The notes under the pieces: generated by a model
Seen by the model: only the letters and a program-made list of their open reading frames with translations
Told to the model about the DNA's origin: nothing
Database searches by the model: none
Shown here: positions 1 to 64,000 of the stretch, in pieces
Layout of the letters: each line of letters opens with the position of its first letter
Position numbering within the stretch: the first letter of the stretch is position 1
Source of the DNA: Bacteroidales bacterium
GTDB taxonomy: Bacteria; Bacteroidota; Bacteroidia; Bacteroidales; WCHB1-69
Direction of reading: 5' to 3'
Assembly (NCBI GenBank): GCA_017525245.1
Contig: JAFXTE010000035.1
Location: forward strand, 2,497-66,496
Length of the DNA: 64,000 nucleotides
Program-made: the position numbers and the translations under genes

Positions 1-421
1 CTTCGGGCATGGCGGCGGGCATGTCCATCTTGTTAATGACGGGGATGATCTCCAAATCGTTGTCGATGGCCTGATAGAGATTGGAAATGGTCTGGGCCTG
101 AACGCCTTGCGTGGCATCCACGAGCAGCAACGCGCCCTCGCACGCGGCGATGGAACGGGAAACCTCGTAGGAAAAATCCACGTGGCCTGGAGTGTCGATC
201 AGGTTGAGAATGTATTTCTCGCCCTTGTACATGTAATCCATCTGGATGGCGTGGCTCTTGATAGTGATGCCGCGCTCGCGCTCCAGATCCATGTCGTCAA
301 GCACCTGGTTCTGGAAGTCGCGATCATTCACCGTTTTGGTGAATTGCAACAAACGGTCAGCCAATGTGCTCTTTCCGTGGTCGATGTGGGCGATGATGCA
401 GAAGTTCCTTATGTGTTTCAT
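1..421 (-). CDS. lepA: Elongation factor 4 (LepA), 5' part only; gene continues past the left window edge
   Basis: Own minus-strand translation from the ATG (complement of 419-421): [25 protein letters not shown]...[17 protein letters not shown]. GTPase G1 and G3 motifs in LepA-typical context. Absent from the ORF track because it is truncated by the window edge. Confidence 0.9.
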
Positions 422-437
422 CTATAATGGTTATGGG

Positions 438-1658
438 TTATAGGTTATTGAAGCCCAACGTGTGTCCCATTTTCGCCTGTTTGGTCTTCAGATAATTCTC
501 GTTGATTTTGTTGGGTTTGACGATGATGGGGAGGGTTTCGGAAATGGTGATGCCGTGGGCGGAGAGACCGACGCGTTTGGCGGGGTTGTTGGTGATGAGG
601 CGGACGTTGGTGGCTTTGAGGTCGCGGAGAATTTGCGCCCCCACGCCGTAGTCGCGCTCGTCGGCTTTGAAGCCGAGTTCGAGGTTGGCCTCAACGGTGT
701 CGCGGCCGAGTTCCTGCAAGTGGTAGGCCCTCAGCTTGTTGATGAGTCCGATGCCACGGCCTTCCTGACTCATGTAGAGCACCAGGCCTTTGCCCTCCTT
801 ATCGACCATCTCCATGGCGCGGTGCAGCTGCTCGCCGCAGTCGCACTTGCAGGATCCGAAGATGTCGCCGGTGGCGCAAGAAGAGTGTACGCGCACCATC
901 ACCGGCTCGCCGTCCTCCCAGTCGCCTTTCTTGAGGGCGAGGTGGGTGGCGCCGTTGTTGAGCTGCGTGTAGGCAATCAGACGGAAATCACCCCATTGCG
1001 TGGGCAAGTTGACCTCCTGTTCGCGGCGGATGAGGGTTTCCTTTTCCAAACGGTAGGCAATCAGCTTTTCGATGCTGGTGATCGTAATTCCGTATTGTTC
1101 AGCCACTTTCAGCAATTCGGGCAGACGTGCCATCGTGCCGTCAGGGTTGATGATTTCGATGAGGGCACCCACAGGTTCCATGCCTGCGAGCTTCAGCAGA
1201 TCGACAGTGCCTTCGGTGTGGCCGGCGCGGACGAGCACGCCGCCGTCACGGGCGCGCAACGGGTTTACGTGTCCCGGGCGACCGAAGTCGGTGGCCTTCA
1301 TCGTCTTATCCGCCAATGCGTTGATGGAAGCGGCGCGGTCGTGCATGGAGACGCCCGTCGTGCAGCCGTGACCCAAAAGGTCAACGGTGACGGTGAAAGG
1401 AGTCTCGTGTATGGAGGTGTTGTTGGAGACCTGCATTTCGAGGTCCAGTTCGCGGCAGCGTTCGGCGGTCATGGGCACGCAGAGCACGCCACGGCCGCGT
1501 GAAAGCATGAAGTTCACCTTGTCGGCATCTATATGTTGGGCAGCGATGATGAAATCGCCCTCATTCTCACGTTCCTCGTCATCCACCAGAATGACGAATT
1601 TCCCGGCCTTTAAATCCTCAATGGCCTGTTCAATTGATTGTAATTTAGATTCTTGCAT
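438..1658 (-). CDS. ribBA: Bifunctional 3,4-dihydroxy-2-butanone-4-phosphate synthase / GTP cyclohydrolase II
   Basis: ORF 438..1709. DHBP-synthase half ([20 protein letters not shown]) and GCH-II half with Cys cluster ([18 protein letters not shown]). Start trimmed to the ATG at 1658 (MQESKL...). Confidence 0.92.
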
Positions 1659-1815
1659 ATCTAATATCGCTATTTTCAGAAATTTGCAAAGATACGATTT
1701 TTTTTGCAACCTAAAATATTATACCTTTGCCAAGGTTTAGCAGACAAAGGCTAACAGCCCAAAGCCAATAGTCAAATTATTGAAAAACAGTAAAATATAA
1801 AATTCCATCCAGCGT

Positions 1816-3129
1816 ATGTTGACGGAAAGGACATTGGAGAAGTTGCGCATTCTGGCGGAGTCGGCGAAGTACGATGTTTCGTGCTCGTCGAGCGGTACCG
1901 TGCGTGGCGGCAAGAAGGGGATGGTGGGCAACACCGTGGGTGGTGTCGGCATCTGCCATTCTTTCGCCGACGACGGCCGTTGCATCTCCCTTCTCAAGGT
2001 GATGCTGACCAACCACTGCATGTTCGACTGCGCCTACTGCGTCAATCGCCGCTCTAACGACATCAAGCGCGCCACGCTCTCCGTGTCGGAGATTGAGACC
2101 ATTACGATGGAGTTTTACCGTCGCAACTATATTGAGGGACTGTTCCTGTCGAGTGGGGTGGTGCGGAATCCCGACTACACGATGGAGCGGCTCACCGCCA
2201 TTGTCCGCGACCTGCGGCTCATCCACCGCTTCAACGGCTACATCCACCTGAAGGCCATTCCCGGCGCGTCGCAGGAACTGCTCAATGAGGCCGGCCGTTA
2301 CGCCGACCGTATGAGCGTGAACATCGAAATCCCCAAAGAGGAGTCACTGAAGATGTTGGCTCCCGAGAAGGACCACCGAAGCGTTTTCCAGCCGATGAAT
2401 CTCATCCAGCAGGGTGTGCTCGAAAACAAGGAAGACCGCAAACACTACCGTCATGTGCCCCGGTTCGTGCCCGCCGGACAATCCACCCAGATGATCGTGG
2501 GCGCGACCAAGGACTCCGACCGCGACATCCTTAACATGTCGTCGATGCTTTACGGCCAGCCCTCGATGCGCCGCGTCTATTATTCGGGCTACGTGAGCGT
2601 CAACACGTTCGACTCGCGCCTGCCGGTACTCAAACAGCCGCCGCTCGTCCGCGAGAACCGCCTCTACCAGGCAGACTGGCTGCTGCGTTTCTACCACTTC
2701 AAGGTGGATGAGCTGGTGGATGACACCCACGCGAACCTCGATTTGGAAATAGACCCCAAACTGGCTTGGGCGCTGCGCCACCCAGAGTTCTTCCCCGTGG
2801 ATATCAATACCGCCGACTTCGAGATGCTGCTCCGCGTCCCCGGACTCGGCACTAAGTCGGCGTGGCTCATCGTCAACTCCCGCCGTTTCAACCGCCTCAC
2901 CACCTTCGACCTCAAGAAGATGGGTGTGGTCATGAAGAAGGCGAAGTATTTCATCACCTGTCACGAGCTCGGCGCCTCCAACCTGCAGCCTCTCCTCGGC
3001 ATCAACGAGCTCAGCCCCGAACGCCTCCGCCCGCTGCTCGTCTCCAAGGCCGAACAGAAGCTTGCCGCGAGGGAGGCACAGCTGTCGTTGGAGTTTGCCC
3101 CCCCAGCCCCCCTAAAGGGGGGAGAGTAA
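1816..3129 (+). CDS. Putative DNA modification/repair radical SAM protein (TIGR03916-like)
   Basis: 437 aa with CxxxCxxC radical-SAM motif (CMFDCAYC). N-terminus LAESAKYDVSC is typical of this family. The usual partner family is found at 8546. Confidence 0.8.
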   Translation: MLTERTLEKLRILAESAKYDVSCSSSGTVRGGKKGMVGNTVGGVGICHSFADDGRCISLLKVMLTNHCMFDCAYCVNRRSNDIKRATLSVSEIETITMEFYRRNYIEGLFLSSGVVRNPDYTMERLTAIVRDLRLIHRFNGYIHLKAIPGASQELLNEAGRYADRMSVNIEIPKEESLKMLAPEKDHRSVFQPMNLIQQGVLENKEDRKHYRHVPRFVPAGQSTQMIVGATKDSDRDILNMSSMLYGQPSMRRVYYSGYVSVNTFDSRLPVLKQPPLVRENRLYQADWLLRFYHFKVDELVDDTHANLDLEIDPKLAWALRHPEFFPVDINTADFEMLLRVPGLGTKSAWLIVNSRRFNRLTTFDLKKMGVVMKKAKYFITCHELGASNLQPLLGINELSPERLRPLLVSKAEQKLAAREAQLSLEFAPPAPLKGGE

Positions 3130-3157
3130 CTCCCCATAAACGATTATCGTGAAACCC

Positions 3158-3187
3158 GAACCTTGACCTTTGAACCTTGACCAAGGT
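3158..3187. repeat. Heptanucleotide-periodic tract (GAACCTT/GACCTTT x4)
   Basis: gaaccttgacctttgaaccttgaccaagg, directly after the radical-SAM stop codon. Confidence 0.6.
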
Positions 3188-3195
3188 GGCGGGCA

Positions 3196-3236
3196 TATAG
3201 AAAAAGTTGTATCTTTGCAGGTTGGAAAAAAGAACA
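3196..3236 (+). repeat. Direct repeat copy 1 (contains a -7 promoter box) flanking the PIN TA module
   Basis: atagaaaaagttgtatctttgcaggttggaaaaa is nearly identical to 3936-3978. Confidence 0.8.
3210..3217 (+). promoter_or_regulatory. Bacteroidota -7 promoter box TAnnTTTG (TATCTTTG)
   Basis: TATCTTTG lies about 25 nt upstream of the ATG at 3242. Confidence 0.55.
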
Positions 3237-3241
3237 ATACT

Positions 3242-3526
3242 ATGGGTAAAACATCAACATACCAAGCATCCGCAGCGATGAGCAATTTGTGGAACTATTT
3301 GCGCGGTTTGTCTTTGTCATACGAAGACAGACATTGGCTTGCAGACAAATTGATTGAAAACACGGAGAAGAAAGGAAAAAAAAGGAAAAAAGAACTGGTT
3401 TTCCCGCACATCAGTGAAGACCTCAAACCGTCGCCTGAATTGATGGCTATGGTTCTTGGGCCTGTACCCGAAGGCTTTGATATAGACAAGGAACTTGAAC
3501 AGATGTGGGAGGAGCGTGCAAAATGA
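3242..3526 (+). CDS. Putative antitoxin partner of the PIN toxin
   Basis: 94 aa from the ATG at 3242 (track ORF 3170..3526 trimmed to sit downstream of the -7 box). Its stop overlaps the PIN start in an ATGA. Small charged protein; no family recognised. Confidence 0.55.
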   Translation: MGKTSTYQASAAMSNLWNYLRGLSLSYEDRHWLADKLIENTEKKGKKRKKELVFPHISEDLKPSPELMAMVLGPVPEGFDIDKELEQMWEERAK

Positions 3527-3939
3527 AGGTGTTTATAGATACGAATGTGGTTCTTGATTTCGTATGCAGAAGAGAACCGTTTTATAAAGATGCTTCAGAA
3601 GTGTTTGTCATGCACGAACGCGGTGATATTGAATGTGTCATATCCGCGTTAACCATCATAAACAGTGCATACGTCATGAGGAAGATTTTCCGTAAGTCAG
3701 AAATCAATGCTGTCATAGAATGGCTTTGTGAATCATTTAATGTGTCTTCCATTAATCGAGTAAACATTATGGATGCAGTTCAGAAGGATTCATACGATTT
3801 TGAAGATACGGTGCAGTATTATTCCGCCTTATCGTATCATCCCGATGTGATATTGACCCGCGACAAGAAGGGCTTCTCCGATTTGGACATCCCTGTACTG
3901 ACCCCTGAGGAGTTTTTGGAGCGGAGCAGACGACAATAG
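3523..3939 (+). CDS. PIN-domain toxin (VapC-like ribonuclease)
   Basis: MKVFIDTNVVLDF... is a PIN N-terminal acidic motif, with further conserved acidic positions. 138 aa. 4-nt ATGA overlap with the upstream small gene. Confidence 0.8.
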   Translation: MKVFIDTNVVLDFVCRREPFYKDASEVFVMHERGDIECVISALTIINSAYVMRKIFRKSEINAVIEWLCESFNVSSINRVNIMDAVQKDSYDFEDTVQYYSALSYHPDVILTRDKKGFSDLDIPVLTPEEFLERSRRQ

Positions 3940-3978
3940 AAAAAGTTGTATCTTTGCGGGTTGAAAAATGACAAAAAG
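3936..3978 (+). repeat. Direct repeat copy 2 (contains -7 box TATCTTTG at 3949-3956)
   Basis: atagaaaaagttgtatctttgcgggttgaaaaa duplicates 3196-3236. It starts at the PIN gene's stop codon (TAG 3937-3939). Confidence 0.8.
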
Positions 3979-4072
3979 AAATAAGTAGTAACGAAACAAA
4001 ACGCCTATGAGCAGAACCGCATAATTCCGTTATGCACACCATAGAATAGGAAAAAGCAAAGTAGCTTGCACT

Positions 4073-4232
4073 GGTTATTCTGAAACTTGGACACTTTCAG
4101 TTAATCTACCCAGAGTAAGGCAACGGCGCTCCCGCCTCAAGGCGTGGGCTTTACTCGTTGTAATTGGGTAGATTAAGGTAGTCCAAGACCTCAGAATAAC
4201 CAATGAAGGCGAAAAAGTGCCACGCTTTTTTT
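4073..4232 (+). ncRNA. Candidate structured RNA element E1 (129-nt extended hairpin plus tail ending in a T-run)
   Basis: Stems 4073-4083/4191-4201, 4086-4092/4181-4187, 4104-4112/4165-4173 and 4113-4118/4151-4156. The tail has CCACGC (4220-4225) complementary to GCGTGG (4143-4148), followed by T7. Homologous to E2 at 45852-45989, with covarying outer stems. Confidence 0.45.
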
Positions 4233-4327
4233 GTGTGCGTAACTTTCCTGAACTCTTCCGGCACATTCTATGAAGTTTATCACAAAACCCGATGGTGCCG
4301 GATGGGATATAACGCGGCGAAAACACT

Positions 4328-4936
4328 ATGGAAGATAAGAAAAAAGGATGTTTTAAATGGATCTTTGTTATTATTGCTGGAGTTTTAGTGTTAGGAGGGA
4401 TTGCATCTTTATTTGATAAAGGGAACGACAATACAAATAACACTTCAGATGAAACAGCTTCGCAGTTTGTGTCAGAGCGCGAATCAAATCACACAAAAGA
4501 TTCTGTATTATGGAAAATAAGCACAGAAATAGATGAAATGACAGATTCAAAAAACATTTGGGCTTCTATCAAAAGTGACAATTATGTGAATCAGGAATTT
4601 CCATATCAAGGAGATACGTATTCTACAATAACGGTGCGATATATGAAAAAATACGGGTATGATGTGCTAATTAACATTGATCAGGGACAAATTGTTGGGA
4701 ATGACTTTCAGAACAGCAATTATATTACAGCCAGATTTGATAATTCTGAAGCAAAAAAATATTACTTTAATGAAGCAGCAGATTATAGTACGGAAACAGT
4801 GTTTTTAAAAAATGCAAAAGATTTTATGGAGAATTGCAAGAAAGCAAAAGATATTAAGATTGAAATACCTTTATACCAAGGTGGCAGACCAATATTCTCT
4901 TTTCATGTTGACAAACCACTTGAGTGGCCAAATTAA
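4328..4936 (+). CDS. Hypothetical membrane-anchored protein
   Basis: 202-aa ORF with an N-terminal TM helix (WIFVIIAGVLVLGGIASLF). AT-rich; no family recognised. Confidence 0.6.
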   Translation: MEDKKKGCFKWIFVIIAGVLVLGGIASLFDKGNDNTNNTSDETASQFVSERESNHTKDSVLWKISTEIDEMTDSKNIWASIKSDNYVNQEFPYQGDTYSTITVRYMKKYGYDVLINIDQGQIVGNDFQNSNYITARFDNSEAKKYYFNEAADYSTETVFLKNAKDFMENCKKAKDIKIEIPLYQGGRPIFSFHVDKPLEWPN

Positions 4937-5087
4937 GTTTTGAATATTTCATTGTTTCTATTCTTATTGTAAGAAAAATGAAAGTCTCACATAAAAATAT
5001 TACCTTTGCAGCGAATATCTTAACATCCACGTTGTGTAGGATTATCTATACAATGGATGTTTTTAATAAAAAATGTAAATTTTTGTC

Positions 5088-5693
5088 ATGAAACGTTTTT
5101 TTGTGTTTGTTGCGTTTTTTTTACAAGTAGTTTTTGTCAATGCCCAAAATGCGACATACGATGGATGTGAGGTGTCCTACGAGAAACTGAAGTCGGCCTT
5201 GTATAATGCCGCCCCACATCATTATTTGTCGGCATTTGTAAATTTGGATTACTCACTTCCTGACATATTGCTACAATTTTTTCTGACAGATGTGTTAGAT
5301 GTTGGCCACCACAATGAAAATTGCAAATGGCTATCTAAGAGGCATTGGCAAGAGGAGTACAGGCCATACATACTGATAGGCAATGACATACAATATCTTC
5401 AAGTTCATTACTACCTTAAACCAACTGTTGATGTTCCGATTTCTTCTATCAAAAACAATTGTGACATTATTGAAAAATGCGAGATTTTAGGAACTCCGGA
5501 TTTGGTTTTAAGATTTTTTCAGACCTATTGGGGAGATCACGTTGTAATTGGTGGACAAAAGACAGGAGAACTTGCACATGTTGACTTCATGGGAGATCAT
5601 GTTGCTTTATTTGCTGTCTCAAACAATTTGTATAAGATAATTATTACAGATAATGGTCAATCTTTCGACTATAAATTGAATTTTGGAAACTAA
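5088..5693 (+). CDS. Hypothetical secreted protein
   Basis: 201-aa ORF with signal-peptide-like N-terminus (MKRFFVFVAFFLQVVFVNAQ). No family recognised. Confidence 0.6.
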   Translation: MKRFFVFVAFFLQVVFVNAQNATYDGCEVSYEKLKSALYNAAPHHYLSAFVNLDYSLPDILLQFFLTDVLDVGHHNENCKWLSKRHWQEEYRPYILIGNDIQYLQVHYYLKPTVDVPISSIKNNCDIIEKCEILGTPDLVLRFFQTYWGDHVVIGGQKTGELAHVDFMGDHVALFAVSNNLYKIIITDNGQSFDYKLNFGN

Positions 5694-5711
5694 ACCTCAC
5701 AATTCGCATTA

Positions 5712-5982
5712 GTTGCGTGCCTCCGACACACCGCCCCTCCCGCGCATCGTCCACCCCCACACTGTGAGTGTGGGGTTATTGAGGTTTCGTGCCTATGGCA
5801 CGGGGCGATATCCACAATGGTCAACCGTCGCGCTGGATAATGTCCATGCCCATATTCTGTCTAACACCCCTCCTCGTGTCGGAGACACGATATTTTAGAA
5901 ACCCCACACGAAACGAACGAAGTGAGTGCCGTGTGGGGTATGCGGACGATGCGCGTGTACAAGCGTGTCGGAGACACGCAAC
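5712..5982. mobile_element. MITE-like composite element with terminal inverted repeats GTTGCGTG(C/T)CTCCGACAC
   Basis: Left TIR 5712-5729 and right TIR 5965-5982 (gtgtcggagacacgcaac). Internal CCCCACAC..GTGTGGGG hairpins at about 5755-5776 and 5901-5939. An extra internal TIR-like palindrome at 5875-5888. Confidence 0.6.
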
Positions 5983-6262
5983 TATTCCACCCCCACCCCC
6001 TCCCCAGTCGGCTTTGGATTAAATACGGATAATAGAGAATACCTCTTAATTGGTGTGGATGTTGGCTGTGCCGACATTTTTTCGTATGTTTAATAGGGAT
6101 AACGTCATAATAAGCAATGGTTTATTATGATATTCTCGTTTTGTTAGAAAAAAATCAGAGAGAAGTGTTTTGTGATTAAAAATTGTGTATCTTTGCAAAG
6201 TTTTATCAAACTAAAAATTTAAAAAAAAACAAATATGGGAACAGATTAGTTATCAGTACAGT

Positions 6263-7018
6263 ATGACAGGCAACACAAAAGAAACATTATTGTTTTGGCT
6301 TGCGATTTTGAGTGGCATATCCTCAATTGCAGGCTTTTTTGTCGCTTTGAGTTCGGATCGAAGCAAGGTTGTTATTGTGTTGATTGCCATCATCGTCTTT
6401 CTTGTTGCATTGCTGCTTTCAGTTTGGTATGCCATTCACAAAATTGTTCACAAAGAATTTGACAGGGAATACGTAAAGCTTTCGTTCTTTACAAAATGTG
6501 AATACATTAACCAAAATCACATTATTTATGATGGTTATCGTCTGATTCAATCCAAGCGAGCCTTTTTGCCAAGTATTAAATGGGCATTCAAATGGTCAGG
6601 CTCCAAACAGCCGATTATTAGCTCAACCCTACAGGATTGCGATGGTAAAATAATTGAAAACACTTCGAATGACTATGACCACGTTGTTCTGAAATTTAAG
6701 AAAGCACTTTCTTACAATGAATCCGCAGTAGTTCATTTCCATGCCAGCATGGATGATGTGGACAATACTGCACAACCCTATCTGGATGTCAAGATTGAAG
6801 AACCTATCAGTGTCGTTGATTTCCGTGTAATATTGGCATATAAAGACGATCATTTTTCAGAAAGGGCACAATTCATGCGAAAGCCTATCAACAGCGGAAT
6901 CCCGACGGATTATCAAATACTTGAGACAGTTTCTTTCAATTCGCATTCCAAGAGTTACGAATATGTCTTGACAAATCCGGAAGTCGGGTATTTTTACCGG
7001 TTGCAGTGGGTAAAATAA
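6263..7018 (+). CDS. Hypothetical membrane protein (two N-terminal TM helices plus soluble C-terminal domain)
   Basis: 251-aa ORF, AT-rich; no family recognised. Confidence 0.6.
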   Translation: MTGNTKETLLFWLAILSGISSIAGFFVALSSDRSKVVIVLIAIIVFLVALLLSVWYAIHKIVHKEFDREYVKLSFFTKCEYINQNHIIYDGYRLIQSKRAFLPSIKWAFKWSGSKQPIISSTLQDCDGKIIENTSNDYDHVVLKFKKALSYNESAVVHFHASMDDVDNTAQPYLDVKIEEPISVVDFRVILAYKDDHFSERAQFMRKPINSGIPTDYQILETVSFNSHSKSYEYVLTNPEVGYFYRLQWVK

Positions 7019-7021
7019 CTT

Positions 7022-7128
7022 GTTGCGTGTCTCCGACACTCCGCCCCTCCAGCGCATCGTCCACCCCACACCGCGAGTGTGGGGTATAAGTAGTTTCCCT
7101 CGACAGCAGCGTGTCGGAAACACGCAAC
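7022..7128. mobile_element. MITE-like element (107 nt), same family as 5712-5982
   Basis: TIRs gttgcgtgtctccgacac (7022-7039) and gtgtcggaaacacgcaac (7111-7128). Internal hairpin ccccacaccgcgagtgtgggg. Begins 3 nt after the stop of the preceding gene. Confidence 0.65.
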
Positions 7129-7251
7129 ATTACCAGCACAGATTTGCGCAGTATAAAAAAAACGACATCATCCCACCTTTGTTAAACAGAATTTTATATT
7201 TTTGCGCTGTTTTATAAAATGCTATTTAATAAAATCGATTTATAGATAATT

Positions 7252-8535
7252 ATGGCCATTGCAAGGAACACACTGATGCAAATACTTCTTGATAATCAGA
7301 AGGATGTGGAGCAATACACTGTTTTTCCACGCCAGTATGATTTGGACAGCTTTCCGTTGCAGGTGTTTGTGGGATTGCGGCGGTCAGGGAAATCTTTTCT
7401 CCTATTCCAGAAAATGCATCAGATGCTTAATGAAGGGCATTCTTGGGCTGATATGCTCTATCTGGATTTTGAGGACACCCGCTTGGAAGGCTTCGCTTCG
7501 GATGATTTCAATCTGATTTTGGAGTGTCATCAGGAGATGTATGGCAAACGCCCCGCGCTGTTCTTTGATGAGATGCAGAACATAGACGGATGGCAGAAAT
7601 TCGCCCGCAACCTTGCCGACAAAAAATACAGCGTTTACATCACTGGCAGCAACGCCAAAATGCTTTCAAAGGAAATTATGGCCACTTTGGGTGGACGTTA
7701 CCTGCCTAAAGAGGTGTATCCGTTCAGTTTTCGGGAATACCTGTCTTATATGAATGTCCCGTTTGATGAGCTGTCGCTCACAGCCACAGAATCGAAAGGA
7801 CGTTTTATGAACGCCTATCGTGAATATTTTACTTGGGGTGGTCTGCCCGAATCCATCCACTTGCCAGTCAAAAGAAACTATCTGTCAAGTGTTTATCAGA
7901 AAATTTACCTTGGTGACATCGTTCAGCGGAATGGCATTTCCAATCCTCGGCTTTTACAGCTGATGCTCAAGAAAATGGCGGAAAGCGTGATGCAGCCCAT
8001 CTCTTACAATCGAATTTCAAGATTACTCTCCAGTGTGTCGGGCAAAATCAGTGTGCCTACGGTTTCGAGTTATGTGGGTTTCTCCGAGGATGCCTGGTTG
8101 CTATTGCGCGTCAGAAACATCGCATCGGCTTTTGCCGAGAAAGAGAGCGTCTGCAAGTACTATTTCATTGACAATGGCCTGCTGTCGCTCCAGCTGATGG
8201 ACTGTGAAACCCTCTTGTTGGAGAACATGGTGGCCCTTTCCCTTTTCCGAAAATACGGACACGACGAGGATAATGAGCGGGTGTTTTTCTACAATGCCAA
8301 TATAGCGGTGGATTTCTATGTGCCCGATGACGAACTTGCCGTGCAGGTCTCCTACTCCATCAGCGACCCCGATACTTTGCGCAGAGAATCCGATGCACTC
8401 AGCAAGCTGCCGCAGGTCTATCCGTGCCGTCGCCGTGTCATCATCACTTACGATGAAGAAGGTTCTTCAGAGGACAACTACGGAACCATAGAGTTTATCC
8501 CCGCATGGAAGTGGCTGTTAGAGGATAACCAATAA
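7252..8535 (+). CDS. AAA-family ATPase (AAA_14 plus DUF4143-like)
   Basis: 427 aa with Walker A GLRRSGKS and Walker B LFFDEMQ. Architecture is typical of Bacteroidales orphan ATP-binding proteins. Confidence 0.8.
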   Translation: MAIARNTLMQILLDNQKDVEQYTVFPRQYDLDSFPLQVFVGLRRSGKSFLLFQKMHQMLNEGHSWADMLYLDFEDTRLEGFASDDFNLILECHQEMYGKRPALFFDEMQNIDGWQKFARNLADKKYSVYITGSNAKMLSKEIMATLGGRYLPKEVYPFSFREYLSYMNVPFDELSLTATESKGRFMNAYREYFTWGGLPESIHLPVKRNYLSSVYQKIYLGDIVQRNGISNPRLLQLMLKKMAESVMQPISYNRISRLLSSVSGKISVPTVSSYVGFSEDAWLLLRVRNIASAFAEKESVCKYYFIDNGLLSLQLMDCETLLLENMVALSLFRKYGHDEDNERVFFYNANIAVDFYVPDDELAVQVSYSISDPDTLRRESDALSKLPQVYPCRRRVIITYDEEGSSEDNYGTIEFIPAWKWLLEDNQ

Positions 8536-8545
8536 CCATTAAAAA

Positions 8546-9331
8546 ATGACCTGCTACTCCTTCGACAACACCTTCGATGGCCTCCTCACCGCCGTCTTTG
8601 AGGCGTTCGCCCTGCACGAACAGCCGGAGATGCTGTTGTCGGAAGGCGACCCCGTGCCGTTGTTCTGCGATCGGTTGTATGCCGTTCCCACCGATACGGA
8701 GAAGGCCGGCCGTGTGTGGAAGGGGTTGGAGAAACGGCTCCCGAAAAATGTGGTCAAAATGCTCGCCGTCAGCTTTTTGTCGGAGATGCACGAGCTTAAC
8801 AACCCGCTGTTTCAATACATCTGCAAAGTGTTCCGGCAGCCGGAAGGCACTGAGGGAATCGAATGCAATTTCGCCGACCCCGACATCCTGGCCGTGACCA
8901 ACATCGCCCGCAAGGTGAGCCATGAACAGCTGCGGATGAAGCAGTTCATCCGTTTCCAGAAGGCCAAAGACGGCACCTACCTCGCCGTCATTTCGCCGGA
9001 CCATAACGTCTTGCCGCTCGTCATCGACCATTTCGCAGACCGGTTTAACGACCAGCCGTGGCTCATTTACGACGCCAAGCGCCATTACGGGTTCTACTAC
9101 GACGGAACAGGGGAACCGGTGCGCATCACCTTCGCCGACGAGTCGTCGGTGACGTTCAACCTCGCCAACGGCCGTCTGAACGACGAGGTGCTGAGTGCCG
9201 ACGACCAATTCCTGCAGGATTTGTGGCGCACCTACTTCAAGGCGATATGCATCCGTGAACGGTTGAACCCCCGGAAACAGCTTCAGGACATGCCGCGGCG
9301 GTACCGGAAGTACTTGACGGAATTATATTGA
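8546..9331 (+). CDS. TIGR03915-like putative DNA metabolism/repair protein (DUF4130)
   Basis: N-terminus YSFDNTFDGLLTAVFEAF is typical of the family that accompanies the TIGR03916 radical-SAM protein. Confidence 0.75.
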   Translation: MTCYSFDNTFDGLLTAVFEAFALHEQPEMLLSEGDPVPLFCDRLYAVPTDTEKAGRVWKGLEKRLPKNVVKMLAVSFLSEMHELNNPLFQYICKVFRQPEGTEGIECNFADPDILAVTNIARKVSHEQLRMKQFIRFQKAKDGTYLAVISPDHNVLPLVIDHFADRFNDQPWLIYDAKRHYGFYYDGTGEPVRITFADESSVTFNLANGRLNDEVLSADDQFLQDLWRTYFKAICIRERLNPRKQLQDMPRRYRKYLTELY

Positions 9332-9362
9332 TTCATAATTCATAATGCATAATGCATAATTC
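9331..9362 (-). repeat. Heptanucleotide tract (ATAATGC/ATAATTC units)
   Basis: attcataattcataatgcataatgcataattc. Its reverse complement is identical over 29 nt to 13767-13795. Confidence 0.75.
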
Positions 9363-9396
9363 TTTGTGCTCTGTGGGTGTGTGCAGGGTAAAATGG

Positions 9397-10620
9397 CTAT
9401 TTGACGACCACTTTTTGGATGTGTTTTCTGCCTTCCGAATCGGTTACATGCACAACATACACGCCCGAGGGCAAGTGACCGAGAAAAACGGGTGAAGCAT
9501 TGCTCTCCTCCATGATTCGCCCTTGCATATCACACAGCGTGATATTCGCTATCTTCTCATCTCCTTTCAGCTCAACAATCAGAATGTCAGAAGCAGGATT
9601 AGGGTATATTCTGACATTGTCGGCGATATACTGTGAGACATGACTCGTTGAGTGAATATCCAGATGGTTATACAAAAAATCGCGGGCGATATGGAAACAG
9701 GTGTCAAATTTATCTTCTAAAAGATTGCTGTACATCGAGATATAAAAACTGTGTTCCTCCCCGTCGAATGGGTGAAATTCGTAGTCGTCAATGCCGAGGT
9801 CGGAAAGACGGTTCGTGATTGCGTGCGACCCGTACATATACGGGAAAAAGGGTAACGGCAAATAGGAGTAGCAATAGCCGGAATCAAAAGGCACCACCTG
9901 GTCCTCAGTGCCATGAATCATACAAAGGGGGACATATTCATCAAGGTCTATGACTTCAACATCAAGCACGCCTCCCCATTGTGCCACCGCCCCGGCCACT
10001 TTAGATGAAAGACCGGAGTATTCGTCATATCCGGAGCTGTTCATCGATCCCAGGTCAGGTGAAGCGGATGTTTCCGAGGGCCTTTCCTCGTTTGACAAAA
10101 AGATTTCGTTGAGGATGGCAATGGAACCGGCGGAGTTGCCCAGAAGGAATATGTTGTTCGTGTCGATACGATATTCGAGACAATGTGCTTTGAAAAAGCG
10201 AATGGCGGAATTCACATCCTGCGCGGCCATGTAGGCGCTCCGGATAAGCGAACTCGCACTGATGGACATCAGCGGCAGCAGGCGGTAATCAATGGAGGCC
10301 GCCGCATAACCGTGTTTGGCAAAACGGGTGCAGTACTCCACCATGTCACACCAATCGCGGCTACCAGCCACAAAAGCCCCCCCGAAAACGGTAATCACCA
10401 ACGGACGGGCAGAAAGAGTGTCGCCCGAAGGCTCGTAGAAATCAAGATAAAGAGTGATAGGCGAGGTTTGACCTTCCCTCACGGCACTGCTGAAAGGGAT
10501 TTCAGAGGTCGTCATGGTGTTTTCAAACACAGGATCGGCATAACGGCTGCCCGTTTGAGCAAGCAGCGTGGCGGGACACAGCAGGCAAAACACCGTCCAA
10601 AAGATGGAATGCGATTTCAT
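9397..10620 (-). CDS. Alpha/beta-hydrolase esterase with T9SS C-terminal sorting domain
   Basis: Signal peptide, GxSxG nucleophile elbow (GNSAGS), and C-terminal IYPNPASD...VYVVHV...KVVVK Por-secretion tail. Confidence 0.8.
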   Translation of the reverse strand: MKSHSIFWTVFCLLCPATLLAQTGSRYADPVFENTMTTSEIPFSSAVREGQTSPITLYLDFYEPSGDTLSARPLVITVFGGAFVAGSRDWCDMVEYCTRFAKHGYAAASIDYRLLPLMSISASSLIRSAYMAAQDVNSAIRFFKAHCLEYRIDTNNIFLLGNSAGSIAILNEIFLSNEERPSETSASPDLGSMNSSGYDEYSGLSSKVAGAVAQWGGVLDVEVIDLDEYVPLCMIHGTEDQVVPFDSGYCYSYLPLPFFPYMYGSHAITNRLSDLGIDDYEFHPFDGEEHSFYISMYSNLLEDKFDTCFHIARDFLYNHLDIHSTSHVSQYIADNVRIYPNPASDILIVELKGDEKIANITLCDMQGRIMEESNASPVFLGHLPSGVYVVHVTDSEGRKHIQKVVVK

Positions 10621-10623
10621 GTT

Positions 10624-10672
10624 AATTATGCCTCATAAATTATGAATTATGCATTATGAATTATGAATTATC
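10624..10672 (+). repeat. Heptanucleotide tract (AATTATG/CATTATG units)
   Basis: aattatgaattatgcattatgaattatgaattat lies between the esterase start and the prfB stop. Confidence 0.75.
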
Positions 10673-11754
10673 AATGGAATTGCATCAGGTACGCCTTGAT
10701 GAAGCCGTCGATGTCGCCGTCCATCACCGCGTTGACGTTGCCGACCTCGTACTGCGTGCGCAGGTCCTTCACCAACTTGTAGGGTTGCATCACGTAGCTG
10801 CGGATCTGGCTGCCCCATTCAATGCGCTTCTTGGAACTCTCGATTTCGTTGAGCTTCGCGCGCTTCTTCTCCAACTCGATTTGGTAGAGTTGCGACTTCA
10901 GCATCTGCATGGCCTTCTCGCGGTTCTGCGACTGCGAGCGGGTCACCTGGCACTCGATGATGATGCCGGTGGGGTGGTGGTGCAGGCGCACGGCCGTCTC
11001 CACCTTGTTGACGTTCTGCCCGCCGGGGCCGCTGCTGCGATAGGTGTCCCACGAGATGTCCGCCGGACTGACTTCGATCTCGATGTCGTCGTTGATGATG
11101 GGATAGGCGAAGACGGAGGCGAACGAGGTGTGGCGTCGTGCCGCGGAGTCGAACGGCGAGATGCGCACCAGCCGGTGTACGCCATTCTCGCTCTTGAGGA
11201 AGCCGTAGGCATACGAGCCTTCGATTTCGATGGACGCGGACTTGATGCCGGCCACGTCACCTTCCTGCCGGTCGATGAGTTTCACGGAGAAGTTGTGGCG
11301 CTCGGCCCAGCGCATGTACATACGCAGGAGCATCTCGGCCCAGTCGCAGCTTTCTGTGCCGCCCGCGCCGGAGTTGATGTTCAGGATCGCGTCGAAGGAG
11401 TCCTCCTCGTCGCGCATCATGTTCTTGAACTCCAGCTTCTCCACGGCCTCCATCGTTTTGGCGTAGGCCTCGTCCAGTTCCGCCTCGGTGGCGTCGCCCG
11501 ACTGCTGGAACTCGCTGACTACCAGCAGCTCATCGTTCAGCTCGGCGGCCTTGTAGTAGTCGGCCACCCACGCCTTGATGCCGCTGATCTCCTTCAGCAA
11601 CTTCTCGGCGGCCTTCGGGTCGTCCCAAAAGCCGTCTTGTTGGGTTATTTGTTCTTTGTCTTTAATTTCTTGTTCTTTGGCATCTACGTCAAAGATACCT
11701 CCTTAGCTCACTGAGCCTCGTTTGAACCGCTTTGATTTGGTCGGTGGTTGTCAT
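10671..11754 (-). CDS. prfB: Peptide chain release factor 2, with programmed +1 frameshift (join 11754..11692 and 11690..10671)
   Basis: Frame 0 reads [21 protein letters not shown] followed by TGA. Site AGGAGG TAT CTT TGA C at about 11688-11705. The +1 frame continues DVDAKEQ...[17 protein letters not shown] (RISPFDS) and GGQ (GPGGQNVNK) motifs are present. Confidence 0.92.
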
Positions 11755-11785
11755 ATCTTACTTTATTTGTTATCGTTGTTGTCAC

Positions 11786-11813
11786 CCCCACACTGCGCTC
11801 CGCTTGTGTGGGG
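11786..11813. repeat. CCCCACAC-loop-GTGTGGGG hairpin (same core as the MITE-internal hairpins)
   Basis: ccccacactgcgctccgcttgtgtgggg, upstream of prfB. Confidence 0.5.
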
Positions 11814-11980
11814 TTATTAGCGCTTCGCGCGTCTTGCCCCTTCGGGGCTGCTCAAGGAAGCAATTTTAATACCTAATTACCCCACGATTCCTGAGTGTCT
11901 TACGTCTTAAATAGGCCGCAAAAATACAAAAAATAGGGATTGGTCTCGTGTTATTGAAAAATGTGTACTTTTGCCTCCTT

Positions 11981-13768
11981 ATGAAAGATACTGATAAATT
12001 CGTGCGCGAGGAGTACTATTACGCTTCAGGAGCCATTTCGGGCTCGCTGGATGCTATGTCGGCGGAGTTTTCCGGCTACGAGAAGTTTCCGGTGCGGAGT
12101 CGGCAACCGGGCAATGTGCTTTATCGTGCCCAGCGTTACGGCCGTTACTATGTGCTCAAAGGGCTTGCGCCCGAGTATCGCGACGATCCCGCTATGCGCG
12201 AGTATCTCTCCAAAGAGTACCAAATAGGGGTGCAGCTCGACCACCCCCATATTGTTCGAGTGAACAGCTTGGAAGAGGACCCCAAAGCGGGGCTCTGCAT
12301 CGTGATGGAGTACGTGGATGGACAAAGTCTCGATCAGTGGCTGCTTACAAAACCGTCCGCTGCCGCGCGCAAACGCATTTTCCGGCAGATTCAGGATGCC
12401 ATGGACTATTGTCACGAGCGGCAAATCTGGCATCTCGACCTGAAACCTTCCAACATTCTGATTACCAAAGACGGGCTGACTGCCAAGATCATCGACTTCG
12501 GGCTTTCCGACAACAGTGGGTTCACCTTCCGGCAGACGGGCGGCACGCGCAAGTACGCCGCACCCGAGCAACTGGCCGGACAGTATGCCGACCACCGCAG
12601 CGACATTTACGCGTTGGGGGGCATCCTGAAACGGATGTTCCCGCACCGCTACGGCCGCGCCGTCCGCCGTGCGCAACGCCCCGACCCAGGCAAGCGTCCG
12701 CAGTCGGTGGTGGCATTGGCAAAGCTGATGCGGCCGCGATGGTGGTTGTGGCTGCTGCCCATTGTCATAGCTGGTCTCTTCTGCTGGTGGATGCACCCGA
12801 ACGGCAAGAAATTCCCTGTCACCTTAGACTCGGGGCAGACCGTCTATGCCAAGGTGCTGTCGCATTGGCACCGCACCGTAGCCTTCGTGTGTCCAAGCGA
12901 TGCGAGGTCTTGGAAAGATATCCCCAACGCCCCTTCCGGCGATATGGTCATTCCCGCACATATCAAGTGCCGGGGTCTCCAATATTGCGTCATCGAACTG
13001 GACTCCTGTGCGTTCCGGGATTGCGTAGATCTCACACATCTGACCTTGTCAGAAGGACTCCAACGATTATGTGAAAACGTTTTTTGCGGGTCCAATAGGC
13101 TTAAAGACACGATTGTTATCCCCAAATCGATAAAGGTACTGGAAACCGGTGCGTTCGCGGATTGTCATTCGCTGTCTGTACTCGTCTGGAAAGCACTTGA
13201 TTGCAGCACTGGCACTATGCCCAATTTGAGTGACCGGTTTTTCTATCGGTGCAGTTCTTTGAAAAAAGCCATCGTGGATGATTCCGTCTATGTTTTGCCT
13301 GCTCGCATATTCAATGATATGAGCTGGTTAGAGGAGATAGAGATTCCGAACCATATAAGGGAATTACCCCACGAATTCGCCGCCTATTCATACAGTCTCC
13401 GCAACTTCCATTTTCCCGATTCCTTGCGCAAAATTTCCCACGGCGCATTTTACGAGAGTCGTATTGAACATGTTGTATTACCCGAGCGTATCGAACATAT
13501 TGGCTCGTACAGTTTTTCCTATTGTTATTACTTACAGGATGTGGACATCGGCAGCGGTGTGAAACGCATCGACAGCTATGCCTTCAACGGGAACGTGGCG
13601 TTGGAGACCATGACTGTGCGTAGCGTGGAGCCGCCTATCATGCTTCCGAATTCGCTATACGGAATCCCCGAAAACGCAATATTATACGTGCCCGCCCAGT
13701 CGGTGGAGAAGTACCGGAAACACGATGTGTGGGGAAAGTTTAGGAGGATAGAACCAATCAAATTGTGA
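11981..13768 (+). CDS. Ser/Thr protein kinase fused via a TM segment to BspA-type leucine-rich repeats
   Basis: Kinase catalytic loop HLDLKPSNILI and DFG (IIDFGLS). TM WWLWLLPIVIAGLFCWW. C-terminal repeats of the FxxCxxLxxIxIP type. The start could instead be GTG at 11948. Confidence 0.8.
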   Translation: MKDTDKFVREEYYYASGAISGSLDAMSAEFSGYEKFPVRSRQPGNVLYRAQRYGRYYVLKGLAPEYRDDPAMREYLSKEYQIGVQLDHPHIVRVNSLEEDPKAGLCIVMEYVDGQSLDQWLLTKPSAAARKRIFRQIQDAMDYCHERQIWHLDLKPSNILITKDGLTAKIIDFGLSDNSGFTFRQTGGTRKYAAPEQLAGQYADHRSDIYALGGILKRMFPHRYGRAVRRAQRPDPGKRPQSVVALAKLMRPRWWLWLLPIVIAGLFCWWMHPNGKKFPVTLDSGQTVYAKVLSHWHRTVAFVCPSDARSWKDIPNAPSGDMVIPAHIKCRGLQYCVIELDSCAFRDCVDLTHLTLSEGLQRLCENVFCGSNRLKDTIVIPKSIKVLETGAFADCHSLSVLVWKALDCSTGTMPNLSDRFFYRCSSLKKAIVDDSVYVLPARIFNDMSWLEEIEIPNHIRELPHEFAAYSYSLRNFHFPDSLRKISHGAFYESRIEHVVLPERIEHIGSYSFSYCYYLQDVDIGSGVKRIDSYAFNGNVALETMTVRSVEPPIMLPNSLYGIPENAILYVPAQSVEKYRKHDVWGKFRRIEPIKL

Positions 13769-13812
13769 ATTATGCATTATGCATTATGAATTATGCATTA
13801 TGAATTATAATT
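13767..13812 (+). repeat. Heptanucleotide tract (AATTATG/CATTATG units)
   Basis: gaattatgcattatgcattatgaattatgcattatgaattataatt begins at the last base of the kinase stop codon (TGA 13766-13768). Confidence 0.75.
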
Positions 13813-14386
13813 CCGTTTCCACCGTCAATTGTGTCACGCCGGTTTTGCGGCCGATTTCGTAGAGGGTGGCGAAGGAGTCGTCCTGCACGAGGTTGGAGAG
13901 GATGAGGGGGGAGCCGGTGGCGAAGAAGGCGGTCTGGAAGGTGTTGCCGGGTTTTAGTTTGGTGCGTTCGCTGCAGACCACGCGGTAGGCGTTGCTGCCG
14001 AGGTATTCCACGGTGCAGCGGCGGCCGGGGGCCCAGCATAGCGTCACGCGGTCGCCGGGGCGCAAATCCTGACTGCTCACCACCTTGCCAAGCACCTTGT
14101 CGGAGGAGTCTGCGCCTTCATCGCCGTAGAAGCGTTTCATGTCCTCGAAGTTGCGGTAGCCTACAGACTTTGACAGGACATCCAGCGTGAAGATGCGCGG
14201 GGCCACGGGCGTGTTGCCATAGTTCCAGATCCGTTTCAGCGTGTTGAGGCCGATGTTCTCGTGGGTGCGCTCGAAGATGTATGCCTGCAGGAACACGAAA
14301 TCGGAGGAGCGGTTCATCTGCCGGTCCAAGGCCTCGCACAGAAGGGTTTTCAGGTGTTCGATATAGATTTTATCGTTGTCGTTCAT
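13805..14386 (-). CDS. Hypothetical protein
   Basis: Track ORF 13805..14455 trimmed to the ATG at 14386 (MNDNDKIYIEHL...), downstream of a TACTTTTG -7 box. GC-rich; no family recognised. Confidence 0.55.
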   Translation of the reverse strand: MNDNDKIYIEHLKTLLCEALDRQMNRSSDFVFLQAYIFERTHENIGLNTLKRIWNYGNTPVAPRIFTLDVLSKSVGYRNFEDMKRFYGDEGADSSDKVLGKVVSSQDLRPGDRVTLCWAPGRRCTVEYLGSNAYRVVCSERTKLKPGNTFQTAFFATGSPLILSNLVQDDSFATLYEIGRKTGVTQLTVETEL

Positions 14387-14440
14387 GTATAATCTGATTT
14401 TCGGCGGCAAAAGTAAACATTTTGCTAATTGTCCGTGTTG

Positions 14441-14456
14441 CCCATTTTGACCCATT
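14441..14456 (+). repeat. 16-mer junction motif CCCATTTTGACCCATT, copy 1
   Basis: Exact 16-nt match to 15993-16008. Lies 10 nt beyond the abiEii stop. Confidence 0.8.
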
Positions 14457-14465
14457 TGAATGGTT

Positions 14466-15338
14466 TCAAATACAAAGACTTACCTTTTCGCCACTTCGCG
14501 TCGGAAGCACCAGCGTGGCATGTTCCTTAATAAGCAGATGCAATTGACTCTCACTTACAATGCTAAGATCAACATCGTTTTGCGACATCAGGTCTGATAT
14601 TGTCGGATTGTCCGCAAGCAGACGCATCCGTTCGGTCATTGGTTGATCAGATAAAATGGGCGATAGGGAAAACAGTTCCAGATTGGAAGCTGTTTCTTCA
14701 ATCAAGTGGTTTTTCACGAAAGATTTTTGCTTTTCGTCTCCTATAAGTTCACCAATACCCTGCATTAGCATTTTCGGACTTGTCTTTCGAACACTTTCAG
14801 CGCATTGCACGGCATAGTCTGCCACACTCTTGCCCGTTCGCAATCGGACAATGTTTGGATTGATTGCCGTGCTTTTCTGAAGGAAAAACCAAACATCGAA
14901 AATGTCTCGTGGGGTGACGCGCTCTCCTAATGCGCATAGTTTATGGGCAAACATGTCTGGAAGTGTCATTACCCGTATATCCGTACCTGCCAAAGTCTTG
15001 ATTTCGTAATGGTTGTCATATTGCCGTGTGGAAACCTCAACTTTCAGCATACGATTACCGCCACCATAGTTGAGAACGAGCAGCGGGCCGTAAAACTTCA
15101 TTGCTTCGTCATCAATCTTCCCAAATTTCGACAGCAGATTATGTAATTTATGAAAGGCATTCTCCGTTTTTGTGCTGTCTAACAAGTTGAAATCCAAATC
15201 TGTGGAGAATCTTGGCAATTGATGAAACAACAAAAGCGAGGTTCCTCCCTTAAAGGCCAGTTGGTTCGACAATTCTTTATCTCGGAAAATGGCAAGTAAA
15301 ACCTGCATCATGAAATAACGGTGTTTTGCAATATCCAT
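14466..15338 (-). CDS. abiEii: Nucleotidyltransferase toxin AbiEii/AbiGii family (DUF1814)
   Basis: N-terminal LAFKGGTSLLLFHQLPRFSTDLDFNLL signature. 290 aa. Immediately downstream of an AbiEi-like gene. Confidence 0.85.
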   Translation of the reverse strand: MDIAKHRYFMMQVLLAIFRDKELSNQLAFKGGTSLLLFHQLPRFSTDLDFNLLDSTKTENAFHKLHNLLSKFGKIDDEAMKFYGPLLVLNYGGGNRMLKVEVSTRQYDNHYEIKTLAGTDIRVMTLPDMFAHKLCALGERVTPRDIFDVWFFLQKSTAINPNIVRLRTGKSVADYAVQCAESVRKTSPKMLMQGIGELIGDEKQKSFVKNHLIEETASNLELFSLSPILSDQPMTERMRLLADNPTISDLMSQNDVDLSIVSESQLHLLIKEHATLVLPTRSGEKVSLCI

Positions 15339-15342
15339 AATG

Positions 15343-15915
15343 TCAAATGTTTAGGATTCCTTTTGTGTGTTGTTCCAGTGATTTGGAACGATAAGAAGGG
15401 ATTAAAGCTTTGATTATCTTTTTGTCAAGAGGCCGAAGGTTGTCAAAATAACAGTTCCCGGCACTTAAATACACCATATCCAAGAAGGCACGTTCCGCAG
15501 AGGCAATACAAACATTATCCTTTTGCACAATCCCTTCTCCACCCAACCACAATTCTGGCTTTATTTGTCTATAGGAGTACACTTGCCCGGAAATCTCCAC
15601 AGTGCGCGAGAGGTAGCTCACAGAAGTCAGGGCAGAGTCGTATTGGAAAATGACCCCGGCCTGCTTCAGAACATATTCCAGAGAGAGGTAGGAAGGATGA
15701 AAAATCGAACATGCCAACTCTTCGGCATTGAAAATGCGTTTCGTGTAAATTCCGCGTCTTGGATTAAGGATTTCCCCTTTCTTGACGTAGTAGTTCAGCA
15801 TTTTCGTCAATCTCACACCATCTGAAATGCCTGTCAGCAGAACCATCGACTGGATCTGGAACACTGTTCTTTCGGATTCCAGTATCAACTTCAGTACGTT
15901 ATTTTGAGAACTCAT
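15343..15915 (-). CDS. abiEi: AbiEi-family antitoxin / transcriptional regulator
   Basis: Track ORF trimmed to the ATG at 15915 (MSSQNNVLKL...). KKGEILNPRRGIYTK motif. 4-nt gap to abiEii. Confidence 0.8.
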   Translation of the reverse strand: MSSQNNVLKLILESERTVFQIQSMVLLTGISDGVRLTKMLNYYVKKGEILNPRRGIYTKRIFNAEELACSIFHPSYLSLEYVLKQAGVIFQYDSALTSVSYLSRTVEISGQVYSYRQIKPELWLGGEGIVQKDNVCIASAERAFLDMVYLSAGNCYFDNLRPLDKKIIKALIPSYRSKSLEQHTKGILNI

Positions 15916-15992
15916 AATACGAATAATTTGTATTTTCAGTTTGCAAAAATACATTTTATTTCTTAACCCTCAAAATCAAAATCTATTTTTCT

Positions 15993-16008
15993 CCCATTTT
16001 GACCCATT
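15993..16008 (+). repeat. 16-mer junction motif, copy 2
   Basis: cccattttgacccatt, about 78 nt upstream of the abiEi start. Confidence 0.8.
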
Positions 16009-16038
16009 CCATCCTATCCGAAAAATTTGTAGTTTTGC

Positions 16039-16050
16039 GGGTCAAAATGG
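16039..16050 (-). repeat. 16-mer junction motif, copy 3 (12 nt retained, inverted)
   Basis: gggtcaaaatgg is the reverse complement of ccattttgaccc. Forms an inverted pair with copy 2, 30 nt apart. Confidence 0.7.
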
Positions 16051-16328
16051 ACGGGGCGGAATTTCATCCCCGTTTCTCAGTGTCACCAAAATAGATAGTA
16101 GAAAAAGAACAGAAAAGAAACAATCGAACATATAAAATAGCGTTTGCAGCTATCCTTGACTCTCATTTTCCACACGCTCTCCGTCGAATCGGAGGCAAAA
16201 CACATCAAGGACAGATTCCGCAGACCGTTTGTAACGGCGTGGAATGCTTGTCGGATGTGTGGGAGTGGAAACCCGAGAGTCGGACAAGCGAAATTCCACG
16301 CCATTTGTATGTCACAAACGGTAGAGCG

Positions 16329-16571
16329 ATGAGCGAAGAGGGTCTGCACATAGGGCAAGTCATCCGTCGGGTGGTGACCCGAAAGGGGATAAAGGTGCCG
16401 TGGTTGGCGCAGCAGTTAGGCTGCCACCGCAACAACGTCTATCTCATCTTCTCACGCCAGTGGATTGACACGAACACGCTGATGAAGCTCGCCCAAATCC
16501 TCGACTACGACTTCTTCGCCGACCTGAGCCGCTCCTACCACGAGCTGCAGGGACAGCTTGGGGATATATAA
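16329..16571 (+). CDS. Small helix-turn-helix DNA-binding protein
   Basis: 80 aa from the ATG at 16329. IKVPWLAQQLGCHRNNVYLIFSRQ resembles an HTH. Confidence 0.55.
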   Translation: MSEEGLHIGQVIRRVVTRKGIKVPWLAQQLGCHRNNVYLIFSRQWIDTNTLMKLAQILDYDFFADLSRSYHELQGQLGDI

Positions 16572-16593
16572 ACGGGATGGGGGAAAGTTAAGG

Positions 16594-16676
16594 TGCGATA
16601 TTTTACCATTTTTCATACTTGCCGACTGCGATATTTTACTGTTTTCCCACCATCCAGACTGCGATATTTTACCATT
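16594..16676 (+). repeat. Three direct repeats TGCGATATTTTAC(C/T) with 33-nt period
   Basis: Copies at 16594-16610, 16627-16643 and 16660-16676, between the convergent HTH and ATPase genes. Confidence 0.8.
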
Positions 16677-16682
16677 CCGCCG

Positions 16683-17888
16683 TTAATACAGCAGTCCGAA
16701 CATCCAGAGCGGGATGCGGTTGCCGTGGCCGACTTCGGTGTCATCGGTGGCTAAGAAGCTGTCCGGCACATCGGCAATCTGATCGAACGTTTTCCCGCTG
16801 CCGCCCACCTCGAAGAGATATTTGTCGTTCACAAGAAAATCGCCATGCATGGGGTATTTGACCTCGTTCGCCACGCGGAGTTGGCTGTAGAAGAACGTTT
16901 CCCGCTCGTTTCCTTTGTCTATACGAGGGCACAGGACGTGCATCAGGTTGGGGTTGCCCAAGTAGATTTTGTCGGGCTTGTAGAGGTGCTTGTAACTCTT
17001 GGTCTTCGAGGTGAGCAGACCCAGAATTTGCGCTTTGTCGAGTGCGTATAACATGCGCAGCCCCAACTCGTTATTGGTGTCAAGCTGTTTCCAAAGCTTG
17101 GACATGTTCGGTTCGAAAGGAACCTGTTCGCAAATGATCATCAGCAGGCGTTTGACTTTCTGGAGGGTTTCGAATGACACGTTCTCCACAGAGGGCAGGT
17201 CGCTGTCGATCACAACAGACACCGTTTCGCGAAGTCGGGATGGAAAATCCTCGATGGACTCGCGATAAAAGGGGTAGTAGCCGTGGCGCAGGTACGCCTC
17301 GAAGAGCGGGGCGACTTTGACAGCACTTGTAATAGCCATGGCGTGGCGGACGTGGTGCCGAATGAGCTCGTTTAAGGGAATCGGCTCAATATTCAGGGCA
17401 TTCTCAAAGACGAGAAATTCCCGGAACGACATGCCGTAAAGCGTGTAAACGGTCTGTCGGCGAGAGAGATCCACCTTGGCGTTGTCCATAACGAGGAGTG
17501 AGCTGCTGGTATAGACGATGCTCATGTCGGGATAGTTGTCGTATATGTTCTTCAGGTTGATGGACCATTGGTCATAGCGGTGTACTTCATCCAAATAGAG
17601 GCGCATGATGCCATGCCGGTAGGCCCAGTCCACGAGTTCGACAAGGGTATGGGAGGCGAACCAGAGGTCGTCAAGGGAGGCGTAGAGGGTTTGGTCGATG
17701 TCCTCGTAGTTTTCGAGGATGTGCTGTAGGAGCATGGTGGTTTTGCCGACACCGCGGGGACCTTTGATGCCGATCATCCTGGCCTTCCAGTTGATTTGGG
17801 TATAAAGGTAACGTTTGAACCGCAAGTCTATCTTGGCTATCTTGCGGTGATAGTTGTCATAAAGGGGTTGTAAATCAGAGTTTTCCAT
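16683..17888 (-). CDS. AAA-family ATPase (AAA_14 plus DUF4143-like), second copy of this architecture
   Basis: 401 aa with Walker A GPRGVGKTT and Walker B LYLDEVH. Confidence 0.8.
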   Translation of the reverse strand: MENSDLQPLYDNYHRKIAKIDLRFKRYLYTQINWKARMIGIKGPRGVGKTTMLLQHILENYEDIDQTLYASLDDLWFASHTLVELVDWAYRHGIMRLYLDEVHRYDQWSINLKNIYDNYPDMSIVYTSSSLLVMDNAKVDLSRRQTVYTLYGMSFREFLVFENALNIEPIPLNELIRHHVRHAMAITSAVKVAPLFEAYLRHGYYPFYRESIEDFPSRLRETVSVVIDSDLPSVENVSFETLQKVKRLLMIICEQVPFEPNMSKLWKQLDTNNELGLRMLYALDKAQILGLLTSKTKSYKHLYKPDKIYLGNPNLMHVLCPRIDKGNERETFFYSQLRVANEVKYPMHGDFLVNDKYLFEVGGSGKTFDQIADVPDSFLATDDTEVGHGNRIPLWMFGLLY

Positions 17889-17926
17889 AACATCCTTGAA
17901 TTTGAACGACGGTGCAAAAATACAAT

Positions 17927-18011
17927 TTATATTTTAAACTGCAAAAAAGCATACGATTTTTATATTTTAAACTGCAAAAATCTCAACTATTTTTATAGTT
18001 CAAACTGCAAA
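17927..18011 (+). repeat. Three direct repeats TTTATA(T/G)TT(T/C)AAACTGCAAA with about 31-nt period
   Basis: Copies at about 17927-17948, 17957-17980 and 17990-18011, upstream of the ATPase start. They share a TAAAATAT core (minus strand) with the 16594-16676 repeats. Confidence 0.75.
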
Positions 18012-18170
18012 TTCATAACATCCCGCCGCTTCCGCCCATTAATTCTGTGCAATCCGCCAAGCAACACTTTGCTAAACATTTGATAATCATAATTATATAT
18101 TGTATATTTTTGACCCTTGATAAAAATGGGAGAAGAAAGCGCCATCACATGAAGCAGAGAGCCCATTAAA

Positions 18171-18185
18171 ATGGGTCAAAATGGG
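18171..18185 (-). repeat. 16-mer junction motif, copy 4 (inverted)
   Basis: atgggtcaaaatggg is the reverse complement of cccattttgacccat. The adjacent sequence cccattaaaatggg is palindromic. Confidence 0.8.
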
Positions 18186-18249
18186 TTATGGCGGTTTGGT
18201 GGGAAAGTTTTTATTTTGCGGCTGGAAAGTTATATATATAATAAATGTA

Positions 18250-18906
18250 ATGAATATCGGTGTCGTTTTTAATCAGTTTTGCAATCTTCTACAGAATCGC
18301 ACAGGAATCATGACGGAAGACAACATCCGTTATTATTGGTTTGTTTCGATGCTGAATCAAGACCCCATTCTGAATAATTATACATTAGAACAACCGTATT
18401 CGGATAACCCAATTCAAGTTAAAATTTTGCCAAACGAAGAATTGGATTTGCTGTATGGATCATCTGCTGAAATTTTCTGTTTTGAAATAAAGCTCCATAA
18501 GGAACCAAAACAAACCACCTTGGCAGAGACATCAGCAGCAGGCGACATTTTCAATGACATACAACGATTACAACAAATCCCCCAATCAGTAAAAGGAGTG
18601 GCAACACGTCATTTTTTTCTATATGTTACGGATGATATAATGCACAACTACTTCATTTCTAAGGGACAACAAAATCCGTTTTTCGGTCAACAGTTAAACG
18701 ATTTCTATAACGCTCGAATTAACAATCCCATAAATCTAAATTTCGCAAGTGCGCCTAAATCATTCTTAAACAGTGCCAACAATTCTTTCAAGAACAATCC
18801 AAATCCCATTACACTGTTCAATTTGAGATTACTTCATTATAGAGACTTTTCTCTTGGCTGTTCATCTTTTAATGGGAAATGCCATGTGCGATTATATGAA
18901 ATTTAA
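18250..18906 (+). CDS. Hypothetical protein, distant PD-(D/E)xK-like paralogue P1
   Basis: Track ORF trimmed to the ATG at 18250. ELDLL...EIFCFEIKLHK (D..ExK pattern), then DIFNDIQRL and FFLYVTDD blocks. These are collinear with the proteins at 25748 and 28214. Confidence 0.55.
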   Translation: MNIGVVFNQFCNLLQNRTGIMTEDNIRYYWFVSMLNQDPILNNYTLEQPYSDNPIQVKILPNEELDLLYGSSAEIFCFEIKLHKEPKQTTLAETSAAGDIFNDIQRLQQIPQSVKGVATRHFFLYVTDDIMHNYFISKGQQNPFFGQQLNDFYNARINNPINLNFASAPKSFLNSANNSFKNNPNPITLFNLRLLHYRDFSLGCSSFNGKCHVRLYEI

Positions 18907-18926
18907 TAACATAAAATGATTAAAAT

Positions 18927-19778
18927 ATGAAAAACTTAAGTTACATTTTATTGACATTGTCGTTGTTGTTGACCTTTACGAGCTGCAACCAAAAGGAGAA
19001 AAAAATAGCGAAAATTATTGACAGGATTACCGAGAAACAAATGGCTGATATCAATGAAATTATTGCAGCCACCTTCGACCTTAATGCCGATAGTGTTGAT
19101 TTTGGATACGGGATTCGCCAAGACACACTATATTTCATAGATTACAATAAATTTTCACTTGAAGATCGTGATATAGACGTGCAAAAAAAATTCTTGTTAG
19201 CAGCATTATGTAGTGAATCACCCGACACAAAAGAACTATTTGCACAAATTGCCGATGTCCCAGCCGTATTACAGTTCATATATGTTGACACCATAGGGCA
19301 TACAATTTATCTTCCGATTGATATAAATAGTTCTGAACTAAAAGAATCCCTTTCAAAAGAATACACGCCACAAGACGTGCTTAATTTATACATAGATTTG
19401 ACAAATGACACGAAAGATAGTGTAACTTGTTCAATTGAAGATAACTATTTTGTGATTAGTGTTTTTGATGAACATACAGATGTGCGTTTGCTGGTTGATT
19501 CAATTAAAACAGCCACCTTAAATGAAGATGAAGATTTATTCGATTTTTTTAATTGGGATAAAATTGAAGACAAAATGTCTGAAGGTTTTCAAAAGGAGAC
19601 GAAGGAGTTAGGTGCAGAAATCTTAATCAATATTTATAAACACCAACCGTATCTATTTAGAGAATTAGTAAAAGCAAATCTCGGATTTGAGTTTAGATTG
19701 TTGGATGATGTAACAGGAAATGGGTTCTTCTGGAAATGTAAAAACAGTGATTTAAAGGAAATTGGGAACAATAAATGA
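18927..19778 (+). CDS. Hypothetical lipoprotein
   Basis: Lipobox LLLTFTSC. 283 aa. 20-nt gap to the upstream gene. Confidence 0.6.
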   Translation: MKNLSYILLTLSLLLTFTSCNQKEKKIAKIIDRITEKQMADINEIIAATFDLNADSVDFGYGIRQDTLYFIDYNKFSLEDRDIDVQKKFLLAALCSESPDTKELFAQIADVPAVLQFIYVDTIGHTIYLPIDINSSELKESLSKEYTPQDVLNLYIDLTNDTKDSVTCSIEDNYFVISVFDEHTDVRLLVDSIKTATLNEDEDLFDFFNWDKIEDKMSEGFQKETKELGAEILINIYKHQPYLFRELVKANLGFEFRLLDDVTGNGFFWKCKNSDLKEIGNNK

Positions 19779-19933
19779 TAAAAGTTGTTATGGGTATACA
19801 AGTATATCATGGTGCAACCAATTTGTTCAGCAACATTCTACTTACCATTGATGGAAGACCGACCATTGAGAAACTTGTATCGGAATATTGTGCCTTCAAA
19901 GCTATTAAGACAGTCTTATAAAATGAGAATATT

Positions 19934-21064
19934 ATGAACACTAACTCCACTGATCCAAATGTGAAATACTCGGCAATACGGGTATATAGCAACACGCAAA
20001 ACAGAATGGCACTCGGCATTCTGCACGCGTACCTGAAAATGTTTCCGCAAACCACGTTGAAAGACTTGTGCAAAGCGTTTCCTGAAAAGTTGAACCCAGA
20101 TTCCGGCATGAAACAACTGTTCATCCCCATAGAAAAGATGGTGGATGAGCCGAAATGGCAAGACTATTTCAGGGAAGACGAAGAACTGCTCTGTATGAGT
20201 GACGGTTCAAAAGTAGCTGTCGCCTCCCGGTGGTCTAGTGCAAGTCTGGAACGTTTGTCCGACCACGCCAAACAATTCGGGATTGAGCTGGCAAATTTCG
20301 AATTCGGTGAAAAGTATGACAAGTGCGGCTTCCGTCTTGAATGTGTGGCTGAAGGAAAAAAAGTTGAACCTCAAGAGAAAAAGCAAGAGGAGGCAAAAGC
20401 CCAAGTCCAGACCCCGGTTCCTCCAATTCCTCCGAAGGAACAAACATCGTCAGATAAGGACAAATCAAGTAATAATAAGAAAAAAGAGACGAAAATGGAA
20501 AAGAGCAACGAAAAAGATGATGAAACCAAGACACATATCCCGTGGTGGATGTGGCTGCTGTTGCTACTAATGGCAGGCGCGGCTGTAGGCGCTTTCTTCT
20601 TGGGCCGCCACACCAAAGAGGCCGAAATCCAAGTACAAGAGGTGGAAGTCGAAGTCCCCTACGAAGTGGAGGTAGAAAAAGAGGTGCTGATCCACGACAC
20701 TGTCACGGTAACGGTTTTCAAGGAAAAGATTGAGGAAATCGAGAAGAACTTCAATGCCGCCAAGTTCAAATCCGGCAAGGCCGATCTTAACGATGACGCG
20801 AAATTTGTGTTGCACGACTTGGTGAAGATTCTGGAGAAACAGCCGGATGTCAGATTGAAGATTGTGGGCCACACTTCCGAAGAGGGCAGTCCTTCATTCA
20901 ACCAGAAGCTTTCCGAGAAGCGGGCCAAGGCAGTGGTGGACTTCTTGGTCGCCCGCGGCATCAACCCCGACCGCCTGGAATACGAGGGCAAGGGCAGCAG
21001 TGAACCGCTTGAAGCAGGCAACAACGAAGTGAACAGAAGAACACAAATCATTGTATTACAATAA
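19934..21064 (+). CDS. OmpA/MotB-domain protein: novel N-terminal cytoplasmic domain, K/E-rich linker, TM, coiled region, peptidoglycan-binding C-terminal domain
   Basis: C-terminal FKSGKADL...LKIVGHTSEEGSPSFNQKLSEKRAKAVVDFL...NRRTQI OmpA-like motif. TM WWMWLLLLLMAGAAVGAFFLG. Confidence 0.75.
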   Translation: MNTNSTDPNVKYSAIRVYSNTQNRMALGILHAYLKMFPQTTLKDLCKAFPEKLNPDSGMKQLFIPIEKMVDEPKWQDYFREDEELLCMSDGSKVAVASRWSSASLERLSDHAKQFGIELANFEFGEKYDKCGFRLECVAEGKKVEPQEKKQEEAKAQVQTPVPPIPPKEQTSSDKDKSSNNKKKETKMEKSNEKDDETKTHIPWWMWLLLLLMAGAAVGAFFLGRHTKEAEIQVQEVEVEVPYEVEVEKEVLIHDTVTVTVFKEKIEEIEKNFNAAKFKSGKADLNDDAKFVLHDLVKILEKQPDVRLKIVGHTSEEGSPSFNQKLSEKRAKAVVDFLVARGINPDRLEYEGKGSSEPLEAGNNEVNRRTQIIVLQ

Positions 21065-21098
21065 ATCAACAATATTATTCACTTAAAAAAATTATATC

Positions 21099-21371
21099 AT
21101 GGACGAGAAAAAAATTATTGTCATGTCAGAAAGCATCGTAAATGCAATTGTAGACATCAGCATGGGCAGATCCAAGTTTTCCCTCACAAACACTGTCCTC
21201 AAAAAATTATCCAACAATCCCGCTTTGTTTGAGAATGTGAGAAACTGCTATATCGAATATTTGGGAACAATCGAGGACAAAATTGACACTACGATGGAAG
21301 TCAAGCGCTTGTCTGATTTCCGCTATGAGATTGTGGACATTTACGAAAAAGCCGTGGGTGCCCAAGATTAA
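21099..21371 (+). CDS. Hypothetical small protein (90 aa)
   Basis: ORF 34 nt downstream of the OmpA-like gene; no family recognised. Confidence 0.5.
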   Translation: MDEKKIIVMSESIVNAIVDISMGRSKFSLTNTVLKKLSNNPALFENVRNCYIEYLGTIEDKIDTTMEVKRLSDFRYEIVDIYEKAVGAQD

Positions 21372-21438
21372 CATTTTATTTTGGTGAGTCAAGGTTGTCG
21401 CATTGATACCTCGACTCTTTTCATTAATTATAAAGATT

Positions 21439-22029
21439 ATGAGAAAGATCATTTACGTCATAACAGTGTTGGCAATGCTGTTGAATGTTTCGTGCGAGAA
21501 AATCTCGGATATGAAACTGTTTAAGAAAGAGACCTTACAAGATAGGTTTGACAAAAAGATGCCCGAACTCAAGAGCATGTCTGAATTGGGTTGCGTAGAA
21601 TACACGGTTTCCAAAGTTATAATACCAGAAGGGACGAAGGACTCCAAATGGTATGGCACACGCACTATAGCTTATAGTTGCGTTGCTCATATTAAAGCGG
21701 GTATTAATATGAGTAAAATCAGGGCAAACATTGATGAAGAAAAAAAATCAATAGATCTGATATTGCCAAAACCTTCGCTTATTGGAAATCAAATAGATAT
21801 GCCAATGGAAAAAATCAAAGTGATTTACGAAAAATCAACAGGAGTTCGTGCTAAATATACTAATGAAGAACGCCTTGAAATCAAGAAAAAGGGAGAAGCC
21901 AAAATCAAAGAAGAAATACCCAAATTAGGCATATACGAAACAGCTGAAAAAAATGCCGAGGCTTTTTTCAGAACGCTGTTGGTTGAAATGGGATTTAGAG
22001 AGAGTGGAATTAACATTAAATTTGAATAG
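21439..22029 (+). CDS. DUF4230-like membrane-anchored/lipoprotein
   Basis: Start trimmed to MRKIIYVITVLAMLLNVSC. ELGCVEYTV...AHIKAGINM pattern is typical of DUF4230. Confidence 0.65.
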   Translation: MRKIIYVITVLAMLLNVSCEKISDMKLFKKETLQDRFDKKMPELKSMSELGCVEYTVSKVIIPEGTKDSKWYGTRTIAYSCVAHIKAGINMSKIRANIDEEKKSIDLILPKPSLIGNQIDMPMEKIKVIYEKSTGVRAKYTNEERLEIKKKGEAKIKEEIPKLGIYETAEKNAEAFFRTLLVEMGFRESGINIKFE

Positions 22030-22031
22030 TT

Positions 22032-22586
22032 ATGAAAAATTTTATTATAGCGCTTATTGTTGTGGCCGTATTAGGAGGAGCCGGTTTTTATGCTTATAAG
22101 TCTGGCCATTTGGATAAATTCTTCAATGGTTCAATAAAAGATACGCCGACAGTGATTGAGAGTATAAAAAACATCTCCGAACTTACAACTGCCTGCTACT
22201 ACGAAGAAATAATTCAAAGTGAACCAATCAGGAGATCTGATTCTCTTTTTGTGAAAATCGAAGGCTCGGTTAGGGCTGGATTCAAACTTGACAATCTCAC
22301 AAATGATAATATTTCAATAGAGGGAGACTCTTTGATATCAATTATAATACCAGAAGCCCAAATTTTTGATGTCATCGTCAACCCATCGAATGTTACTATT
22401 ATTGAAGGAGAAAAAAACTCTAGTGAAAAAATAATGAACAGAGCTGTTGCTAAAGCTAAGAAACGGGTTGAAAAAGATGCTATTAATGATGGTATTTTGG
22501 AAAAAGCCACGGAGTCTGGCAAAAAACAGTTGACGGAATTGTTCAGAACTCTAGGATTCAAAGAAGTTTATGTGGACTTTGAGTAA
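22032..22586 (+). CDS. DUF4230-like membrane-anchored protein
   Basis: N-terminal TM, then ISELTTACYYEE...GSVRAGFKLD pattern. 2-nt gap to the paralogous upstream gene. Confidence 0.65.
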   Translation: MKNFIIALIVVAVLGGAGFYAYKSGHLDKFFNGSIKDTPTVIESIKNISELTTACYYEEIIQSEPIRRSDSLFVKIEGSVRAGFKLDNLTNDNISIEGDSLISIIIPEAQIFDVIVNPSNVTIIEGEKNSSEKIMNRAVAKAKKRVEKDAINDGILEKATESGKKQLTELFRTLGFKEVYVDFE

Positions 22587-22605
22587 CCAATATTATTGAA
22601 AATAG

Positions 22606-22638
22606 CTGGAAGATACCGAAAATCCAGAATTGAGTAGG
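22606..22638 (+). repeat. 33-nt leader motif, copy A (diverged)
   Basis: ctggaagataccgaaaatccagaattgagtagg, 23 nt before the ATG at 22662. Confidence 0.7.
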
Positions 22639-22661
22639 CTAATTACAAACAAACAGAAGAC

Positions 22662-22862
22662 ATGCATCTTTATAGACTGACACCGAGGATAACTGCAATT
22701 TCAAAATTTCCCCAAGGGTTTATTTTGCAAGTCATTTCCCGCCAAAGACTTTCTCCAACACCCGATGAGGTGAAAGAAGCTTTGATACGTGTCGGTTTCA
22801 CTGATCCTGATGCGTTAAGAATGTTGACCAGCTACTACTGGAACATAGAGAAGATATCGTAA
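22662..22862 (+). CDS. Hypothetical small protein (66 aa), cassette A
   Basis: ORF preceded by the leader motif and followed by a hairpin at 22871-22900. Confidence 0.5.
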   Translation: MHLYRLTPRITAISKFPQGFILQVISRQRLSPTPDEVKEALIRVGFTDPDALRMLTSYYWNIEKIS

Positions 22863-22870
22863 TTTGAACA

Positions 22871-22900
22871 AGCCATACATTCTTTTTTGAGTGTATGGCT
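22871..22900 (+). terminator. Hairpin with T-rich tail closing cassette A
   Basis: agccataca-ttcttttttgag-tgtatggct followed by ttgatttt. Confidence 0.5.
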
Positions 22901-22918
22901 TTGATTTTGTAACACATT

Positions 22919-22951
22919 GCGGAGGAAGCCGAAAATCCGGAAAAGAGTAGG
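22919..22951 (+). repeat. 33-nt leader motif, copy B
   Basis: gcggaggaagccgaaaatccggaaaagagtagg, 20 nt before the ATG at 22972. Confidence 0.85.
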
Positions 22952-22971
22952 CAACTTAAAATCGTATTATC

Positions 22972-23211
22972 ATGAGATATAAACTTTTAGTAACAGGAAA
23001 GGGATTGTCTGCATTGCAGTGGATAGAAAAGCCCGACGGGAGCACTGTCAGAAGTTCCAGTGAAGAATGGAGCTTTGTGGTTGAATCGAACGAATCAAAC
23101 GGTATTTCCGCTGATGATTTCTTGAAGCAGACTGGTTGTAAATGGAGAAGCGGCTTCAGCAGGCCTTCTAAAATCACAAATGCCAACGGTTGGACGGTAA
23201 AACAATTATGA
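22972..23211 (+). CDS. Hypothetical small protein (79 aa), cassette B gene 1
   Basis: ORF after leader motif B; no family recognised. Confidence 0.5.
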   Translation: MRYKLLVTGKGLSALQWIEKPDGSTVRSSSEEWSFVVESNESNGISADDFLKQTGCKWRSGFSRPSKITNANGWTVKQL

Positions 23212-23218
23212 GACTTCA

Positions 23219-23578
23219 ATGAGTACAATCCTCGAAAACACTGGGACGTGTGGCAAGTTGAATGTCCAGCTTTTAGAGTTGTTGAAAAAGCATGGCGGGA
23301 TATTTCGCATTGATGAAGACGAGCAGTTCACAACGTGGGCCGTCACGCTCTTCGACAAAGATGGTGGTGTCCCGCTGTCGTTGTCGTTGGTCGGATCAGT
23401 CGCGGAAATCGCGGTGAAGGACATGGGTTGGGGTTACGAGGTGGTGGAAATCACCCGTTGCGAAGACTTTGCCGAAAGAAACGATGACTACGTTTTTATT
23501 TTGGCCGCCGTCGATGGAAACAAAGTGACGATTGACGGGGTCAAGGCGGTAATACAGCAGTTGAAATCTGCAAGATGA
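23219..23578 (+). CDS. Hypothetical protein (119 aa), cassette B gene 2
   Basis: ORF 7 nt after the preceding stop; no family recognised. Confidence 0.5.
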   Translation: MSTILENTGTCGKLNVQLLELLKKHGGIFRIDEDEQFTTWAVTLFDKDGGVPLSLSLVGSVAEIAVKDMGWGYEVVEITRCEDFAERNDDYVFILAAVDGNKVTIDGVKAVIQQLKSAR

Positions 23579-23597
23579 TGGTAAATTCCCAATTATT

Positions 23598-23918
23598 ATG
23601 ACCGCCCTCCTCTGGCTCCTCCAAAAAATCGCGCCCATCACGAATGTCATCGGGCTGTTCGTTCTGTTGTCGGAACTCGCCTACGGCGACATCGGCATCG
23701 GGACGCACGTGTATGTTCTCGCGGGCGGGCTTGCGCTCGCGGGGTTCGTCCTCGGGTTCACGAACTGGGCGTTGGACGTGCCCCCGAAATTCTTCTGGAC
23801 CAAATCGCGGGTGCAACTCTTCGACAACCGCGTGGGCAACGCCTTCGGTTACGCCGTCATCTTCTTCCTGCTGCCGTTCTTCGTGGCGGGGGTGGCGGTT
23901 GTGGTGGGGAAATGGTGA
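23598..23918 (+). CDS. Small integral membrane protein (106 aa, about 3 TM helices)
   Basis: Hydrophobic ORF. Its 3' about 155 nt recur as partial copies at four downstream sites. Confidence 0.6.
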   Translation: MTALLWLLQKIAPITNVIGLFVLLSELAYGDIGIGTHVYVLAGGLALAGFVLGFTNWALDVPPKFFWTKSRVQLFDNRVGNAFGYAVIFFLLPFFVAGVAVVVGKW

Positions 23919-23922
23919 TGGA
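23764..23922 (+). repeat. Gene-3'-end repeat R1 (the intact, in-gene copy)
   Basis: actgggcgttggacgtgcccccgaaattcttctggaccaaatcgcgggtgcaactcttcgacaaccgcgtgggcaacgcc...ggggaaatggtgatgga. Confidence 0.85.
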
Positions 23923-24032
23923 CCGTTAGTGCCACCATTCTGAAAGCCCCCTGACTATAAAAAACAATAGGGTAAACGCCTTAAATCTCGCTTTATTTTC
24001 GAGATTTGAGGCGTTTACTTCTGATATTTTAT

Positions 24033-24040
24033 TATTTTTG
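24033..24040 (+). promoter_or_regulatory. -7 promoter box TATTTTTG
   Basis: TAnnTTTG match 20 nt upstream of the ATG at 24060. Confidence 0.5.
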
Positions 24041-24059
24041 CAGTCCAAATTATTCATGT

Positions 24060-25508
24060 ATGACAAAGGCAAATATAATCGGAAGAGAAAGAGAATTAGC
24101 TGAATTACAACGTAGTATGGATTCAGACAGGTCTGAATTTGTCATCGTATATGGTCGGCGGCGCGTCGGCAAGACTTTTTTGGTGGACAATTTCTTCCAT
24201 TATCAATACGATTTTTCGTACGTAGGTGGGCATCGACTTACAAAAAACAAGCAGCTACGCAATTTCGCCAAAGCATTGAAAAAGTACGCCAACATGTCCA
24301 AGCAACCCAAATTCGCTGATTGGGACGATGCCTTTGACGCACTGGAGTCTTTTCTTGACACATTGCCGTCAGAAAAACGGAAAGTGGTTTTCTTTGACGA
24401 GATGCCGTGGATTGACACCCCGCATTCGGAATTTGTAGATGCCTTGGAGATGTTTTGGAACGGTTGGGCCTCGCGGCGGAACGATATCGTTTTCGTTGCC
24501 AGCGGATCGTCAACCTCTTGGATGGTGGACAAGCTTGTTGACAATCAAGGTGGATTGCATGGTCGTATCACAAACAACATCTATGTGCGTCCCTTTACGC
24601 TGCACGAAGTGGAGTTGTACTTGCAGAGTCGCGGAGCTGCGTGGGACCGCTATCAGATATTGCAGGCGTACATGACCATCGGGGGGATACCTTTCTATTA
24701 CAGCCTGCTGAATGGGAAAGAGAGCCTCGTTCAAAATATTGACAGACTGTTTTTCCGGAAAAATGGTGAGCTACAAACCGAATTTGAAGAGCTATACACC
24801 GCATTGTTCAGCAATTCCGAGAAATACACTGCCGTTGTGAAACTGCTGAATGGCAAACGAGAAGGGATGACCCGTGAAGAGATCATGTCGGCGACCAAAA
24901 TGGATAGCACCATGCTGACCAAAGTGCTTCGGAATCTCGAACGTTGTGACTTCGTTATCCGATACTCGCAGTTCGGCAACAAAAAAAAGGGGAGCATCTT
25001 TCGGCTGGTGGATTTCTACACTCTTTTTTACTACCGTTTTCTGGAAAAATTCAACTCTCAAGATGAACAGTGGTGGAGTCACAATTTCCAATCCCACGCA
25101 GTTGAATCCTGGCAAGGACTGGCATTTGAACTCCTGTGTCTCATGCACTTGAACCAGATTAAGGCAAAGTTAGGCATTTCGGGTATAGCCACCGAGGCCT
25201 CTTCGTGGAGGTATGTGCCAGGCAAGGGCAAGGCTGCGGAAAATGTGGAGAAAGGTGCACAAATAGACCTGCTGATTGACAGAGCGGACCGCACTATCAA
25301 TCTTTGTGAGATGAAATTCTCGACCACCCCGTTCCGAATCAGCGATGCTTACGAGCAATCGCTACGAGCCCGGATGGAGGTCTTCCGCACCCAAGTCAAA
25401 ACCACAAAATCACTTGTAAATACGTTTGTGACTACGTTCGGTGTTGCCGACGGTGTACACCGAAGCATTGTCCATAGCGAGGTTACTATGGACGACCTGT
25501 TCGCGTAA
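24060..25508 (+). CDS. ATP-binding protein (archaeal-ATPase/DUF234-type AAA)
   Basis: Start trimmed to MTKANIIGRERELAEL. Walker A GRRRVGKT and Walker B VVFFDEMPW. 482 aa. Confidence 0.8.
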   Translation: MTKANIIGRERELAELQRSMDSDRSEFVIVYGRRRVGKTFLVDNFFHYQYDFSYVGGHRLTKNKQLRNFAKALKKYANMSKQPKFADWDDAFDALESFLDTLPSEKRKVVFFDEMPWIDTPHSEFVDALEMFWNGWASRRNDIVFVASGSSTSWMVDKLVDNQGGLHGRITNNIYVRPFTLHEVELYLQSRGAAWDRYQILQAYMTIGGIPFYYSLLNGKESLVQNIDRLFFRKNGELQTEFEELYTALFSNSEKYTAVVKLLNGKREGMTREEIMSATKMDSTMLTKVLRNLERCDFVIRYSQFGNKKKGSIFRLVDFYTLFYYRFLEKFNSQDEQWWSHNFQSHAVESWQGLAFELLCLMHLNQIKAKLGISGIATEASSWRYVPGKGKAAENVEKGAQIDLLIDRADRTINLCEMKFSTTPFRISDAYEQSLRARMEVFRTQVKTTKSLVNTFVTTFGVADGVHRSIVHSEVTMDDLFA

Positions 25509-25509
25509 G

Positions 25510-25539
25510 GCAACTCTTCGACAACCGCGTGGGAAACGC
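25510..25539 (+). repeat. Gene-3'-end repeat R2 (30-nt fragment)
   Basis: gcaactcttcgacaaccgcgtgggaaacgc starts 1 nt after the ATPase stop codon. Confidence 0.75.
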
Positions 25540-25641
25540 ACCACAGAATCCGCGCTGTTATAGAGATGCAAAAATTCACGTTTCTACAGGTAGGGAAACA
25601 ATTTAGTATTCACTTTTTTTGTGCTCCAATCAAAAAAATCC

Positions 25642-25649
25642 TACTTTTG
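25642..25649 (+). promoter_or_regulatory. -7 promoter box TACTTTTG
   Basis: TAnnTTTG match about 40 nt upstream of leader motif copy C. This places the motif inside the 5' UTR. Confidence 0.5.
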
Positions 25650-25689
25650 CACTTTCAAAAGGAATGAGAAATTCTACAACAATACAGTT

Positions 25690-25722
25690 ACGGAGGAAAC
25701 CGAAAATCCGGAATAGAGTAGG
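25690..25722 (+). repeat. 33-nt leader motif, copy C
   Basis: acggaggaaaccgaaaatccggaatagagtagg, 25 nt before the ATG at 25748. Confidence 0.85.
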
Positions 25723-25747
25723 TAAACACAATTAACACCTTACAATT

Positions 25748-26515
25748 ATGCCAAATTTAAGTCGACTTGACAAAAATGCATTATCAAATATCATAAGAGG
25801 ATTTGCGAATAAAATCTTCCAAAGTGAAGCCCAATTCCAATTTGATTTGGCTTGGGAACTACAACAGCAAAGTTGGGGAAATGCCAAACTTGAGGATATG
25901 AGGATGATGGTTAACAAAAGTAATGGAATGATAGGTAAGTGCTATACAGATATTGTGCTGGAACAAGAGGACTATAGTGTTGCTATTGAATTAAAATATA
26001 AGACAGCAGAGTATCATCCAAAGGGAGGTAGTTATCCCATTTTATTCGGTCATGATGCCGTAGATGAGGGCCGCTACGACTATCTATGGGATGTCCATCG
26101 AATTGAATTGCTTACAGGAAAAGGCAACAAGACAGAGATGAATGGCGTAGTGAAAGTGCTAAAAGGATGCAACAAAGGATTTGCTGTGCTTTTGACAAAC
26201 GAGAAACAATATTGGGATAAAAAGTACATAATACCGGGAAAAGCTTCTCAATCTATTGATAATCAGTTTCGCATAGGGTGCATCAAAGGGAAGTGTGGAA
26301 ATTTGTTCGGTAAAGATTTGGATTGGAAACGCGATGCCGTTAAATATCCTAATAACTATAATAATTATCCCGCAACTGTTTTGACAAAAACAAATAAACC
26401 AAAATTTCGTGCACAGCCAATTCATTTAGACCAAGCCTATAAATATAAGTGGGAGGATTATCATAATACACAACAACCGAACGGCGATTTTAAATTCGTA
26501 ATTATAGAAGTGTAG
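25748..26515 (+). CDS. PD-(D/E)xK-like protein, paralogue P2
   Basis: YTDIVLEQEDYSVAIELKYK (D..ExK), GRYDYLWDVHRIELL and GFAVLLTNE blocks, matched block-for-block in the 28214 protein. Confidence 0.65.
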   Translation: MPNLSRLDKNALSNIIRGFANKIFQSEAQFQFDLAWELQQQSWGNAKLEDMRMMVNKSNGMIGKCYTDIVLEQEDYSVAIELKYKTAEYHPKGGSYPILFGHDAVDEGRYDYLWDVHRIELLTGKGNKTEMNGVVKVLKGCNKGFAVLLTNEKQYWDKKYIIPGKASQSIDNQFRIGCIKGKCGNLFGKDLDWKRDAVKYPNNYNNYPATVLTKTNKPKFRAQPIHLDQAYKYKWEDYHNTQQPNGDFKFVIIEV

Positions 26516-26537
26516 CATAGAAAATTATCAAACAAAT

Positions 26538-26700
26538 CATGTCCAACACCCTTTCCAAATCCCGCTACACCGCATTCTACCAGAATGAAAGAAATGCCAC
26601 CCGATGAATATAAGAGAGCCCGGGAATCCCTGCTGAAATTCTGCGACTGGACACTTGGGTGATGGTGAAGATTTGGGAGAAGTTGGTGGTGATGAGTTAG
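26538..26700 (+). pseudogene. Remnant of a DUF2779-like gene (N-terminal about 15 codons fused to frameshifted C-terminal about 30 codons)
   Basis: MSNTLSKSRYTAFYQ... then a stop. Other frames read ...LLKFCDWTLG and MVKIWEKLV, resembling the N- and C-termini I recall for DUF2779 proteins. Confidence 0.4.
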
Positions 26701-26726
26701 AAAGTAACGAATAGCAACAATTTATA

Positions 26727-26759
26727 ACGGAGAAAACCGAAAATCCGGAAAAGAGTAGG
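26727..26759 (+). repeat. 33-nt leader motif, copy D
   Basis: acggagaaaaccgaaaatccggaaaagagtagg, 23 nt before the ATG at 26783. Confidence 0.85.
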
Positions 26760-26782
26760 TTAAATGGTTTAATTTCAAGGAT

Positions 26783-27703
26783 ATGGTAATAAAGAATGTA
26801 GATGTCAGTGATGATTTGGTTAAAAAGGTGGAAAAATGTATTGATTTTATTAAGGGAACCATAGAAAGTGGGACTTCAGGAAAGAGTGGGACATCAGGAT
26901 TCCATTATCCTAATCCCATAATTAAAGTGAATTCCAAAATAACACCTGATATACCTTATTTGCTTCTGCATAGAGATGTGCAGGTTAATGTGAGTTTTCA
27001 AAATGTTTCATGGTTTATCCATTCAGTGCCTATCTATCTGAAAAATAAAATAGAATCCAAAGAATTAGGACTCTATGTCACGGGGGAATATGATGTCAAG
27101 TATATTCTACTTGATGTGGAAAAAATCGATAAAGAAGTATCATCTGACCATGAACGGTTCAAAATGTTACTAACAACGGTGCTCATACATGAACTGATGC
27201 ATGCTGTTTTGGATCTGTCCAACCATAAAGATTATTATAATAATTCCAGTACGAAGAACCAGTCTAGTTCCTGCCCTTTTGCTCTTGTACATAAACACAT
27301 GGACCGCCTGGAACTTAATAAGGATTATAAAGACTGGCGTGAGGAAGCGTATGCCAATGCCCTGACACTACATCTTATTGAAATGTCTGGCAAAAAGAAA
27401 TTAATCGAATATGCGAGAAATTTTATGATTAATCAAGATGAACAATATGCAGTGGGAGCAAGTTTGTCAAAAATCTCATGTATTTATGAACAAACTGATG
27501 ATTATCTTAAAGAAAAAAATCTAAAGGAGAATAATCTGACCAAGGTCTATGATATCGATAAATGGAATAAATTGCGGAGAGACTGGGTGAGTTGTGTCAA
27601 GCATATAAAGAACAATATAGAAAACAAAGTAGATCTAATGTCTCAGCTAGAACAATTGGAAAATCAAATTCGAGCATTTGTTAGATCTCAACATAAAAGA
27701 TAG
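26783..27703 (+). CDS. Zincin-like protein (HExxH plus downstream Glu)
   Basis: LIHELMHAVLD, with EEAYANAL about 55 residues later. C-terminal coiled-coil-like tail. No specific family recognised. Confidence 0.6.
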   Translation: MVIKNVDVSDDLVKKVEKCIDFIKGTIESGTSGKSGTSGFHYPNPIIKVNSKITPDIPYLLLHRDVQVNVSFQNVSWFIHSVPIYLKNKIESKELGLYVTGEYDVKYILLDVEKIDKEVSSDHERFKMLLTTVLIHELMHAVLDLSNHKDYYNNSSTKNQSSSCPFALVHKHMDRLELNKDYKDWREEAYANALTLHLIEMSGKKKLIEYARNFMINQDEQYAVGASLSKISCIYEQTDDYLKEKNLKENNLTKVYDIDKWNKLRRDWVSCVKHIKNNIENKVDLMSQLEQLENQIRAFVRSQHKR

Positions 27704-27792
27704 GTCTCATTACATTTGCTCATAATGAGATACGCGCTTCCAGCACGAGATCGTGGGAAAAACTATATTGCCGTTAAACGAAAGGGTATCTA

Positions 27793-27825
27793 ATGGTCTA
27801 AGCCGAAAATCAACATAAAAGTAGG
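27793..27825 (+). repeat. 33-nt leader motif, copy E (degenerate, no ORF behind it)
   Basis: atggtctaagccgaaaatcaacataaaagtagg, followed by a hairpin at 27850-27883 instead of a gene. Confidence 0.6.
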
Positions 27826-27849
27826 TGTATAATACATACAAGATAGCGA

Positions 27850-27883
27850 ACAAGGTTCTGCCAACAAATTGGCGGAACCTTGT
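27850..27883 (+). terminator. Hairpin acaaggttctgcc-N8-ggcggaaccttgt
   Basis: 13-nt arms (12 Watson-Crick pairs with one central mismatch), then tgctttc. Confidence 0.4.
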
Positions 27884-28213
27884 TGCTTTCAGTGTGTTAC
27901 AAGTGAAAAGATATCAACGTGATTTGCAAATTAAATGTATACGAATTAAGTTTCCGATGCGCTGTTGATAAATTGTTGATAACTTTTTTGTTTTTTTACA
28001 TTAAATTTTCCGCACACCACGAATATAAGAATAGATACCCATTAAATATAAAACAACCACTTTTATCGGGTACGCGTTCTTTGACATATTGATTGAGAAT
28101 AATATCGGGTAATGGTGTTGTGAACATTCCTCATTGCGCCGCAAGGGCACATAACCAATCACAATTCACAAATTTAAAAAATTATCTTAATTTTCATCAA
28201 AAACTTTAAAATC

Positions 28214-28948
28214 ATGCAAAAAACAGCTTTTACAAATCAAGTCTTAAACGACATTCATGAATTTCTGAACCAGAACACCAAAGTGTTCGCCAACGAACGC
28301 GATTTACAGATAAATCTGGCGGCTTATCTGAAATGCATCAGACAATATGATATCGAAGTGGAGTGCCACGTGTCGTCAGATATCCTGTCAAGTCTTGTCC
28401 CGCAACTCCCGTCGGAGCGATGCACTTATTACCCCTGGCTCCAAACCAACAGTGACAAACCACAGGAGATGTACGTGGATATTGTGGTGAGCAATGGAGA
28501 GGAATATGTGCCAATCGAACTAAAGTATAAAAAGAAGGAACTGAAAGGTGATGTGGTATTGTTCGGGCAGAACATGGGCGCAGGCGTCATCCTGAAGGGT
28601 GATGGTGCGCACGACTTCGGACGGTATGGTTTTTGGAGAGATGTGCGCAGAGTGGAGCTTCTCGTCAAGTCGTTCGTGAATGTCAAAAACGGCATCGTCC
28701 TTTTTGTTACCAATGACGAATCTTATAAGACGGCTTCCGTGGCGGGCACCAACAGCGAGCATTTCGCCATGGGCGACGGCACCGAAACGTATCACAAGGG
28801 CACGAACTGCTGCTGGCCGTTCAACCCGCTAGATACGGAGTCATACAAATCCTGCCCTTGCTTCAAGCTGGAGGACGAACACGATGTGAATTGGAACAAA
28901 CACACCTTCAGCGGGGTTGACTTCCATATCGCGGAGGTGATCGTGTAG
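28214..28948 (+). CDS. PD-(D/E)xK-like protein, paralogue P3
   Basis: YVDIVVSNGEEYVPIELKYK, GRYGFWRDVRRVELL and GIVLFVTNDESY blocks. Clear paralogue of 25748..26515. Confidence 0.65.
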   Translation: MQKTAFTNQVLNDIHEFLNQNTKVFANERDLQINLAAYLKCIRQYDIEVECHVSSDILSSLVPQLPSERCTYYPWLQTNSDKPQEMYVDIVVSNGEEYVPIELKYKKKELKGDVVLFGQNMGAGVILKGDGAHDFGRYGFWRDVRRVELLVKSFVNVKNGIVLFVTNDESYKTASVAGTNSEHFAMGDGTETYHKGTNCCWPFNPLDTESYKSCPCFKLEDEHDVNWNKHTFSGVDFHIAEVIV

Positions 28949-28965
28949 TAGTTTTTTCAACTGTA

Positions 28966-28998
28966 ACGGAGGAAGCCGAAAATCCGGAAAAGAGTAAG
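28966..28998 (+). repeat. 33-nt leader motif, copy F
   Basis: acggaggaagccgaaaatccggaaaagagtaag, 21 nt before the ATG at 29020. Confidence 0.85.
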
Positions 28999-29019
28999 TG
29001 GGAAAAAAACTTATTGAAA

Positions 29020-29331
29020 ATGCATATTGTTAAAATCAATCAAGGACGAGCTGATCTGTGCGATAGTAAGTTTGGCAGCTTCATTCGCACACTGGCCTCT
29101 AGAGGCGTAATTGATGCTGACATAAATGATGACGGAATCGTACTCATCACATTCGATGACGGTAGTGTAAGAATAATGAGGGAGGACAAATCTTTTATCC
29201 GAACAATACGCTCTATGAGCAATAGTCAAGCTGTGTCTGCAAGATGGAGTGGCGATGATATTGCCCTGCGTCTGGCAAATGGAAGAACGGAATTGCGAAG
29301 AGTGGGAGGAGGGTTTATCCGTAGATTCTAA
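29020..29331 (+). CDS. Hypothetical small protein (103 aa), cassette F gene 1
   Basis: The track ORF starts at TTG 29014; the first ATG is at 29020 (MHIVKINQG...). Confidence 0.5.
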   Translation: MHIVKINQGRADLCDSKFGSFIRTLASRGVIDADINDDGIVLITFDDGSVRIMREDKSFIRTIRSMSNSQAVSARWSGDDIALRLANGRTELRRVGGGFIRRF

Positions 29332-29400
29332 TCGACTTTAAATCCATTTACTCACCAGATAATAAATTCAAATAACAAATTCATTATATCACACAAAATT

Positions 29401-29724
29401 ATGGCACTCGTACATAAATATGTTCATTCTCAGGAACAGACAGAACCACAACAGTCTAAAGAAAAAACATTACCATCAGGGACAACGCAAATCGAAATCT
29501 TCTCCCATATGACAATAGCGTCAAGTTTTCTACGGGAATGGGTGAAAAATCCTAAAACAATTTATGATCTTGAACAAGAAGTCAATGATTTTCTTGTAGA
29601 AAACGAAGGCAAGATTGCCGTTAAGGATATTAAATACACCACCCAGTGTATGACAAATAAGCAGAATGAAACTAATCCTGATACAATACTTTGGACTGTA
29701 ATGATTATTTACGAAACGAAGTGA
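29401..29724 (+). CDS. Hypothetical small protein (107 aa), cassette F gene 2
   Basis: ORF; no family recognised. Confidence 0.5.
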   Translation: MALVHKYVHSQEQTEPQQSKEKTLPSGTTQIEIFSHMTIASSFLREWVKNPKTIYDLEQEVNDFLVENEGKIAVKDIKYTTQCMTNKQNETNPDTILWTVMIIYETK

Positions 29725-29726
29725 AT

Positions 29727-29756
29727 TGTAGAGACGCGCCAACGGTGCGTCTCTAC
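29727..29756. repeat. REP-like hairpin GTAGAGACG..CGTCTCTAC
   Basis: tgtagagacgcgccaacggtgcgtctctaca abuts repeat R3. Confidence 0.75.
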
Positions 29757-29840
29757 ACGCCGTCATCTTCTTCCTGCTGCCGTTCTTCGTGGCGGGGGTG
29801 GCGGTTGTGGTGGGGAAATGGTGATGGAACCCCTGACGGA
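29757..29840 (+). repeat. Gene-3'-end repeat R3 (distal half)
   Basis: acgccgtcatcttcttcctgctgccgttcttcgtggcgggggtggcggttgtggtggggaaatggtgatgga is identical to R1 over this stretch. It then continues acccctgacgg as in R4. Confidence 0.85.
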
Positions 29841-29978
29841 GGTTCAACGGGTGCGACGGAAAGCGCCCGCCATCATACCCGTAAGGGATACATATCCGCG
29901 GCAACGATTCCAGCGAATGAACCCGCCTTTACCCCCATTAGGGGTTGTATGTTTGATGAAATTTCGGAAATCGCCTAC

Positions 29979-31103
29979 TTACTTCTCAAAGAGGGCATCC
30001 GCGGTGATTATGTCTTGAAATTCAACAGAATAAGAATTCTGCTTTACTTCATTGGCCGAAATGAGGATGAGATGGATGGACTTGTCTGTCCCCGTCGCGA
30101 TTCTGAAACTGTTCCGACGGTTTTGGACTTTCTGTTCTTCCTCGGATGTCATCTCGTAGGGCTGCTTGGTGTATTTCATCTCACAAATGTCTATAATACC
30201 GTCATTGCGGTCGATGAGCAGATCAATTTGCGCACCTTTTCTTTCGAAAGTGGCGGGTTGATACCACGAGCAGACCCTGCTTATGGTGCCGAAGATACTG
30301 AGGGCTTTCTTGATTTGAGTGACGTGCAGAAGACAAACACGCTCAAAAGCGAGCCCGCACCAGTTGTAGTATAAGGGCGAACCTGTCTGACGAGACCAAA
30401 AGCACTCATCGCCGCCGCTGTTCTGCTGGATAAACCGATAATAGAACAACGTGTAAGAGTCTATCAGTTGGAAAACGGCAAATTTGGATTTAAGACCAAG
30501 GTTGTTGTATTTGCGAATAAAACCGCAGGCTTCGAGGTCTTGCAACATCTCCGAAAGACGCCCGTTATCCTGGAGATGAGCTTCCGATATGAGCTCTTCT
30601 CGGGTCATCCCGATTCGTTTATGGCCAAGCGTCTGTACAATGGTAATATAAGGGTCGGGGTTTTTGAAGAGTGACGCATACAACTCGTCAAATTCATCAT
30701 ACAGGCCGCCGTCGGGATTGAAGAAAAGGTTGTCGATGTTTTGAGAGAGGCTCAGACCGCGTTCTAATTTCGACCAGTAGAACGGAATACCACCCATAAC
30801 CATATAGCACTCCATAAGCTGCCTGCGATTCATGCCAAGTTTGCGGTGGATAGCATACTGCTCGCATTCGTGGAGGGTGAACGGCTGAAGATGAATCTTG
30901 GTGTTGACGCGGTTGTGGAGGCCTCCTTTGTTTTTGAGGATTTTCTTGATAATCCAAGATGTGGCACTGCCGCAAACGATAAGGACAACGTCCTTACGTG
31001 CCGATGCCCAACCATTCCAAAAGTTTTCGAGAGCGGGGACGAATCCGGAACGCTGAGTGTCCAGCCATGGAAGCTCATCTATAAATCCATTTCTCTTCCT
31101 ATG
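29979..31103 (-). pseudogene. 5'-truncated DUF234-type ATPase (paralogue of 24060..25508, lacking the Walker A region)
   Basis: Homology to the intact copy starts at KRNGFIDELPWLDT (compare KRKVVFFDEMPWIDT). About 115 N-terminal residues are missing. The upstream part of track ORF 29979..31382 reads through unrelated repeat sequence, and the nearest ATG is out of frame. Confidence 0.65.
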
Positions 31104-31151
31104 AACATACCGGATAAATTTTACTGAGCGCAAAAGTAGGAAAAATATTCT

Positions 31152-31198
31152 TATACTCAGCGGAAAGTGTTGAATTTTTATAGATTCCGCTGAGTATA
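31152..31198. repeat. Perfect 14-bp inverted repeat TATACTCAGCGGAA / TTCCGCTGAGTATA (19-nt spacer)
   Basis: Arms at 31152-31165 and 31185-31198, upstream of the truncated ATPase. Confidence 0.8.
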
Positions 31199-31245
31199 GG
31201 TGTTTTTTTCTTGATGGTTTTGATTTGTAACAGCTCGTAGGAGGC

Positions 31246-31445
31246 ATCCTCGGCTTCACCCACTGGGCGTTGGGCGTTCCCCCGAAACTCTTCTGGACCA
31301 AATCGCGGGTGCAACTCTTCGACAACCGCGTGGGTGACGCCCTATAGGAGACGCGCCATGGCACGTCTCTACACGCCGTCATCCTCTTCCTGCTGCCGTT
31401 CTTCGTGGCGGGGGTGGCATACGTGGTGGGGAAATGGTGATGGAA
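31246..31445 (+). repeat. Gene-3'-end repeat R4 (longest extra copy, interrupted by a REP hairpin at 31343-31372)
   Basis: atcctcggcttcacccactgggcgttgggcgttcccccgaaactcttctggaccaaatcgcgggtgcaactcttcgacaaccgcgtgggtgacgccc [REP] acgccgtcatcctcttcctgctgccgttcttcgtggcgggggtggcatacgtggtggggaaatggtgatgga. Confidence 0.85.
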
Positions 31446-31571
31446 CCCCTGACGGGGTTCTGCGGAACATCGTGGGGGACCGCACCTACAGACATGGAAC
31501 CCCTAACGGGGTTCATGGGAATGACGGAACGAACCTCGTTATCTCCGTAAGGAAATGCATATCCGTAGAAG

Positions 31572-31973
31572 CTATTTCATCGCAATATATTGCCGTATCT
31601 TTTCGACAAGCTGACGTGCCGGTTCTATTCGGGAAACAACGTCATCCTCAGACACATCGTAAGAGCAGTTGTAATCGGCACTTTCTCTCATTGATTGTAA
31701 TTGGGAATAGAAACGACCTTCTTCTACCGTAAACAATTGTGTCTTGACATAATATTGCTGAAATCTAATAGCAGCCCCTTTGTGTGTCCCTACTTCATGC
31801 CCGTCGCTGATTAACAATGCGCTTACCGCATGAAAAAGCGCATAATAAAGACGATTGGCCATGGTGCTCCAAAAGCCTGCCTGTCTCAAAATTTCCTGCT
31901 CCGCAAGAATGCTTTCAGCTTTTTCAAGTTCCAAATTGACGACAATCCGTCTGTCCTCGTCACTAAGATTCAT
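31572..31973 (-). CDS. hepT: HEPN-domain protein (toxin half of a HEPN-MNT pair)
   Basis: Track ORF trimmed to the ATG at 31973 (MNLSDEDRRIVV...). ANRLYYALFHAVSALL and MRESADY blocks. Overlaps the MNT gene by 11 nt. Confidence 0.7.
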   Translation of the reverse strand: MNLSDEDRRIVVNLELEKAESILAEQEILRQAGFWSTMANRLYYALFHAVSALLISDGHEVGTHKGAAIRFQQYYVKTQLFTVEEGRFYSQLQSMRESADYNCSYDVSEDDVVSRIEPARQLVEKIRQYIAMK

Positions 31974-32286
31974 ATAGTAATTGCTTGTCTTGTTCAACGT
32001 TATAGAAAAAAAGGGCATGAGGGCCGCCATACCACTCATCCTTCGTATAGGTGTGTACACTGAAGTACTGCCAAAGGTCAAATCCGCGTTCCATGATAGG
32101 GTATGCGTATTTGTCGAAATCATCAGCACCTTTCTTGGGTTTGTCAAGCAGTAGCAACAAGTCCCAATCGCTGTCTTGACGATGGTCTCCGCGCGCACGT
32201 GAGCCGTAAAGATACAGAGCACTTCCTTTGGGCAGCACATCTTTCGCCACCTGTTTGATACTTTCCAAAATGTTTGTTTCAGTCAT
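31963..32286 (-). CDS. mntA: Minimal nucleotidyltransferase (MNT antitoxin half)
   Basis: LYLYGSRARGDHRQDSDWDLLLL (GS..D.D NTase motif). Start trimmed to the ATG at 32286. Confidence 0.8.
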   Translation of the reverse strand: MTETNILESIKQVAKDVLPKGSALYLYGSRARGDHRQDSDWDLLLLLDKPKKGADDFDKYAYPIMERGFDLWQYFSVHTYTKDEWYGGPHALFFYNVEQDKQLLYES

Positions 32287-32437
32287 TTCGAAATTCTTTT
32301 CACGCTGCAAAAATACAATAAAATCCAATACTACATCACCGCAATAAAATCCATAACTCCCGAATCAAGCTCCCATAGCGTCCAAATCGTGACTTACTGA
32401 GCGTGCAGGATGCATACATTCCGTCTCTTCTGTGACC

Positions 32438-32525
32438 GTTCCCCCGAAACTCTTCCGGCCCCAATAGCGCGTGCAACTCTTCGACAACCGCGTGGGGAAC
32501 GCCCTCGGCTACGCCATCATCGCGA
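32438..32525 (+). repeat. Gene-3'-end repeat R5 (most diverged copy, adjacent to the tcdA promoter)
   Basis: gttcccccgaaactcttccggccccaatagcgcgtgcaactcttcgacaaccgcgtggggaacgccctcggctacgccatcatcgcg. Confidence 0.75.
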
Positions 32526-32639
32526 TTATCGAAAATTATGTTATTTTTGCGCGGCGATTGCAGGCCGGTCATGTTCAACGGACTCCGCATGGCGGCGCTG
32601 CGGCCATTGTTCGGCAAACAGAGGAGTCCGCGAAATCGC

Positions 32640-33440
32640 ATGGGCATAGAAAACGCCATATTCAACCGCATGACCCTGCTCGTCGGGGAGACAGCGATGG
32701 AACGCATCGCCAACCAACGAGTCATCGTCTTCGGCGTGGGCGGTGTCGGGAGCTGGTGCGCCGAGAGTTTGGTGCGCAACGGCATCCGCCACCTCACCAT
32801 CGTCGATAGCGACCGCGTGTGCGTCACCAACGTCAACCGGCAGCTTCAGGCCACCACCAAGACGGTGGGACAGGTCAAGGTCGAAACACTCAAGGAACGG
32901 CTGCTCGACATCAACCCGCAGGCGGAAATCAACGCCATCCAGGAAATCTACTCCGCCGAGAACACCGCGCAATTCCATCTGGAAACCTACGACTACATCA
33001 TCGACGCCATCGACAGCTTGGAGCACAAGGCACGGCTGATCCTGCACGCCACCGAATGTCCGGGCAAGTTCTACTCCGCCATGGGCGCCGCCCTCAAGAT
33101 GGACCCCACCAAGGTGTCGGTGACCGAATTCTGGAAAGTGCAGGGATGCCCGCTGGCGCGCGCCCTGCGCAAACGGTTCAAACGGATAGGCGAGTACCCG
33201 CGCAAAAAGTTCCCATGCGTCTATTCACCCGAAGTGCTGCCCAACAAAGGCACCGTGACGACCTGCGGCACCAGCGCCTGCCTCTGTCCGAAAGCCATCA
33301 TCGCGGCAGGCAACCCTGACCTCATCAACCACGAATGGTGCTCCTCCAAAGCACAAATCAACGGCACCACCTCCCACATCACCGCCATCTTCGGCTTCTC
33401 ACTCGCCGGATTGGTGATGCAGGATATCTGTGCGGAATGA
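32640..33440 (+). CDS. tcdA: tRNA threonylcarbamoyladenosine dehydratase (ThiF/E1-like)
   Basis: VIVFGVGGVGSWCAESLVRNGIRHLTIVDSDRVCVTNVNRQ Rossmann/E1 motif. Start trimmed to the ATG at 32640. Confidence 0.85.
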   Translation: MGIENAIFNRMTLLVGETAMERIANQRVIVFGVGGVGSWCAESLVRNGIRHLTIVDSDRVCVTNVNRQLQATTKTVGQVKVETLKERLLDINPQAEINAIQEIYSAENTAQFHLETYDYIIDAIDSLEHKARLILHATECPGKFYSAMGAALKMDPTKVSVTEFWKVQGCPLARALRKRFKRIGEYPRKKFPCVYSPEVLPNKGTVTTCGTSACLCPKAIIAAGNPDLINHEWCSSKAQINGTTSHITAIFGFSLAGLVMQDICAE

Positions 33441-33450
33441 TGATTTTATG

Positions 33451-33534
33451 GTAGGGGCGTATCGAATACGCCCTACATTAGGGACATTTCAAATACGCCC
33501 TATATTAGGAACGTATCGAACACGCCCTACATTA
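33451..33534 (+). repeat. Three tandem units around ATACGCCCTA(C/T)ATTA; the first forms a hairpin
   Basis: gtaggggcgtatcgaatacgccctacattagg / gacatttcaaatacgccctatattagg / aacgtatcgaacacgccctacatta. Confidence 0.7.
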
Positions 33535-34875
33535 TCCAATTATTCCCGATATCAGAATCACTATCAGGGCAATTGGGGCGACGAATCGCAGGATGAAGTA
33601 GTAAAGCTCGAAAAGTTTCCCTTTCAGCGCGCCGCCGTTAGTGATTTCGTCTTTGACTTCGACTTTCGGGTAGAACCAGCCGAGGAAGATGGTCGTTGCC
33701 AGCGCACCGATAGGCATCAGGTAGGAGGCGGTGACGAGGTCGAAGAGGTCGAAGATGGTGCGGTCGAAAAGGGTCCAGTGCTTGATGGGGCCGAACGACA
33801 GGGTGCAGAATATGCCAATGACGAAGATGCTGATCATGCTGATAATCGAGCTTTTGCGACGGCTCCAGTGGAGCTCCTCCACATTGAATGCCACGATGAT
33901 TTCCTGCAGGGAAATGGTGGAAGTGAGTGCGGCAATGCCTAATAACAAGAAGAAGACCGCGGCGAACAATCCGCCCATCGGCATGCTGTTGAAGACGTTG
34001 GGCAGCACCACATAGACGAGTTGCGGACCGCCGGCGGGATCCATGCCGAAGGAGAAGACCGCCGGGAAAATCACCACACCCGCCAATATCGCCACCAAGA
34101 GGTCGCACACGGAAATCCACAAGCTCGTTTTGAACAGCGAATCCTCCTTGCGGATGTAGGAGCCGTAGGTCACCATCGCGCCCATACCGAGACTGAGCGA
34201 GAAGAACGACTGTCCTAACGCGCCTAATACGCCCGCGCCGGTCAGCTTGCTGAAATCGGGCTTGAAAAGGAACTGCAGCCCCTCTTTCGCGCCTGGCAAT
34301 GTCAATGAACGGAAAACCATCAGCAACAGTAAGAAGAAGAGTACCGGCATCAGAATCTTGGAGATCTTTTCAATGCCCTTCTGCACGCCGAAGGAAATCA
34401 CTAACGCGGTGAGTATCAGGAAACAAAATTGATACAGCAACGGCCAGAACGAACCGGCTGTGAAGGAGGCGAAAGCATCGGCGACTTCGTTGGGCGTCAT
34501 CCCCGACAGACGGTTGGTACACGCCATGACGATATAGTTGAGTGTCCAGCCGGCCACCACGCTGTAGAAGGCATAGATGAGGACGGCTCCCAGTATGCTG
34601 AAATAGCCGATTGCAGCCCATCCCTTCTTCCGTTCCAGTTTCTTGTACGCGCCCACCACGTTGCTTTGCGTACGCCGTCCGATGACGAACTCCGTCATCA
34701 TCAGCGGGATGCCGATCATCAGCACGAACAACAGGTTGACGAGCAGGAATGCCCCGCCGCCGTTCTGTCCCAGCATATAGGGATAACGCCAAATATTGCC
34801 AAGTCCGACGGCACCGCCTGCCGCCGCCAAAATCGCTCCTGTGTTCGAGGTGAAACCTCTTGTTTCGTTAGCCAT
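33532..34875 (-). CDS. Sodium-dependent transporter (NSS/SNF family)
   Basis: GLGNIWRYPY signature; multi-TM. Start trimmed to the ATG at 34875 (MANETRGF...). Confidence 0.85.
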   Translation of the reverse strand: MANETRGFTSNTGAILAAAGGAVGLGNIWRYPYMLGQNGGGAFLLVNLLFVLMIGIPLMMTEFVIGRRTQSNVVGAYKKLERKKGWAAIGYFSILGAVLIYAFYSVVAGWTLNYIVMACTNRLSGMTPNEVADAFASFTAGSFWPLLYQFCFLILTALVISFGVQKGIEKISKILMPVLFFLLLLMVFRSLTLPGAKEGLQFLFKPDFSKLTGAGVLGALGQSFFSLSLGMGAMVTYGSYIRKEDSLFKTSLWISVCDLLVAILAGVVIFPAVFSFGMDPAGGPQLVYVVLPNVFNSMPMGGLFAAVFFLLLGIAALTSTISLQEIIVAFNVEELHWSRRKSSIISMISIFVIGIFCTLSFGPIKHWTLFDRTIFDLFDLVTASYLMPIGALATTIFLGWFYPKVEVKDEITNGGALKGKLFELYYFILRFVAPIALIVILISGIIG

Positions 34876-35045
34876 TGCTTGTTTGTTTAAAGTGTATCGT
34901 TTAGCAGTTCTGTCTTTCCGACAGCTGTTGTAAAAAGGTCGGCTTACGCCGGATATGTTCATATTACTACCCCGCCCTTCGGGCACCCCTTCTTAAAAAG
35001 AAGGGGAATGGTCCTTCGACCGTGAAATCCCCCTTATCGTCATGT

Positions 35046-35112
35046 CCTCTTACGTCGTCTCACGTCTCACGTCTCAAGTCTTACGTCTTACGTCTTACGT
35101 CACACGTCTCAC
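35046..35112 (-). repeat. Heptanucleotide tract (GTGAGAC/GTAAGAC units on the minus strand)
   Basis: tcttacgtcgtctcacgtctcacgtctcaagtcttacgtcttacgtcttacgtcacacgtctcac overlaps the last bases of the ABC permease gene. Confidence 0.75.
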
Positions 35113-36440
35113 TTCTCCCGCAGCCACCTGAAAATCGTGCCCCATGACGGCTTCTTCCCGTAGGTCATGATGCCGATGCGATAGACTTTGGCCGCGAACC
35201 AGATGCAGAACACGAGGAAGGCGAGCGCAAGTCCCATCGAGAGAATCAACTCCCAGGCCTGGACGCCGGAGGGAAGCCGCACCATCATGGCGATGGGGGA
35301 GGTGAGCGGAATCATGGAGAGCCAGAACGCTAATGCGCCGTCGGGATTCGTGGAGATGGTCGGCACGAACACGATGGCCAGTATCAACGGGATGGTGATG
35401 GGCATCGTATATTGCTGAGAATCCGATTCGTTATCCACAACGGAGCCGGTGGCAGCGTAGAGGGTTGAGTAGATGAGGTAGCCCACCACGAAGAAGAAAA
35501 TGAATGCGAAGATAATGGTTCCGAACGAGACTGAGAAGTAGTTCTGGATCATCTCGAAGATGTTGTCCGGCGCGATATCTATCGTTGCCGTGTTGGGCAC
35601 GTTGACTCCCGGGGTTTCCGCCATTGTCTCCACGGTGTCGGGGCTGAACAGGTTGGGGGCGGCTACCTGCACGCCGAGCAGGATGCCGACGGAAAGGACA
35701 ACCCATATCGCCAATTGCGTAAGCCCCACCAACGCGATACCCACGATCTTGCCGACTAACAGTTGCGTGGGCTTCACCGAGGAGATCAGCACCTCCACGA
35801 TGCGGTTCGATTTCTCCTCCAACACGCCGCGCAGCACCTGGCTGGCGAACATGATGATGATGAAGTAGATGATAATGCCGCACATCATGCCGAAAATCTG
35901 GTTGACTTCGGCATCATGCTCCTTTTCGCCCCCGTTGTCGTCAATCTGGATGGTGACAGATTCCGCTTTGGCCAAGTTCTGCAGGTTTTCGAAACGGGCC
36001 ATCTCAATGTGCAGCGAATCTCGCAACAATTGGTTGAAGAAGATGTCATCCATCTGGCTTTCTATGTCAGATTGCAGCCCTGACGGCAGGTTCTTTTTAT
36101 AGTAGATGTTGGATTTCAGGGATTGTGTGTTCGCTAAAATTTGCAGAACCACGTCGTAATCCTGGTCGAAGGCCTCTTTCTTGATCTGTTCGATGTCGCC
36201 GGAACGGTAACTGAATGAGTAGTGTTTGTCGTCAGTGAAGTTGTTGATGAAAATCTCGCTTTCATCGACCACGAGGACTTTGGAGAACTTTTTGCTCTCG
36301 CTGAGCTGAACCAGCAGCACGGGCAGCACAATCATAGCCGCCAGCAGCACCGGCATCAGGATGGTGATGATGATGAAGGATTTTTTCTGGATGCGTGTCA
36401 GGTATTCACGCGAAATGATCAGGAGTGTTTTATTCTTCAT
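35109..36440 (-). CDS. ABC-2 type transporter permease (NatB-like)
   Basis: 443 aa, N-terminal TM, large loop, then a C-terminal cluster of about 5 TM helices. Overlaps the upstream ATPase gene by 11 nt. Confidence 0.8.
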   Translation of the reverse strand: MKNKTLLIISREYLTRIQKKSFIIITILMPVLLAAMIVLPVLLVQLSESKKFSKVLVVDESEIFINNFTDDKHYSFSYRSGDIEQIKKEAFDQDYDVVLQILANTQSLKSNIYYKKNLPSGLQSDIESQMDDIFFNQLLRDSLHIEMARFENLQNLAKAESVTIQIDDNGGEKEHDAEVNQIFGMMCGIIIYFIIIMFASQVLRGVLEEKSNRIVEVLISSVKPTQLLVGKIVGIALVGLTQLAIWVVLSVGILLGVQVAAPNLFSPDTVETMAETPGVNVPNTATIDIAPDNIFEMIQNYFSVSFGTIIFAFIFFFVVGYLIYSTLYAATGSVVDNESDSQQYTMPITIPLILAIVFVPTISTNPDGALAFWLSMIPLTSPIAMMVRLPSGVQAWELILSMGLALAFLVFCIWFAAKVYRIGIMTYGKKPSWGTIFRWLREK

Positions 36441-37371
36441 GGCTTGGCTGTTGGTTGGCTTTCTCCACCTGTTCGATGAAAATATCGTTCATGGTGGGCA
36501 TTATTTCGTTAAAGGAATGTATTTCACAATTTTGTGTAAATAATCGCAGAAGTTCGTTGGGAGATTCGCCATCCGGCAGCTTGATGTCGAAGCGGGTATA
36601 ATAGTCGTTTTGGCTTTGGTCGCAGACGGTATATCGACGACTTTGAAGCTCTTGGATGATGTTGTCGGGGCAATTGGAGACTTGGATGGAGAATATATTC
36701 TTCTTGAAGCGTTTTTTCACTTCGTAGATGTCGCCTTCCAAAATCTTGCGGGATCGGTTGATGAGGGCGATGTGGTCGCAGATCTCCTCCACGGAAGCCA
36801 TATTATGGGTGGAAAGGACGATGGTGGCACCTTCTTTTTTCAGTTGGGCGATTTCGTCTTTGAGCAGGTTGGCGTTGATGGGGTCGAAGCCGCTGAAAGG
36901 TTCGTCAAGGATCAGGAACGAAGGCCGGTGCAGAATGGTGGTGATGAACTGCACTTTCTGCTGCATCCCTTTGGAGAGTTCTTCGATGGGCTTGTTCCAC
37001 CATTCCATGATGTTGAACTGCTCGAATTTCGTCCGCAGTCGTTTGTAGGCCTCCTGTTTGTCAAGACCCTTTAGCTGGGCCAGATACATGGCTTGCTCGC
37101 CGGTCTTCATTTTCTTGTAAAGACCGCGCTCTTCGGGAAGATAGCCCATGTCGTAAACGTCATTCTCCGACAAGGGATGTCCTTTGAAGAAAATTTCCCC
37201 TTTGTCGGGGAAGGAGATGCGCATCAGGATGCGGATCAGCGTGGTTTTGCCGGCGCCGTTGGGTCCCAGCAATCCGAACACGCAGCCCTGCGGCACGGAA
37301 ACGGAAATGTCGTCAAGGGCAACATGCTCCGAAAATCGTTTCGTGACATGTTGCACGTCAATAATATTCAT
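36430..37371 (-). CDS. ABC transporter ATP-binding protein
   Basis: Walker A GPNGAGKTT, signature LSKGMQQK and Walker B FLILDEP. Confidence 0.9.
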   Translation of the reverse strand: MNIIDVQHVTKRFSEHVALDDISVSVPQGCVFGLLGPNGAGKTTLIRILMRISFPDKGEIFFKGHPLSENDVYDMGYLPEERGLYKKMKTGEQAMYLAQLKGLDKQEAYKRLRTKFEQFNIMEWWNKPIEELSKGMQQKVQFITTILHRPSFLILDEPFSGFDPINANLLKDEIAQLKKEGATIVLSTHNMASVEEICDHIALINRSRKILEGDIYEVKKRFKKNIFSIQVSNCPDNIIQELQSRRYTVCDQSQNDYYTRFDIKLPDGESPNELLRLFTQNCEIHSFNEIMPTMNDIFIEQVEKANQQPSHEE

Positions 37372-38033
37372 ACGGCAGCGGGATTGTTTTTCTTCTTTTT
37401 CTTTTTCTTGGAACCGGATTGCGGTGTCACATAGAAGGCTGAATTGGCGTTTGCAATGTTCAGCAACTCTTTGGTGTTGATAAAGTTGAAATTTTCGGGA
37501 AGGGTGATTTTCCCACCGGACAGTTCCTCTAACTGATGTTGGATCAGAAGGTCGTTGACTGAATTGCGGTTGTAGGTCAGGTACATCATTTTCAGGTGGT
37601 TCGCCAATGCCGGGGCATAACTTTTCCGGACATCTTCGGGATATTCTGCCACTTTGTTGATGAGGTTCTGCATATTCACCCCGTAGGTGCGGAATCTCAC
37701 CTTGTTCTTGTTGTTGTAGGACGGCTTTTCAAAGGCAACGTCTTTTTTCTCCGGTGACGGCTTGGGATAAGGAGAATCCACATCCAATTGGTAATTGGAC
37801 ATCATGAAAAGATGATCCCACAGCTTGTTCCAGAAATCATCGTTATTGCGGTTGTTTTCGTTACTGTTCTCCTTGGAGTTGATGACATCGCTCATAATCC
37901 GGACGATGGCGTATGCGGTGCGCGTGCGCTCTTTTCTGTCCTCTATGGACACGCATTGCTCAACTAATTTTTGGATATTTCTTCCGTATTCCCTGATTAT
38001 GAGGTTGTTACGTTTGGTATTGTATTCTATCAT
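37368..38033 (-). CDS. DUF4290-like protein
   Basis: MIEYNTKRNNLIIREYGRNIQKLVEQ N-terminus is typical of the Bacteroidota DUF4290 family. 4-nt overlap with the ABC ATPase gene. Confidence 0.7.
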   Translation of the reverse strand: MIEYNTKRNNLIIREYGRNIQKLVEQCVSIEDRKERTRTAYAIVRIMSDVINSKENSNENNRNNDDFWNKLWDHLFMMSNYQLDVDSPYPKPSPEKKDVAFEKPSYNNKNKVRFRTYGVNMQNLINKVAEYPEDVRKSYAPALANHLKMMYLTYNRNSVNDLLIQHQLEELSGGKITLPENFNFINTKELLNIANANSAFYVTPQSGSKKKKKKKNNPAAV

Positions 38034-38126
38034 ATTTAAAAATATGCGTTTTCAAATGAAGTCGCAAAAATAAAATTTTTTTGTTATGGATGGGTATATA
38101 GGACTTTGGGTTGGCGGTATCAAACG

Positions 38127-38154
38127 ATAGAGACGCAAAATTTTGCGTCTCTAC
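38127..38154. repeat. REP-like hairpin (A)TAGAGACG..CGTCTCTAC
   Basis: atagagacgcaaaattttgcgtctctac. Confidence 0.75.
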
Positions 38155-38171
38155 AATGGTATAAAAACATT

Positions 38172-39596
38172 CTATTTTCCTTCGCGTTTCAGGATAATCA
38201 ACACCGTGTATATCAGAATCTTGATATCCATTTGGATGGACATGTTCTCGATGTACAGGAGATCCCAGCGCAGGCGTTCGAGCATCTCATCGACATTCTC
38301 CGCATAACCGAAACGCACCTGTCCCCAGGAGGTGATGCCGGGTTTGATACCAAGCAGCAGTTGGTAGTAGGGGGCGCGTTCCATGATTTTGTCGATGTAG
38401 AACTGACGTTCCGGACGAGGGCCCACCAACGACATCTCGCCGCGCAGCACGTTGAAGAACTGCGGGGTCTCGTCAAGACGGTATTGCCGCATGAATTTCC
38501 CGAACGGGGTGATGCGGCTGTCGTTTTGTGAAGAAAGCATCGGGCCGTCGGCTTCCGCGTTCTCGCACATGGAACGGAACTTGATGATATTGAATGGTTT
38601 GCCTAAATAGCCGATGCGCTCCTGACGGTAAAATATCGGACCGGGAGAAGACCGCTTCACCCCGATGGCCAAGAAAATGTACAAGGGGGTGAGCAGGATG
38701 ATGGCGATCAGGGAAAATACGATGTCGCAGACTCTTTTCACGTACCGCTGCCAGGTGGGCAGGTATTCGGGAGTGACGGAGATGAGCGGCTCGTCAAGCA
38801 CGGAGGAGGTCTTCACCGAACCCAAAAGCATATCCTGTTCTTGGGGCACGAGGCTGACCGTGAGGTTGTGGTTGCGCCGCGCCAACGACAGCACCTGCTG
38901 GATATATTTCCGCTGGCCGTTATGCAAGGCCACGACAATCTCCTCAATGTGCTGTTCCTCAACCACTTTGCGTATGTCTGAAATATTCCCTACGCAGGAA
39001 AGGTGTCCCGTCATCAGGTCGGGCTGGTGGTCGTCCACCCGTATGTATCCAATAAAAAGATGCCCTGACCGTGGGTTCTGTTTCAGCACGGTTTCGTAGG
39101 CTTTCAACGCCATCTCGTCGTTGCCCACAATAAGCGTGTTGAAGCCGATTCTACCATCATGAATCCGGTTGTTGATATAAGAGGTGATGGACAGGCGGGG
39201 AATATAGGTCAGAAAAAACTGGAAAGAAAAGAGGAAAAGCAGGTATTTCACGTAATCGTTGGGTGACGTGACAATATCATCCAGAATAAAGATGAAAAAG
39301 AAGACCAGACAGCCGAAAAGTGTCACACCGATGGTGGTCACCAGCTCGTCAAGGCGAGATTTGCGGTAAATTTTGTTGTAATATCCGAAAAAAGCATGGA
39401 AAAACAGCCAATAGACAGGATACAGCACCAATCCGAGCCAGAATTTGGAGTCTGAGCGCATGGAAACGATGATGTCCTGAAAATCAGCGGCCTCGCCGAC
39501 ATGCTTGCGATACATGTACAACCCAACCCATGTGAGCAGTGCTGCAGCAATATCAAAAAGAACGTATAGGAAGGTTAATTTGGTCTTGTTCATCAT
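38172..39596 (-). CDS. Polyprenyl glycosylphosphotransferase (WbaP/EpsB-type sugar transferase)
   Basis: C-terminal PGPIFYRQERIG...FRSM...DETPQFFNVLRGEMSLVGPRP bacterial sugar transferase domain, with N-terminal TM helices. Confidence 0.85.
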   Translation of the reverse strand: MMNKTKLTFLYVLFDIAAALLTWVGLYMYRKHVGEAADFQDIIVSMRSDSKFWLGLVLYPVYWLFFHAFFGYYNKIYRKSRLDELVTTIGVTLFGCLVFFFIFILDDIVTSPNDYVKYLLFLFSFQFFLTYIPRLSITSYINNRIHDGRIGFNTLIVGNDEMALKAYETVLKQNPRSGHLFIGYIRVDDHQPDLMTGHLSCVGNISDIRKVVEEQHIEEIVVALHNGQRKYIQQVLSLARRNHNLTVSLVPQEQDMLLGSVKTSSVLDEPLISVTPEYLPTWQRYVKRVCDIVFSLIAIILLTPLYIFLAIGVKRSSPGPIFYRQERIGYLGKPFNIIKFRSMCENAEADGPMLSSQNDSRITPFGKFMRQYRLDETPQFFNVLRGEMSLVGPRPERQFYIDKIMERAPYYQLLLGIKPGITSWGQVRFGYAENVDEMLERLRWDLLYIENMSIQMDIKILIYTVLIILKREGK

Positions 39597-39598
39597 GA

Positions 39599-40543
39599 TT
39601 AGGCTGTTCGAATGTAAACTACTTTAACGTCATCGATGTAGTAGCGAGTTTCTTTGCCCTCTTCGCCGACTCCGGCCAGCATTAACGTGAACTCAGTCGA
39701 GTTTCCGGCGGAACCGTAGTTCTCGTTGATGGTGTTGGTCAAGTCGAAATGGATGGTCTTCCACTCATTCGGCGAAGCATTGATGCCCCCGACAGAATAC
39801 CACCTGTGGGGATAGTAGGCTCCCGACATTTTCGCGGAGATATCCATTTTCCCTTCGGTTTTGTAACGGATTTCCAAAACTACCCGGTAACTTCCGACGG
39901 GAACTGGAAATGCCGTGGATTGCACATCGAAATGGAGTCCATTTGCATCGTTGAGGATAATTTCGCCCACATTTTTGTCCTCGTATGCAACAGGCAGGAA
40001 AGTGAGTTCGGCCTGCGTTGGCGAGGGTGAGGGAACAGGGCTGAAAGAGGTGCTGTTCGCGAAAGTCTCGAAATAAGGGAAACGTGCGTATTCGCTATAG
40101 ACGTACTTGGGGCGGTTTTTGGCCACTTCATAGACATGATCTTTCTGCAAGAGCACACGTTGTCTGGTGATGTTGAGGAACGGATAGCCGGATATGGTGT
40201 TTGCCATACCCGACATGGGGAAAGCGGGGATCAGCACCAACGTGCAAGAATCCGTATTGTTCACATCAAGAACAGGCACTTTGCAGGGCAACTCCCAGCA
40301 ACCTAAGTTTTTGTTGTTCACATAGACGTTGACATGCGTGAATTTGTGCCTCGTGAGCGCGACGAGTTGCTCTTGGTCAAAATTCTGGTCATGTGTCTCA
40401 TTGAAGTTACTGATATCAATGCAGTCCTCGAAATCTTCAGGGGTGACCACAATATAGGCAGGGGTCAAATCCGCCCTTTTACAGGAAGAAATCCCTATGA
40501 AAATCAGTAATACGCTTGTAATCAAATATATAAATTTCCTCAT
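39599..40543 (-). CDS. Hypothetical lipoprotein
   Basis: Lipobox FIGISSC. 314 aa. 2-nt gap to the sugar transferase gene. Confidence 0.6.
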   Translation of the reverse strand: MRKFIYLITSVLLIFIGISSCKRADLTPAYIVVTPEDFEDCIDISNFNETHDQNFDQEQLVALTRHKFTHVNVYVNNKNLGCWELPCKVPVLDVNNTDSCTLVLIPAFPMSGMANTISGYPFLNITRQRVLLQKDHVYEVAKNRPKYVYSEYARFPYFETFANSTSFSPVPSPSPTQAELTFLPVAYEDKNVGEIILNDANGLHFDVQSTAFPVPVGSYRVVLEIRYKTEGKMDISAKMSGAYYPHRWYSVGGINASPNEWKTIHFDLTNTINENYGSAGNSTEFTLMLAGVGEEGKETRYYIDDVKVVYIRTA

Positions 40544-40621
40544 AGACTTTTTTCGTCAAACCATAACGAATGGAGTGGTTTAATATTGCATAATTGGAAA
40601 AAAAATCGGATTTTTGCCGCC

Positions 40622-41527
40622 ATGAAAAATAGTGACAATAAAATCGTTCTCGGCTATGTGGCCATTATGTTTGCCATGTTATTTTGGGGCTTGAGTTTTG
40701 TGTGGATTAAATACCTGTTAAACAACAACTTCCCCGTCTTTACTATCGTGTTTATCCGACTGGTTTTGGCTTCGGTAGTTTTTATCACATTGCTAAAATT
40801 GCAAAAAAAATTGCAAAAAATCGCTCGCGAAGATTACAAAGATTTTCTTTTACTCGCTTTTTTTGAGCCTTTTCTCTATTTTATCGGAGAGGATTTCGGG
40901 CTGCAACAGGTGGATGCCAGCTTTGCCGCCGTCATCATCGCGCTTATCCCCATTGTGATTTCCATCACGATGTACTTTTCCGAACATGCGCCTATTCGCT
41001 GGGAGTTCGTGGTGGGTACCGTGATTTCCGTGGTGGGCGTGCTGTTGCTGACTATGAGTACCAACGGACACATCGACTTCAACCTGAAAGGGACGCTTCT
41101 GCTTGGGGTTGCGGTGCTGGCGGCCAGCGGATACAGCGTGCAGCTGACCCGATTGCTCAAGAAATACAATCCCGCTACGGTGACCACATGGCAGAATTTC
41201 ATCGCCATTCCGATGTTCCTGCCGTTTGTCCTCATTTTTGATGTTAAGCATTGGGGAACTTTGACGTGGGATGCCAGCGCGGTATTAAGCCTCGTATGTC
41301 TCGCCCTTTTGTGCTCTGCCTGCGCATATATGTTGTATTCCTATTCAGTTAAGCAGCTGACGGTTTCCAAAACCTGCATCTTCACGAATTTGATTCCCAT
41401 TGTGACGCTTCTCGTGGCGGCGGCTATCGGACAGGAGGTTTTCACACAGACGAAATTCTGGGGTATTGTAGTGATTGTCGCGGGAGTTACGTTTAGTCAG
41501 ATGACGGTGAGGACGGAGAGACGATGA
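40622..41527 (+). CDS. EamA/DMT-family transporter
   Basis: About 10 TM helices arranged as two EamA-like halves. Start trimmed to the ATG at 40622. Confidence 0.75.
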   Translation: MKNSDNKIVLGYVAIMFAMLFWGLSFVWIKYLLNNNFPVFTIVFIRLVLASVVFITLLKLQKKLQKIAREDYKDFLLLAFFEPFLYFIGEDFGLQQVDASFAAVIIALIPIVISITMYFSEHAPIRWEFVVGTVISVVGVLLLTMSTNGHIDFNLKGTLLLGVAVLAASGYSVQLTRLLKKYNPATVTTWQNFIAIPMFLPFVLIFDVKHWGTLTWDASAVLSLVCLALLCSACAYMLYSYSVKQLTVSKTCIFTNLIPIVTLLVAAAIGQEVFTQTKFWGIVVIVAGVTFSQMTVRTERR

Positions 41528-41740
41528 ATGACGATGAGACGATGAATGACGATGAGACGATGAGGCGATGAGACGATGATGCGATGAGACGATGATGCGA
41601 TGAGACGATGATGCGATGAGACGATGAGACGATGAGACGATGAGACGATGAGGCGATGAGACGATGATGCGATGAGACGATGAGACGATGAGACGATGAG
41701 ACAATGAGACAATGAAGGAATGATGAAGGAATGATGAAGT
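41510..41740 (+). repeat. Long heptanucleotide tract (about 30 units, GATGAGAC-type: GACGATG / AGACGAT variants)
   Basis: gagacgatgaatgacgatgagacgatgaatgacgatgagacgatgaggcgatgagacgatgatgcg... fills the whole EamA-to-TonB-receptor intergenic space and runs into both coding ends. Confidence 0.85.
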
Positions 41741-44136
41741 GTAAAAATATATGGACAATAATTGTGATTATCGTTGCGCTGTGTGGTGTGGTACATGCGC
41801 AGGGGGGACGGTATGCGTTGTCGGGGACGGTGCGCGATGCTTCGAACGGTGAGTCCATGATGGGGGTGTATGTCATCATGACGGATGTGAATAACGCCTC
41901 CAATGTGCAAGGATGTGTCACAAATCAGGCTGGGTATTACTCCATAACAACGGTTTCGGGCACGTATAAGGTTACGATTAACCACTTGGGATATAAGACG
42001 TTGGAAGACACCATCACGCTCAACAAAAACCTGTTGCGCCGTTACGAGCTGGAGCCTTCCGCCATTGAGGGCGCGGAGGTGGTGATTAAAGGCGAGCGCG
42101 GGGATGTCAACGTTTCCGGCGGCGATGTGGGGCGGATGGAGTTGAGCATCCAGACCATCAAGGCGTTGCCCGCGCTGATGGGCGAGGCCGACATCATCAA
42201 GTCGGTGCAGCTGCTGCCTGGCGTGCAGTCGGGCGGGGAAGGGAACAGCGGCTTTTATGTTCGAGGCAGCGGCACAGACCAGAACCTTGTCCTCCTTGAC
42301 GAGGCTACCATCTATAACCCTGACCACCTGTTTGGATTCTTCTCCATCTTCAATGCAGACGCGGTGAAAAATATCGAGCTGATCAAGTCCGGGATGCCCG
42401 CCTATTTCGGAGGGCGTGCGGCATCCATCTTGAACGTCTATCAGAAAGAGGGAAACATGAAGCGGTATGAGGTAGATGGCGGTCTCGGGCTGATTTTCTC
42501 GCATCTAACCGTGCAGGGACCCATCAAGAAGAACCGGGCGTCGTTCCTGATTGCAGCCCGCCGCACTTACGCTGATGTCCTCATCCAGCCTTTCCTGAAG
42601 AAAGAATCGCCGATGAAAGGCATGGATTTCTACTTTTACGACATCAATGCGAAGTTCAACATCGTGGTCAATCCGAGACACCGACTCTATTTCGGGGCTT
42701 ACTACGGTCATGACGCATACGGTTTCAAATCGAAGACGCAGCAAACCAAGATGTTGTTCAAATGGGGGAATGCGGCGGCCTCTGCCCGTTGGAACTATAT
42801 CATCGCCAACGGACTTTTCCTCAACACGTCGGCGACCTTCAGCTACTATAATTTCGGAACGAAGATGGAGATTAGCCCTTACTCGTTTGAGTTGACCTCC
42901 GGGGTGCGTGACTACAACGTGAAGAGTGAACTTACTTGGCTACCCACTCCGAAGCATAACGTCCGTTTCGGAGTTCAGAATGTGGTTCACGACTGCATTC
43001 CGGGCCAATTTGACGTTGAGGCGGGCACAGGAATCCATTTCGACATTCCTCCTGTCCAGCATTATATCGGAAACGAATTCAGCTTGTATGCGCATGATGA
43101 ATACGACATCACCAAACATTGGAAACTGAATGCCGGTCTGCGCTACACCAATTTCCATCATTTGGGGCCGTTCACGCGGTACGTTTTGGACGAATTGGGT
43201 CATGTCTCGGACTCGATTCTCTACAAACGCGGTGAATCCATCTCACAATACAATCGTGTGGAGCCGCGCCTTTCGTTGCGCTGGCTCATCGACTCCACCA
43301 CCTCCATAAAAGCTTCGGCGACGCTGAATTACCAGTTCATGCACCAGATTTCCATCGCGAGCATCTCCCTGCCCACCGATGTGTGGATGCCCTCCACCGA
43401 TTTGCTGAAGCCGCAAATGGTGGTGCAGTATTCCCTCGGCGTGTTCAAAAATTTCCGTCAGAACATGTTCGAGACGTATATCGACCTGTATTACAAGCAG
43501 ATGTATAATCTCGCCGAATATCGTGATGGCTTGGATTTCAGTGTTATAACCATCAATCCGGACCAACTGTATGTGTTCGGCAAAGGGTGGGCCGCTGGTG
43601 CGGAATTCTTCGTGAAGAAGTCGAAAGGGCGGTTCACAGGCTTCATCGGTTACACGTTAGCGTTCACCCGCCGGCAGTTCGATGATTTGAACGGAGGGAA
43701 ACCCTTCTGGGCGAAATATGACCGTCGCCACGATGTTTCCATCAGCCTGTCGTACGAGATTCTCCGTAACAAGCTGTCTGTCTCCGCTTTGTGGGTGTTC
43801 CAGTCGGGCAACACCATGACGGTGCCGCTCGGTTATTACCTCTACATGGGCTCCGTCGTGACCGAGTACAGCGGCCGCAACGAGTATCGCGTGAACCCTT
43901 ACCACAGACTCGATCTTGCAGTGGATTGGACCATCAAGAAGACCAGCAAGTTCGAGACTGGGCTTAATTTTTCTGTCTATAATGTATATAATCGCCAGAA
44001 TCCGTTCTTGGTCTTTTTCGAAACGAAGATTGAGACTGGCGAGGGCAATATCACGGACTTTTCCATGCAGAACCACGCTTATCAGATGAGTCTGTTCCCG
44101 ATTATCCCGTCGGTGATGTGGACGTTTAAGTTCTGA
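41731..44136 (+). CDS. TonB-dependent receptor with N-terminal carboxypeptidase-regulatory-like domain
   Basis: Signal peptide, YALSGTVRDASNGESMMGVYV CarbopepD_reg-like segment, plug region, and C-terminal beta-barrel ending in ...VMWTFKF. Confidence 0.85.
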   Translation: MMKCKNIWTIIVIIVALCGVVHAQGGRYALSGTVRDASNGESMMGVYVIMTDVNNASNVQGCVTNQAGYYSITTVSGTYKVTINHLGYKTLEDTITLNKNLLRRYELEPSAIEGAEVVIKGERGDVNVSGGDVGRMELSIQTIKALPALMGEADIIKSVQLLPGVQSGGEGNSGFYVRGSGTDQNLVLLDEATIYNPDHLFGFFSIFNADAVKNIELIKSGMPAYFGGRAASILNVYQKEGNMKRYEVDGGLGLIFSHLTVQGPIKKNRASFLIAARRTYADVLIQPFLKKESPMKGMDFYFYDINAKFNIVVNPRHRLYFGAYYGHDAYGFKSKTQQTKMLFKWGNAAASARWNYIIANGLFLNTSATFSYYNFGTKMEISPYSFELTSGVRDYNVKSELTWLPTPKHNVRFGVQNVVHDCIPGQFDVEAGTGIHFDIPPVQHYIGNEFSLYAHDEYDITKHWKLNAGLRYTNFHHLGPFTRYVLDELGHVSDSILYKRGESISQYNRVEPRLSLRWLIDSTTSIKASATLNYQFMHQISIASISLPTDVWMPSTDLLKPQMVVQYSLGVFKNFRQNMFETYIDLYYKQMYNLAEYRDGLDFSVITINPDQLYVFGKGWAAGAEFFVKKSKGRFTGFIGYTLAFTRRQFDDLNGGKPFWAKYDRRHDVSISLSYEILRNKLSVSALWVFQSGNTMTVPLGYYLYMGSVVTEYSGRNEYRVNPYHRLDLAVDWTIKKTSKFETGLNFSVYNVYNRQNPFLVFFETKIETGEGNITDFSMQNHAYQMSLFPIIPSVMWTFKF

Positions 44137-44216
44137 CGATTTGCGATTTGCGATGAATGACGATGAAACGATGAAACGAGGAAACGATGAGACGATGAGG
44201 CGATGAGAAAGACGAT
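44135..44216 (+). repeat. Heptanucleotide tract (GATGAAAC/GATGAGAC units)
   Basis: gatttgcgatttgcgatgaatgacgatgaaacgatgaaacgaggaaacgatgagacgatgaggcgatgag spans the receptor stop to the fucosidase start. Confidence 0.8.
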
Positions 44217-45717
44217 GCTTTTTGTTTTTGGTTTTTTGCTGTTGGCTTTTGGGTTGAATGCGCAGAAGTACGCCCCTCAGCCCAAACCCGCTGACCCGCC
44301 GAAGCCGTACGGACCTGTGCCGACGGCCGCGCAGGTGGCTTGGCAGCGGATGGAGATGAACCTGTTCTGCCATTTCGGACCCAACACCTTCACCGGTTTG
44401 GAGTGGGGCGAGGGCACGGAGGCGGAGGACATCTTCAACCCCACCGCCCTCGACTGCAACCAGTGGGTCTCTGTGGCGAAAAACGCAGGATTCCAAGGCA
44501 TTATCCTCACCGCCAAACATCACGACGGTTTTTGTCTGTGGCCTAACCCGCAGAGCACGCACACGGTGCGCGAGAGCGTGTGGCGCAACGGAAAAGGCGA
44601 CGTGCTGAAGGAACTTTCCGAAGCTTGCAATAGGGGAGGGGTGAAGTTCGGCATCTACATTTCCCCGTGGGACCGCAACGCGCCCACCTACGGCACGAAT
44701 GCATACAACAAAGTGTTCCTCAAGACTTTACGACATGCGCACACCCATTACGGCCCTATCTTTGAGCAATGGTTTGATGGGGCCAACGGCGAGGGTCCGA
44801 ACGGCAAGAAGCAGGTCTATGACTGGAAGAAGTTCAACGGGCAGACGAAGAAGCTGCAACCCAATGCGGTGATTTTCAGTGATGTGGGGCCCGGATGCCG
44901 CTGGGTTGGCAACGAGGAGGGGAAATGCGGGCGCACCTGCTGGTCTCGGCTCGATGTAGAAGGGCGCGAACCGGGTAAGAACGCCCCGTCGCAGGACACG
45001 CTCAACGCGGGCAACTACAACGGCGCGTGCTGGATTCCCGCCGAGACGGACGTCTCCATCCGGCCGGGCTGGTTCTGGCGCGAGAGCGAGCACCCGAAGA
45101 GCGTGCAGGAACTGCTGAAGATCTACTACAATAGCGTGGGGCGCAATTCCCTGCTGCTGCTCAACGTGCCGCCCGACAGCCGCGGCCTCATCCCTGCCGA
45201 GGACTCGCTGCGCCTCATGGAGTTCCGCGCCGCGCTGGACACCATCTTCGCGCATGATTTGGCGAAAAATATCAGAAACATTTGTGTGTCGAATTTTCGC
45301 AGAGTCTATGAACCTGATCATACGGGTAATTGCTATTCGTGGCGCAATACGGTTTTTATAGAACCGTGTTGTGGCTTTTCTGTCATAGACGACGACTACG
45401 ATACTTATTGGGCTACCGATGATTCAGTGACGACTGCATGGCTGGAAATTCAGTTTTCTCAGCCAAAGACTTTCAACCGCGTCATGCTGCAGGAATACAT
45501 TCCGCTCGGCCAACGCGTGGAGAAGTTCCATGTTGAGGTGGAAGATGAGAACGGCACTTGGCGCACCATCGCTGAGGAGACCACCATCGGCTACAAGCGG
45601 ATTGTCCTTACGGAGACCGTCACCACGAAGAAGGTGCGAATCGTCATAGACAAGAGTCGAGCGTGTATTGTGCTGAATAGGGTGGGGCTGTTTATGGACA
45701 GGGTGATGGAAAATTAA
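44203..45717 (+). CDS. Alpha-L-fucosidase (GH29) with C-terminal F5/8 type C-like domain
   Basis: AWQRMEMNLFCHFGPNTFTGLEWGEG...LTAKHHDGFCLWP are typical GH29 N-terminal blocks. Signal peptide present. Confidence 0.8.
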   Translation: MRKTMLFVFGFLLLAFGLNAQKYAPQPKPADPPKPYGPVPTAAQVAWQRMEMNLFCHFGPNTFTGLEWGEGTEAEDIFNPTALDCNQWVSVAKNAGFQGIILTAKHHDGFCLWPNPQSTHTVRESVWRNGKGDVLKELSEACNRGGVKFGIYISPWDRNAPTYGTNAYNKVFLKTLRHAHTHYGPIFEQWFDGANGEGPNGKKQVYDWKKFNGQTKKLQPNAVIFSDVGPGCRWVGNEEGKCGRTCWSRLDVEGREPGKNAPSQDTLNAGNYNGACWIPAETDVSIRPGWFWRESEHPKSVQELLKIYYNSVGRNSLLLLNVPPDSRGLIPAEDSLRLMEFRAALDTIFAHDLAKNIRNICVSNFRRVYEPDHTGNCYSWRNTVFIEPCCGFSVIDDDYDTYWATDDSVTTAWLEIQFSQPKTFNRVMLQEYIPLGQRVEKFHVEVEDENGTWRTIAEETTIGYKRIVLTETVTTKKVRIVIDKSRACIVLNRVGLFMDRVMEN

Positions 45718-45851
45718 TGAAGAAACATCGGAACAACGTAAAAAAAATGTATTTTTGCGCTGGTATTTCAACGAATTATTAACAAAAAAGGAAGAGATTA
45801 TACGATAAATTTTGACATTGTAAATATATTATAAAGCGTTTTCGCTTTTTT

Positions 45852-45989
45852 GCTGCACGAAAATCTGGACAATTTTCAGCTTACCACAAAAAAGAGACGA
45901 TTCGCTTGCGATGAAAATCGTGGGCTTAATTGTTTGTGGTATAGGTGTCCAGACCTTCGTGCAGCGCAAAACAGGCTCACGATTTTTTT
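45852..45989 (+). ncRNA. Candidate structured RNA element E2 (114-nt extended hairpin plus tail ending in a T-run)
   Basis: Stems 45852-45861/45956-45965, 45864-45871/45946-45953, 45884-45890/45933-45939 and 45897-45902/45916-45921. Tail CACGAT (45978-45983) is complementary to ATCGTG (45917-45922), followed by T7. Loops are conserved with E1. Confidence 0.45.
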
Positions 45990-46059
45990 GTGTTTGTTAT
46001 GGAACAAGTGGTTATGACAGAAATAATAGCTTAAATATCAATAAATCAATACAATAATT

Positions 46060-46215
46060 ATGGCAGGAGATATAATTGACACGATGTTGGAAGGAATTTT
46101 TGAATTCTTCTCAAAGGTGATTTCCCTCATTTTCAAGGGAATCGTATGGTTATTCAGACTGATTGTCCAAAAAATTGGGCGAGGCTTAAATAAACATAAA
46201 AGTCCTGAAAAATGA
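46060..46215 (+). CDS. Small hydrophobic protein (51 aa), not in the ORF track
   Basis: Own translation: MAGDIIDTMLEGIFEFFSKVISLIFKGIVWLFRLIVQKIGRGLNKHKSPEK. Its stop overlaps the next start in an ATGA. Confidence 0.45.
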   Translation: MAGDIIDTMLEGIFEFFSKVISLIFKGIVWLFRLIVQKIGRGLNKHKSPEK

Positions 46216-47264
46216 AACTGGATTTAGGAATCGATAGCAGAAAGTCTATCTGGAATAGGTTGTTTCTTGTTACCATTGCGTTTCTGTTTTTTGTGAGCGG
46301 AAACGCACAACAGCAGTATAAAGTGAAAGCCTCTTCGCTGAATGTGCGGTCTTCCCCTAGTAAGCAGGGAGTTAAAATAGGGCGGTTGGACAGGAACGAG
46401 GTGGTGTATGTCTATGAGATGTCGGAAGACAGTGCTTGGGCCTATATCCGAATTAATGCCTTGAACGGATGGGTATCAATGGAGTATCTTGATCCTGTTG
46501 CATCGGTGGAGTCTTTGGCTGACGGACAGCTACCTTTGCATAACAGGGTGGCAAAGCAGATATCGGATTTCATGAATGACCATCACGAAGTGATTTACTG
46601 GTCTATTTTGTCTGTTGCCATTCTGCTTCTTGTATCTTTGGCCTATTCTGCATCACAAAAAGGTATGTTGTCGCCCCATTTGTGGAGACTTGGCATCATC
46701 ATCGTTTTGATGGCGGCACTGAAGAATTTTGTGTGGTTGCTACAGTGGGCGTATCCTGCCATTATATGCATGATGGTATTCTACACTTTGCTGTTCACGA
46801 GGCTCTCTGCCACAACTGCCGCAAAGGTGATACGCTGGGGTATATGGGCGTGGTGCCTCGGGGCGGTGTGGGTCTTTTTGAACGCCAATCCCGACCTTGG
46901 TGTCATGGTCTGGTGGGTGGCTGTTTTGGACGGTTTCGTCAACTGGGCATTGTTTCAATTGTTGTCAAAGAATCTGGAATCGTACGAATGTCCCTTCTGC
47001 AATGAATATGCAGAACACATTCTCGTTAGCAGTAATTTGATTTCCAGAGAGTTGAGAACTGAATATGTAGGGGAGAAAACGATAGGCTCCGGTAGAATAA
47101 CATTTAGTAGTTCAGACATTCCGGATGAGACTTATTCAATTAAAAGAAACAAGTACAATAAATATCAGTACGATAAACTCAAAGAGGAGTACAGGTGTGT
47201 GCATTGCCGCAAGATTTTCCCATGCATAAGAAGTTCTCGAACATTGGTGGCAACGGATGTGTGA
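46212..47264 (+). CDS. SH3-domain membrane protein with C-terminal Cys-pair (zinc-ribbon-like) region
   Basis: YKVKASSLNVRSSPS...GWVSMEYL is a bacterial SH3 domain. Several TM helices. CPFC...CVHC pairs. Confidence 0.65.
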   Translation: MKLDLGIDSRKSIWNRLFLVTIAFLFFVSGNAQQQYKVKASSLNVRSSPSKQGVKIGRLDRNEVVYVYEMSEDSAWAYIRINALNGWVSMEYLDPVASVESLADGQLPLHNRVAKQISDFMNDHHEVIYWSILSVAILLLVSLAYSASQKGMLSPHLWRLGIIIVLMAALKNFVWLLQWAYPAIICMMVFYTLLFTRLSATTAAKVIRWGIWAWCLGAVWVFLNANPDLGVMVWWVAVLDGFVNWALFQLLSKNLESYECPFCNEYAEHILVSSNLISRELRTEYVGEKTIGSGRITFSSSDIPDETYSIKRNKYNKYQYDKLKEEYRCVHCRKIFPCIRSSRTLVATDV

Positions 47265-47310
47265 CGATTAACTCAAATTTAAGACAATCAATTCATAAAA
47301 AACTTATAAT

Positions 47311-48834
47311 ATGAAAAAAATGACACTAAAATCAATGCTTAATTTTGTCTTAATGGCAATTGTTTCCTTCTCTATGTCTTCTCTTTCTGCCCAAAACGAT
47401 CGCGCTACCTTCGGGCTGAAGGGCAACGCGACCAATGTTTCGCCCGATCGTGGCAATTATGCGGTTTATCCTGTAGGAAGGAATGATTGGGTGAGATATG
47501 ATCTGTTGTTCTCCAACACCGGAAAATTGGAGGAGGTGAACGGAATGCATGTCACATCTGAAAGTTTCGCATACGATCATGAAATCCAGAGGGATTCCAA
47601 AAACAGGATTTCGAAACTTTCCTCCGTGGCAGGCGAAGGGTTGCAGTGGGTAGTGTTCCATTATGACGATCAGGGGCGGGTCTCCTCGGAAGATTATGTT
47701 TACGAGAATCTTGATGCAGGATCGGAAGACAACATAGGGAACACGCGGTATTATTATGATGACAACGGCAATGTGGTTAAAGCGGTGGTGTATGACGCAT
47801 ACGATTCCACAACGAACACGGTGAACTACACTTACCGCAAGACGGATGCAGCAGGAAACTGGACGGAACGGGTCGCCAACTGCCCGAACTTGGGATTGAA
47901 CAATCAGGTGGAGAAGAGAACGTTGTCATACTCTGACGAGGCAGATGCGGCTTCCACGAGTATTGACACATCGACTGCTATACAAACGGGCTCAGATGAA
48001 GGATTGGCTCCGAAGCAGCCAAAGAAAAGACCGTTTTGGGACGTCCTATTAGAGATTCTTCTTGGGATTGGCTTGATATTCATGATTGTTTATATGGGAT
48101 ATATTCTCATCTTCAGAGACCGAAATCTGTTGCCGAAAACGGTTGAGGATTTCAAGAAACAAAGAATGGATGCTGGGATGCCTGAAGAATCTTCTGAGGC
48201 GGAAAACGCACAGATAACTCAACTCTTTGATTCGTCCTATCGAAACCTCACACCATTTTTGGATGAAAACAAGAATCGGGACGAAACGTTTACCACAAAG
48301 GAGCAAATAGAACGGTTGCGTTCGGCGATAATCCAGATTCGGGAGATTGCCCCAACCCATCCAGACAAGGTGGAGGATTATAACGTCATGCTGAGGGATT
48401 ACAAAAACTTCACTAAACGTTATTTCATGGGCAGCAAAACCTATCTGATTATTGGTGGCATTATCACAGTGTTGATGGTGTTTCCGGCAGGTCTCAAGGC
48501 TATTCCGTTCATGCTGCTGAATATCTGCGGCTACTATTTCGCCAGCAAGGAAACCCAGTTTATGATCAATGCCAAGGAACTAAAGGGAACCAGTAGCAGA
48601 AACCGGTCAAAAGTGATGACAGCCATCACTGCGGCGGCTTTCGGTGTATTGTTCTCGGGACAGACCTATAAGACAGTAACTGTGTGGAGTGACGGGCATG
48701 TGGACGAAGGTGTTGATATGTCTGAACATGGGGTGGCATTGATCTTTGGCTTTATTTTGCTATTCATCTTGGCTTATTTCATGTTTGTGGTGGCGATGAT
48801 AAATTTTATTAGGAACTATTTGATTTATAAATAG
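47311..48834 (+). CDS. Hypothetical membrane protein (secreted N-terminal domain with YD-like repeats, C-terminal TM region)
   Basis: Signal peptide, YYYDDNGNVVKAVVYD-type repeats, and TM helices in the C-terminal half. Confidence 0.6.
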   Translation: MKKMTLKSMLNFVLMAIVSFSMSSLSAQNDRATFGLKGNATNVSPDRGNYAVYPVGRNDWVRYDLLFSNTGKLEEVNGMHVTSESFAYDHEIQRDSKNRISKLSSVAGEGLQWVVFHYDDQGRVSSEDYVYENLDAGSEDNIGNTRYYYDDNGNVVKAVVYDAYDSTTNTVNYTYRKTDAAGNWTERVANCPNLGLNNQVEKRTLSYSDEADAASTSIDTSTAIQTGSDEGLAPKQPKKRPFWDVLLEILLGIGLIFMIVYMGYILIFRDRNLLPKTVEDFKKQRMDAGMPEESSEAENAQITQLFDSSYRNLTPFLDENKNRDETFTTKEQIERLRSAIIQIREIAPTHPDKVEDYNVMLRDYKNFTKRYFMGSKTYLIIGGIITVLMVFPAGLKAIPFMLLNICGYYFASKETQFMINAKELKGTSSRNRSKVMTAITAAAFGVLFSGQTYKTVTVWSDGHVDEGVDMSEHGVALIFGFILLFILAYFMFVVAMINFIRNYLIYK

Positions 48835-48898
48835 ACGAACTATTCGGCGAGAATCCTTGTTCAGTTTGACAATTCAACAACAAATTATAAATTTAAAA

Positions 48899-50221
48899 AT
48901 GAAAAAACTTACAATTTTAATCACCATGATGATGTGCCTGATAACTATTTTTGCCCAGGCACCCGAGAAATTCAATTATCAGGCGGTGGTTCGCAACGCC
49001 TCGAACCAGCTGATGTCCAACGCCTCCGTGGGCGTGCGCGTAAGCATCCTGCAAGGCAGCAGTAGCGGCAGTGCGGTCTATGTTGAAACCCAGACAGTCA
49101 CCACCAACGCCAACGGGCTGATGACCGTTGAGATTGGCGGCGGAAACGCCCAGCAGGGTGCCTTCGCCAACATCGACTGGTCGAACGGTCCCTATTTCCT
49201 GAAAACCGAGACCGACCCTGACGGCGGCAGCAACTACAACGTGACCACCACCCAGCAGCTGATGAGCGTGCCGTACGCGCTGTATGCGGAGGAGGCAGGC
49301 AATAGCTTTAGCGGGGATTATAACGACCTGACCAATACGCCTGATATCCCAATTGTGCCCACAAATGTGAGTGCGTTTACAAATGATGCGGGATATATTA
49401 CAATTACAGACCTTCAGCAACTCATTGATGCCCTCAATGCCCGTATAGACAGTCTGGAGAATTTGGTCAACAACAATCCGACCCCTGCCACTCCCGACAC
49501 AGTGGATGCACAACCTTGCCCAGGTGTGCCGACTGTGACGGATTACGACGGAAATGTTTATAATACGGTGCAAATTGGACAACAGTGCTGGATGAAAGAG
49601 AATCTTAAAACGACACATTATTCGGATGGCACATTAATCCCGTTGGGAGTAAACGTAGCTTCGTACACTGAAGATTTTCGTTATTGTCCCGATAACATTG
49701 CTTCCAATGTTGTCACGTATGGATATTTGTATAATTGGAAGGCTGCGATGCATAACTATCCAACCTCAGATGCGAATCCCAGTGCAATACAAGGTGCTTG
49801 TCCAATTGGATGGCATTTGCCGAGTGATGTTGAGTGGACGCAACTTACGGATTATGTTAGTGGTAGAAGTGAGTACACATGCGACAGTGTCTATATTTTA
49901 TGGATAGCAAAATCCTTGGCGGCAAACTCAGGCTGGTACACGTACAATGATAATGTTTGTGCGGTTGGATATAACCAAGCTGACAATAATGCCACGGGTT
50001 TCTCAGCAAGACCGGCTGGATACTATATTGGAGAAACATATTATTATCCAACAGGAGGTTTAGCCTCTTTTTGGAGTTCAACTGAAGCTGGTGGGGCTGA
50101 CACGGAGACAGGTCATTATCCAACCGCCTATTCTCGTACTATGACTTCAAGTGCTGTTTACGTTATACATTCTGAGAATCTGACACAGGATGCCCTTTCT
50201 GTTCGCTGCATTAAAGACTAA
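48899..50221 (+). CDS. FISUMP-domain protein (Fibrobacter succinogenes major paralogous domain)
   Basis: Start trimmed to MKKLTILI. CPGVPTVTDYDGNVYNTVQIGQQCWMKENL...YGYLYNWKAAM...CPIGWHLPSDVEW signature. Confidence 0.8.
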   Translation: MKKLTILITMMMCLITIFAQAPEKFNYQAVVRNASNQLMSNASVGVRVSILQGSSSGSAVYVETQTVTTNANGLMTVEIGGGNAQQGAFANIDWSNGPYFLKTETDPDGGSNYNVTTTQQLMSVPYALYAEEAGNSFSGDYNDLTNTPDIPIVPTNVSAFTNDAGYITITDLQQLIDALNARIDSLENLVNNNPTPATPDTVDAQPCPGVPTVTDYDGNVYNTVQIGQQCWMKENLKTTHYSDGTLIPLGVNVASYTEDFRYCPDNIASNVVTYGYLYNWKAAMHNYPTSDANPSAIQGACPIGWHLPSDVEWTQLTDYVSGRSEYTCDSVYILWIAKSLAANSGWYTYNDNVCAVGYNQADNNATGFSARPAGYYIGETYYYPTGGLASFWSSTEAGGADTETGHYPTAYSRTMTSSAVYVIHSENLTQDALSVRCIKD

Positions 50222-50269
50222 TTTTCAGCAAATTACTGGTGATATCATAAATCAAAACAAATACAGATT

Positions 50270-50758
50270 ATGAAAAGACAAACTCTTTCCATTTTATCCC
50301 TGCTCCTTTTCGCAGGGTTCGCGTCCGCCCAGTCGGCCATTGTGCCTGCGGGCGGCGACGCTCAAAGTAACGGCGGCAGCGTGAGTTACACCGTCGGGCA
50401 GATTGCGGTGCAGACCGCTACGAACAGCAATGGTTCTTTCTCCGTGGCGGAAGGCGTTCAGCAGCCCTACGAGATTATGACCGTGGGGGTAGATGATTAT
50501 CCGCAGATCGTCCTAAGCGCTGTGGTCTATCCCAACCCCACCGAGAATCTCGCACAGCTGCAGCTTAACGGCTTCGAGATCCCCGCCGATGGTCTCCGTG
50601 CCATCCTCTACGACGGCAACGGCAAACAGTTGCAGTCTGTCACCGTTACCGATGACCTCACCCCCTTCCAGATTGGCCAGTACGCCACGGGAACCTATTA
50701 CTTGGAACTGCGAGACGAACAACGTGTGTTGAAAACGTTCAAGGTGATACGGCGATGA
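50270..50758 (+). CDS. Secreted protein with T9SS C-terminal sorting domain
   Basis: Signal peptide plus VVYPNPTEN...GTYYLEL...KVIRR tail. Confidence 0.7.
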   Translation: MKRQTLSILSLLLFAGFASAQSAIVPAGGDAQSNGGSVSYTVGQIAVQTATNSNGSFSVAEGVQQPYEIMTVGVDDYPQIVLSAVVYPNPTENLAQLQLNGFEIPADGLRAILYDGNGKQLQSVTVTDDLTPFQIGQYATGTYYLELRDEQRVLKTFKVIRR

Positions 50759-50884
50759 AACGGAATGGCGGCTTCTTAGCAAGTCGGAGATTCCGTCACC
50801 TCCTATCGTCGGCGATGGAATGGTGGTGCCGTAAGATATAATAAGACCCTATTCCAAGAGGGCTGCAAGCCCGACACGTGTCAA

Positions 50885-50950
50885 CCCAGGGTGGAGCGAA
50901 GCGAAACCCTGGGGTAGAACAGCCAGGGTGAGCGAAACGTAACCCTGGGG
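50885..50950. repeat. Two tandem hairpins CCAGGGTG..ACCCTGGGG
   Basis: cccagggtggagcgaagcgaaaccctgggg (50885-50914) and ccagggtgagcgaaacgtaaccctgggg (50923-50950). Confidence 0.65.
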
Positions 50951-50988
50951 CATCCAGAACAAATACTACAAACAAAAACATAAACAGT

Positions 50989-52974
50989 ATGAAAAAACTT
51001 ACAACCCTAATCACCATTATGGTGCTGAGCCTGACGAGCATGTTCGCGCAGGCACCCGAAAAATTCAACTATCAGGCAGTGGTTCGCAACGCCTCGAACC
51101 AGCTGATGGTCAACGCCTCCGTGGGCGTGCGTGTAAGCATCCTGCAAGGCAGTGCCAGCGGCAGTGCGGTCTATGTGGAGACCCAGACAGTCACCACCAA
51201 CGCCAACGGGCTGATGACCATCGCCATAGGCGGCGGCAATGCCCAGCAGGGCACCTTCGCCAACATTGACTGGGCAAGCGGTCCCTACTTCCTGAAAACC
51301 GAAACCGACCCGAACGGCGGCAGCAACTACAGCGTGACCACCACCCAGCAGCTGATGAGCGTACCGTATGCTTTGTACGCGAAAGAAGCCGGTAATGCGG
51401 CAGCAATTCCCACCAATGTGAGCGCGTTTACGAATGATGCAGGCTATATCACCAACGCGGACATCCCGACCGTGCCCACAAACATCAGCCAGCTTGTTAA
51501 CGATGCTGGTTATGTGACGGCTGTAGGCTGCGAGAGTGTGTCGTTGTGTGACCTCCAAGACACGCTCGCTGCCCTGCGCGACACCATCACCCTGTTGCAG
51601 GCTGCCATTGAGACGCTCACCAACCCCTACATCGAGAGCACACCGATGGTGAGTACTACGGTGGTCAGCTACATCACCCAAACCTCTGCCTATTGCGGCG
51701 GTGTTGTCACCAACATGAGCAACAACCCGGTGACAGCTCGTGGTATTTGTTGGAGCACCAACCCGCAGCCGACGCTGAGCGATGCGCACACCAACGACGG
51801 TGCCGGCGTGGGCAGCTTCACCGGACTGATGAGCGGCCTCACCCCGAACACCACCTACTACGCTCGCGCCTACGCCACCAACAGCCTCGGCACTGCGTAT
51901 GGCGCCGTGGTCTCCTTCACCACCAACGACGTGACGGCAGTGGCCGACCTGCCCACCGTGATCACCTCGCCCGTGGCCGACATCATCCAGAACCACGCCA
52001 CCTGCGGCGGTATGGTGACCGCTGACGGCGGTGCGCCTGTGACCGAACGCGGTGTCTGCTGGAGCACCAGCGCCAATCCGTCCGTTACGGGGCAGCACTC
52101 TTCCGATGGCAGCGGTTTGGGCGAGTTCATCAGCAACATTGCCGGCCTCACCGTGAATACCACCTACTATGTGCGGGCCTACGCCACCAACAGCGCGGGC
52201 ACGGCCTACGGCGAGACGTTGTCATTCACACCTGGGGTCTCCTGTCCGGGCACGCCCACCGTCACCGACTACGACGGCAACACCTACAACACCGTGCAGA
52301 TTGGCACGCAGTGCTGGATGAAGGAGAACTTGAAGACCCGCCACTATGCGGATGGGACGACGATTCCGGTGGGAAGTGTAAGCAGCAGCACTACTGCTTA
52401 TTGTTATTATCCTAATGGAAATACGAGTACTAAAGACATGTATGGAATGCTTTATAACTGGAAAGCGGTGATGAATAATTCCACACACTCAAATGCCATT
52501 CCCAGCGGAGTACAGGGAGTTTGCCCTACAGGTTGGCATGTTCCCTCCGATGCCGAGTTTACGGTGTTGACCAATTATTTAAGTAACAACGATGAATATA
52601 TATGTACATTGGAGCAGACATATATTGCAAAGGCTTTGGCGGATACTATTGGATGGAACGCCTATAATTTTGTCACTTGCAGCATTGGATATGATTTGTT
52701 GACGAATAACGCGTCTGGCTTTTCAGCAAGAGGTGCGGGATTTTATTATGCTTATTGGGATAATAGTTCTATGTCAAGTAGGAATTTCAAGGCTGATGCG
52801 GCCTTTTGGACTACTCGTGTGCCATACGATGCCACTGAGGGATTATATGATGCAGACCATGCTTATAATGTTACGATATCCAATTCATCTGCTACGGTTT
52901 CTCAAATAAGTTCAAACTATGGTCTTGATCAAGGCAAATGGCAAGGATGCTCTGTCCGTTGCCTGAAAGACTAA
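50989..52974 (+). CDS. FISUMP-domain protein, long paralogue with two inserted repeat domains
   Basis: The N-terminal about 135 aa are nearly identical to 48899..50221. Two internal repeats (CGG.VT....PVT.RG.CWST.). C-terminal FISUMP signature. Confidence 0.8.
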   Translation: MKKLTTLITIMVLSLTSMFAQAPEKFNYQAVVRNASNQLMVNASVGVRVSILQGSASGSAVYVETQTVTTNANGLMTIAIGGGNAQQGTFANIDWASGPYFLKTETDPNGGSNYSVTTTQQLMSVPYALYAKEAGNAAAIPTNVSAFTNDAGYITNADIPTVPTNISQLVNDAGYVTAVGCESVSLCDLQDTLAALRDTITLLQAAIETLTNPYIESTPMVSTTVVSYITQTSAYCGGVVTNMSNNPVTARGICWSTNPQPTLSDAHTNDGAGVGSFTGLMSGLTPNTTYYARAYATNSLGTAYGAVVSFTTNDVTAVADLPTVITSPVADIIQNHATCGGMVTADGGAPVTERGVCWSTSANPSVTGQHSSDGSGLGEFISNIAGLTVNTTYYVRAYATNSAGTAYGETLSFTPGVSCPGTPTVTDYDGNTYNTVQIGTQCWMKENLKTRHYADGTTIPVGSVSSSTTAYCYYPNGNTSTKDMYGMLYNWKAVMNNSTHSNAIPSGVQGVCPTGWHVPSDAEFTVLTNYLSNNDEYICTLEQTYIAKALADTIGWNAYNFVTCSIGYDLLTNNASGFSARGAGFYYAYWDNSSMSSRNFKADAAFWTTRVPYDATEGLYDADHAYNVTISNSSATVSQISSNYGLDQGKWQGCSVRCLKD

Positions 52975-53056
52975 CCAATCTTCAACAGGAGCCGTCAGGG
53001 TGGCGGCTCCTGTTTGCTTAAATAATCACATCAATCATTCAACAAATCAAAACATT

Positions 53057-54208
53057 ATGAAGAAAATTACAATCTTTCTCCTGTTTTCCGTTTTCACTCT
53101 CGCGCTTGTGGGATGTGGCTCTTCATCGGATAAGGCGGGAGAGGCAGACCTGTTTCCATTCGGGGATATTAATGATAAGACGGGTTATGTCAATCTGAAC
53201 GGCAAGGTCGCAATAGAGCCTCAGTTTGATTTCGCCTACATGTTTCGGGACGGTATCGCGTTAGTGTCGGTGGTGCAGGATGATGGGAAATCCCTCTTCG
53301 GTTACGTCAAGGGCAATGGTGACTACCTCCTCAAACCCCAATATGTGGCGGCTACACAGTTCAATGAAGGATTGGCCTGGGTGGTGGAGGATGGCGGCTA
53401 CCCCAAAGCCATTGACACAAAGGGCAACGTGCAGTTAGAGGCCAAAGATGTGTTGCGTGTCTGTTGCTTCTCGGAAGGCTTGGCAGCAGCCTGGTTGTCG
53501 GGGGATTTGTACAACCCTCAATGGGGATTCATTGACAAGAAAGGCAACGTGGTCGTTGAACCGGTCTATCGGGAGGTTGCATGGTTTTCGGATGGACTTG
53601 CCGCTGTTAAGGCCGATAACCGTTGGGGGTTCATTGACGCCAAAGGTAATATGGTCATTCCCGAAAAATTCTCTCATGTTAAATCGTTCCAAAATGGTCT
53701 TGCTGTTGTTTCAGGGCCTTCTTCAGCCCTTTGGGGGGCTATTGACAAAGCGGGCAAGACTGTCATTCCATTTGAATATAATGAAATGGAGGCGGACGGC
53801 GATCTCTTTTTGGTAAAGAAAGGCGATAAGACAGGCTGGATAGACAAAAGCGGAAATTGGGTGATTGACGCCCCGGGCTGCATGGCGCTTCCTTTCGCCG
53901 GTGCCGAACTTGCAGCGGTGAAGAATGAGGATTGTTATTGGGGGTATATCAATAAAAAAGGAGAGGTCGTCGTAGATTTCCAATATGTTCAGGCATGTCC
54001 TTTCTCGAATGGGAAAGCCATTGTCAGTGAGGATGACATTTGGATGAGCATCATTGATGAAAAGGGGAAGAAAGTGTCCGTGAAATCCTCGATGCTTTAT
54101 TCCTACGGCGGCCGGCGGTATCCCCAAAATGAGGTGGTGGAGTCTCTCGTGTCGGCCTATCCGTCCGTGCAAAACATGGTACACACCCATTGCGAAAACG
54201 TCAAGTAG
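53057..54208 (+). CDS. WG-repeat (KWG) lipoprotein
   Basis: Lipobox LALVGC. Repeated WGFIDKKGNVV / WGYINKKGEVV units. Confidence 0.75.
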   Translation: MKKITIFLLFSVFTLALVGCGSSSDKAGEADLFPFGDINDKTGYVNLNGKVAIEPQFDFAYMFRDGIALVSVVQDDGKSLFGYVKGNGDYLLKPQYVAATQFNEGLAWVVEDGGYPKAIDTKGNVQLEAKDVLRVCCFSEGLAAAWLSGDLYNPQWGFIDKKGNVVVEPVYREVAWFSDGLAAVKADNRWGFIDAKGNMVIPEKFSHVKSFQNGLAVVSGPSSALWGAIDKAGKTVIPFEYNEMEADGDLFLVKKGDKTGWIDKSGNWVIDAPGCMALPFAGAELAAVKNEDCYWGYINKKGEVVVDFQYVQACPFSNGKAIVSEDDIWMSIIDEKGKKVSVKSSMLYSYGGRRYPQNEVVESLVSAYPSVQNMVHTHCENVK

Positions 54209-54279
54209 CAGGAGTGTTTCAAATTCTTGGGGTGAATGTGATGCTTAAGATAAACTTCTGACGCAAAAAACTTGTTGGG

Positions 54280-55158
54280 TTACGCCCCCAAAACCCTAAG
54301 ATTCTGCGGCGCAATGCGTACATCAAGCTTTGCGCCCATCATCACAGGCTCGCCGTCGATGTTCACCACTCCGGCGGCGGGGCGTGCCACCGTGATATGT
54401 GCCGCCTGCCTTTCAGTGAGGTAGCGGGATTTGTCAAGCCGTCCGTCCATCAGTTTTGTCACAACATCGGGAATGGTTACCAGGGGTGGGCGTTCGAGGA
54501 TGCATGTGTCGAGCAGACCGTCTTGCAGGGAGGCGTGCGGTGCGATGACAGCATTGTAGCCGAACTGGTTGGAGTTTGCGAAGGTGATGAGCATCGGGCT
54601 GCACGTCAGTGTTTCACGCTCGTCGAAGGTGATGCTGACTGTTTCCTGCTTGGGGTGGAAGTAGTTGCTGACGGCATAGTGGGCGTAGGTCAGAAATCCG
54701 CGCCGTGGATCTTGGGCAAAATCTTGGGCGGTTTGCGCGTCGAGTCCGATGCCGGCCACGCTCAGGAAGAGCCGCCCGTTGACGGAGCCGGTGTCGATAC
54801 GCTCGATGTGGCCTTGCGTCAGGAGATGCAGTGCCTTGTCGGTGCTTAGCGGGATGTGCAGACAGCGGGCCAGTCCGTTGCCTGAGCCGCAGGGAATCAC
54901 GGCCAAGGCAGTCTCGGTACCGACAAGTCCTCGCGCCACTTCGTTGAGGGTGCCGTCGCCGCCCACCGCCGCCACGATGTCGTAAACGCCTACAGCCTCT
55001 TCTGCCAATGCCGTAGCGTGGCCGGCTCGTTCCGTGAAGACTATCTCATACGTAATGCTCTCAAAGCCAAGCACATTCGCCACATGTTCCCGAAACCGCC
55101 TTTTGTCGCGATGCCCGGATATGGGGTTGACAATGAAGAGAATCCTTTTTTTAGGCAT
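54280..55158 (-). CDS. Diacylglycerol/lipid kinase (YegS/BmrU family)
   Basis: FIVNPISG...GGDGTLNEV...GSGNGLAR motifs. Confidence 0.85.
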   Translation of the reverse strand: MPKKRILFIVNPISGHRDKRRFREHVANVLGFESITYEIVFTERAGHATALAEEAVGVYDIVAAVGGDGTLNEVARGLVGTETALAVIPCGSGNGLARCLHIPLSTDKALHLLTQGHIERIDTGSVNGRLFLSVAGIGLDAQTAQDFAQDPRRGFLTYAHYAVSNYFHPKQETVSITFDERETLTCSPMLITFANSNQFGYNAVIAPHASLQDGLLDTCILERPPLVTIPDVVTKLMDGRLDKSRYLTERQAAHITVARPAAGVVNIDGEPVMMGAKLDVRIAPQNLRVLGA

Positions 55159-55234
55159 TATTTTCCGCTGATTGTTTTTAAGTGCGGCAAAGGTACATAA
55201 ATTTCAAATACTCACAGACAAATGATATTGACGC

Positions 55235-55264
55235 TGTAGAGACGTTTCATGAAACGTCTCTACA
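55235..55264. repeat. REP-like hairpin GTAGAGACG..CGTCTCTAC
   Basis: tgtagagacgtttcatgaaacgtctctaca. Confidence 0.75.
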
Positions 55265-55452
55265 ATCTCAGAGGAAAGGTTCAAAGGTTGTTTCTTTGTG
55301 TCAACGCTGACACCCAAAGACCAAATTTTTGCCAAATGTTTTGTTAAAATTAATGTATGTTTATCAATAATTTTACTGTAAAAATTTCAACATATTGATT
55401 TTCAGTATAGAAAAAATTTTATAAAAAACTTGACAAAGGTGATTTTTTGTTG

Positions 55453-55460
55453 TATCTTTG
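55453..55460 (+). promoter_or_regulatory. -7 promoter box TATCTTTG
   Basis: TAnnTTTG match 30 nt upstream of the ATG at 55491. Confidence 0.5.
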
Positions 55461-55490
55461 CGGCGTGTTTTATTTAAAAAATTAAAAACT

Positions 55491-56441
55491 ATGAATAACG
55501 AGATAGCGCAAATGGACTTGGACATGCCGCAATTGAGGCAGATGGTGTTGGAAAACACCGAAAGGATTAATAGAAATGAATTGATTATCAATAAAATGCG
55601 TATGGAATCCGCTGAACAGACCCGTAAAGTCAGCGAACAAGATGAATGGTTGGAAAATATCCGCAATGAAAACGACCGTAGCATGCGCCTTTCCAGAGAG
55701 AGGATGGATAGGCTTGAAAAATTTGCGGAAACCTCCAGACTCGAATATGAGCAACGCGTTCGAGAAATAAACGAAGAGAGAAAAGCGTCGGACAAACGGA
55801 TAGAAGAGAGCAGGCGGGAGTCAGACAAACGGATAGAGGAGTACAGGCGTGAGTCGGACAGGCGGATAGAGGAGAGTAGGAAAGAGACAGAAAGGGGGGT
55901 GGAAGAGATGCTGGCAAAGACCCATTCAGAAGTGAAAGAGATGCTGGCTGAGACTCATAGGGAGGTGAAAGAGATGTTTGCCGAAACCAACGCATCGATC
56001 AGACGTGTTTCGGTGGAGTTCCTCGGTGTCACGGGACACATTGTGGAAGGTCTGGTGAGTTCTTCCACCGAAAAAATCTTCAAGGATGCCGGTTTCGATT
56101 TGCATGACAGCGGCAAGAATCTGAGGAGAGAGCTTGCATCGGAGGACAAGCAGATGGAGGTGGATGCCATGCTTGGAAATGAGAAACTTGTCGTTCCAGT
56201 GGAAGTCAAAGCGAACTTCACTAAAAAGAAGGTGAAACGTTTCTTGCACAAAATGGAGATGTTCAGGAAGTTCTTCCCGGAATACGCTGACAAAGAAGTC
56301 ATTGCTGCCATCGCTGCCATCAACTATGAGGCGGGAGTGGCTGATTTCGCCCACGAAGAAGGTCTGCTCGTCATTCGTGTCAGCAGTGATGACATCTTCT
56401 CCCTTGACCCCGTTGATGAGAAAAAGCTACGGAAATTCTGA
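55491..56441 (+). CDS. Coiled-coil protein with C-terminal PD-(D/E)xK-like module (DUF3782-like architecture)
   Basis: Repeats SDKRIEESRRESDKRIEEYRRESDRRIEESRKE and EVKEMLAETHREVKEMFAE. C-terminal EVDAML...VVPVEVKAN D..ExK-like pattern. Confidence 0.55.
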   Translation: MNNEIAQMDLDMPQLRQMVLENTERINRNELIINKMRMESAEQTRKVSEQDEWLENIRNENDRSMRLSRERMDRLEKFAETSRLEYEQRVREINEERKASDKRIEESRRESDKRIEEYRRESDRRIEESRKETERGVEEMLAKTHSEVKEMLAETHREVKEMFAETNASIRRVSVEFLGVTGHIVEGLVSSSTEKIFKDAGFDLHDSGKNLRRELASEDKQMEVDAMLGNEKLVVPVEVKANFTKKKVKRFLHKMEMFRKFFPEYADKEVIAAIAAINYEAGVADFAHEEGLLVIRVSSDDIFSLDPVDEKKLRKF

Positions 56442-56509
56442 AAAGGTGATGCGACGACAATGTCGAAAAAAAGCATATTTTTGCCGCCCTTTGTCAGAAA
56501 GAATTTGTA

Positions 56510-58465
56510 ATGAAGAAGATCCTCCAAAACGATTTCACGGTGCTGCTTTTGAGACTGCTGCCGCTCTATGGCTGCGTTTTGGTCACGCAGGTCGCTTTTT
56601 ATCTGTACAACCGGATGCTGCTTGGAGCACTGACTTGGTCGGAAATCCCTATGCTACTTGCGGGATCGTTGAAGTTCGCTACTGCGTCTATCTTCTTTTT
56701 GAACGCCCCTTTCATTGTGCTGTCGATGCTGCCTTTCCGCTTCCGCCAGAAAAGCGGTTACCAGAAGGCACTGTTTTGGATTTATGGCATCATCAATTCC
56801 ATCGGTCTTGTGGTGCTAAACCTGTCAGACGTTGTCTATTTCCGTTATGCTTTCAAACGGATTACCTCCGAGGAGATGCACTTCTTCCGCGAAAATGACA
56901 ACACCTTTGACATCCTTTTCAAGGCGATGGGCGAGAATTGGTACCTCGTGTTGCTCGGTGCGGCGTTGATTTTTCTTCTGTTTTTCGTCTATAAGAAAAT
57001 CAAATACCACCCCACGCAGTTGACTAACAATTGGTTGTATTACGGTGTCGGAGTGCTTGGACTAGCCGTTGTGGTCCCGTTGTGGGTGCTCGGCATCCGA
57101 GGCTCTGCCGACAAGAAGGCCTTTCCCATGTCGGTCGGCAATGCGGTTTATTACACGCAGTCGCCGCAGAAAGGAGCCCTGATTTTGAGCAACCCGTTCT
57201 GTCTGTTCCGCACCATCGGGATGCGGCAGTTGGATGCGCCGGTCTATTTCAGCGAGGATGAGTTGGCGGAGCTGTATTCCCCGTATCATTATCCGAATCT
57301 TGTCCAACCTCCTGTGGCGAAGGGCAAGAATGTGGTGATCTTCGTGCTGGAGAGCTTCAGCAGGGAACATTCGCAGTATCTGGCCCCGCATCTGAATCCC
57401 AACGGCGGTTACACTCCCTTTCTGGATTCCCTGATGCGCGAGGGCTTGGTGTTCACGAATGCTTTCGCCAACGGCGTGAAGTCCATTGAGGCATTGCCGT
57501 CTATCTACTCGTCCATCCCCTCTTACCGTTCTCCCTTCGCATTAATGCCCCAGTCGCTGACTGACTTGGAGGCGTTGCCCCGCATCCTTTCGCGACAGGG
57601 CTACGGCACGCACTTTTTCTGCGGGGCTTCCCGCAACCAGATGGGCTTTGAGGCTTTCGGCTCTCTGTGTGGCATCGAGAATTTCCACAATCGGGAGGAT
57701 TTCGAGAAACAGTATCCCGAAAAAGGAAATGCCAATGTGTGGGGCATCTGGGATATGCCGTTTCTGCAATATGTGGCCGAGGAACTCAACCGGCAGCCGA
57801 CACCGTTCTTCACGTCCGTGTTCACCCTGAGTTCCCACCATCCCTACGACCTCCCTGAAGAGTATGCGGGCAAGATGCCGCAGGGTGGTTCGTTGGTGCA
57901 ACCATGTGTGGCATACACTGACCTTTCGCTGCGCAAATTCTTCGAAACCGCTTCCAAGATGCCGTGGTTTGAGAACACGCTGTTCGTCTTCGTGGCCGAC
58001 CATGTGTCACCGCAGATGGCGGCGGAAGAGACCCGCACGGCCAAAGGCAACACCGCCATCATATACTTTATGTACACCCCAGACCACTCTGTCAAAGGCC
58101 GCTATGAGCATGTGACCCAGCAGGTTGACATTATGCCCACTACGCTCGGGCTGATGGGATACGACAAGCCCTATTTCGCTTTTGGTCGCGATGTTTTCAA
58201 CGAACCCGAACGCAAGCCGCTTGTGGTCAATTGTGTACAGCAGACCTACCAGGCACTGACCGATTCTCTGAGCCTCTATTTCGACGGAGAACGCTGCCTG
58301 TTCGTCTATGCCGCTGATGACACGCTACAACAGCACAATATTCTGGATCCGAACAGCTCAGCGCAAAAGTCGCTGGAACGGGACTTGAAAGCCCGGCTTC
58401 AGTCGTATTACATGCATGTGGGATGCGGCGACTTGCTGCCCTTGAATTCGGTTAAAAAGAAATAG
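56510..58465 (+). CDS. LTA-synthase-family sulfatase/phosphoglycerol transferase
   Basis: N-terminal 5-TM region plus extracellular sulfatase domain (VVIFVLESFSRE...). Confidence 0.8.
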   Translation: MKKILQNDFTVLLLRLLPLYGCVLVTQVAFYLYNRMLLGALTWSEIPMLLAGSLKFATASIFFLNAPFIVLSMLPFRFRQKSGYQKALFWIYGIINSIGLVVLNLSDVVYFRYAFKRITSEEMHFFRENDNTFDILFKAMGENWYLVLLGAALIFLLFFVYKKIKYHPTQLTNNWLYYGVGVLGLAVVVPLWVLGIRGSADKKAFPMSVGNAVYYTQSPQKGALILSNPFCLFRTIGMRQLDAPVYFSEDELAELYSPYHYPNLVQPPVAKGKNVVIFVLESFSREHSQYLAPHLNPNGGYTPFLDSLMREGLVFTNAFANGVKSIEALPSIYSSIPSYRSPFALMPQSLTDLEALPRILSRQGYGTHFFCGASRNQMGFEAFGSLCGIENFHNREDFEKQYPEKGNANVWGIWDMPFLQYVAEELNRQPTPFFTSVFTLSSHHPYDLPEEYAGKMPQGGSLVQPCVAYTDLSLRKFFETASKMPWFENTLFVFVADHVSPQMAAEETRTAKGNTAIIYFMYTPDHSVKGRYEHVTQQVDIMPTTLGLMGYDKPYFAFGRDVFNEPERKPLVVNCVQQTYQALTDSLSLYFDGERCLFVYAADDTLQQHNILDPNSSAQKSLERDLKARLQSYYMHVGCGDLLPLNSVKKK

Positions 58466-58541
58466 GAACGGGGTGCCGATGACACCCCGTAATCAAATTC
58501 ACACGACATAGGCACGTTGCGACGAGTCTTAAAACGTTATG

Positions 58542-58724
58542 TTACTTGTCTGTTTCTTGCTCGTCGGAGGAGCGCTTCTTTTTCGGAAGCCTTCCGGCCT
58601 TTTTCAGAGCGTTTTGCAAAATCCATTCGATTTGGCCATTCGCACTGCGGAACTCGTCCGCAGCCCATCGTTCAATGGCCTCGAAGATTTCTGAATCGAC
58701 CCGTAAGGCGAAGTTTTTCTTCAT
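58542..58724 (-). CDS. Arc/ribbon-helix-helix-like small DNA-binding protein
   Basis: MKKNFALRVDSEIFEAIERWAADEFRSANGQIEWILQNAL; 60 aa. Confidence 0.6.
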   Translation of the reverse strand: MKKNFALRVDSEIFEAIERWAADEFRSANGQIEWILQNALKKAGRLPKKKRSSDEQETDK

Positions 58725-58751
58725 AAAACGATGATTTTTTCCTCACGTTCC

Positions 58752-58779
58752 GTAGAGACGTTTCAGGAAACGTCTCTAC
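58752..58779. repeat. REP-like hairpin GTAGAGACG..CGTCTCTAC
   Basis: gtagagacgtttcaggaaacgtctctac, between the SPFH and Arc-like genes. Confidence 0.75.
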
Positions 58780-58795
58780 AGGGCGTGAGCATCGG

Positions 58796-59767
58796 TTATT
58801 GATACAGTGTCCCCGTGTTGATGACCGGTGAAGCGGATTCGTCGGCGCAGAGCACCACCAAAAGGTTGGAGACCATGGCAGCCTTGCGCTCTTCGTCAAG
58901 ATCCACAATCTTGTCGGCGGAGAGTTTCTTGAGGGCCAAATCAACCATGCTTACGGCACCCTCCACGATTTTCTCACGGGCGGAGATGATGGCGTCGGCT
59001 TGCTGGCGGCGCAGCATCACGCTGGCGATTTCTGCAGCGTAGGCCAAGTAGTTGATGCGGGCCTCCACGACCTCTATGCCTGCGATTTCCAGATGCTTGC
59101 GCAATTCGGCTTCCAAACGCTCATTTACCTCCTCGCCGCCAGAACGCAGCGTGATTTCCGCGTCATCGCGTTCCATGTTGTCGTAGGCGTATAAGCCCGC
59201 GAGCTTGCGCAACGCGGCATCGCTCTGCACCCGCACGAACGAGTCAAAACTCTTGACGGACTTCATCGAGTTTTCGGTGATGGTGCTGCGCACGTCGGAA
59301 TCCACCTCAAAACAGGCTTTGTAGGTGTCGCTGATCTTCCACACCAAAACCAAACCGATCATGATGGGGTTGCCGTTTTTGTCGTTCACCTTGATAGGCT
59401 CAACGTCCATGTTTTTGGCGCGCAATGAGAGTTTTTCCTTGCTATAGAAAGGGTTGACCCAGAAAAAGCCATTCGCTTTCACGGTGCCAGAGTACTTCCC
59501 GAAGAAGGTCAGCACCCGCGACTCGTTGGGCTGCACAACCATGAAACCGCACAGGTGAAGCACCCAGACGATAAACAGCAGAAAACCGATGCAGATGGGA
59601 AGCAGAATCCATGGGGTCACCTCCCCATCCGCATTCAACATGAAGTCAAGTTTGGCCAATCTTACCACAATCCAAATGGAAAGAACGAACAGCGCAAGAT
59701 TGACGAGCAGATGCAGGAATCCGTTGTTTCCTGCGGATAATTGTTTGTTGAACTCTTTGTTATTCAT
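58796..59767 (-). CDS. SPFH/band-7 domain membrane protein
   Basis: Two N-terminal TM helices, then an SPFH-like core (PNESRVLTFFGKY..., coiled C-terminal part). Confidence 0.75.
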   Translation of the reverse strand: MNNKEFNKQLSAGNNGFLHLLVNLALFVLSIWIVVRLAKLDFMLNADGEVTPWILLPICIGFLLFIVWVLHLCGFMVVQPNESRVLTFFGKYSGTVKANGFFWVNPFYSKEKLSLRAKNMDVEPIKVNDKNGNPIMIGLVLVWKISDTYKACFEVDSDVRSTITENSMKSVKSFDSFVRVQSDAALRKLAGLYAYDNMERDDAEITLRSGGEEVNERLEAELRKHLEIAGIEVVEARINYLAYAAEIASVMLRRQQADAIISAREKIVEGAVSMVDLALKKLSADKIVDLDEERKAAMVSNLLVVLCADESASPVINTGTLYQ

Positions 59768-59884
59768 AACTTTAAGGTTTAAAATTGAAATTGAAATAAT
59801 ATCATTTTAATATCATCGCAAAAATACATTTTTTTTAATATGATCGGCATTCGTGAAAAAAAAATTATTTTTGCGAATTCTTAT

Positions 59885-59919
59885 TGATTTGTGAATTGTG
59901 AATTGTGATTTGTGACTTG
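59885..59919 (+). repeat. Heptanucleotide tract (TGTGAAT units)
   Basis: ttgatttgtgaattgtgaattgtgatttgtgacttg. Confidence 0.7.
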
Positions 59920-59944
59920 AAAAAAGGCGAAGCAGTCATTTGTT

Positions 59945-60019
59945 AAATCTAAGTTATAGCTATAGTTTAAATCATAGTCATAGTTTAAGTCTAAGTCTAA
60001 GTTATAGTTATAGTTAAAG
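59945..60019 (+). repeat. Heptanucleotide tract (TAAGTTA/TAGTTTA/TAAGTCT units)
   Basis: aaatctaagttatagctatagtttaaatcatagtcatagtttaagtctaagtctaagttatagttatagttaaag, directly upstream of the patatin gene. Confidence 0.75.
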
Positions 60020-60025
60020 AGTTTT

Positions 60026-62350
60026 ATGAAGAATAAAGGAACTATAAACCAATCGCGAAGATGGCAACGTGGGTTGACGTTGTTGCTGTTGTGTGTAGTG
60101 TTGACCTTTTCTTCGACTTCATTGTTCGCTCAAAACAAATACGAGCTGGTCAACATCAGCTATGATCCGACAAGTGATTCCGTTTTCTTTGCCGAGATGC
60201 AGAAGAAAATGGCGGAGATACGGAAATCGCGTCCTACAGTGGCATTGGTGTTGGCGGGTGGCGGTGCAAAGGGGGCCGCGCATATTGGTGTGCTGAAATA
60301 TCTCGAAGAAAAGGGGGTTCCGGTGGATTTTGTGGCAGGCACCAGTATGGGCGGACTCATGGGCGGTCTGTATGCCATGGGCTATTCCGCCACTGAAATT
60401 GACTCCATCGTGCGCTCCATTGACTGGAATGTGATGATGAGCGACAATATCCCCATGGATTTTTACACTTATACCAGAAAAATGTACAAAGGGACGTATG
60501 TGTTGGACATCCCTTTCACAAAGTTGGATTTTAAGAAAAGTCTCCCGTCTGGAATTCTATACGGATTGAATGTTTACAACATGTTGAGTGCCCTTTCGGT
60601 CGGGTATCAGCAGAAGATGAGTTTTTTGGATCTTCCCACGCCGTATTGTTGTGTGGCCACGGAGATCGTTTCGCAAAAGGAGAAGCACTGGACGGAGGGC
60701 TCGATGGTGGATGCCATGCGGTCCACCATGTCCATTCCGGGGTATTTCATGCCCGTGCGTGTGGATTCCATGATTCTCTCCGACGGTGGCACCAAAAACA
60801 ATTTTCCTACGGACGTTGCGGTGGCTGCCGGCGCGGACATCATCATCGGGGTGGAAATGACCATGCCGAGGGATTACCAGAAAGTGAACAATATGGCGGA
60901 TGTTCTGATGCAGACCGCCCAATATTCCGGTGGCCTGGAGGCGCACAATCGCAATGTCAAAAACACGACTGTCTATATCACGCCTGACATTTCGGGTTTC
61001 GGGATGCTGACTTTCGGGACCGAGGAGATTGCCACGCTGATAAGCCGTGGTTATCAGGAAGCCGCCAAACACGAACGCGAGTTGGACAGCATTGCGCGGA
61101 TTGTGGGTAGGGGAGGTCGTGTCCTGCATAATCAGAAAGCCGTCAACTCGGCAGGAACGAAACTCAAAATCACTGCAGTGGTGTATGAAGGGATGTCACA
61201 AAAGGAGCAGGAATACATCGACCGGAAAGTGCGTCTCAAGCTGAACGAATATTACGACAAACACGATTTCGAATTGTCGCAGGCCATCATTTACGGTACG
61301 ATGGCCTTCTCTCAGGTCTCCTACCGATTGGAGCCCGATGGCAACGACGGCTATCGGTTAGTGTTCAAGTGTGAGAAACGGCCTCAGAACTCCATCGGTG
61401 TCGGGTTGCGGATGGATTCTCAGGACTGGTTCGCCGCCATCATCAACGGTGGTTTTGGAAGGAACAAAATCTTCGGTTCCCTCTGTGATGTCACCCTCCG
61501 GCTCTCCATGTCTCCCTATCTGAAAGTGGATTGGTATTACCTTCCGAAAAAGGGACTTAAGTTCGGGATTTCTGCCAAGACACTCTATCGTACGGTAATC
61601 GGTACGGTGGATCATTCATACGATTTCCAGTATTGTGAACGCCTCTGGCAGAATGAGGCAAGGGTATATATTGCAAGCACGCGATGGAGCCAAGTGAATC
61701 TGCTCGCGGGGGTTCGGATTGAATACATGCCTTACTATATGCTCATAAGTCCTGACAACATTAGCAGTGGAACCACATGGAACTGGAGAAATTACCACCA
61801 TTATGTCTATATGCGGTTCACATACGATCACGAAAACACCCGCTATTTCCCGGATCGCGGTCTGCGCGTGACAGCCAGTTACGACTATGATTTCTTAAAC
61901 ACCCACTTTGCGGCGGCAGGTATCCACGGCGTGATTCCCGTGTGCAATTTTTTCTCCATTATCGCTTCCGCCAGCGGACGTTACATTTTTGGAGAATCCG
62001 ACCACAATTCCTACATGAACAACTATGTCGGCGGTATCATGCCGGGACGGTATTATGAGCAGCAGATACCGTTTATCGGCTATAACGCGGTCAGTGACCG
62101 TAAAGACCTGCTGACTGTGGCGGATCTTGAACTCCGTTTCAAATTTGCGAAGAAATGCTATTTGTCAGCCATCGGTGCCGCCATGCATGACGGGAATAGT
62201 CTGGAAGACATGAAAACGCAGCACGCTGTTTTCGCCGCCGGACTACAGTTCGGCTACAATTCAAAGTTCGGCCCCTTATTGGCCAACCTGCACTGGAACA
62301 GCATGTTCAACAAGGTGGGGTTCTATATAAGTGCGGGATATGACTTCTGA
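60026..62350 (+). CDS. Patatin-like phospholipase fused to an Omp85/surface-antigen beta-barrel
   Basis: GGGAKGAAHIG oxyanion motif, GTSMGG nucleophile elbow, SDGG catalytic Asp, and a C-terminal barrel ending SAGYDF. Confidence 0.85.
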   Translation: MKNKGTINQSRRWQRGLTLLLLCVVLTFSSTSLFAQNKYELVNISYDPTSDSVFFAEMQKKMAEIRKSRPTVALVLAGGGAKGAAHIGVLKYLEEKGVPVDFVAGTSMGGLMGGLYAMGYSATEIDSIVRSIDWNVMMSDNIPMDFYTYTRKMYKGTYVLDIPFTKLDFKKSLPSGILYGLNVYNMLSALSVGYQQKMSFLDLPTPYCCVATEIVSQKEKHWTEGSMVDAMRSTMSIPGYFMPVRVDSMILSDGGTKNNFPTDVAVAAGADIIIGVEMTMPRDYQKVNNMADVLMQTAQYSGGLEAHNRNVKNTTVYITPDISGFGMLTFGTEEIATLISRGYQEAAKHERELDSIARIVGRGGRVLHNQKAVNSAGTKLKITAVVYEGMSQKEQEYIDRKVRLKLNEYYDKHDFELSQAIIYGTMAFSQVSYRLEPDGNDGYRLVFKCEKRPQNSIGVGLRMDSQDWFAAIINGGFGRNKIFGSLCDVTLRLSMSPYLKVDWYYLPKKGLKFGISAKTLYRTVIGTVDHSYDFQYCERLWQNEARVYIASTRWSQVNLLAGVRIEYMPYYMLISPDNISSGTTWNWRNYHHYVYMRFTYDHENTRYFPDRGLRVTASYDYDFLNTHFAAAGIHGVIPVCNFFSIIASASGRYIFGESDHNSYMNNYVGGIMPGRYYEQQIPFIGYNAVSDRKDLLTVADLELRFKFAKKCYLSAIGAAMHDGNSLEDMKTQHAVFAAGLQFGYNSKFGPLLANLHWNSMFNKVGFYISAGYDF

Positions 62351-62351
62351 C

Positions 62352-62396
62352 GTTGACTTAGACATAAACTATGACTATTGACTATAACTTTGAACC
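62352..62396 (-). repeat. Heptanucleotide tract, inverted relative of 59945-60019
   Basis: Its reverse complement ggttcaaagttatagtcaatagtcatagtttatgtctaagtcaac shares atagtcatagttta and gtctaagtc with the upstream tract. Confidence 0.7.
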
Positions 62397-62660
62397 AGTT
62401 TTTTTTCTATTGCATACGGTATTAAAGAAATTGTATTTTTGCATCTTGTTGAAAGTAAGGTTAGCAATACAATGTATATGTTTAACTATTTGATACACAA
62501 TATATTGCCAACTATTCCGTATAGAGAACAGGGCTTAGCTTTCCATTGTGTTTGTTTCTTTTTGTTTACCTGTCTTTTTTGAGGCGGGGAATTCTGTTTT
62601 TGTCGTTAACCAATTATTGATTTGCTATTTGCAAGTTATTGCTATTCAGCTGTTCTTGAT

Positions 62661-63206
62661 ATGAGTTCCATGTTGTTAGGGGGAGATCCCTATGCTTCCC
62701 AAGCGGATTATCCTTTAGAGGCATACGGTTATCTTTATAATTACGCGGCATCCGTTATAGCGTGTCCTCCTGGTTGGCATTTATCATCCAAAGAAGAATG
62801 GGAGAGTCTTATTAATTATGCTGTCAATATAGATGAGAATGGTTGTGACGGTGCAAAGGCTTTAGCTTCAAAAGTAGGGTGGGATCAGAGCTCAGCTGAT
62901 TGTGCAGTGGGCAACAATCCAACCTCCAACAATGTTACCAAATTCTCTGCACTTCCTGCTGGAATAAATAGTATTAGTCAATCCGATTATAATGCGTCGT
63001 ACCCCCTTGTAGCCATTTTCCGCCCAGGTCGTTATGCTTCATTTCTTTATTATTCTTCTGAAAACATCGGTGGAAACGTTATCATCTCATACAATTCAAA
63101 TACTGAGCCTTTAGGCAGCACAGGTATATACATGTCATCGCCGGCGACAGTTATAGATCTCAACGCATCACATTATTCCGTCCGTTGTGTCCGCAATCAC
63201 TACTAA
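62661..63206 (+). CDS. FISUMP-domain protein fragment (no signal peptide or N-terminal region; possibly a truncated paralogue)
   Basis: YGYLYNYAASVIACPPGWHLSSKEEWESL FISUMP core. First ATG at 62661; the track start at 62622 is TTG. Confidence 0.5.
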   Translation: MSSMLLGGDPYASQADYPLEAYGYLYNYAASVIACPPGWHLSSKEEWESLINYAVNIDENGCDGAKALASKVGWDQSSADCAVGNNPTSNNVTKFSALPAGINSISQSDYNASYPLVAIFRPGRYASFLYYSSENIGGNVIISYNSNTEPLGSTGIYMSSPATVIDLNASHYSVRCVRNHY

Positions 63207-63284
63207 AACTTGATATTTTAGACGTAAAACATAACAGAAGGGGCGTGACCGTGGGGCTGCGCCCTTTTTAGTTCGAAAGAGGCC

Positions 63285-63319
63285 GGTGAGGCGATGAGAT
63301 AACGATGAGGCGATGAAAA
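63285..63319 (+). repeat. Heptanucleotide tract (GATGAGG/GATGAGA units)
   Basis: ggtgaggcgatgagataacgatgaggcgatgaaaa. Confidence 0.6.
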
Positions 63320-63536
63320 TTTATGGCAAATACGTGGCTGATTCATAGGGATTCGTGTGCAATAAATGAATGTGGATATGGCGAAAATGCCATTTATGTA
63401 TCGTTTCGCGCCAAAAACAATCAGTTAATTTCAAAATAAATATCATTCAAAAAAAAGTTAATGAAAACAATGAAACATATCAAAAAAAGTGTATTTTTGC
63501 CGCGTTATATTTTATCGTCTGTCAAAACCGAAGAAA

Positions 63537-63947
63537 ATGAAAGAAACTAAAAACACCTATTCAATCGAAGAAGCCCGCAGATATGTGGCCAACGCCGAGG
63601 ATGTCATCAAGAAGGCCGGCTATGACCCCGAAATACAGTCTTATACGGACAGCAAATATGTCCGCACTGCCGGGGACATCCTATGGAAAGGTTGTCTGAT
63701 TGCTTTAGATACTGTATTTCAGGTGCGTAAGGGCAAAGGACGCCCATCTGTTGACAAATATCGTGATGCTGTTGCGAAAAGAGACAGGAAGTTGCTGAGT
63801 TTCGTGAATAACGGATACGATGTCACACATCTGCACATGGGCTATGATGGCACAACGGACAAGAAGATCTGTGACAGGGGCTTCGAGATCACCAACGTCA
63901 TCATAAACCACTGCGCCATGCTGCTGCCGAAGCCGGTGTGCGCGTGA
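63537..63947 (+). CDS. Hypothetical protein (DUF5618-like, from memory of the family N-terminus)
   Basis: Start trimmed to MKETKNTYSIEEARRYVANAEDVIKKAGYDPE...YVRTAGDILWKGCLIALD; 136 aa. Confidence 0.55.
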   Translation: MKETKNTYSIEEARRYVANAEDVIKKAGYDPEIQSYTDSKYVRTAGDILWKGCLIALDTVFQVRKGKGRPSVDKYRDAVAKRDRKLLSFVNNGYDVTHLHMGYDGTTDKKICDRGFEITNVIINHCAMLLPKPVCA

Positions 63948-64000
63948 GAAGTTAATCTGCGGGTTCGTGGTTCCGTTTGGCCGGCCAGCGCATTATTTTT

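Follow-up and report, generated by a model that had tools for sequence, protein, structure and literature searches.

Arrays comparable to the one described here are known from integrons and from the rAID-1 loci of Bacteroidales, a name that stands for recombinase-associated acquired interbacterial defence. Integron arrays hold unrelated, mostly promoter-less ORFs on one strand with one conserved element per cassette, and strains differ cassette by cassette. That element, attC, is a 57-141-nt imperfect palindrome at the 3' end of the cassette and is cut by IntI. The rAID-1 arrays are likewise rows of short, co-oriented, low-GC, shuffled genes. They carry an XerD-like recombinase, are filled with Imm/SUKH immunity families, and have been described with conserved intergenic motifs, their mode of assembly not being known.

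Small RNA pseudoknots provide a second set of precedents. Those in the 5' UTRs of phage T4 gene 32 mRNA and of rpsO (S15) in E. coli nucleate translational control, where a protein or the ribosome reads the pseudoknot and initiation is set. In the preQ1-I riboswitch (~34 nt), a hairpin loop pairs with an A-rich 3' tail that overlaps the ribosome-binding site or terminator, and the controlled genes belong to one pathway. Closest of all is DUF805b (Rfam RF02914), an RNA element already on record for Bacteroidota but without an explained function. DUF805b forms clan CL00115 together with DUF805 and comes from a comparative screen (PMC5737381), in whose main text the motif is not discussed; our literature search found no functional study of it.

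Judged by their sequence, the six repeats found in the window (the whole 64-kb stretch of DNA analysed, from an uncultured rumen Bacteroidales) are copies of the DUF805b motif, which is therefore not new. The two agree in sequence and hairpin (AAGGcGGAAgCCGAAAAgCCUuAAaAGAGUAGGcA), in position before hypothetical genes and in a Bacteroidota host range. The window array resembles rAID-1 in its row of short, low-GC genes on one strand, its conserved intergenic motif, phylogenetic neighbourhood and horizontal shuffling, and it resembles integron arrays in all the features given above for them except the element itself. Unlike attC, that element folds as a pseudoknot of 35 nt whose stem has 4 bp, stands on the 5' side of its ORF with a constant gap to the ATG, is mostly single copy and has no integrase with it. 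The array also differs from rAID-1: an ATPase gene and motif-less genes break it up, its cassettes match none of the immunity families in profile searches, and searches of the 64-kb window and of the ~10 kb around related arrays turned up no tyrosine recombinase. We conclude that the motif is an RNA leader and not an attC-like site.

The repeat and its array

Searching for the 33-mer with one to two mismatches returned positions 22919, 25690, 26727 and 28966, all on the plus strand, and no match in shuffled sequence. The relaxed core CCGAAAATCNNNANNNNAGTAGG added 22616 (copy A) and 27803 (copy E), giving 6 matches against 0.02 expected. A position-weight scan of both strands recovered exactly the six same-strand copies that the initial annotation had reported and none in the rest of the 64 kb; the scores of copies A to F were 36.7, 48.8, 46.8, 42.1, 23.2 and 42.0, with a shuffled-window maximum of 16.3. 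Similarly, a spacing of 20-25 nt to an ATG had been claimed for five copies, and the measured gaps from the end of the 33-mer are 23, 20, 25, 23 and 21 nt for copies A, B, C, D and F (ATGs at 22662, 22972, 25748, 26783 and 29020). The Rfam search placed copies B, C, D and F above the gathering score of 35.6, at 43-49 bits, and copy A just under it (31.7 bits, E 1.9e-5). Copy E had no Rfam match at E<=1, and its identical counterpart in a related strain (L132) scored 13.9 bits (E 0.02) with model R1. The features of this part of the window are as follows.

22606..22640, plus strand: copy A leader (Rfam 31.7 bits; model R1 37.8 bits, E 3e-10), starting 19 nt past the stop codon of a DUF4230 gene
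22662..22862, plus strand: 66-aa ORF, cassette of copy A, without family match; a paralogue (48% identical) lies behind copy B in other strains
22870..22901, plus strand: terminator-like hairpin and T run between the 66-aa ORF and copy B
22919..22953, plus strand: copy B leader (Rfam 49.2 bits)
22972..23211, plus strand: 79-aa ORF, swappable cassette behind copy B; its few homologues are exclusively on metagenome and MAG contigs
23219..23918, plus strand: 119-aa and 106-aa ORFs, GC above that of the cassettes; the hydrophobic 106-aa protein is putatively membrane-bound
24057..25508, plus strand: AAA ATPase (Pfam ATPase_2, AAA_16, AAA_14), PADLOC PDC-S27 defence candidate (E 2e-197), no leader
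25510..25539, plus strand: 30-nt "core" repeat GCAACTCTTCGACAACCGCGTGGGnAACGC, with further copies at 23813, 31311 and 32473
25642..25649, plus strand: Bacteroidetes-type -7 promoter box TACTTTTG, 40 nt 5' of copy C
25690..25724, plus strand: copy C leader (Rfam 48.8 bits), pseudoknot pair A-U
25748..26515, plus strand: 255-aa ORF without Pfam or PDB match; its D...ELKYK motif may resemble PD-(D/E)xK nucleases
26727..26761, plus strand: copy D leader (Rfam 43.3 bits), pseudoknot pair A-U
26783..27703, plus strand: 306-aa ORF with a HELMH (zincin-like) motif, without family match
27793..27827, plus strand: copy E, a degenerate leader, orphaned in that no ORF follows (score 23.2 against the shuffle maximum of 16.3)
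28214..28948, plus strand: 244-aa ORF, no leader, ~330 nt of non-coding sequence before its start
28966..29000, plus strand: copy F leader (Rfam 44.4 bits), AGTAAG variant
29020..29724, plus strand: 103-aa and 107-aa ORFs, two-gene cassette of copy F; five homologues of the 107-aa ORF were found
29728..29845, plus strand: palindrome GTAGAGACGCGCCAACGGTGCGTCTCTAC, then a 3'-end fragment of the 106-aa gene; right-hand end of the block bearing copies C to F

Four copies of the array lie directly 3' of an upstream ORF, and hairpins occur before copy B, after copy E and after the 107-aa ORF. Copy E had been described as empty, and the strong hairpin at 27845-27887 (-34 kcal/mol, z -5.9) indeed stands alone behind it. 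The canonical box placed about 40 nt upstream of copy C is also present, TAnnTTTG being the Bacteroidetes promoter consensus, and transcription of the motif as 5' UTR is probable. The ORFs behind the copies had been called mutually unrelated, which holds in general but not for the 255-aa and 244-aa ORFs, paralogues with 34% identity over 97 aa. Other details of the initial annotation did not survive. The "AAC..TAAC" stretch 5' of the copies amounts to weak A-richness, and GGAGGAA is not a conserved feature, the family consensus at that place being GGcGGAAg. A Shine-Dalgarno role for GGAGGAA was rejected, as the stretch is unconserved, lies at least 45 nt from the ATG and forms part of the stem and loop. 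The genes sit in a low-GC, strain-variable island, and the same part of the window holds a HEPN/MNT pair and an AbiEii toxin besides the PDC-S27 candidate.

Structure, spacing and distribution of the motif

The motif extends well beyond the window. At least 120 genome loci match the pattern, in Bacteroidota, a few Gammaproteobacteria and Chloroherpeton, along with 95 viral loci. The usual setting is a lone copy in a 5' UTR with very diverse genes behind it: among the matches listed, 82 of 99 sampled genome loci (~83%) have just one copy, placed before a lone gene, and most genome copies lie in long intergenic regions before single genes, a same-strand ORF ending within 50 nt upstream in 14 of 108. 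The structure line of RF02914 in the search output draws the hairpin alone; what the present analysis derived is the pseudoknot pair, the spacing of 23 nt, the occurrence in phages and the role as cassette junction.

Covariation supports folding of the motif as an H-type pseudoknot of ~35 nt on the sense strand. The hairpin has 4 bp and the loop GGAAnCCGAAAA, whose bases NCC pair with the GGN' that ends the conserved tail AAnAGAGUAGGN'. Of 120 sequences among the matches listed, 110 have a standard pair at the inner stem position (6 pair types) and 105 at the pseudoknot position (5 pair types). Covariation scores 0.380, where shuffles score 0.094 (0/500 reach 0.380; slid controls give at most 0.08). 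The two tested pairs are G-U or U-G 18 times and A-C or C-A 3 times among these matches, which argues that the structure forms on the sense strand. A compensatory change is visible within the window itself, where the pseudoknot pair is G-C in copy B and A-U in copies C and D. Copy A has an A/C mismatch at this pair, and copy F has AGTAAG for AGTAGG, weakening the pseudoknot. The folding energy is no better than that of shuffled sequence (z +1.0 to -1.5).

The motif is locked to start codons, in the window and elsewhere. Among the matches listed, the gap between motif end and ATG has a mode and a median of 23 nt and measures 20-26 nt in 76 of 113 cases; the initial annotation had proposed testing for such a fixed distance in other genomes. 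A strict -7 box within 60 nt upstream is present in 15 of 119 of these matches, at variable distances of 6-43 nt, and no lock to the promoter is seen. The spacing rule is not universal, since in 53 phage loci the next ATG-started ORF of at least 30 aa lies at 105-120 nt. In the spacers of the matches listed, G makes up 2-6%, and A reaches 71-75% at -12 and -13 and 61% at -3. Measurements in Flavobacterium johnsoniae identified these features as positive determinants of initiation (PMC6847099), and the G-poor, A-rich spacer resembles efficient Bacteroidetes initiation regions. Copies in Rheinheimera and Lysobacter keep the motif and have a Shine-Dalgarno-like sequence in the spacer, indicating that the motif is not simply a Shine-Dalgarno substitute.

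The accessory genes that follow the leader in Bacteroidota and their phages number in the hundreds and are unrelated. Of the 115 proteins encoded behind it among the matches listed, most match no Pfam family, and the others spread over 49 families, none of which dominates; 45 of the 115 are 100 aa or shorter, ~12 resembling double-glycine-leader peptides. Furthermore, 35 of 54 listed proteins of at least 150 aa have an N-terminal hydrophobic segment, compared with 213 among 585 control ORFs (p = 6e-5). The genes behind DUF805b are enriched for small peptides and predicted exported proteins.

Gene exchange at the motif

Alignment of related rumen strains revealed variation at the level of the cassette, with different genes behind the same leader and breakpoints at or within the motif. 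At copy B, five strains (L129, L130, L149, L154 and L156) depart from the window 3 nt past AGTAGG, and the 79-aa ORF is replaced by 65-aa and 184-aa ORFs in L149 and L154. At copy C, L146 and L147 keep the promoter and the leader and have a gene of the 107-aa family behind them instead; this family stands directly behind a leader in L142 and L148 as well. At copy F, one upstream gene plus leader is followed by three different cassettes: one in the window, another in L141/L155 and a third in L151. Copy A is mosaic in related strains, with the crossover inside the motif. The crossovers are therefore not fixed: that of copy A falls within the motif, those of copies B and F at its 3' edge. At the 16 phylum-variable columns, identity among copies B, C, D and F is 78%, against a between-genome mean of 44% for the matches listed, and just 0.8% of between-genome pairs are as alike. 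The suggestion of cassettes thus stands as gene exchange at the motif between strains, and falls as an integron- or rAID-type recombination site.

The leader does not account for all of the variation, since kb-scale modules, present or absent by strain, use a different repeat, the 3' fragment of the 106-aa gene. Its 30-nt core forms the junction of these modules, and L144 joins window position 25539 straight to 32473. Additionally, the right-hand junction of the one cassette swap mapped in full lacks the motif. Homologues of the 79-aa ORF in L255-L260 have no leader, so at least one family of cassettes can do without it.

Proposed function and its alternatives

That a conserved pseudoknot keeps a constant distance to the ATG leads us to infer control of translation initiation. 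In the mRNA, the leader would be a portable module that sets or gates initiation of the ORF directly behind it, and each leader of the window would give a promoter-less small gene an initiation module of its own. Within the 30S footprint the fold would occupy the 5' edge and could there be read by the ribosome or by a putative RNA-binding factor; because it is too weak to hold by itself, a partner is implied. Since the same ~33 nt stand before many genes of the pool, they would also work as a passive homology patch for swapping downstream genes. The junctions are seen in the strains; the mechanism of exchange is one we infer, and it would need no dedicated integrase. To this reading as the whole explanation, a DUF805b leader that sets or gates initiation and doubles as a homology patch, we assign a probability of roughly 0.55. 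It is similar to T4 gene 32 and rpsO in that a small pseudoknot precedes an unstructured A/U-rich initiation region; those are cases of single-gene autoregulation with a known protein partner, whereas DUF805b precedes hundreds of unrelated genes.

A role in RNA processing or stability is unlikely, albeit with several observations in its favour. As a shield for the downstream cistron's 5' end or as the mark of a cleavage site, the pseudoknot would leave initiation unaffected, and the cassettes of a polycistronic transcript would become separately stable mRNAs. The sense-strand structure, the four copies directly after an upstream ORF and the hairpins, possibly protecting 3' ends, before copy B, after copy E and after the 107-aa ORF are all consistent with this. 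However, a pure 5' protector needs no lock to the start codon, and the motif is tightly locked to that codon rather than to a promoter or transcript start. The fold is also weak, and the sites are mostly long intergenic regions.

We consider it quite improbable that the motif is a tiny ligand-sensing aptamer, riboswitch-like and of the preQ1-I size class, answering a general cellular signal. Its 35-nt H-type architecture, invariant loop nucleotides (GAAAA, AAnAGAGUA) and marginal stability are typical of ligand-stabilised aptamers, and in L028, L093 and L109 a second, shorter copy lies directly behind the first, tandem aptamers being known among riboswitches. The motif matches preQ1-I in size and topology; in contrast to preQ1-I, the downstream genes share no pathway, and there is no expression platform: the motif ends 23 nt before the ATG, followed by an unstructured A-rich spacer without a terminator.

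Equally doubtful is an attC- or rAID-like site for a dedicated recombinase encoded elsewhere, with the likeness to a leader secondary. The coincidence of breakpoints with the motif, the unusual uniformity of the array copies and the intergenic motifs of rAID-1 would fit such a site. The ATG lock and the sense-strand pseudoknot are not needed by a DNA site, and the wandering crossovers, the motif-less right-hand junction, the prevalence of lone copies and the failure to find a tyrosine recombinase in the regions searched argue against it. The integron/rAID-like site was rejected on its identity as Rfam DUF805b, its ~83% single-copy occurrence, the lack of attC architecture and the recombinase result.

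A DNA-level promoter for an alternative sigma factor is very improbable. The constant 20-25 nt to the ATG could suit a promoter with a short leader, but protein-bound DNA would not give compensatory changes in two helices, one of them the pseudoknot, together with a G-U bias, and several copies lie 3' of a canonical -7 box. Lastly, a functionless local duplication or MITE-like repeat, for which the clustering of the copies on one strand might speak, is refuted: likeness between the copies is confined to ~37-49 nt (repeat families D3 and D5), so that they are no duplication with long flanks, and the motif with its covarying pairs is found phylum-wide.

Identity and distribution of the leader

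The repeated leader of the array is a DUF805b RNA. Searched against Rfam, the window matched one family only, RF02914 (DUF805b RNA, type Cis-reg). Copies B (49.2 bits), C (48.8), F (44.4) and D (43.3) scored above the gathering score of 35.6, copy A fell under that threshold with 31.7 bits, and copy E gave no match at E ≤ 1. Model alignments show the RF02914 layout in the window, with a 4-bp stem, a 12-nt loop containing CCGAAAA and then the tail AAnAGAGUAGG. The entry RF02913, considered as DUF805, is actually pemK. The family originated in the comparative screen of PMC5737381, whose main text does not discuss the motif, and a functional study was not found in the literature on DUF805b, its accession or its motif sequence. 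Thus the leader is a known orphan rather than a new element, and the window repeats are new instances of a known RNA family.

DUF805b copies in the window
22606, plus strand: copy A, degenerate, 23 nt before the ATG at 22662 (66-aa ORF)
22919, plus strand: copy B, 20 nt before the ATG at 22972 (79-aa ORF)
25690, plus strand: copy C, 25 nt before the ATG at 25748 (255-aa ORF)
26727, plus strand: copy D, 23 nt before the ATG at 26783 (306-aa ORF)
27793, plus strand: copy E, degenerate, no ORF behind it
28966, plus strand: copy F, 21 nt before the ATG at 29020 (103-aa and 107-aa ORFs)

In a pattern search with the 33-mer, which gave no match in shuffled sequence, copies B, C, D and F each differed from it at one or two positions; a relaxed core pattern also recovered the two degenerate copies (6 matches, with 0.02 expected). 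Over all 64 kb, scanning both strands with a position-weight matrix found exactly these six and no others, with the weakest, copy E, scoring 23.2 against a shuffle maximum of 16.3. Five of the six end 20–25 nt before an ATG-started ORF on the same strand. Similarity between copies is confined to the motif and ends at its edges, which is not what a local duplication with long flanks would leave. The initial annotation, which had counted six plus-strand copies, five of them 20–25 nt before an ATG, is therefore accurate in these respects. It had also called the units behind the motif unrelated; this is generally so, the one exception being the 255-aa and 244-aa proteins, which are paralogues. Two of its details did not hold, since the "AAC..TAAC" stretch said to precede the copies is merely weak A-richness and GGAGGAA is not conserved.

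The pattern CCGAAAANCCNNAANAGAGTAGG was searched against a species-representative genome collection and matched at least 120 loci, in Pedobacter, Chryseobacterium, Flavobacterium, Chitinophaga, Saprospiraceae, Prevotellaceae, Muribaculaceae and others. Outside Bacteroidota, the matches listed comprise a few Gammaproteobacteria and Chloroherpeton. The same pattern matches 95 viral contigs, and a plasmid search gave chance matches and a single Hymenobacter copy. When copies were counted with a covariance model built from the DUF805b copies found, clustering them within 8 kb, 17 of 99 genome loci among the matches listed held two or more, and the window was the richest. Cultured carriers of the motif include Flavobacterium johnsoniae, Bacteroides thetaiotaomicron and a Pedobacter whose array has four copies. 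Among the matches listed, single copies usually lie in long intergenic regions (median 214–311 nt to the nearest upstream ORF), and 14 of 108 copies follow a same-strand ORF by at most 50 nt, as in the array of the window.

Several of these loci have features of their own. A conserved gut-phage locus, on contigs of about 55–110 kb (L160, L161, L165, L166, L171, L209, L215 and 46 further IMG/VR loci), carries a DUF805b copy of up to 55.7 bits with two conserved hairpins 3′ of it, and the next ORF begins only after 105–120 nt. The phage record matching this locus has no annotation; the locus may represent a longer non-coding RNA or an extended leader. In three other loci a second, shorter motif copy (such as GCGCCTTTACCGAAAAGCGAAACGAGTAGG) directly follows the first (L028, ~316–345; L093, ~1359–1390; L109, 3′ of the copy at 4565–4604, minus strand), and none of these short copies was an Rfam match of its own. 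The gammaproteobacterial copies in Rheinheimera, Lysobacter, Dyella and Glaciecola (L097, L118, L063 and L038) keep the usual motif distance. Those of Rheinheimera and Lysobacter have a Shine-Dalgarno-like sequence in the spacer, and a DUF2589 gene lies behind both.

Fold, spacing and downstream genes

Covariation indicates that the DUF805b motif forms a pseudoknot on the sense strand. Among the matches listed, 110 of 120 sequences have a standard inner stem pair, which takes six forms. A second covarying interaction, without counterpart in the printed Rfam structure line, joins the base 5′ of CCGAAAA to the base 3′ of AGTAGG, both of which lie outside the search pattern. It is paired in 105 of the 120 (G-C 38, U-A 27, A-U 19, C-G 15, G-U 6; among the matches listed), and its covariation score is 0.380 against 0.094 in shuffled data, where 0 of 500 shuffles reached 0.380 and slid controls gave at most 0.08. 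This second pair, together with the invariant CC/GG, yields an H-type pseudoknot whose loops GAAAA and AAnAGAGUA are invariant. Counted over the two informative pairs, G-U outnumbers A-C by 18 to 3, so the fold is assigned to the sense strand. A compensatory change is seen within the window itself, where copy B has G-C and copies C and D have A-U. Minimum-free-energy folding of the motif was uninformative, since shuffled sequence did as well, and a partner is probably needed for the fold.

The lock to start codons extends to other genomes. Among the matches listed, the distance from AGTAGG to the first ORF-opening ATG has its mode and median at 23 nt (121 distinct genome copies) and falls within 20–26 nt in 76 of 113. 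From motif to ATG the spacer contains 2–6% G, with A at 71–75% at positions −12 and −13 and 61% at −3; it is unstructured and A-rich, with no terminator and no occlusion of the start site. Adenines at these positions are positive initiation determinants in Flavobacterium johnsoniae, as determined by ribosome profiling and reporter assays (PMC6847099). We conclude that the region behind the leader is of the kind that initiates efficiently in Bacteroidetes.

Ribosomes of Bacteroidota work without Shine-Dalgarno pairing, and to our knowledge few positive initiation signals exist in the phylum other than individual adenines close to the start codon. Phylum-wide, phage-borrowed and held 23 nt from the start, the pseudoknot is a candidate signal of this kind, or else a candidate target for a global post-transcriptional regulator. 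We infer that the ribosome or an RNA-binding factor would recognize the pseudoknot, setting or gating initiation of the ORF behind it. Three observations limit this proposal: the leader is missing from some homologous cassettes, 53 phage loci have more than 100 nt before the next ORF, and the Rheinheimera and Lysobacter spacers keep a Shine-Dalgarno-like sequence. We know of no complementarity or resemblance in favor of pairing with the 16S 3′ tail or of mimicry of a tRNA T-loop or SRP RNA, and these ideas were dropped.

A leader of this kind might instead act as an element of RNA stability or processing. A further alternative is a small ligand sensor, comparable to the small pseudoknot class of riboswitches; unlike in a riboswitch, however, the genes behind the leader share no common pathway and there is no expression platform. 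Among the matches listed, 115 downstream proteins include 49 unrelated Pfam families, none dominant, and most match nothing; the commonest types are TM2, T9SS-sorted proteins, outer-membrane beta-barrels, rhodopsins and DUF805. In the same set, 45 of the 115 are at most 100 aa long, about a dozen are double-glycine-leader-like peptides, and an N-terminal hydrophobic segment occurs in 35 of the 54 proteins of at least 150 aa compared with 213 of 585 control ORFs (p = 6e-5).

In the array itself, a PDB sequence search with the 255-aa and 306-aa proteins found no match. Homologue searches with the 107-aa and 79-aa cassettes gave 5 and 9 relatives; every one came from a metagenome or MAG, and through them neither an isolate genome nor a recombinase was reached. 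Homologues of the 79-aa protein (~61% identical) in contigs L255–L260 (e.g. L255, 1464–1753) have no DUF805b leader upstream, so this gene family can do without it.

Cassette exchange at the leader

The same island occurs on contigs from other metagenome samples, and alignment of these strains places cassette changes at copies B, C and F. At copy B, flank and leader are ~87–100% identical across strains to 3 nt past AGTAGG, after which comes either the 79-aa ORF or an 820-nt segment with 65-aa and 184-aa ORFs; on the right side, homology restarts exactly at the ATG of a 119-aa ORF, where there is no motif. At copy F a single upstream gene and leader precede three different cassettes, depending on the strain. 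At copy C the gene behind the shared promoter and leader is the 255-aa one in some strains and a 107-aa family member in others. Copy A combines two leader types, and the mosaic switches from one to the other inside CCGAAAA(T/A)CC. Since the same leader is followed by different genes across strains, it is a real seam of cassette exchange. Additionally, at the 16 columns that are free to vary across the phylum, identity among copies B, C, D and F reaches 78%, compared with a between-genome mean of 44%, and only 0.8% of between-genome pairs among the matches listed are as alike.

One explanation for such a seam is the site of a recombinase encoded elsewhere, but the crossover point is not fixed and one junction has no motif. 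Homology-driven exchange with selection for intact gene boundaries therefore fits better than a site-specific reaction. As the initial annotation had noted, no recombinase is visible in the window: Pfam found no recombinase domain, including Phage_integrase, among 50 of its larger ORFs, and tblastn with XerD gave no match there or in the array-bearing loci. The 10-kb flanks of related arrays likewise gave no tyrosine recombinase.

These results bear on the description of the array as integron-like. Replacement of whole cassettes between related genomes (79-aa by 65-aa plus 184-aa; three behind copy F) is a trait shared with integrons, and this part of the description stands. In contrast, these scans found no IntI-type tyrosine recombinase gene beside the array. 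The attC sites of integrons are imperfect inverted repeats of 57–141 nt that contain R and L boxes and close each cassette on its 3′ side, whereas the repeat here is 35 nt long, has a 4-bp stem and a pseudoknot, and is locked to the next ATG. The array also differs from rAID-1 arrays, the recombinase-associated defence arrays of Bacteroidales, in that no tyrosine recombinase was found in the 64 kb or in the 10-kb flanks of related arrays. The published gene classes that fill rAID-1 arrays are Imm and SUKH genes; in contrast, none of the ten array ORFs matched a polymorphic-toxin or T6SS immunity family (Imm-SUKH, Imm-ANK, ImmNN) in Pfam or NCBIfam, contrary to the suggestion of immunity-gene cassettes. 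The rAID-1 gene criterion was at least two co-directional downstream genes with GC of at most 41%; the array genes are co-directional, with GC of 0.33–0.40 over 22.6–23.0, 25.4–28.2 and 29.0–29.8 kb and 0.44–0.55 over 23.0–25.4 and 28.2–29.0 kb. We conclude that the motif is probably not a recombination site and that the array is probably not a member of the integron or rAID-1 family.

A promoter is a further, unlikely alternative for the motif. A strict TAnnTTTG box lies upstream in 15 of 119 copies among the matches listed, compared with 4 in the control, but its distance varies (6–43 nt), and the leader is therefore locked to the start codon and not to a promoter. A sigma-70 promoter scan is inapplicable to this phylum; the terminator count was at chance, and only the hairpin at 22870 was used.

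Cassette exchange would then be a passive consequence of shared leader sequence. We give roughly one chance in five to the broader reading, in which DUF805b is the very motif conserved between the genes of Bacteroidales cassette arrays, including those of rAID type, and doubles as an RNA initiation module recognized by the ribosome or a factor and as a DNA homology patch for integrase-free gene capture and shuffling. If true, this would be a leader-mediated way of building gene-cassette arrays. The shared leader as exchange seam offers a testable, integrase-free alternative for how "integron-like" arrays are assembled in gut Bacteroidales. The covarying pairs and fixed spacing permit direct mutational tests, and array, pseudoknot and spacing rule together make an orphan motif approachable by experiment. 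For Bacteroides engineering, the leader would make a useful, portable expression part as well.

Other repeats and genes around the array

The window is chromosomal, carrying ribBA, TonB-dependent receptor and sulfatase genes among others, and the cassettes have a GC content of 0.33–0.40 compared with about 0.5–0.6 in the flanks. Kilobase-scale modules are bounded by a different repeat, consisting of fragments of the 3′ part of a 106-aa gene (a predicted membrane protein).

Fragments of the 106-aa gene
23813–23842: 30-nt core GCAACTCTTCGACAACCGCGTGGGnAACGC
23851–23922: further fragment
25510–25539: 30-nt core
29757–29845: further fragment
31311–31340: 30-nt core
31373–31460: further fragment
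32473–32502: 30-nt core

Module junctions fall at these fragments, locus L144 joining 25539 to 32473 and locus L154 joining 23922 to 31245, and locus L132 has an extra module, and with it a seventh leader. The fragments look like an att-type target used repeatedly; no integrase was found, and the 30-nt core was absent from the viral contigs. A palindrome, GTAGAGACGCGCCAACGGTGCGTCTCTAC, at 29728–29756 forms the right-hand end of the block with copies C to F, and a related palindrome at ~31335–31372 interrupts another 106-aa gene fragment. These could be a scar, or one terminus of a small mobile element.

Defence-related genes near the array
14466–15338, minus strand: AbiEii-type toxin gene, further upstream
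24057–25508, plus strand: AAA ATPase, PADLOC defence candidate PDC-S27 (E 2e-197)
29979–31133, minus strand: truncated, inverted PDC-S27 paralogue, 44% identical, first ~106 residues missing
31572–32328, minus strand: HEPN and nucleotidyltransferase pair

The window also contains a Ser/Thr kinase with BspA-type leucine-rich repeats, and AAA_14 ATPases, one of which (7252–8535) has a DUF4143 domain; genes of the AAA_14/DUF4143 type and kinase genes adjoin the related small-gene arrays L254, L255 and L258 as well. In array L254 a repeat of ~125 nt follows each cassette (10266–10390 and 11143–11270), beginning with the palindrome GCGGCGGATTTGCAAATCCGCCGC and continuing with the promoter-box-like CATCTTTGCAG; it is a conserved intergenic element distinct from DUF805b in the same type of array. 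Finally, three 34-nt palindromic units with 27-nt spacing lie at 33447–33534, between ThiF-family and SNF-transporter genes, and beyond them, at 35056–35123, is a run of CGTCTCA/CGTCTTA heptamers.

Follow-up and report, generated by a model that had tools for sequence, protein, structure and literature searches.

How does the interval between two conserved genes come to hold a series of different modules and, after every one of them, a partial copy of the left-hand gene's end? The question is raised by a 64-kb stretch of DNA (the window) from an uncultured rumen Bacteroidales bacterium, in which such a series lies between a small membrane-protein gene and tcdA. The original prediction was that elements had integrated one after another into the 3' end of the membrane gene at an att-like site, each bringing a replacement end. 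The reading favoured here, with a probability of roughly 0.6, is that defence and toxin-antitoxin genes collect in the interval as an integrase-free hotspot, where rare illegitimate joins would have been followed by reshuffling through recombination among the gene-end repeats.

Gene-end copies and the modules between them

The product of the intact gene, R1, matches no Pfam or NCBIfam family; its 80 homologues all come from uncultured Bacteroidales, mostly of the rumen, and 11 full-length members share 31 invariant columns. A blastn search of the window with 23598-23960 as the query confirmed R1 and four partial 3'-end copies (R2-R5), all on the + strand, and found no further copy in the 64 kb. 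A 23-mer (CAACTCTTCGACAACCGCGTGGG) has exactly four occurrences in the 64 kb, in R1, R2, R4, and R5, and a 29-mer of the last helix occurs three times; the expected number is 0 for each. (Positions within the copies are given as q, the nucleotide numbering within the gene at 23598-23922.)

Table 1. Features of the membrane gene-tcdA interval (window coordinates)
Feature	Position	Strand	Remarks
R1, small membrane-protein gene, intact	23598..23918	+	ORF, 106 aa; the hotspot's conserved left anchor
Type-A sequence downstream of the gene	23923..24034	+	Terminator-like inverted repeat; moves with the ATPase module
Module 1, intact ATPase_2/DUF234-type ATPase	24060..25508	+	Matches phage-defence candidate PDC-S27
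R2, fragment q216-245	25510..25539	+	29/30 match; the ATPase module's right-hand scar
Degenerate GTAG-type REP hairpin, REP1-like	25559..25587	+	19 nt past R2; compared with the REP1 copies
Cassette block	25588..29727	+	Five small cassettes, four with a DUF805b RNA leader
Cassette c255	25748-26515	+	
Cassette c306	26783-27703	+	HExxH
Cassette c244	28214-28948	+	
Cassette c105	29014-29331	+	
Cassette c107	29401-29724	+	
REP1 hairpin (GTAGAGACGCGCCAACGGTGCGTCTCTAC)	29728..29756	+	Left junction of R3, 3 nt past the c107 stop codon
R3, fragment q254-325	29757..29828	+	72/72 identical to R1; 3' remainder of a REP1-bearing allele
REP2-array remnant, type-B downstream sequence	29826..29975	+	GGAACCCC-loop-GGGGTTC units; homology to the Y1-flanking arrays of L009, L022
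Module 3, PDC-S27-type ATPase	29979..31085	-	N-terminus and Walker A gone; PADLOC, profile positions 108-473 of 474
R4, fragment q152-325	31247..31444	+	24-nt REP1 insertion; scar linked to the minus-strand ATPase module
REP2 hairpin units	31444..31570	+	Native sequence 3' of the gene at the empty site
Module 4, HEPN + MNT nucleotidyltransferase	31572..32328	-	Toxin-antitoxin or defence pair; Pfam, PADLOC PDC-S09
HEPN gene	31572-31970	-	
MNT gene	31963-32328	-	
R5, fragment q180-264	32437..32521	+	87%; diverged lineage, stays beside tcdA
tcdA (ThiF family)	32538..33440	+	Conserved right flank; Pfam ThiF E = 6.3e-35

The copies delimit four stacked units, the tcdA side being bounded by R5, and Pfam, PADLOC, and Rfam identify the cargo as first described (an intact ATPase, leader-motif cassettes, an N-truncated ATPase, and a HEPN-MNT pair). 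The module 1 ATPase matches Pfam ATPase_2 (E = 1.1e-16) and PADLOC PDC-S27 (E = 2.5e-197), and R2 begins 1 nt past its stop at 25508. DUF805b leaders are matched by Rfam RF02914 at 25690, 26727, and 28966. The module 3 ATPase is missing ~294 nt of N-terminal coding sequence that is present in the full-length genes of two relatives (L011, L017), to which it is otherwise 98.8-99.1% identical at the nucleotide level, and module 4 is recognized by Pfam HEPN (E = 8.5e-11) and NTP_transf_2 (E = 1.1e-8). R5, first described as the most diverged copy, is a member of a distinct, older fragment lineage kept beside tcdA; its last 11 nt (ACGCCATCATC) are found upstream of tcdA also in fragment-free genomes.

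Related loci

The window was compared with ~50 related loci from rumen Bacteroidales (numbered L001 and up; all MAGs or metagenome contigs, with flanks of <=10 kb). In L010, whose tcdA and ABC permease proteins are 98% and 99% identical to those of the window, the site is empty: the membrane gene is followed by ~120 nt and then by tcdA. (tcdA is syntenic in L007, L009, L010, L022, L028, L029, L034, and L040.) Across the related loci, the site holds over 10 types of cargo: two PDC-S27-type ATPases, HEPN-MNT, AbiEii/AbiEi, ORF6N, two AAA_14 ATPases, an LRR protein with a 127-aa protein, a lipoprotein pair, DUF805b cassettes, and a Y1 transposase. The types other than the transposase each have a gene-end fragment on their 3' side. 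Together with the recombinant haplotypes described below, the empty site and the variable cargo support the predicted serial-insertion hotspot directly upstream of tcdA. The absence of an integrase, as first noted, was also borne out: no integrase or serine recombinase is present among the Pfam-scanned ORFs of the window (1-40 kb) or in the Pfam-annotated loci, and no integrase was seen in the remaining loci using ORF lists and homology to window proteins. Given the short flanks, a recombinase gene may nevertheless lie elsewhere in these genomes.

Three natural haplotypes correspond to the window with the stretch between a pair of R copies deleted: L034 is an exact recombinant of R2 and R5, L040 and L032 of R4 and R5, and L001 and L043 of R1 and R4. 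In the last two, module 4 lies directly 3' of the intact gene (98-99% protein identity). Module 1 is found 3' of the gene in L003-L006, L034, and L038 (98-99.6% at the protein level), and its type-A sequence lies 3' of the gene in L003 and 3' of fragment f2 in L002.

The point at which a fragment starts is specific to its cargo and is the same across genomes, regardless of the sequence to its right. The module 1 ATPase is linked to q216 (in L003, L034, and L038 the identical ATPase stop codon is followed by a fragment onset at q216/218, as in R2), the minus-strand ATPase to q138-152 (L011, L017, L040), and HEPN-MNT to q180. Overall, fragments start at q134, 138, 152, 174, 180, 184, 216, or 254 and end at q218, 245, 264, or 325. 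Identity can also change within a unit: compared with L011/L017, identity is 99% in the coding region of the minus-strand ATPase and 92% in the neighbouring promoter and fragment. Cassette-type genes normally lie upstream of the membrane gene in relatives, as do the homologues of c244 and c107 in L010, L020, L022, and L041; the fragment-REP-promoter-leader junction at the left of the cassette block is kept in L024 (88% over 216 nt) and in L036.

REP hairpins within and beside the copies

A hairpin shared by R3 and R4 had been taken to indicate internal duplication or recombination of one REP-bearing copy. The hairpin is real (29728-29756 and 31343-31372) and is a member of a dispersed GTAG-tagged palindrome family that has more copies at 38130, 55239, and 58755. 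However, internal duplication is not supported, since the gene itself has a widespread allele that contains the hairpin; in L009 this allele is the sole gene copy, and an in-frame TAG cuts its product to 83 aa (other 83-aa products with a GNAL end are P0026 and P0040). Dispersal of a REP unrelated to the gene, which had been raised as an alternative for the repeats, applies to the 24-nt hairpin only; the gene-end repeats are confined to the locus. The REP2 units downstream of R4 match L010 10326-10416 and both flanks of a Y1 gene in L007, L009, and L022.

Proposed recombination among gene ends

The comparative anatomy of these loci suggests how such an array may arise. A unit comprises post-stop sequence, cargo of one or two genes, and a partial gene 3' end whose start is cargo-specific. 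Each cargo-fragment junction would go back to a single illegitimate join, perhaps at a microhomology or a REP hairpin, formed in tandem duplication or when foreign DNA was taken up by way of anchoring homology. With lengths of 30-200 nt and 80-100% identity, the gene-end copies could then serve as portable homology, and RecA-type recombination and gene conversion between copies, either inside one genome or with incoming DNA of relatives, would stack, swap, and delete units, leaving the first gene copy intact throughout.

Gene conversion is suggested because R3 is identical to R1 despite its origin in a REP-bearing allele, and because the L001 fragment matches its own genome's gene at 66/67 positions. 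Putative founding junctions fall at microhomologies or REPs (TCGCG overlapping the ATPase/R2 junction, ACGCCGTCATC on the tcdA side, and a REP1 foot both on the left side of R3 and on the right side of the L001 fragment), the microhomology argument being based on few short matches. Some points count against this reading. R2 has only 30 nt, about the shortest length at which homologous recombination works efficiently, and the 23-mer is exact in R5 while its flanks are ~17% diverged, which has a chance of ~1-2% unless there is conversion or constraint. The exact 23-mer could alternatively be explained as a recombinase core.

Alternative explanations

Such a core is what would be expected if small integrative elements, or islands now decayed, had been inserted serially into the gene 3' end by a site-specific integrase that has since disappeared or works in trans today; the elements would have carried replacement ends, and the repeats would be attL/attR remnants. 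SCC and pseudo-SCC arrays at orfX/rlmH are one example of tandem islands of this kind. Others, also bounded by repeated gene 3' ends, are the Dehalococcoides ssrA islands (PMC3146451) and accretions of ICEs, IMEs, and CIMEs (PMC5704250). As in these well-described precedents, one gene has a succession of modules on its downstream side, each bracketed by direct repeats of the gene end; some modules are recombinase-free, and the first gene copy is intact. It also fits that the 23-mer is exact in four copies and that all modules start no more than a few nt from the stop codon. However, the precedents have short constant att cores and, in at least some elements, a dedicated integrase, whereas the repeats here run from 30 to >300 nt with variable ends, and the common segment is absent from some. 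No crossover point is shared, and starts are module-specific (q134 to q256). The 23-nt 'core' is missing from R3, the L011 fragment, and one L016 fragment, and it carries 1-2 substitutions in fragments of other genomes. Some arrays contain two full-length gene copies (L028, L033, L035), the gene-end segment has no significant secondary structure (z = -1.34), and modules of 1-1.7 kb with a single intact cargo do not resemble a decayed island. Because starts differ by module, the core is absent in several copies, full-length duplicates occur, and no integrase was seen in ~50 loci, the predicted att-like site is unsupported, as the junctions at microhomologies and REPs also indicate, and we consider this explanation unlikely.

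Still less probable is that an IS200-like HUH transposase cuts the REP hairpins and mobilises or captures neighbouring cargo, so that the site would be a cassette platform served by a REPtron, that is, by a REP-associated or IS200-like Y1 transposase with flanking GTAG-tagged REPs (PMC3733652). As in a REPtron, the same intergenic site in nine relatives (L007-L009, L022, L023, L028, L029, L033, L042) has a single IS200-like Y1_Tnp gene between REP2 hairpin arrays. The window retains hairpin remnants (REP2, 3' of R3 and R4) and has a GTAG-tagged REP inside gene-end copies, and RAYTs are proposed processors of GTAG REPs (PMC3733652). Several junctions lie at REP feet or loops, for example at the two REP1 feet noted above and just before tcdA, and the HEPN cargo starts right past a ...CCGTAG unit. 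However, REP-adjacent junctions are expected by chance in such a REP-dense region, and the majority of cargo/fragment junctions are away from REPs. IS200/IS605-type transposition does not leave long duplications behind, which also counts against this route, and we know of no description of cargo capture by a REPtron. The 64-kb window has no Y1 gene, and the relatives' protein passes the IS200 model (61 bits) but fails the curated RAYT model (21.9 bits against a cut-off of 80). Within the preferred reading of recombination among gene ends, the wealth of hairpins at the site, which in relatives houses the REP-flanked transposase, probably leads to more breakage and recombination there, any catalytic role of the enzyme being hypothetical.

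That the partial copies are themselves functional, as terminators or insulators between convergent modules or as remains of cargo-linked paralogous membrane genes, is very improbable. Fragments invariably lie between cargo units and some arrays have full-length second copies, but the fragments are cut at varied points and are frameshifted or stopped by REP1, and their fold is not significant; AbiE, HEPN-MNT, and PDC-S27 are self-contained, and several are on the opposite strand. Finally, although the 72 nt shared by R1 and R3 are enough to mislead short-k assembly, chimeric fusion of strain haplotypes at the repeated gene end can practically be dismissed, because the array recurs, with R1-R5 in the same order and 99.4-99.9% identity, in six metagenome contigs that were assembled independently (out of 24 c107-carrying contigs), and the unique junctions (ATPase/R2, c107/REP1/R3) fall outside long identical sequence.

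Comparison with other variable loci

Like integron cassette arrays and CALINs, the interval has small, mostly promoter-carrying, functionally unrelated cassettes beside a fixed anchor; unlike them, it lacks IntI, an attC-like folded site, and a fixed recombination point. A closer likeness is to core defence hotspots without mobile-element genes, namely cDHS1 and cDHS2 of P. aeruginosa (PMC10250203) and hotspot #37 of E. coli (PMC10121019), for which exchange by homologous recombination in the flanks has been proposed. There, as here, the flanking genes are conserved, the defence cargo is highly variable, and integrase and mobility genes are absent. The units here, however, are very small (1-4 kb), and the hotspot is found in a lineage of uncultured rumen Bacteroidales. 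Moreover, whereas cDHS1, cDHS2, and hotspot #37 are described as scar-free, every unit here retains part of the left-flank gene. Unlike those hotspots, this locus therefore preserves, in its retained gene-end scars, a legible record of the sequence of past events and of where their joints lie.

A repeat array upstream of tcdA

Five copies of the 3' end of a small membrane-protein gene lie in one orientation upstream of tcdA, as the original prediction had claimed. The intact gene, R1, encodes a protein whose family was not found in Pfam or NCBIfam. Using blastn with this gene (positions numbered q1-q325 from the start of 23598-23922) against the window, four further same-strand copies of its 3' part are seen (R2 to R5), and none is found elsewhere in the 64 kb. 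An exact 23-mer from this segment occurs exactly four times in the window and a 29-mer three times, with zero expected in each case. The array is real, because the whole R1-R5 interval recurs in six metagenome contigs from independent assemblies (L048-L053), with an identity of 99.4-99.9%. (One of these, L049, carries at 1-2518 a population variant of the window haplotype, in which a sixth copy of the gene lies upstream, with an LRR protein of 401 aa and a 127-aa protein after it; here the 127-aa gene takes the place of h119, a gene upstream of R1, directly before the membrane gene.)

The cargo between copies is enriched in defence and toxin-antitoxin genes: PDC-S27 twice, PDC-S09 and HEPN-MNT in the window, and AbiEii/AbiEi and ORF6N in its relatives. 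The cassettes between R2 and R3 are without defence annotation; a PDB sequence search gave no match for cassette gene c255, and an NCBIfam search gave only sub-threshold matches for c255, c306 and c244. The leader motif that had been noticed upstream of these cassettes does recur there, and it is the Rfam DUF805b RNA (RF02914), with four matches (43.3-49.2 bits) above the gathering score of 35.6 bits and a fifth at 31.7 bits. The leaders lie just upstream of small unrelated genes, h66 and h79 before R1 and c255, c306 and c105 in the cassette block, and the same arrangement is found in related loci; a single cis-regulatory RNA heads many different cassette-like genes. The truncated minus-strand ATPase has in its 5' region a long inverted repeat that is conserved in two related loci (L011 and L017); for this repeat, Rfam gave only a sub-threshold chance match (mir-2363).

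Features of the window (nt positions; q, position in the membrane gene)
Feature	Position	Strand	Description
PIN-domain protein	3505-3939		candidate toxin/defence gene
AAA_14-DUF4143 ATPase	7252-8535		candidate toxin/defence gene
Pkinase-LRR gene	11948-13768
Variable interval	13769-32537		Pkinase-LRR gene to tcdA
AbiEii/AbiEi pair	14466-15954	-	adjoins a 216-aa gene
Tandem 33-nt direct repeats	16594-16659, 17926-17991		two pairs
AAA_14 ATPase	16683-17888
DUF805b leaders	22606-22640, 22919-22953, 25690-25724, 26727-26761, 28966-29000		35 nt
Weaker DUF805b look-alike	27791-27827
R1, membrane gene	23598-23918	+	ORF, 106 aa, hydrophobic stretches
R1-R2 cargo			intact ATPase_2-type ATPase; PADLOC defence candidate PDC-S27, E = 2.5e-197
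R2	25510-25539	+	q216-245; begins 1 nt past ATPase stop
R2-R3 cargo			five small genes, four with a DUF805b leader upstream
R3	29757-29828	+	q254-325; 72/72 identical to R1
R3-R4 cargo		-	second PDC-S27-type ATPase, minus ~294 nt encoding the N-terminus
Long inverted repeat	31140-31210		26-nt arms, 85% complementary, 19-nt gap
R4	31247-31444	+	q152-325, with 24-nt insertion
R4-R5 cargo			HEPN-MNT pair (PADLOC PDC-S09)
R5	32437-32521	+	q180-264; 87% identical
Beyond R5			tcdA (ThiF family), then core genes
Palindromic units	33447-33534		three, tandem, 27 nt (TAGGGGCGTATCGAATACGCCCTACATTA)
REP1	29728, 31343, 38130, 55239, 58755		also at unrelated positions in L002 and L003

The locus in related Bacteroidales

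The membrane-protein family is narrow, its 80 matches all coming from uncultured Bacteroidales, largely rumen MAGs. About 50 related loci were collected, the MAGs among them with only 10 kb of flank visible, and the comparison called for by the original prediction yields both an empty site and differing cargo between the same kind of repeats. In the empty site (L010), the gene is followed by ~120 nt with two REP2 hairpins and then by tcdA; its tcdA and ABC permease proteins are 98% and 99% identical to those of the window. The locus has the conserved flanks, variable content and empty state of a hotspot: on the left it is anchored by the membrane gene, which usually has h119 before it, and on the right it is flanked by tcdA in at least 10 loci and by HAD, DUF1015, ResB, GCV_T or gdhA in other species. 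An intact target gene, with partial same-strand copies flanking the modules, is also found in L001-L006, L011, L017, L034, L038 and L040.

Cargo followed by a gene-end fragment in related loci
Cargo	Loci	Fragment start
Plus-strand ATPase	L003-L006, L034, L038	q216-218
Minus-strand ATPase	L011, L017, L040	q138-152
HEPN-MNT	L001, L043	q180
ORF6N, then AbiEii/AbiEi, a fragment after each	L002	q134 (ORF6N), q184 (AbiE)
AAA_14 ATPases	L014, L016, L019, L044	q174-176
Lipoprotein pair	L037, L038, L046
LRR protein and 127-aa protein, flanked by two full-length copies of the gene	L028, L033, L035, L049

All of the stretch between the Pkinase-LRR gene and tcdA is variable in relatives, and parts of it are low in G+C (35-45%, versus 52-56% in the flanks); the repeat array is its right-hand third only. 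No gene-end duplications were found in the window's other variable region, at 11.5-23.7 kb with AbiE and AAA_14. Homologues of its AbiEii/AbiEi pair, ~83% identical in nucleotide sequence, lie between membrane-gene fragments in L002, L011, L020 and L025, and the AAA_14 ATPase, whose gene is flanked in the window by the 33-nt direct repeats, is likewise flanked by such fragments in L016 and L041. Judging from these homologies, the one variable region evidently exchanges modules with the other.

REP hairpins and alleles of the membrane gene

R3 and R4 have an insertion in common, the GTAG-tagged palindrome GTAGAGACG...CGTCTCTAC, named REP1, which fits the definition of a GTAG-tagged REP as a short palindrome with a terminal GTAG that is dispersed in the genome (PMC3733652). 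A dispersed genome-wide REP unrelated to the gene is rejected as the source of the repeats, as dispersal applies to this 24-nt hairpin alone and the gene-derived sequence is confined to the locus.

In L009 (10001-10349), the sole gene copy carries REP1 at the same position (q245-253), and its product is only 83 aa because REP1 adds an in-frame TAG. Products of 83 aa ending ...GNAL are also encoded in other assemblies (P0026, P0040). Together, the L009 allele and these products argue that one REP-bearing allele gave rise to both R3 and R4, R1 being REP-free. The common origin proposed earlier for the two copies is retained, but not the duplication specific to this array, since the hairpin allele also occurs in L009, P0026 and P0040. 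(Many genomes encode only the 83-aa form, which is without the last hydrophobic segment, and both alleles persist in the population.) A second hairpin family, REP2, has the form GGAACCCC-loop-GGGGTTC, and the window retains units of it after R3 and R4. The tandem 27-nt palindromic units are found shortly after tcdA, in a space flanked by convergent genes.

Anatomy and junctions of the units

Every unit starts a few nucleotides or less from the stop codon of the gene, and the sequence after the stop is either of type A, which has a terminator-like repeat, or of type B, a REP2 array. At the unit's end, the position at which the gene-end fragment starts is specific to the cargo and is the same in every genome, whatever adjoins on the right. 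Overall, the fragments start at positions between q134 and q256 and end at q218, q245-248, q264 or q325. Where the ATPase stop codon meets R2, the junction overlaps with a microhomology, TCGCG. On its left, R3 is bounded by a REP1 foot, 3 nt past the stop codon of cassette gene c107, and the fragment in L001 ends at the other REP1 foot.

All tcdA-adjacent arrays have in common a join in which ...q253 is followed by ACGCCGTCATC and then by GCGATT. The 11-mer ACGCCGTCATC lies upstream of tcdA even where there is a Y1 gene or an empty site, and there it abuts a loop-truncated REP2 unit. Because the 11-mer is also present in these fragment-free sites, the tcdA-proximal fragment belongs to an old, diverged lineage, which bears out the guess that R5 is a diverged copy abutting tcdA.

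Genes like those of the cassette block are normally found upstream of the membrane gene in relatives; the block resembles what lies "upstream" in a second haplotype, and the window array therefore reads as two haplotype units in head-to-tail order. A reading of R2 and R3 as a single copy that was interrupted by an insertion with inverted repeats at its ends is rejected, because what looked like an inverted repeat belongs to a degenerate REP beside R2 and because the R2-cassette junction is old and also found in L024 and L036.

Is a dedicated recombinase involved?

Several junctions touch REPs, which makes a catalytic role for a Y1 transposase at the hotspot attractive. A 153-aa Y1_Tnp gene lies between the membrane gene and tcdA in L007, L008, L009, L022, L023, L028, L029, L033 and L042, flanked on both sides by REP2 arrays (for example, L022 10320-11600), a REPtron-like arrangement in these sister genomes. 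Its product scores 61 bits on the NCBIfam model transpos_IS200 and passes (cut-off 55 bits); on REP_Tyr_transpos, the curated RAYT model, it scores 21.9 bits and fails (cut-off 80 bits). However, the proposal is weakly supported: the window has no Y1 gene, and so is not itself a REPtron, and transposition of the IS200 type is not known to create long duplications.

The original prediction had elements integrate at an att-like site, each bringing a replacement gene end; in the form of a fixed att core served by an integrase, this is disfavoured. Direct repeats from the 3' end of an intact target gene do flank each element, but the crossover is not at a fixed position, as shown by the spread of fragment limits, and full-length duplicate genes exist. 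The 23-mer proposed as the core is exact in R5 even though the R5 flanks are ~17% diverged, which speaks for such a core; yet it is missing from R3, from the fragment in L011 (q152-218) and from one of those in L016 (q256-321). An attC-like or other folded recombination site is rejected for the repeat segment q180-264, which folds no better than its shuffles (z = -1.34). Unlike an integron or CALIN, the locus has no IntI either. The earlier remark that no integrase is present holds: no recombinase or integrase domain was found among the Pfam-scanned ORFs of the window (1-40 kb), and no recombinase was seen in the ~50 related loci (Pfam annotations, or ORF lists for unannotated loci), where the only transposases are the Y1 gene and, in L045, an IS1595-like ORF 3.5 kb from a fragment. 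With 10 kb of flank visible in the MAG loci, a recombinase gene elsewhere in the genome is possible.

Finally, the gene-end segment and REP hairpins might be the acceptor site of a cassette system, in which small recombinase-less defence modules are integrated and excised in trans, either by the REP-flanked Y1/HUH transposase known from this site in sister genomes or by an unrecognised recombinase. This is very unlikely. If true, it would be an integron-like acquisition platform in Bacteroidales based on a different enzyme chemistry.

Recombinant haplotypes and a proposed two-stage history

Three natural haplotypes correspond to the window from which the stretch between one R copy and another has been removed. 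L034 (ATPase, q216-264, tcdA) corresponds to an R2xR5 fusion, L040 and L032 (minus-strand ATPase, q152-257, tcdA) to an R4xR5 fusion, and L001 and L043 (gene, REP2, HEPN-MNT, fragment) to an R1xR4 fusion. In addition, R3 and R1 are identical despite their differing allelic origin; the L001 fragment matches the gene of its own genome at 66 of 67 positions; and the minus-strand ATPase is 99% identical to those of L011 and L017 in its coding sequence and 92% in the adjoining promoter and fragment. These identities appear to be signs of ongoing homologous exchange, and the recombinant haplotypes together with the mosaic identity fit turnover by homologous recombination.

Taken together, the sequences fit a two-stage history. 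In the first stage, rare illegitimate joins at microhomologies or REPs would have made each cargo/fragment junction once. In the second, the gene-end copies would have served as partners for homologous recombination and gene conversion, either within a genome or with the DNA of relatives, and units would have been stacked, exchanged and deleted in this way.

A scar-bearing defence hotspot

In appearance the array resembles the att-bounded tandem islands found at ssrA and the CIME arrays (PMC3146451, PMC5704250), but it has neither of their two defining features, a constant core and a recombinase; in the way it works it corresponds to the core defence hotspots without integrase that are described in Pseudomonas and E. 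coli (PMC10250203, PMC10121019). Of the original prediction, serial accretion at the gene end upstream of tcdA is supported, but the att-site/integrase form is not. A literature search for the locus or a Bacteroidales equivalent found nothing specific. The locus is classed with the integrase-free defence hotspots, as a variant that bears scars and comes from uncultured rumen Bacteroidales.

How integrase-free defence hotspots are built is an acknowledged open question (PMC10250203). Such hotspots are widely seen and normally scarless, but every unit of this locus has retained a dated scar in the form of a gene-end fragment whose start is specific to the cargo. The locus also offers candidate defence cargo in the DUF805b-led nuclease-like and HExxH genes, the ORF6N module and the LRR module. 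With many sampled haplotypes and defined junctions, it is also a concrete system in which to ask whether REP hairpins and a Y1 transposase contribute. The phenomenon is unsurprising in principle; however, the scars and the natural scar-pair recombinants make hotspot assembly readable and testable, and through them a metagenomic population shows the stepwise gain, loss and reshuffling of defence modules, apparently without a dedicated recombinase.
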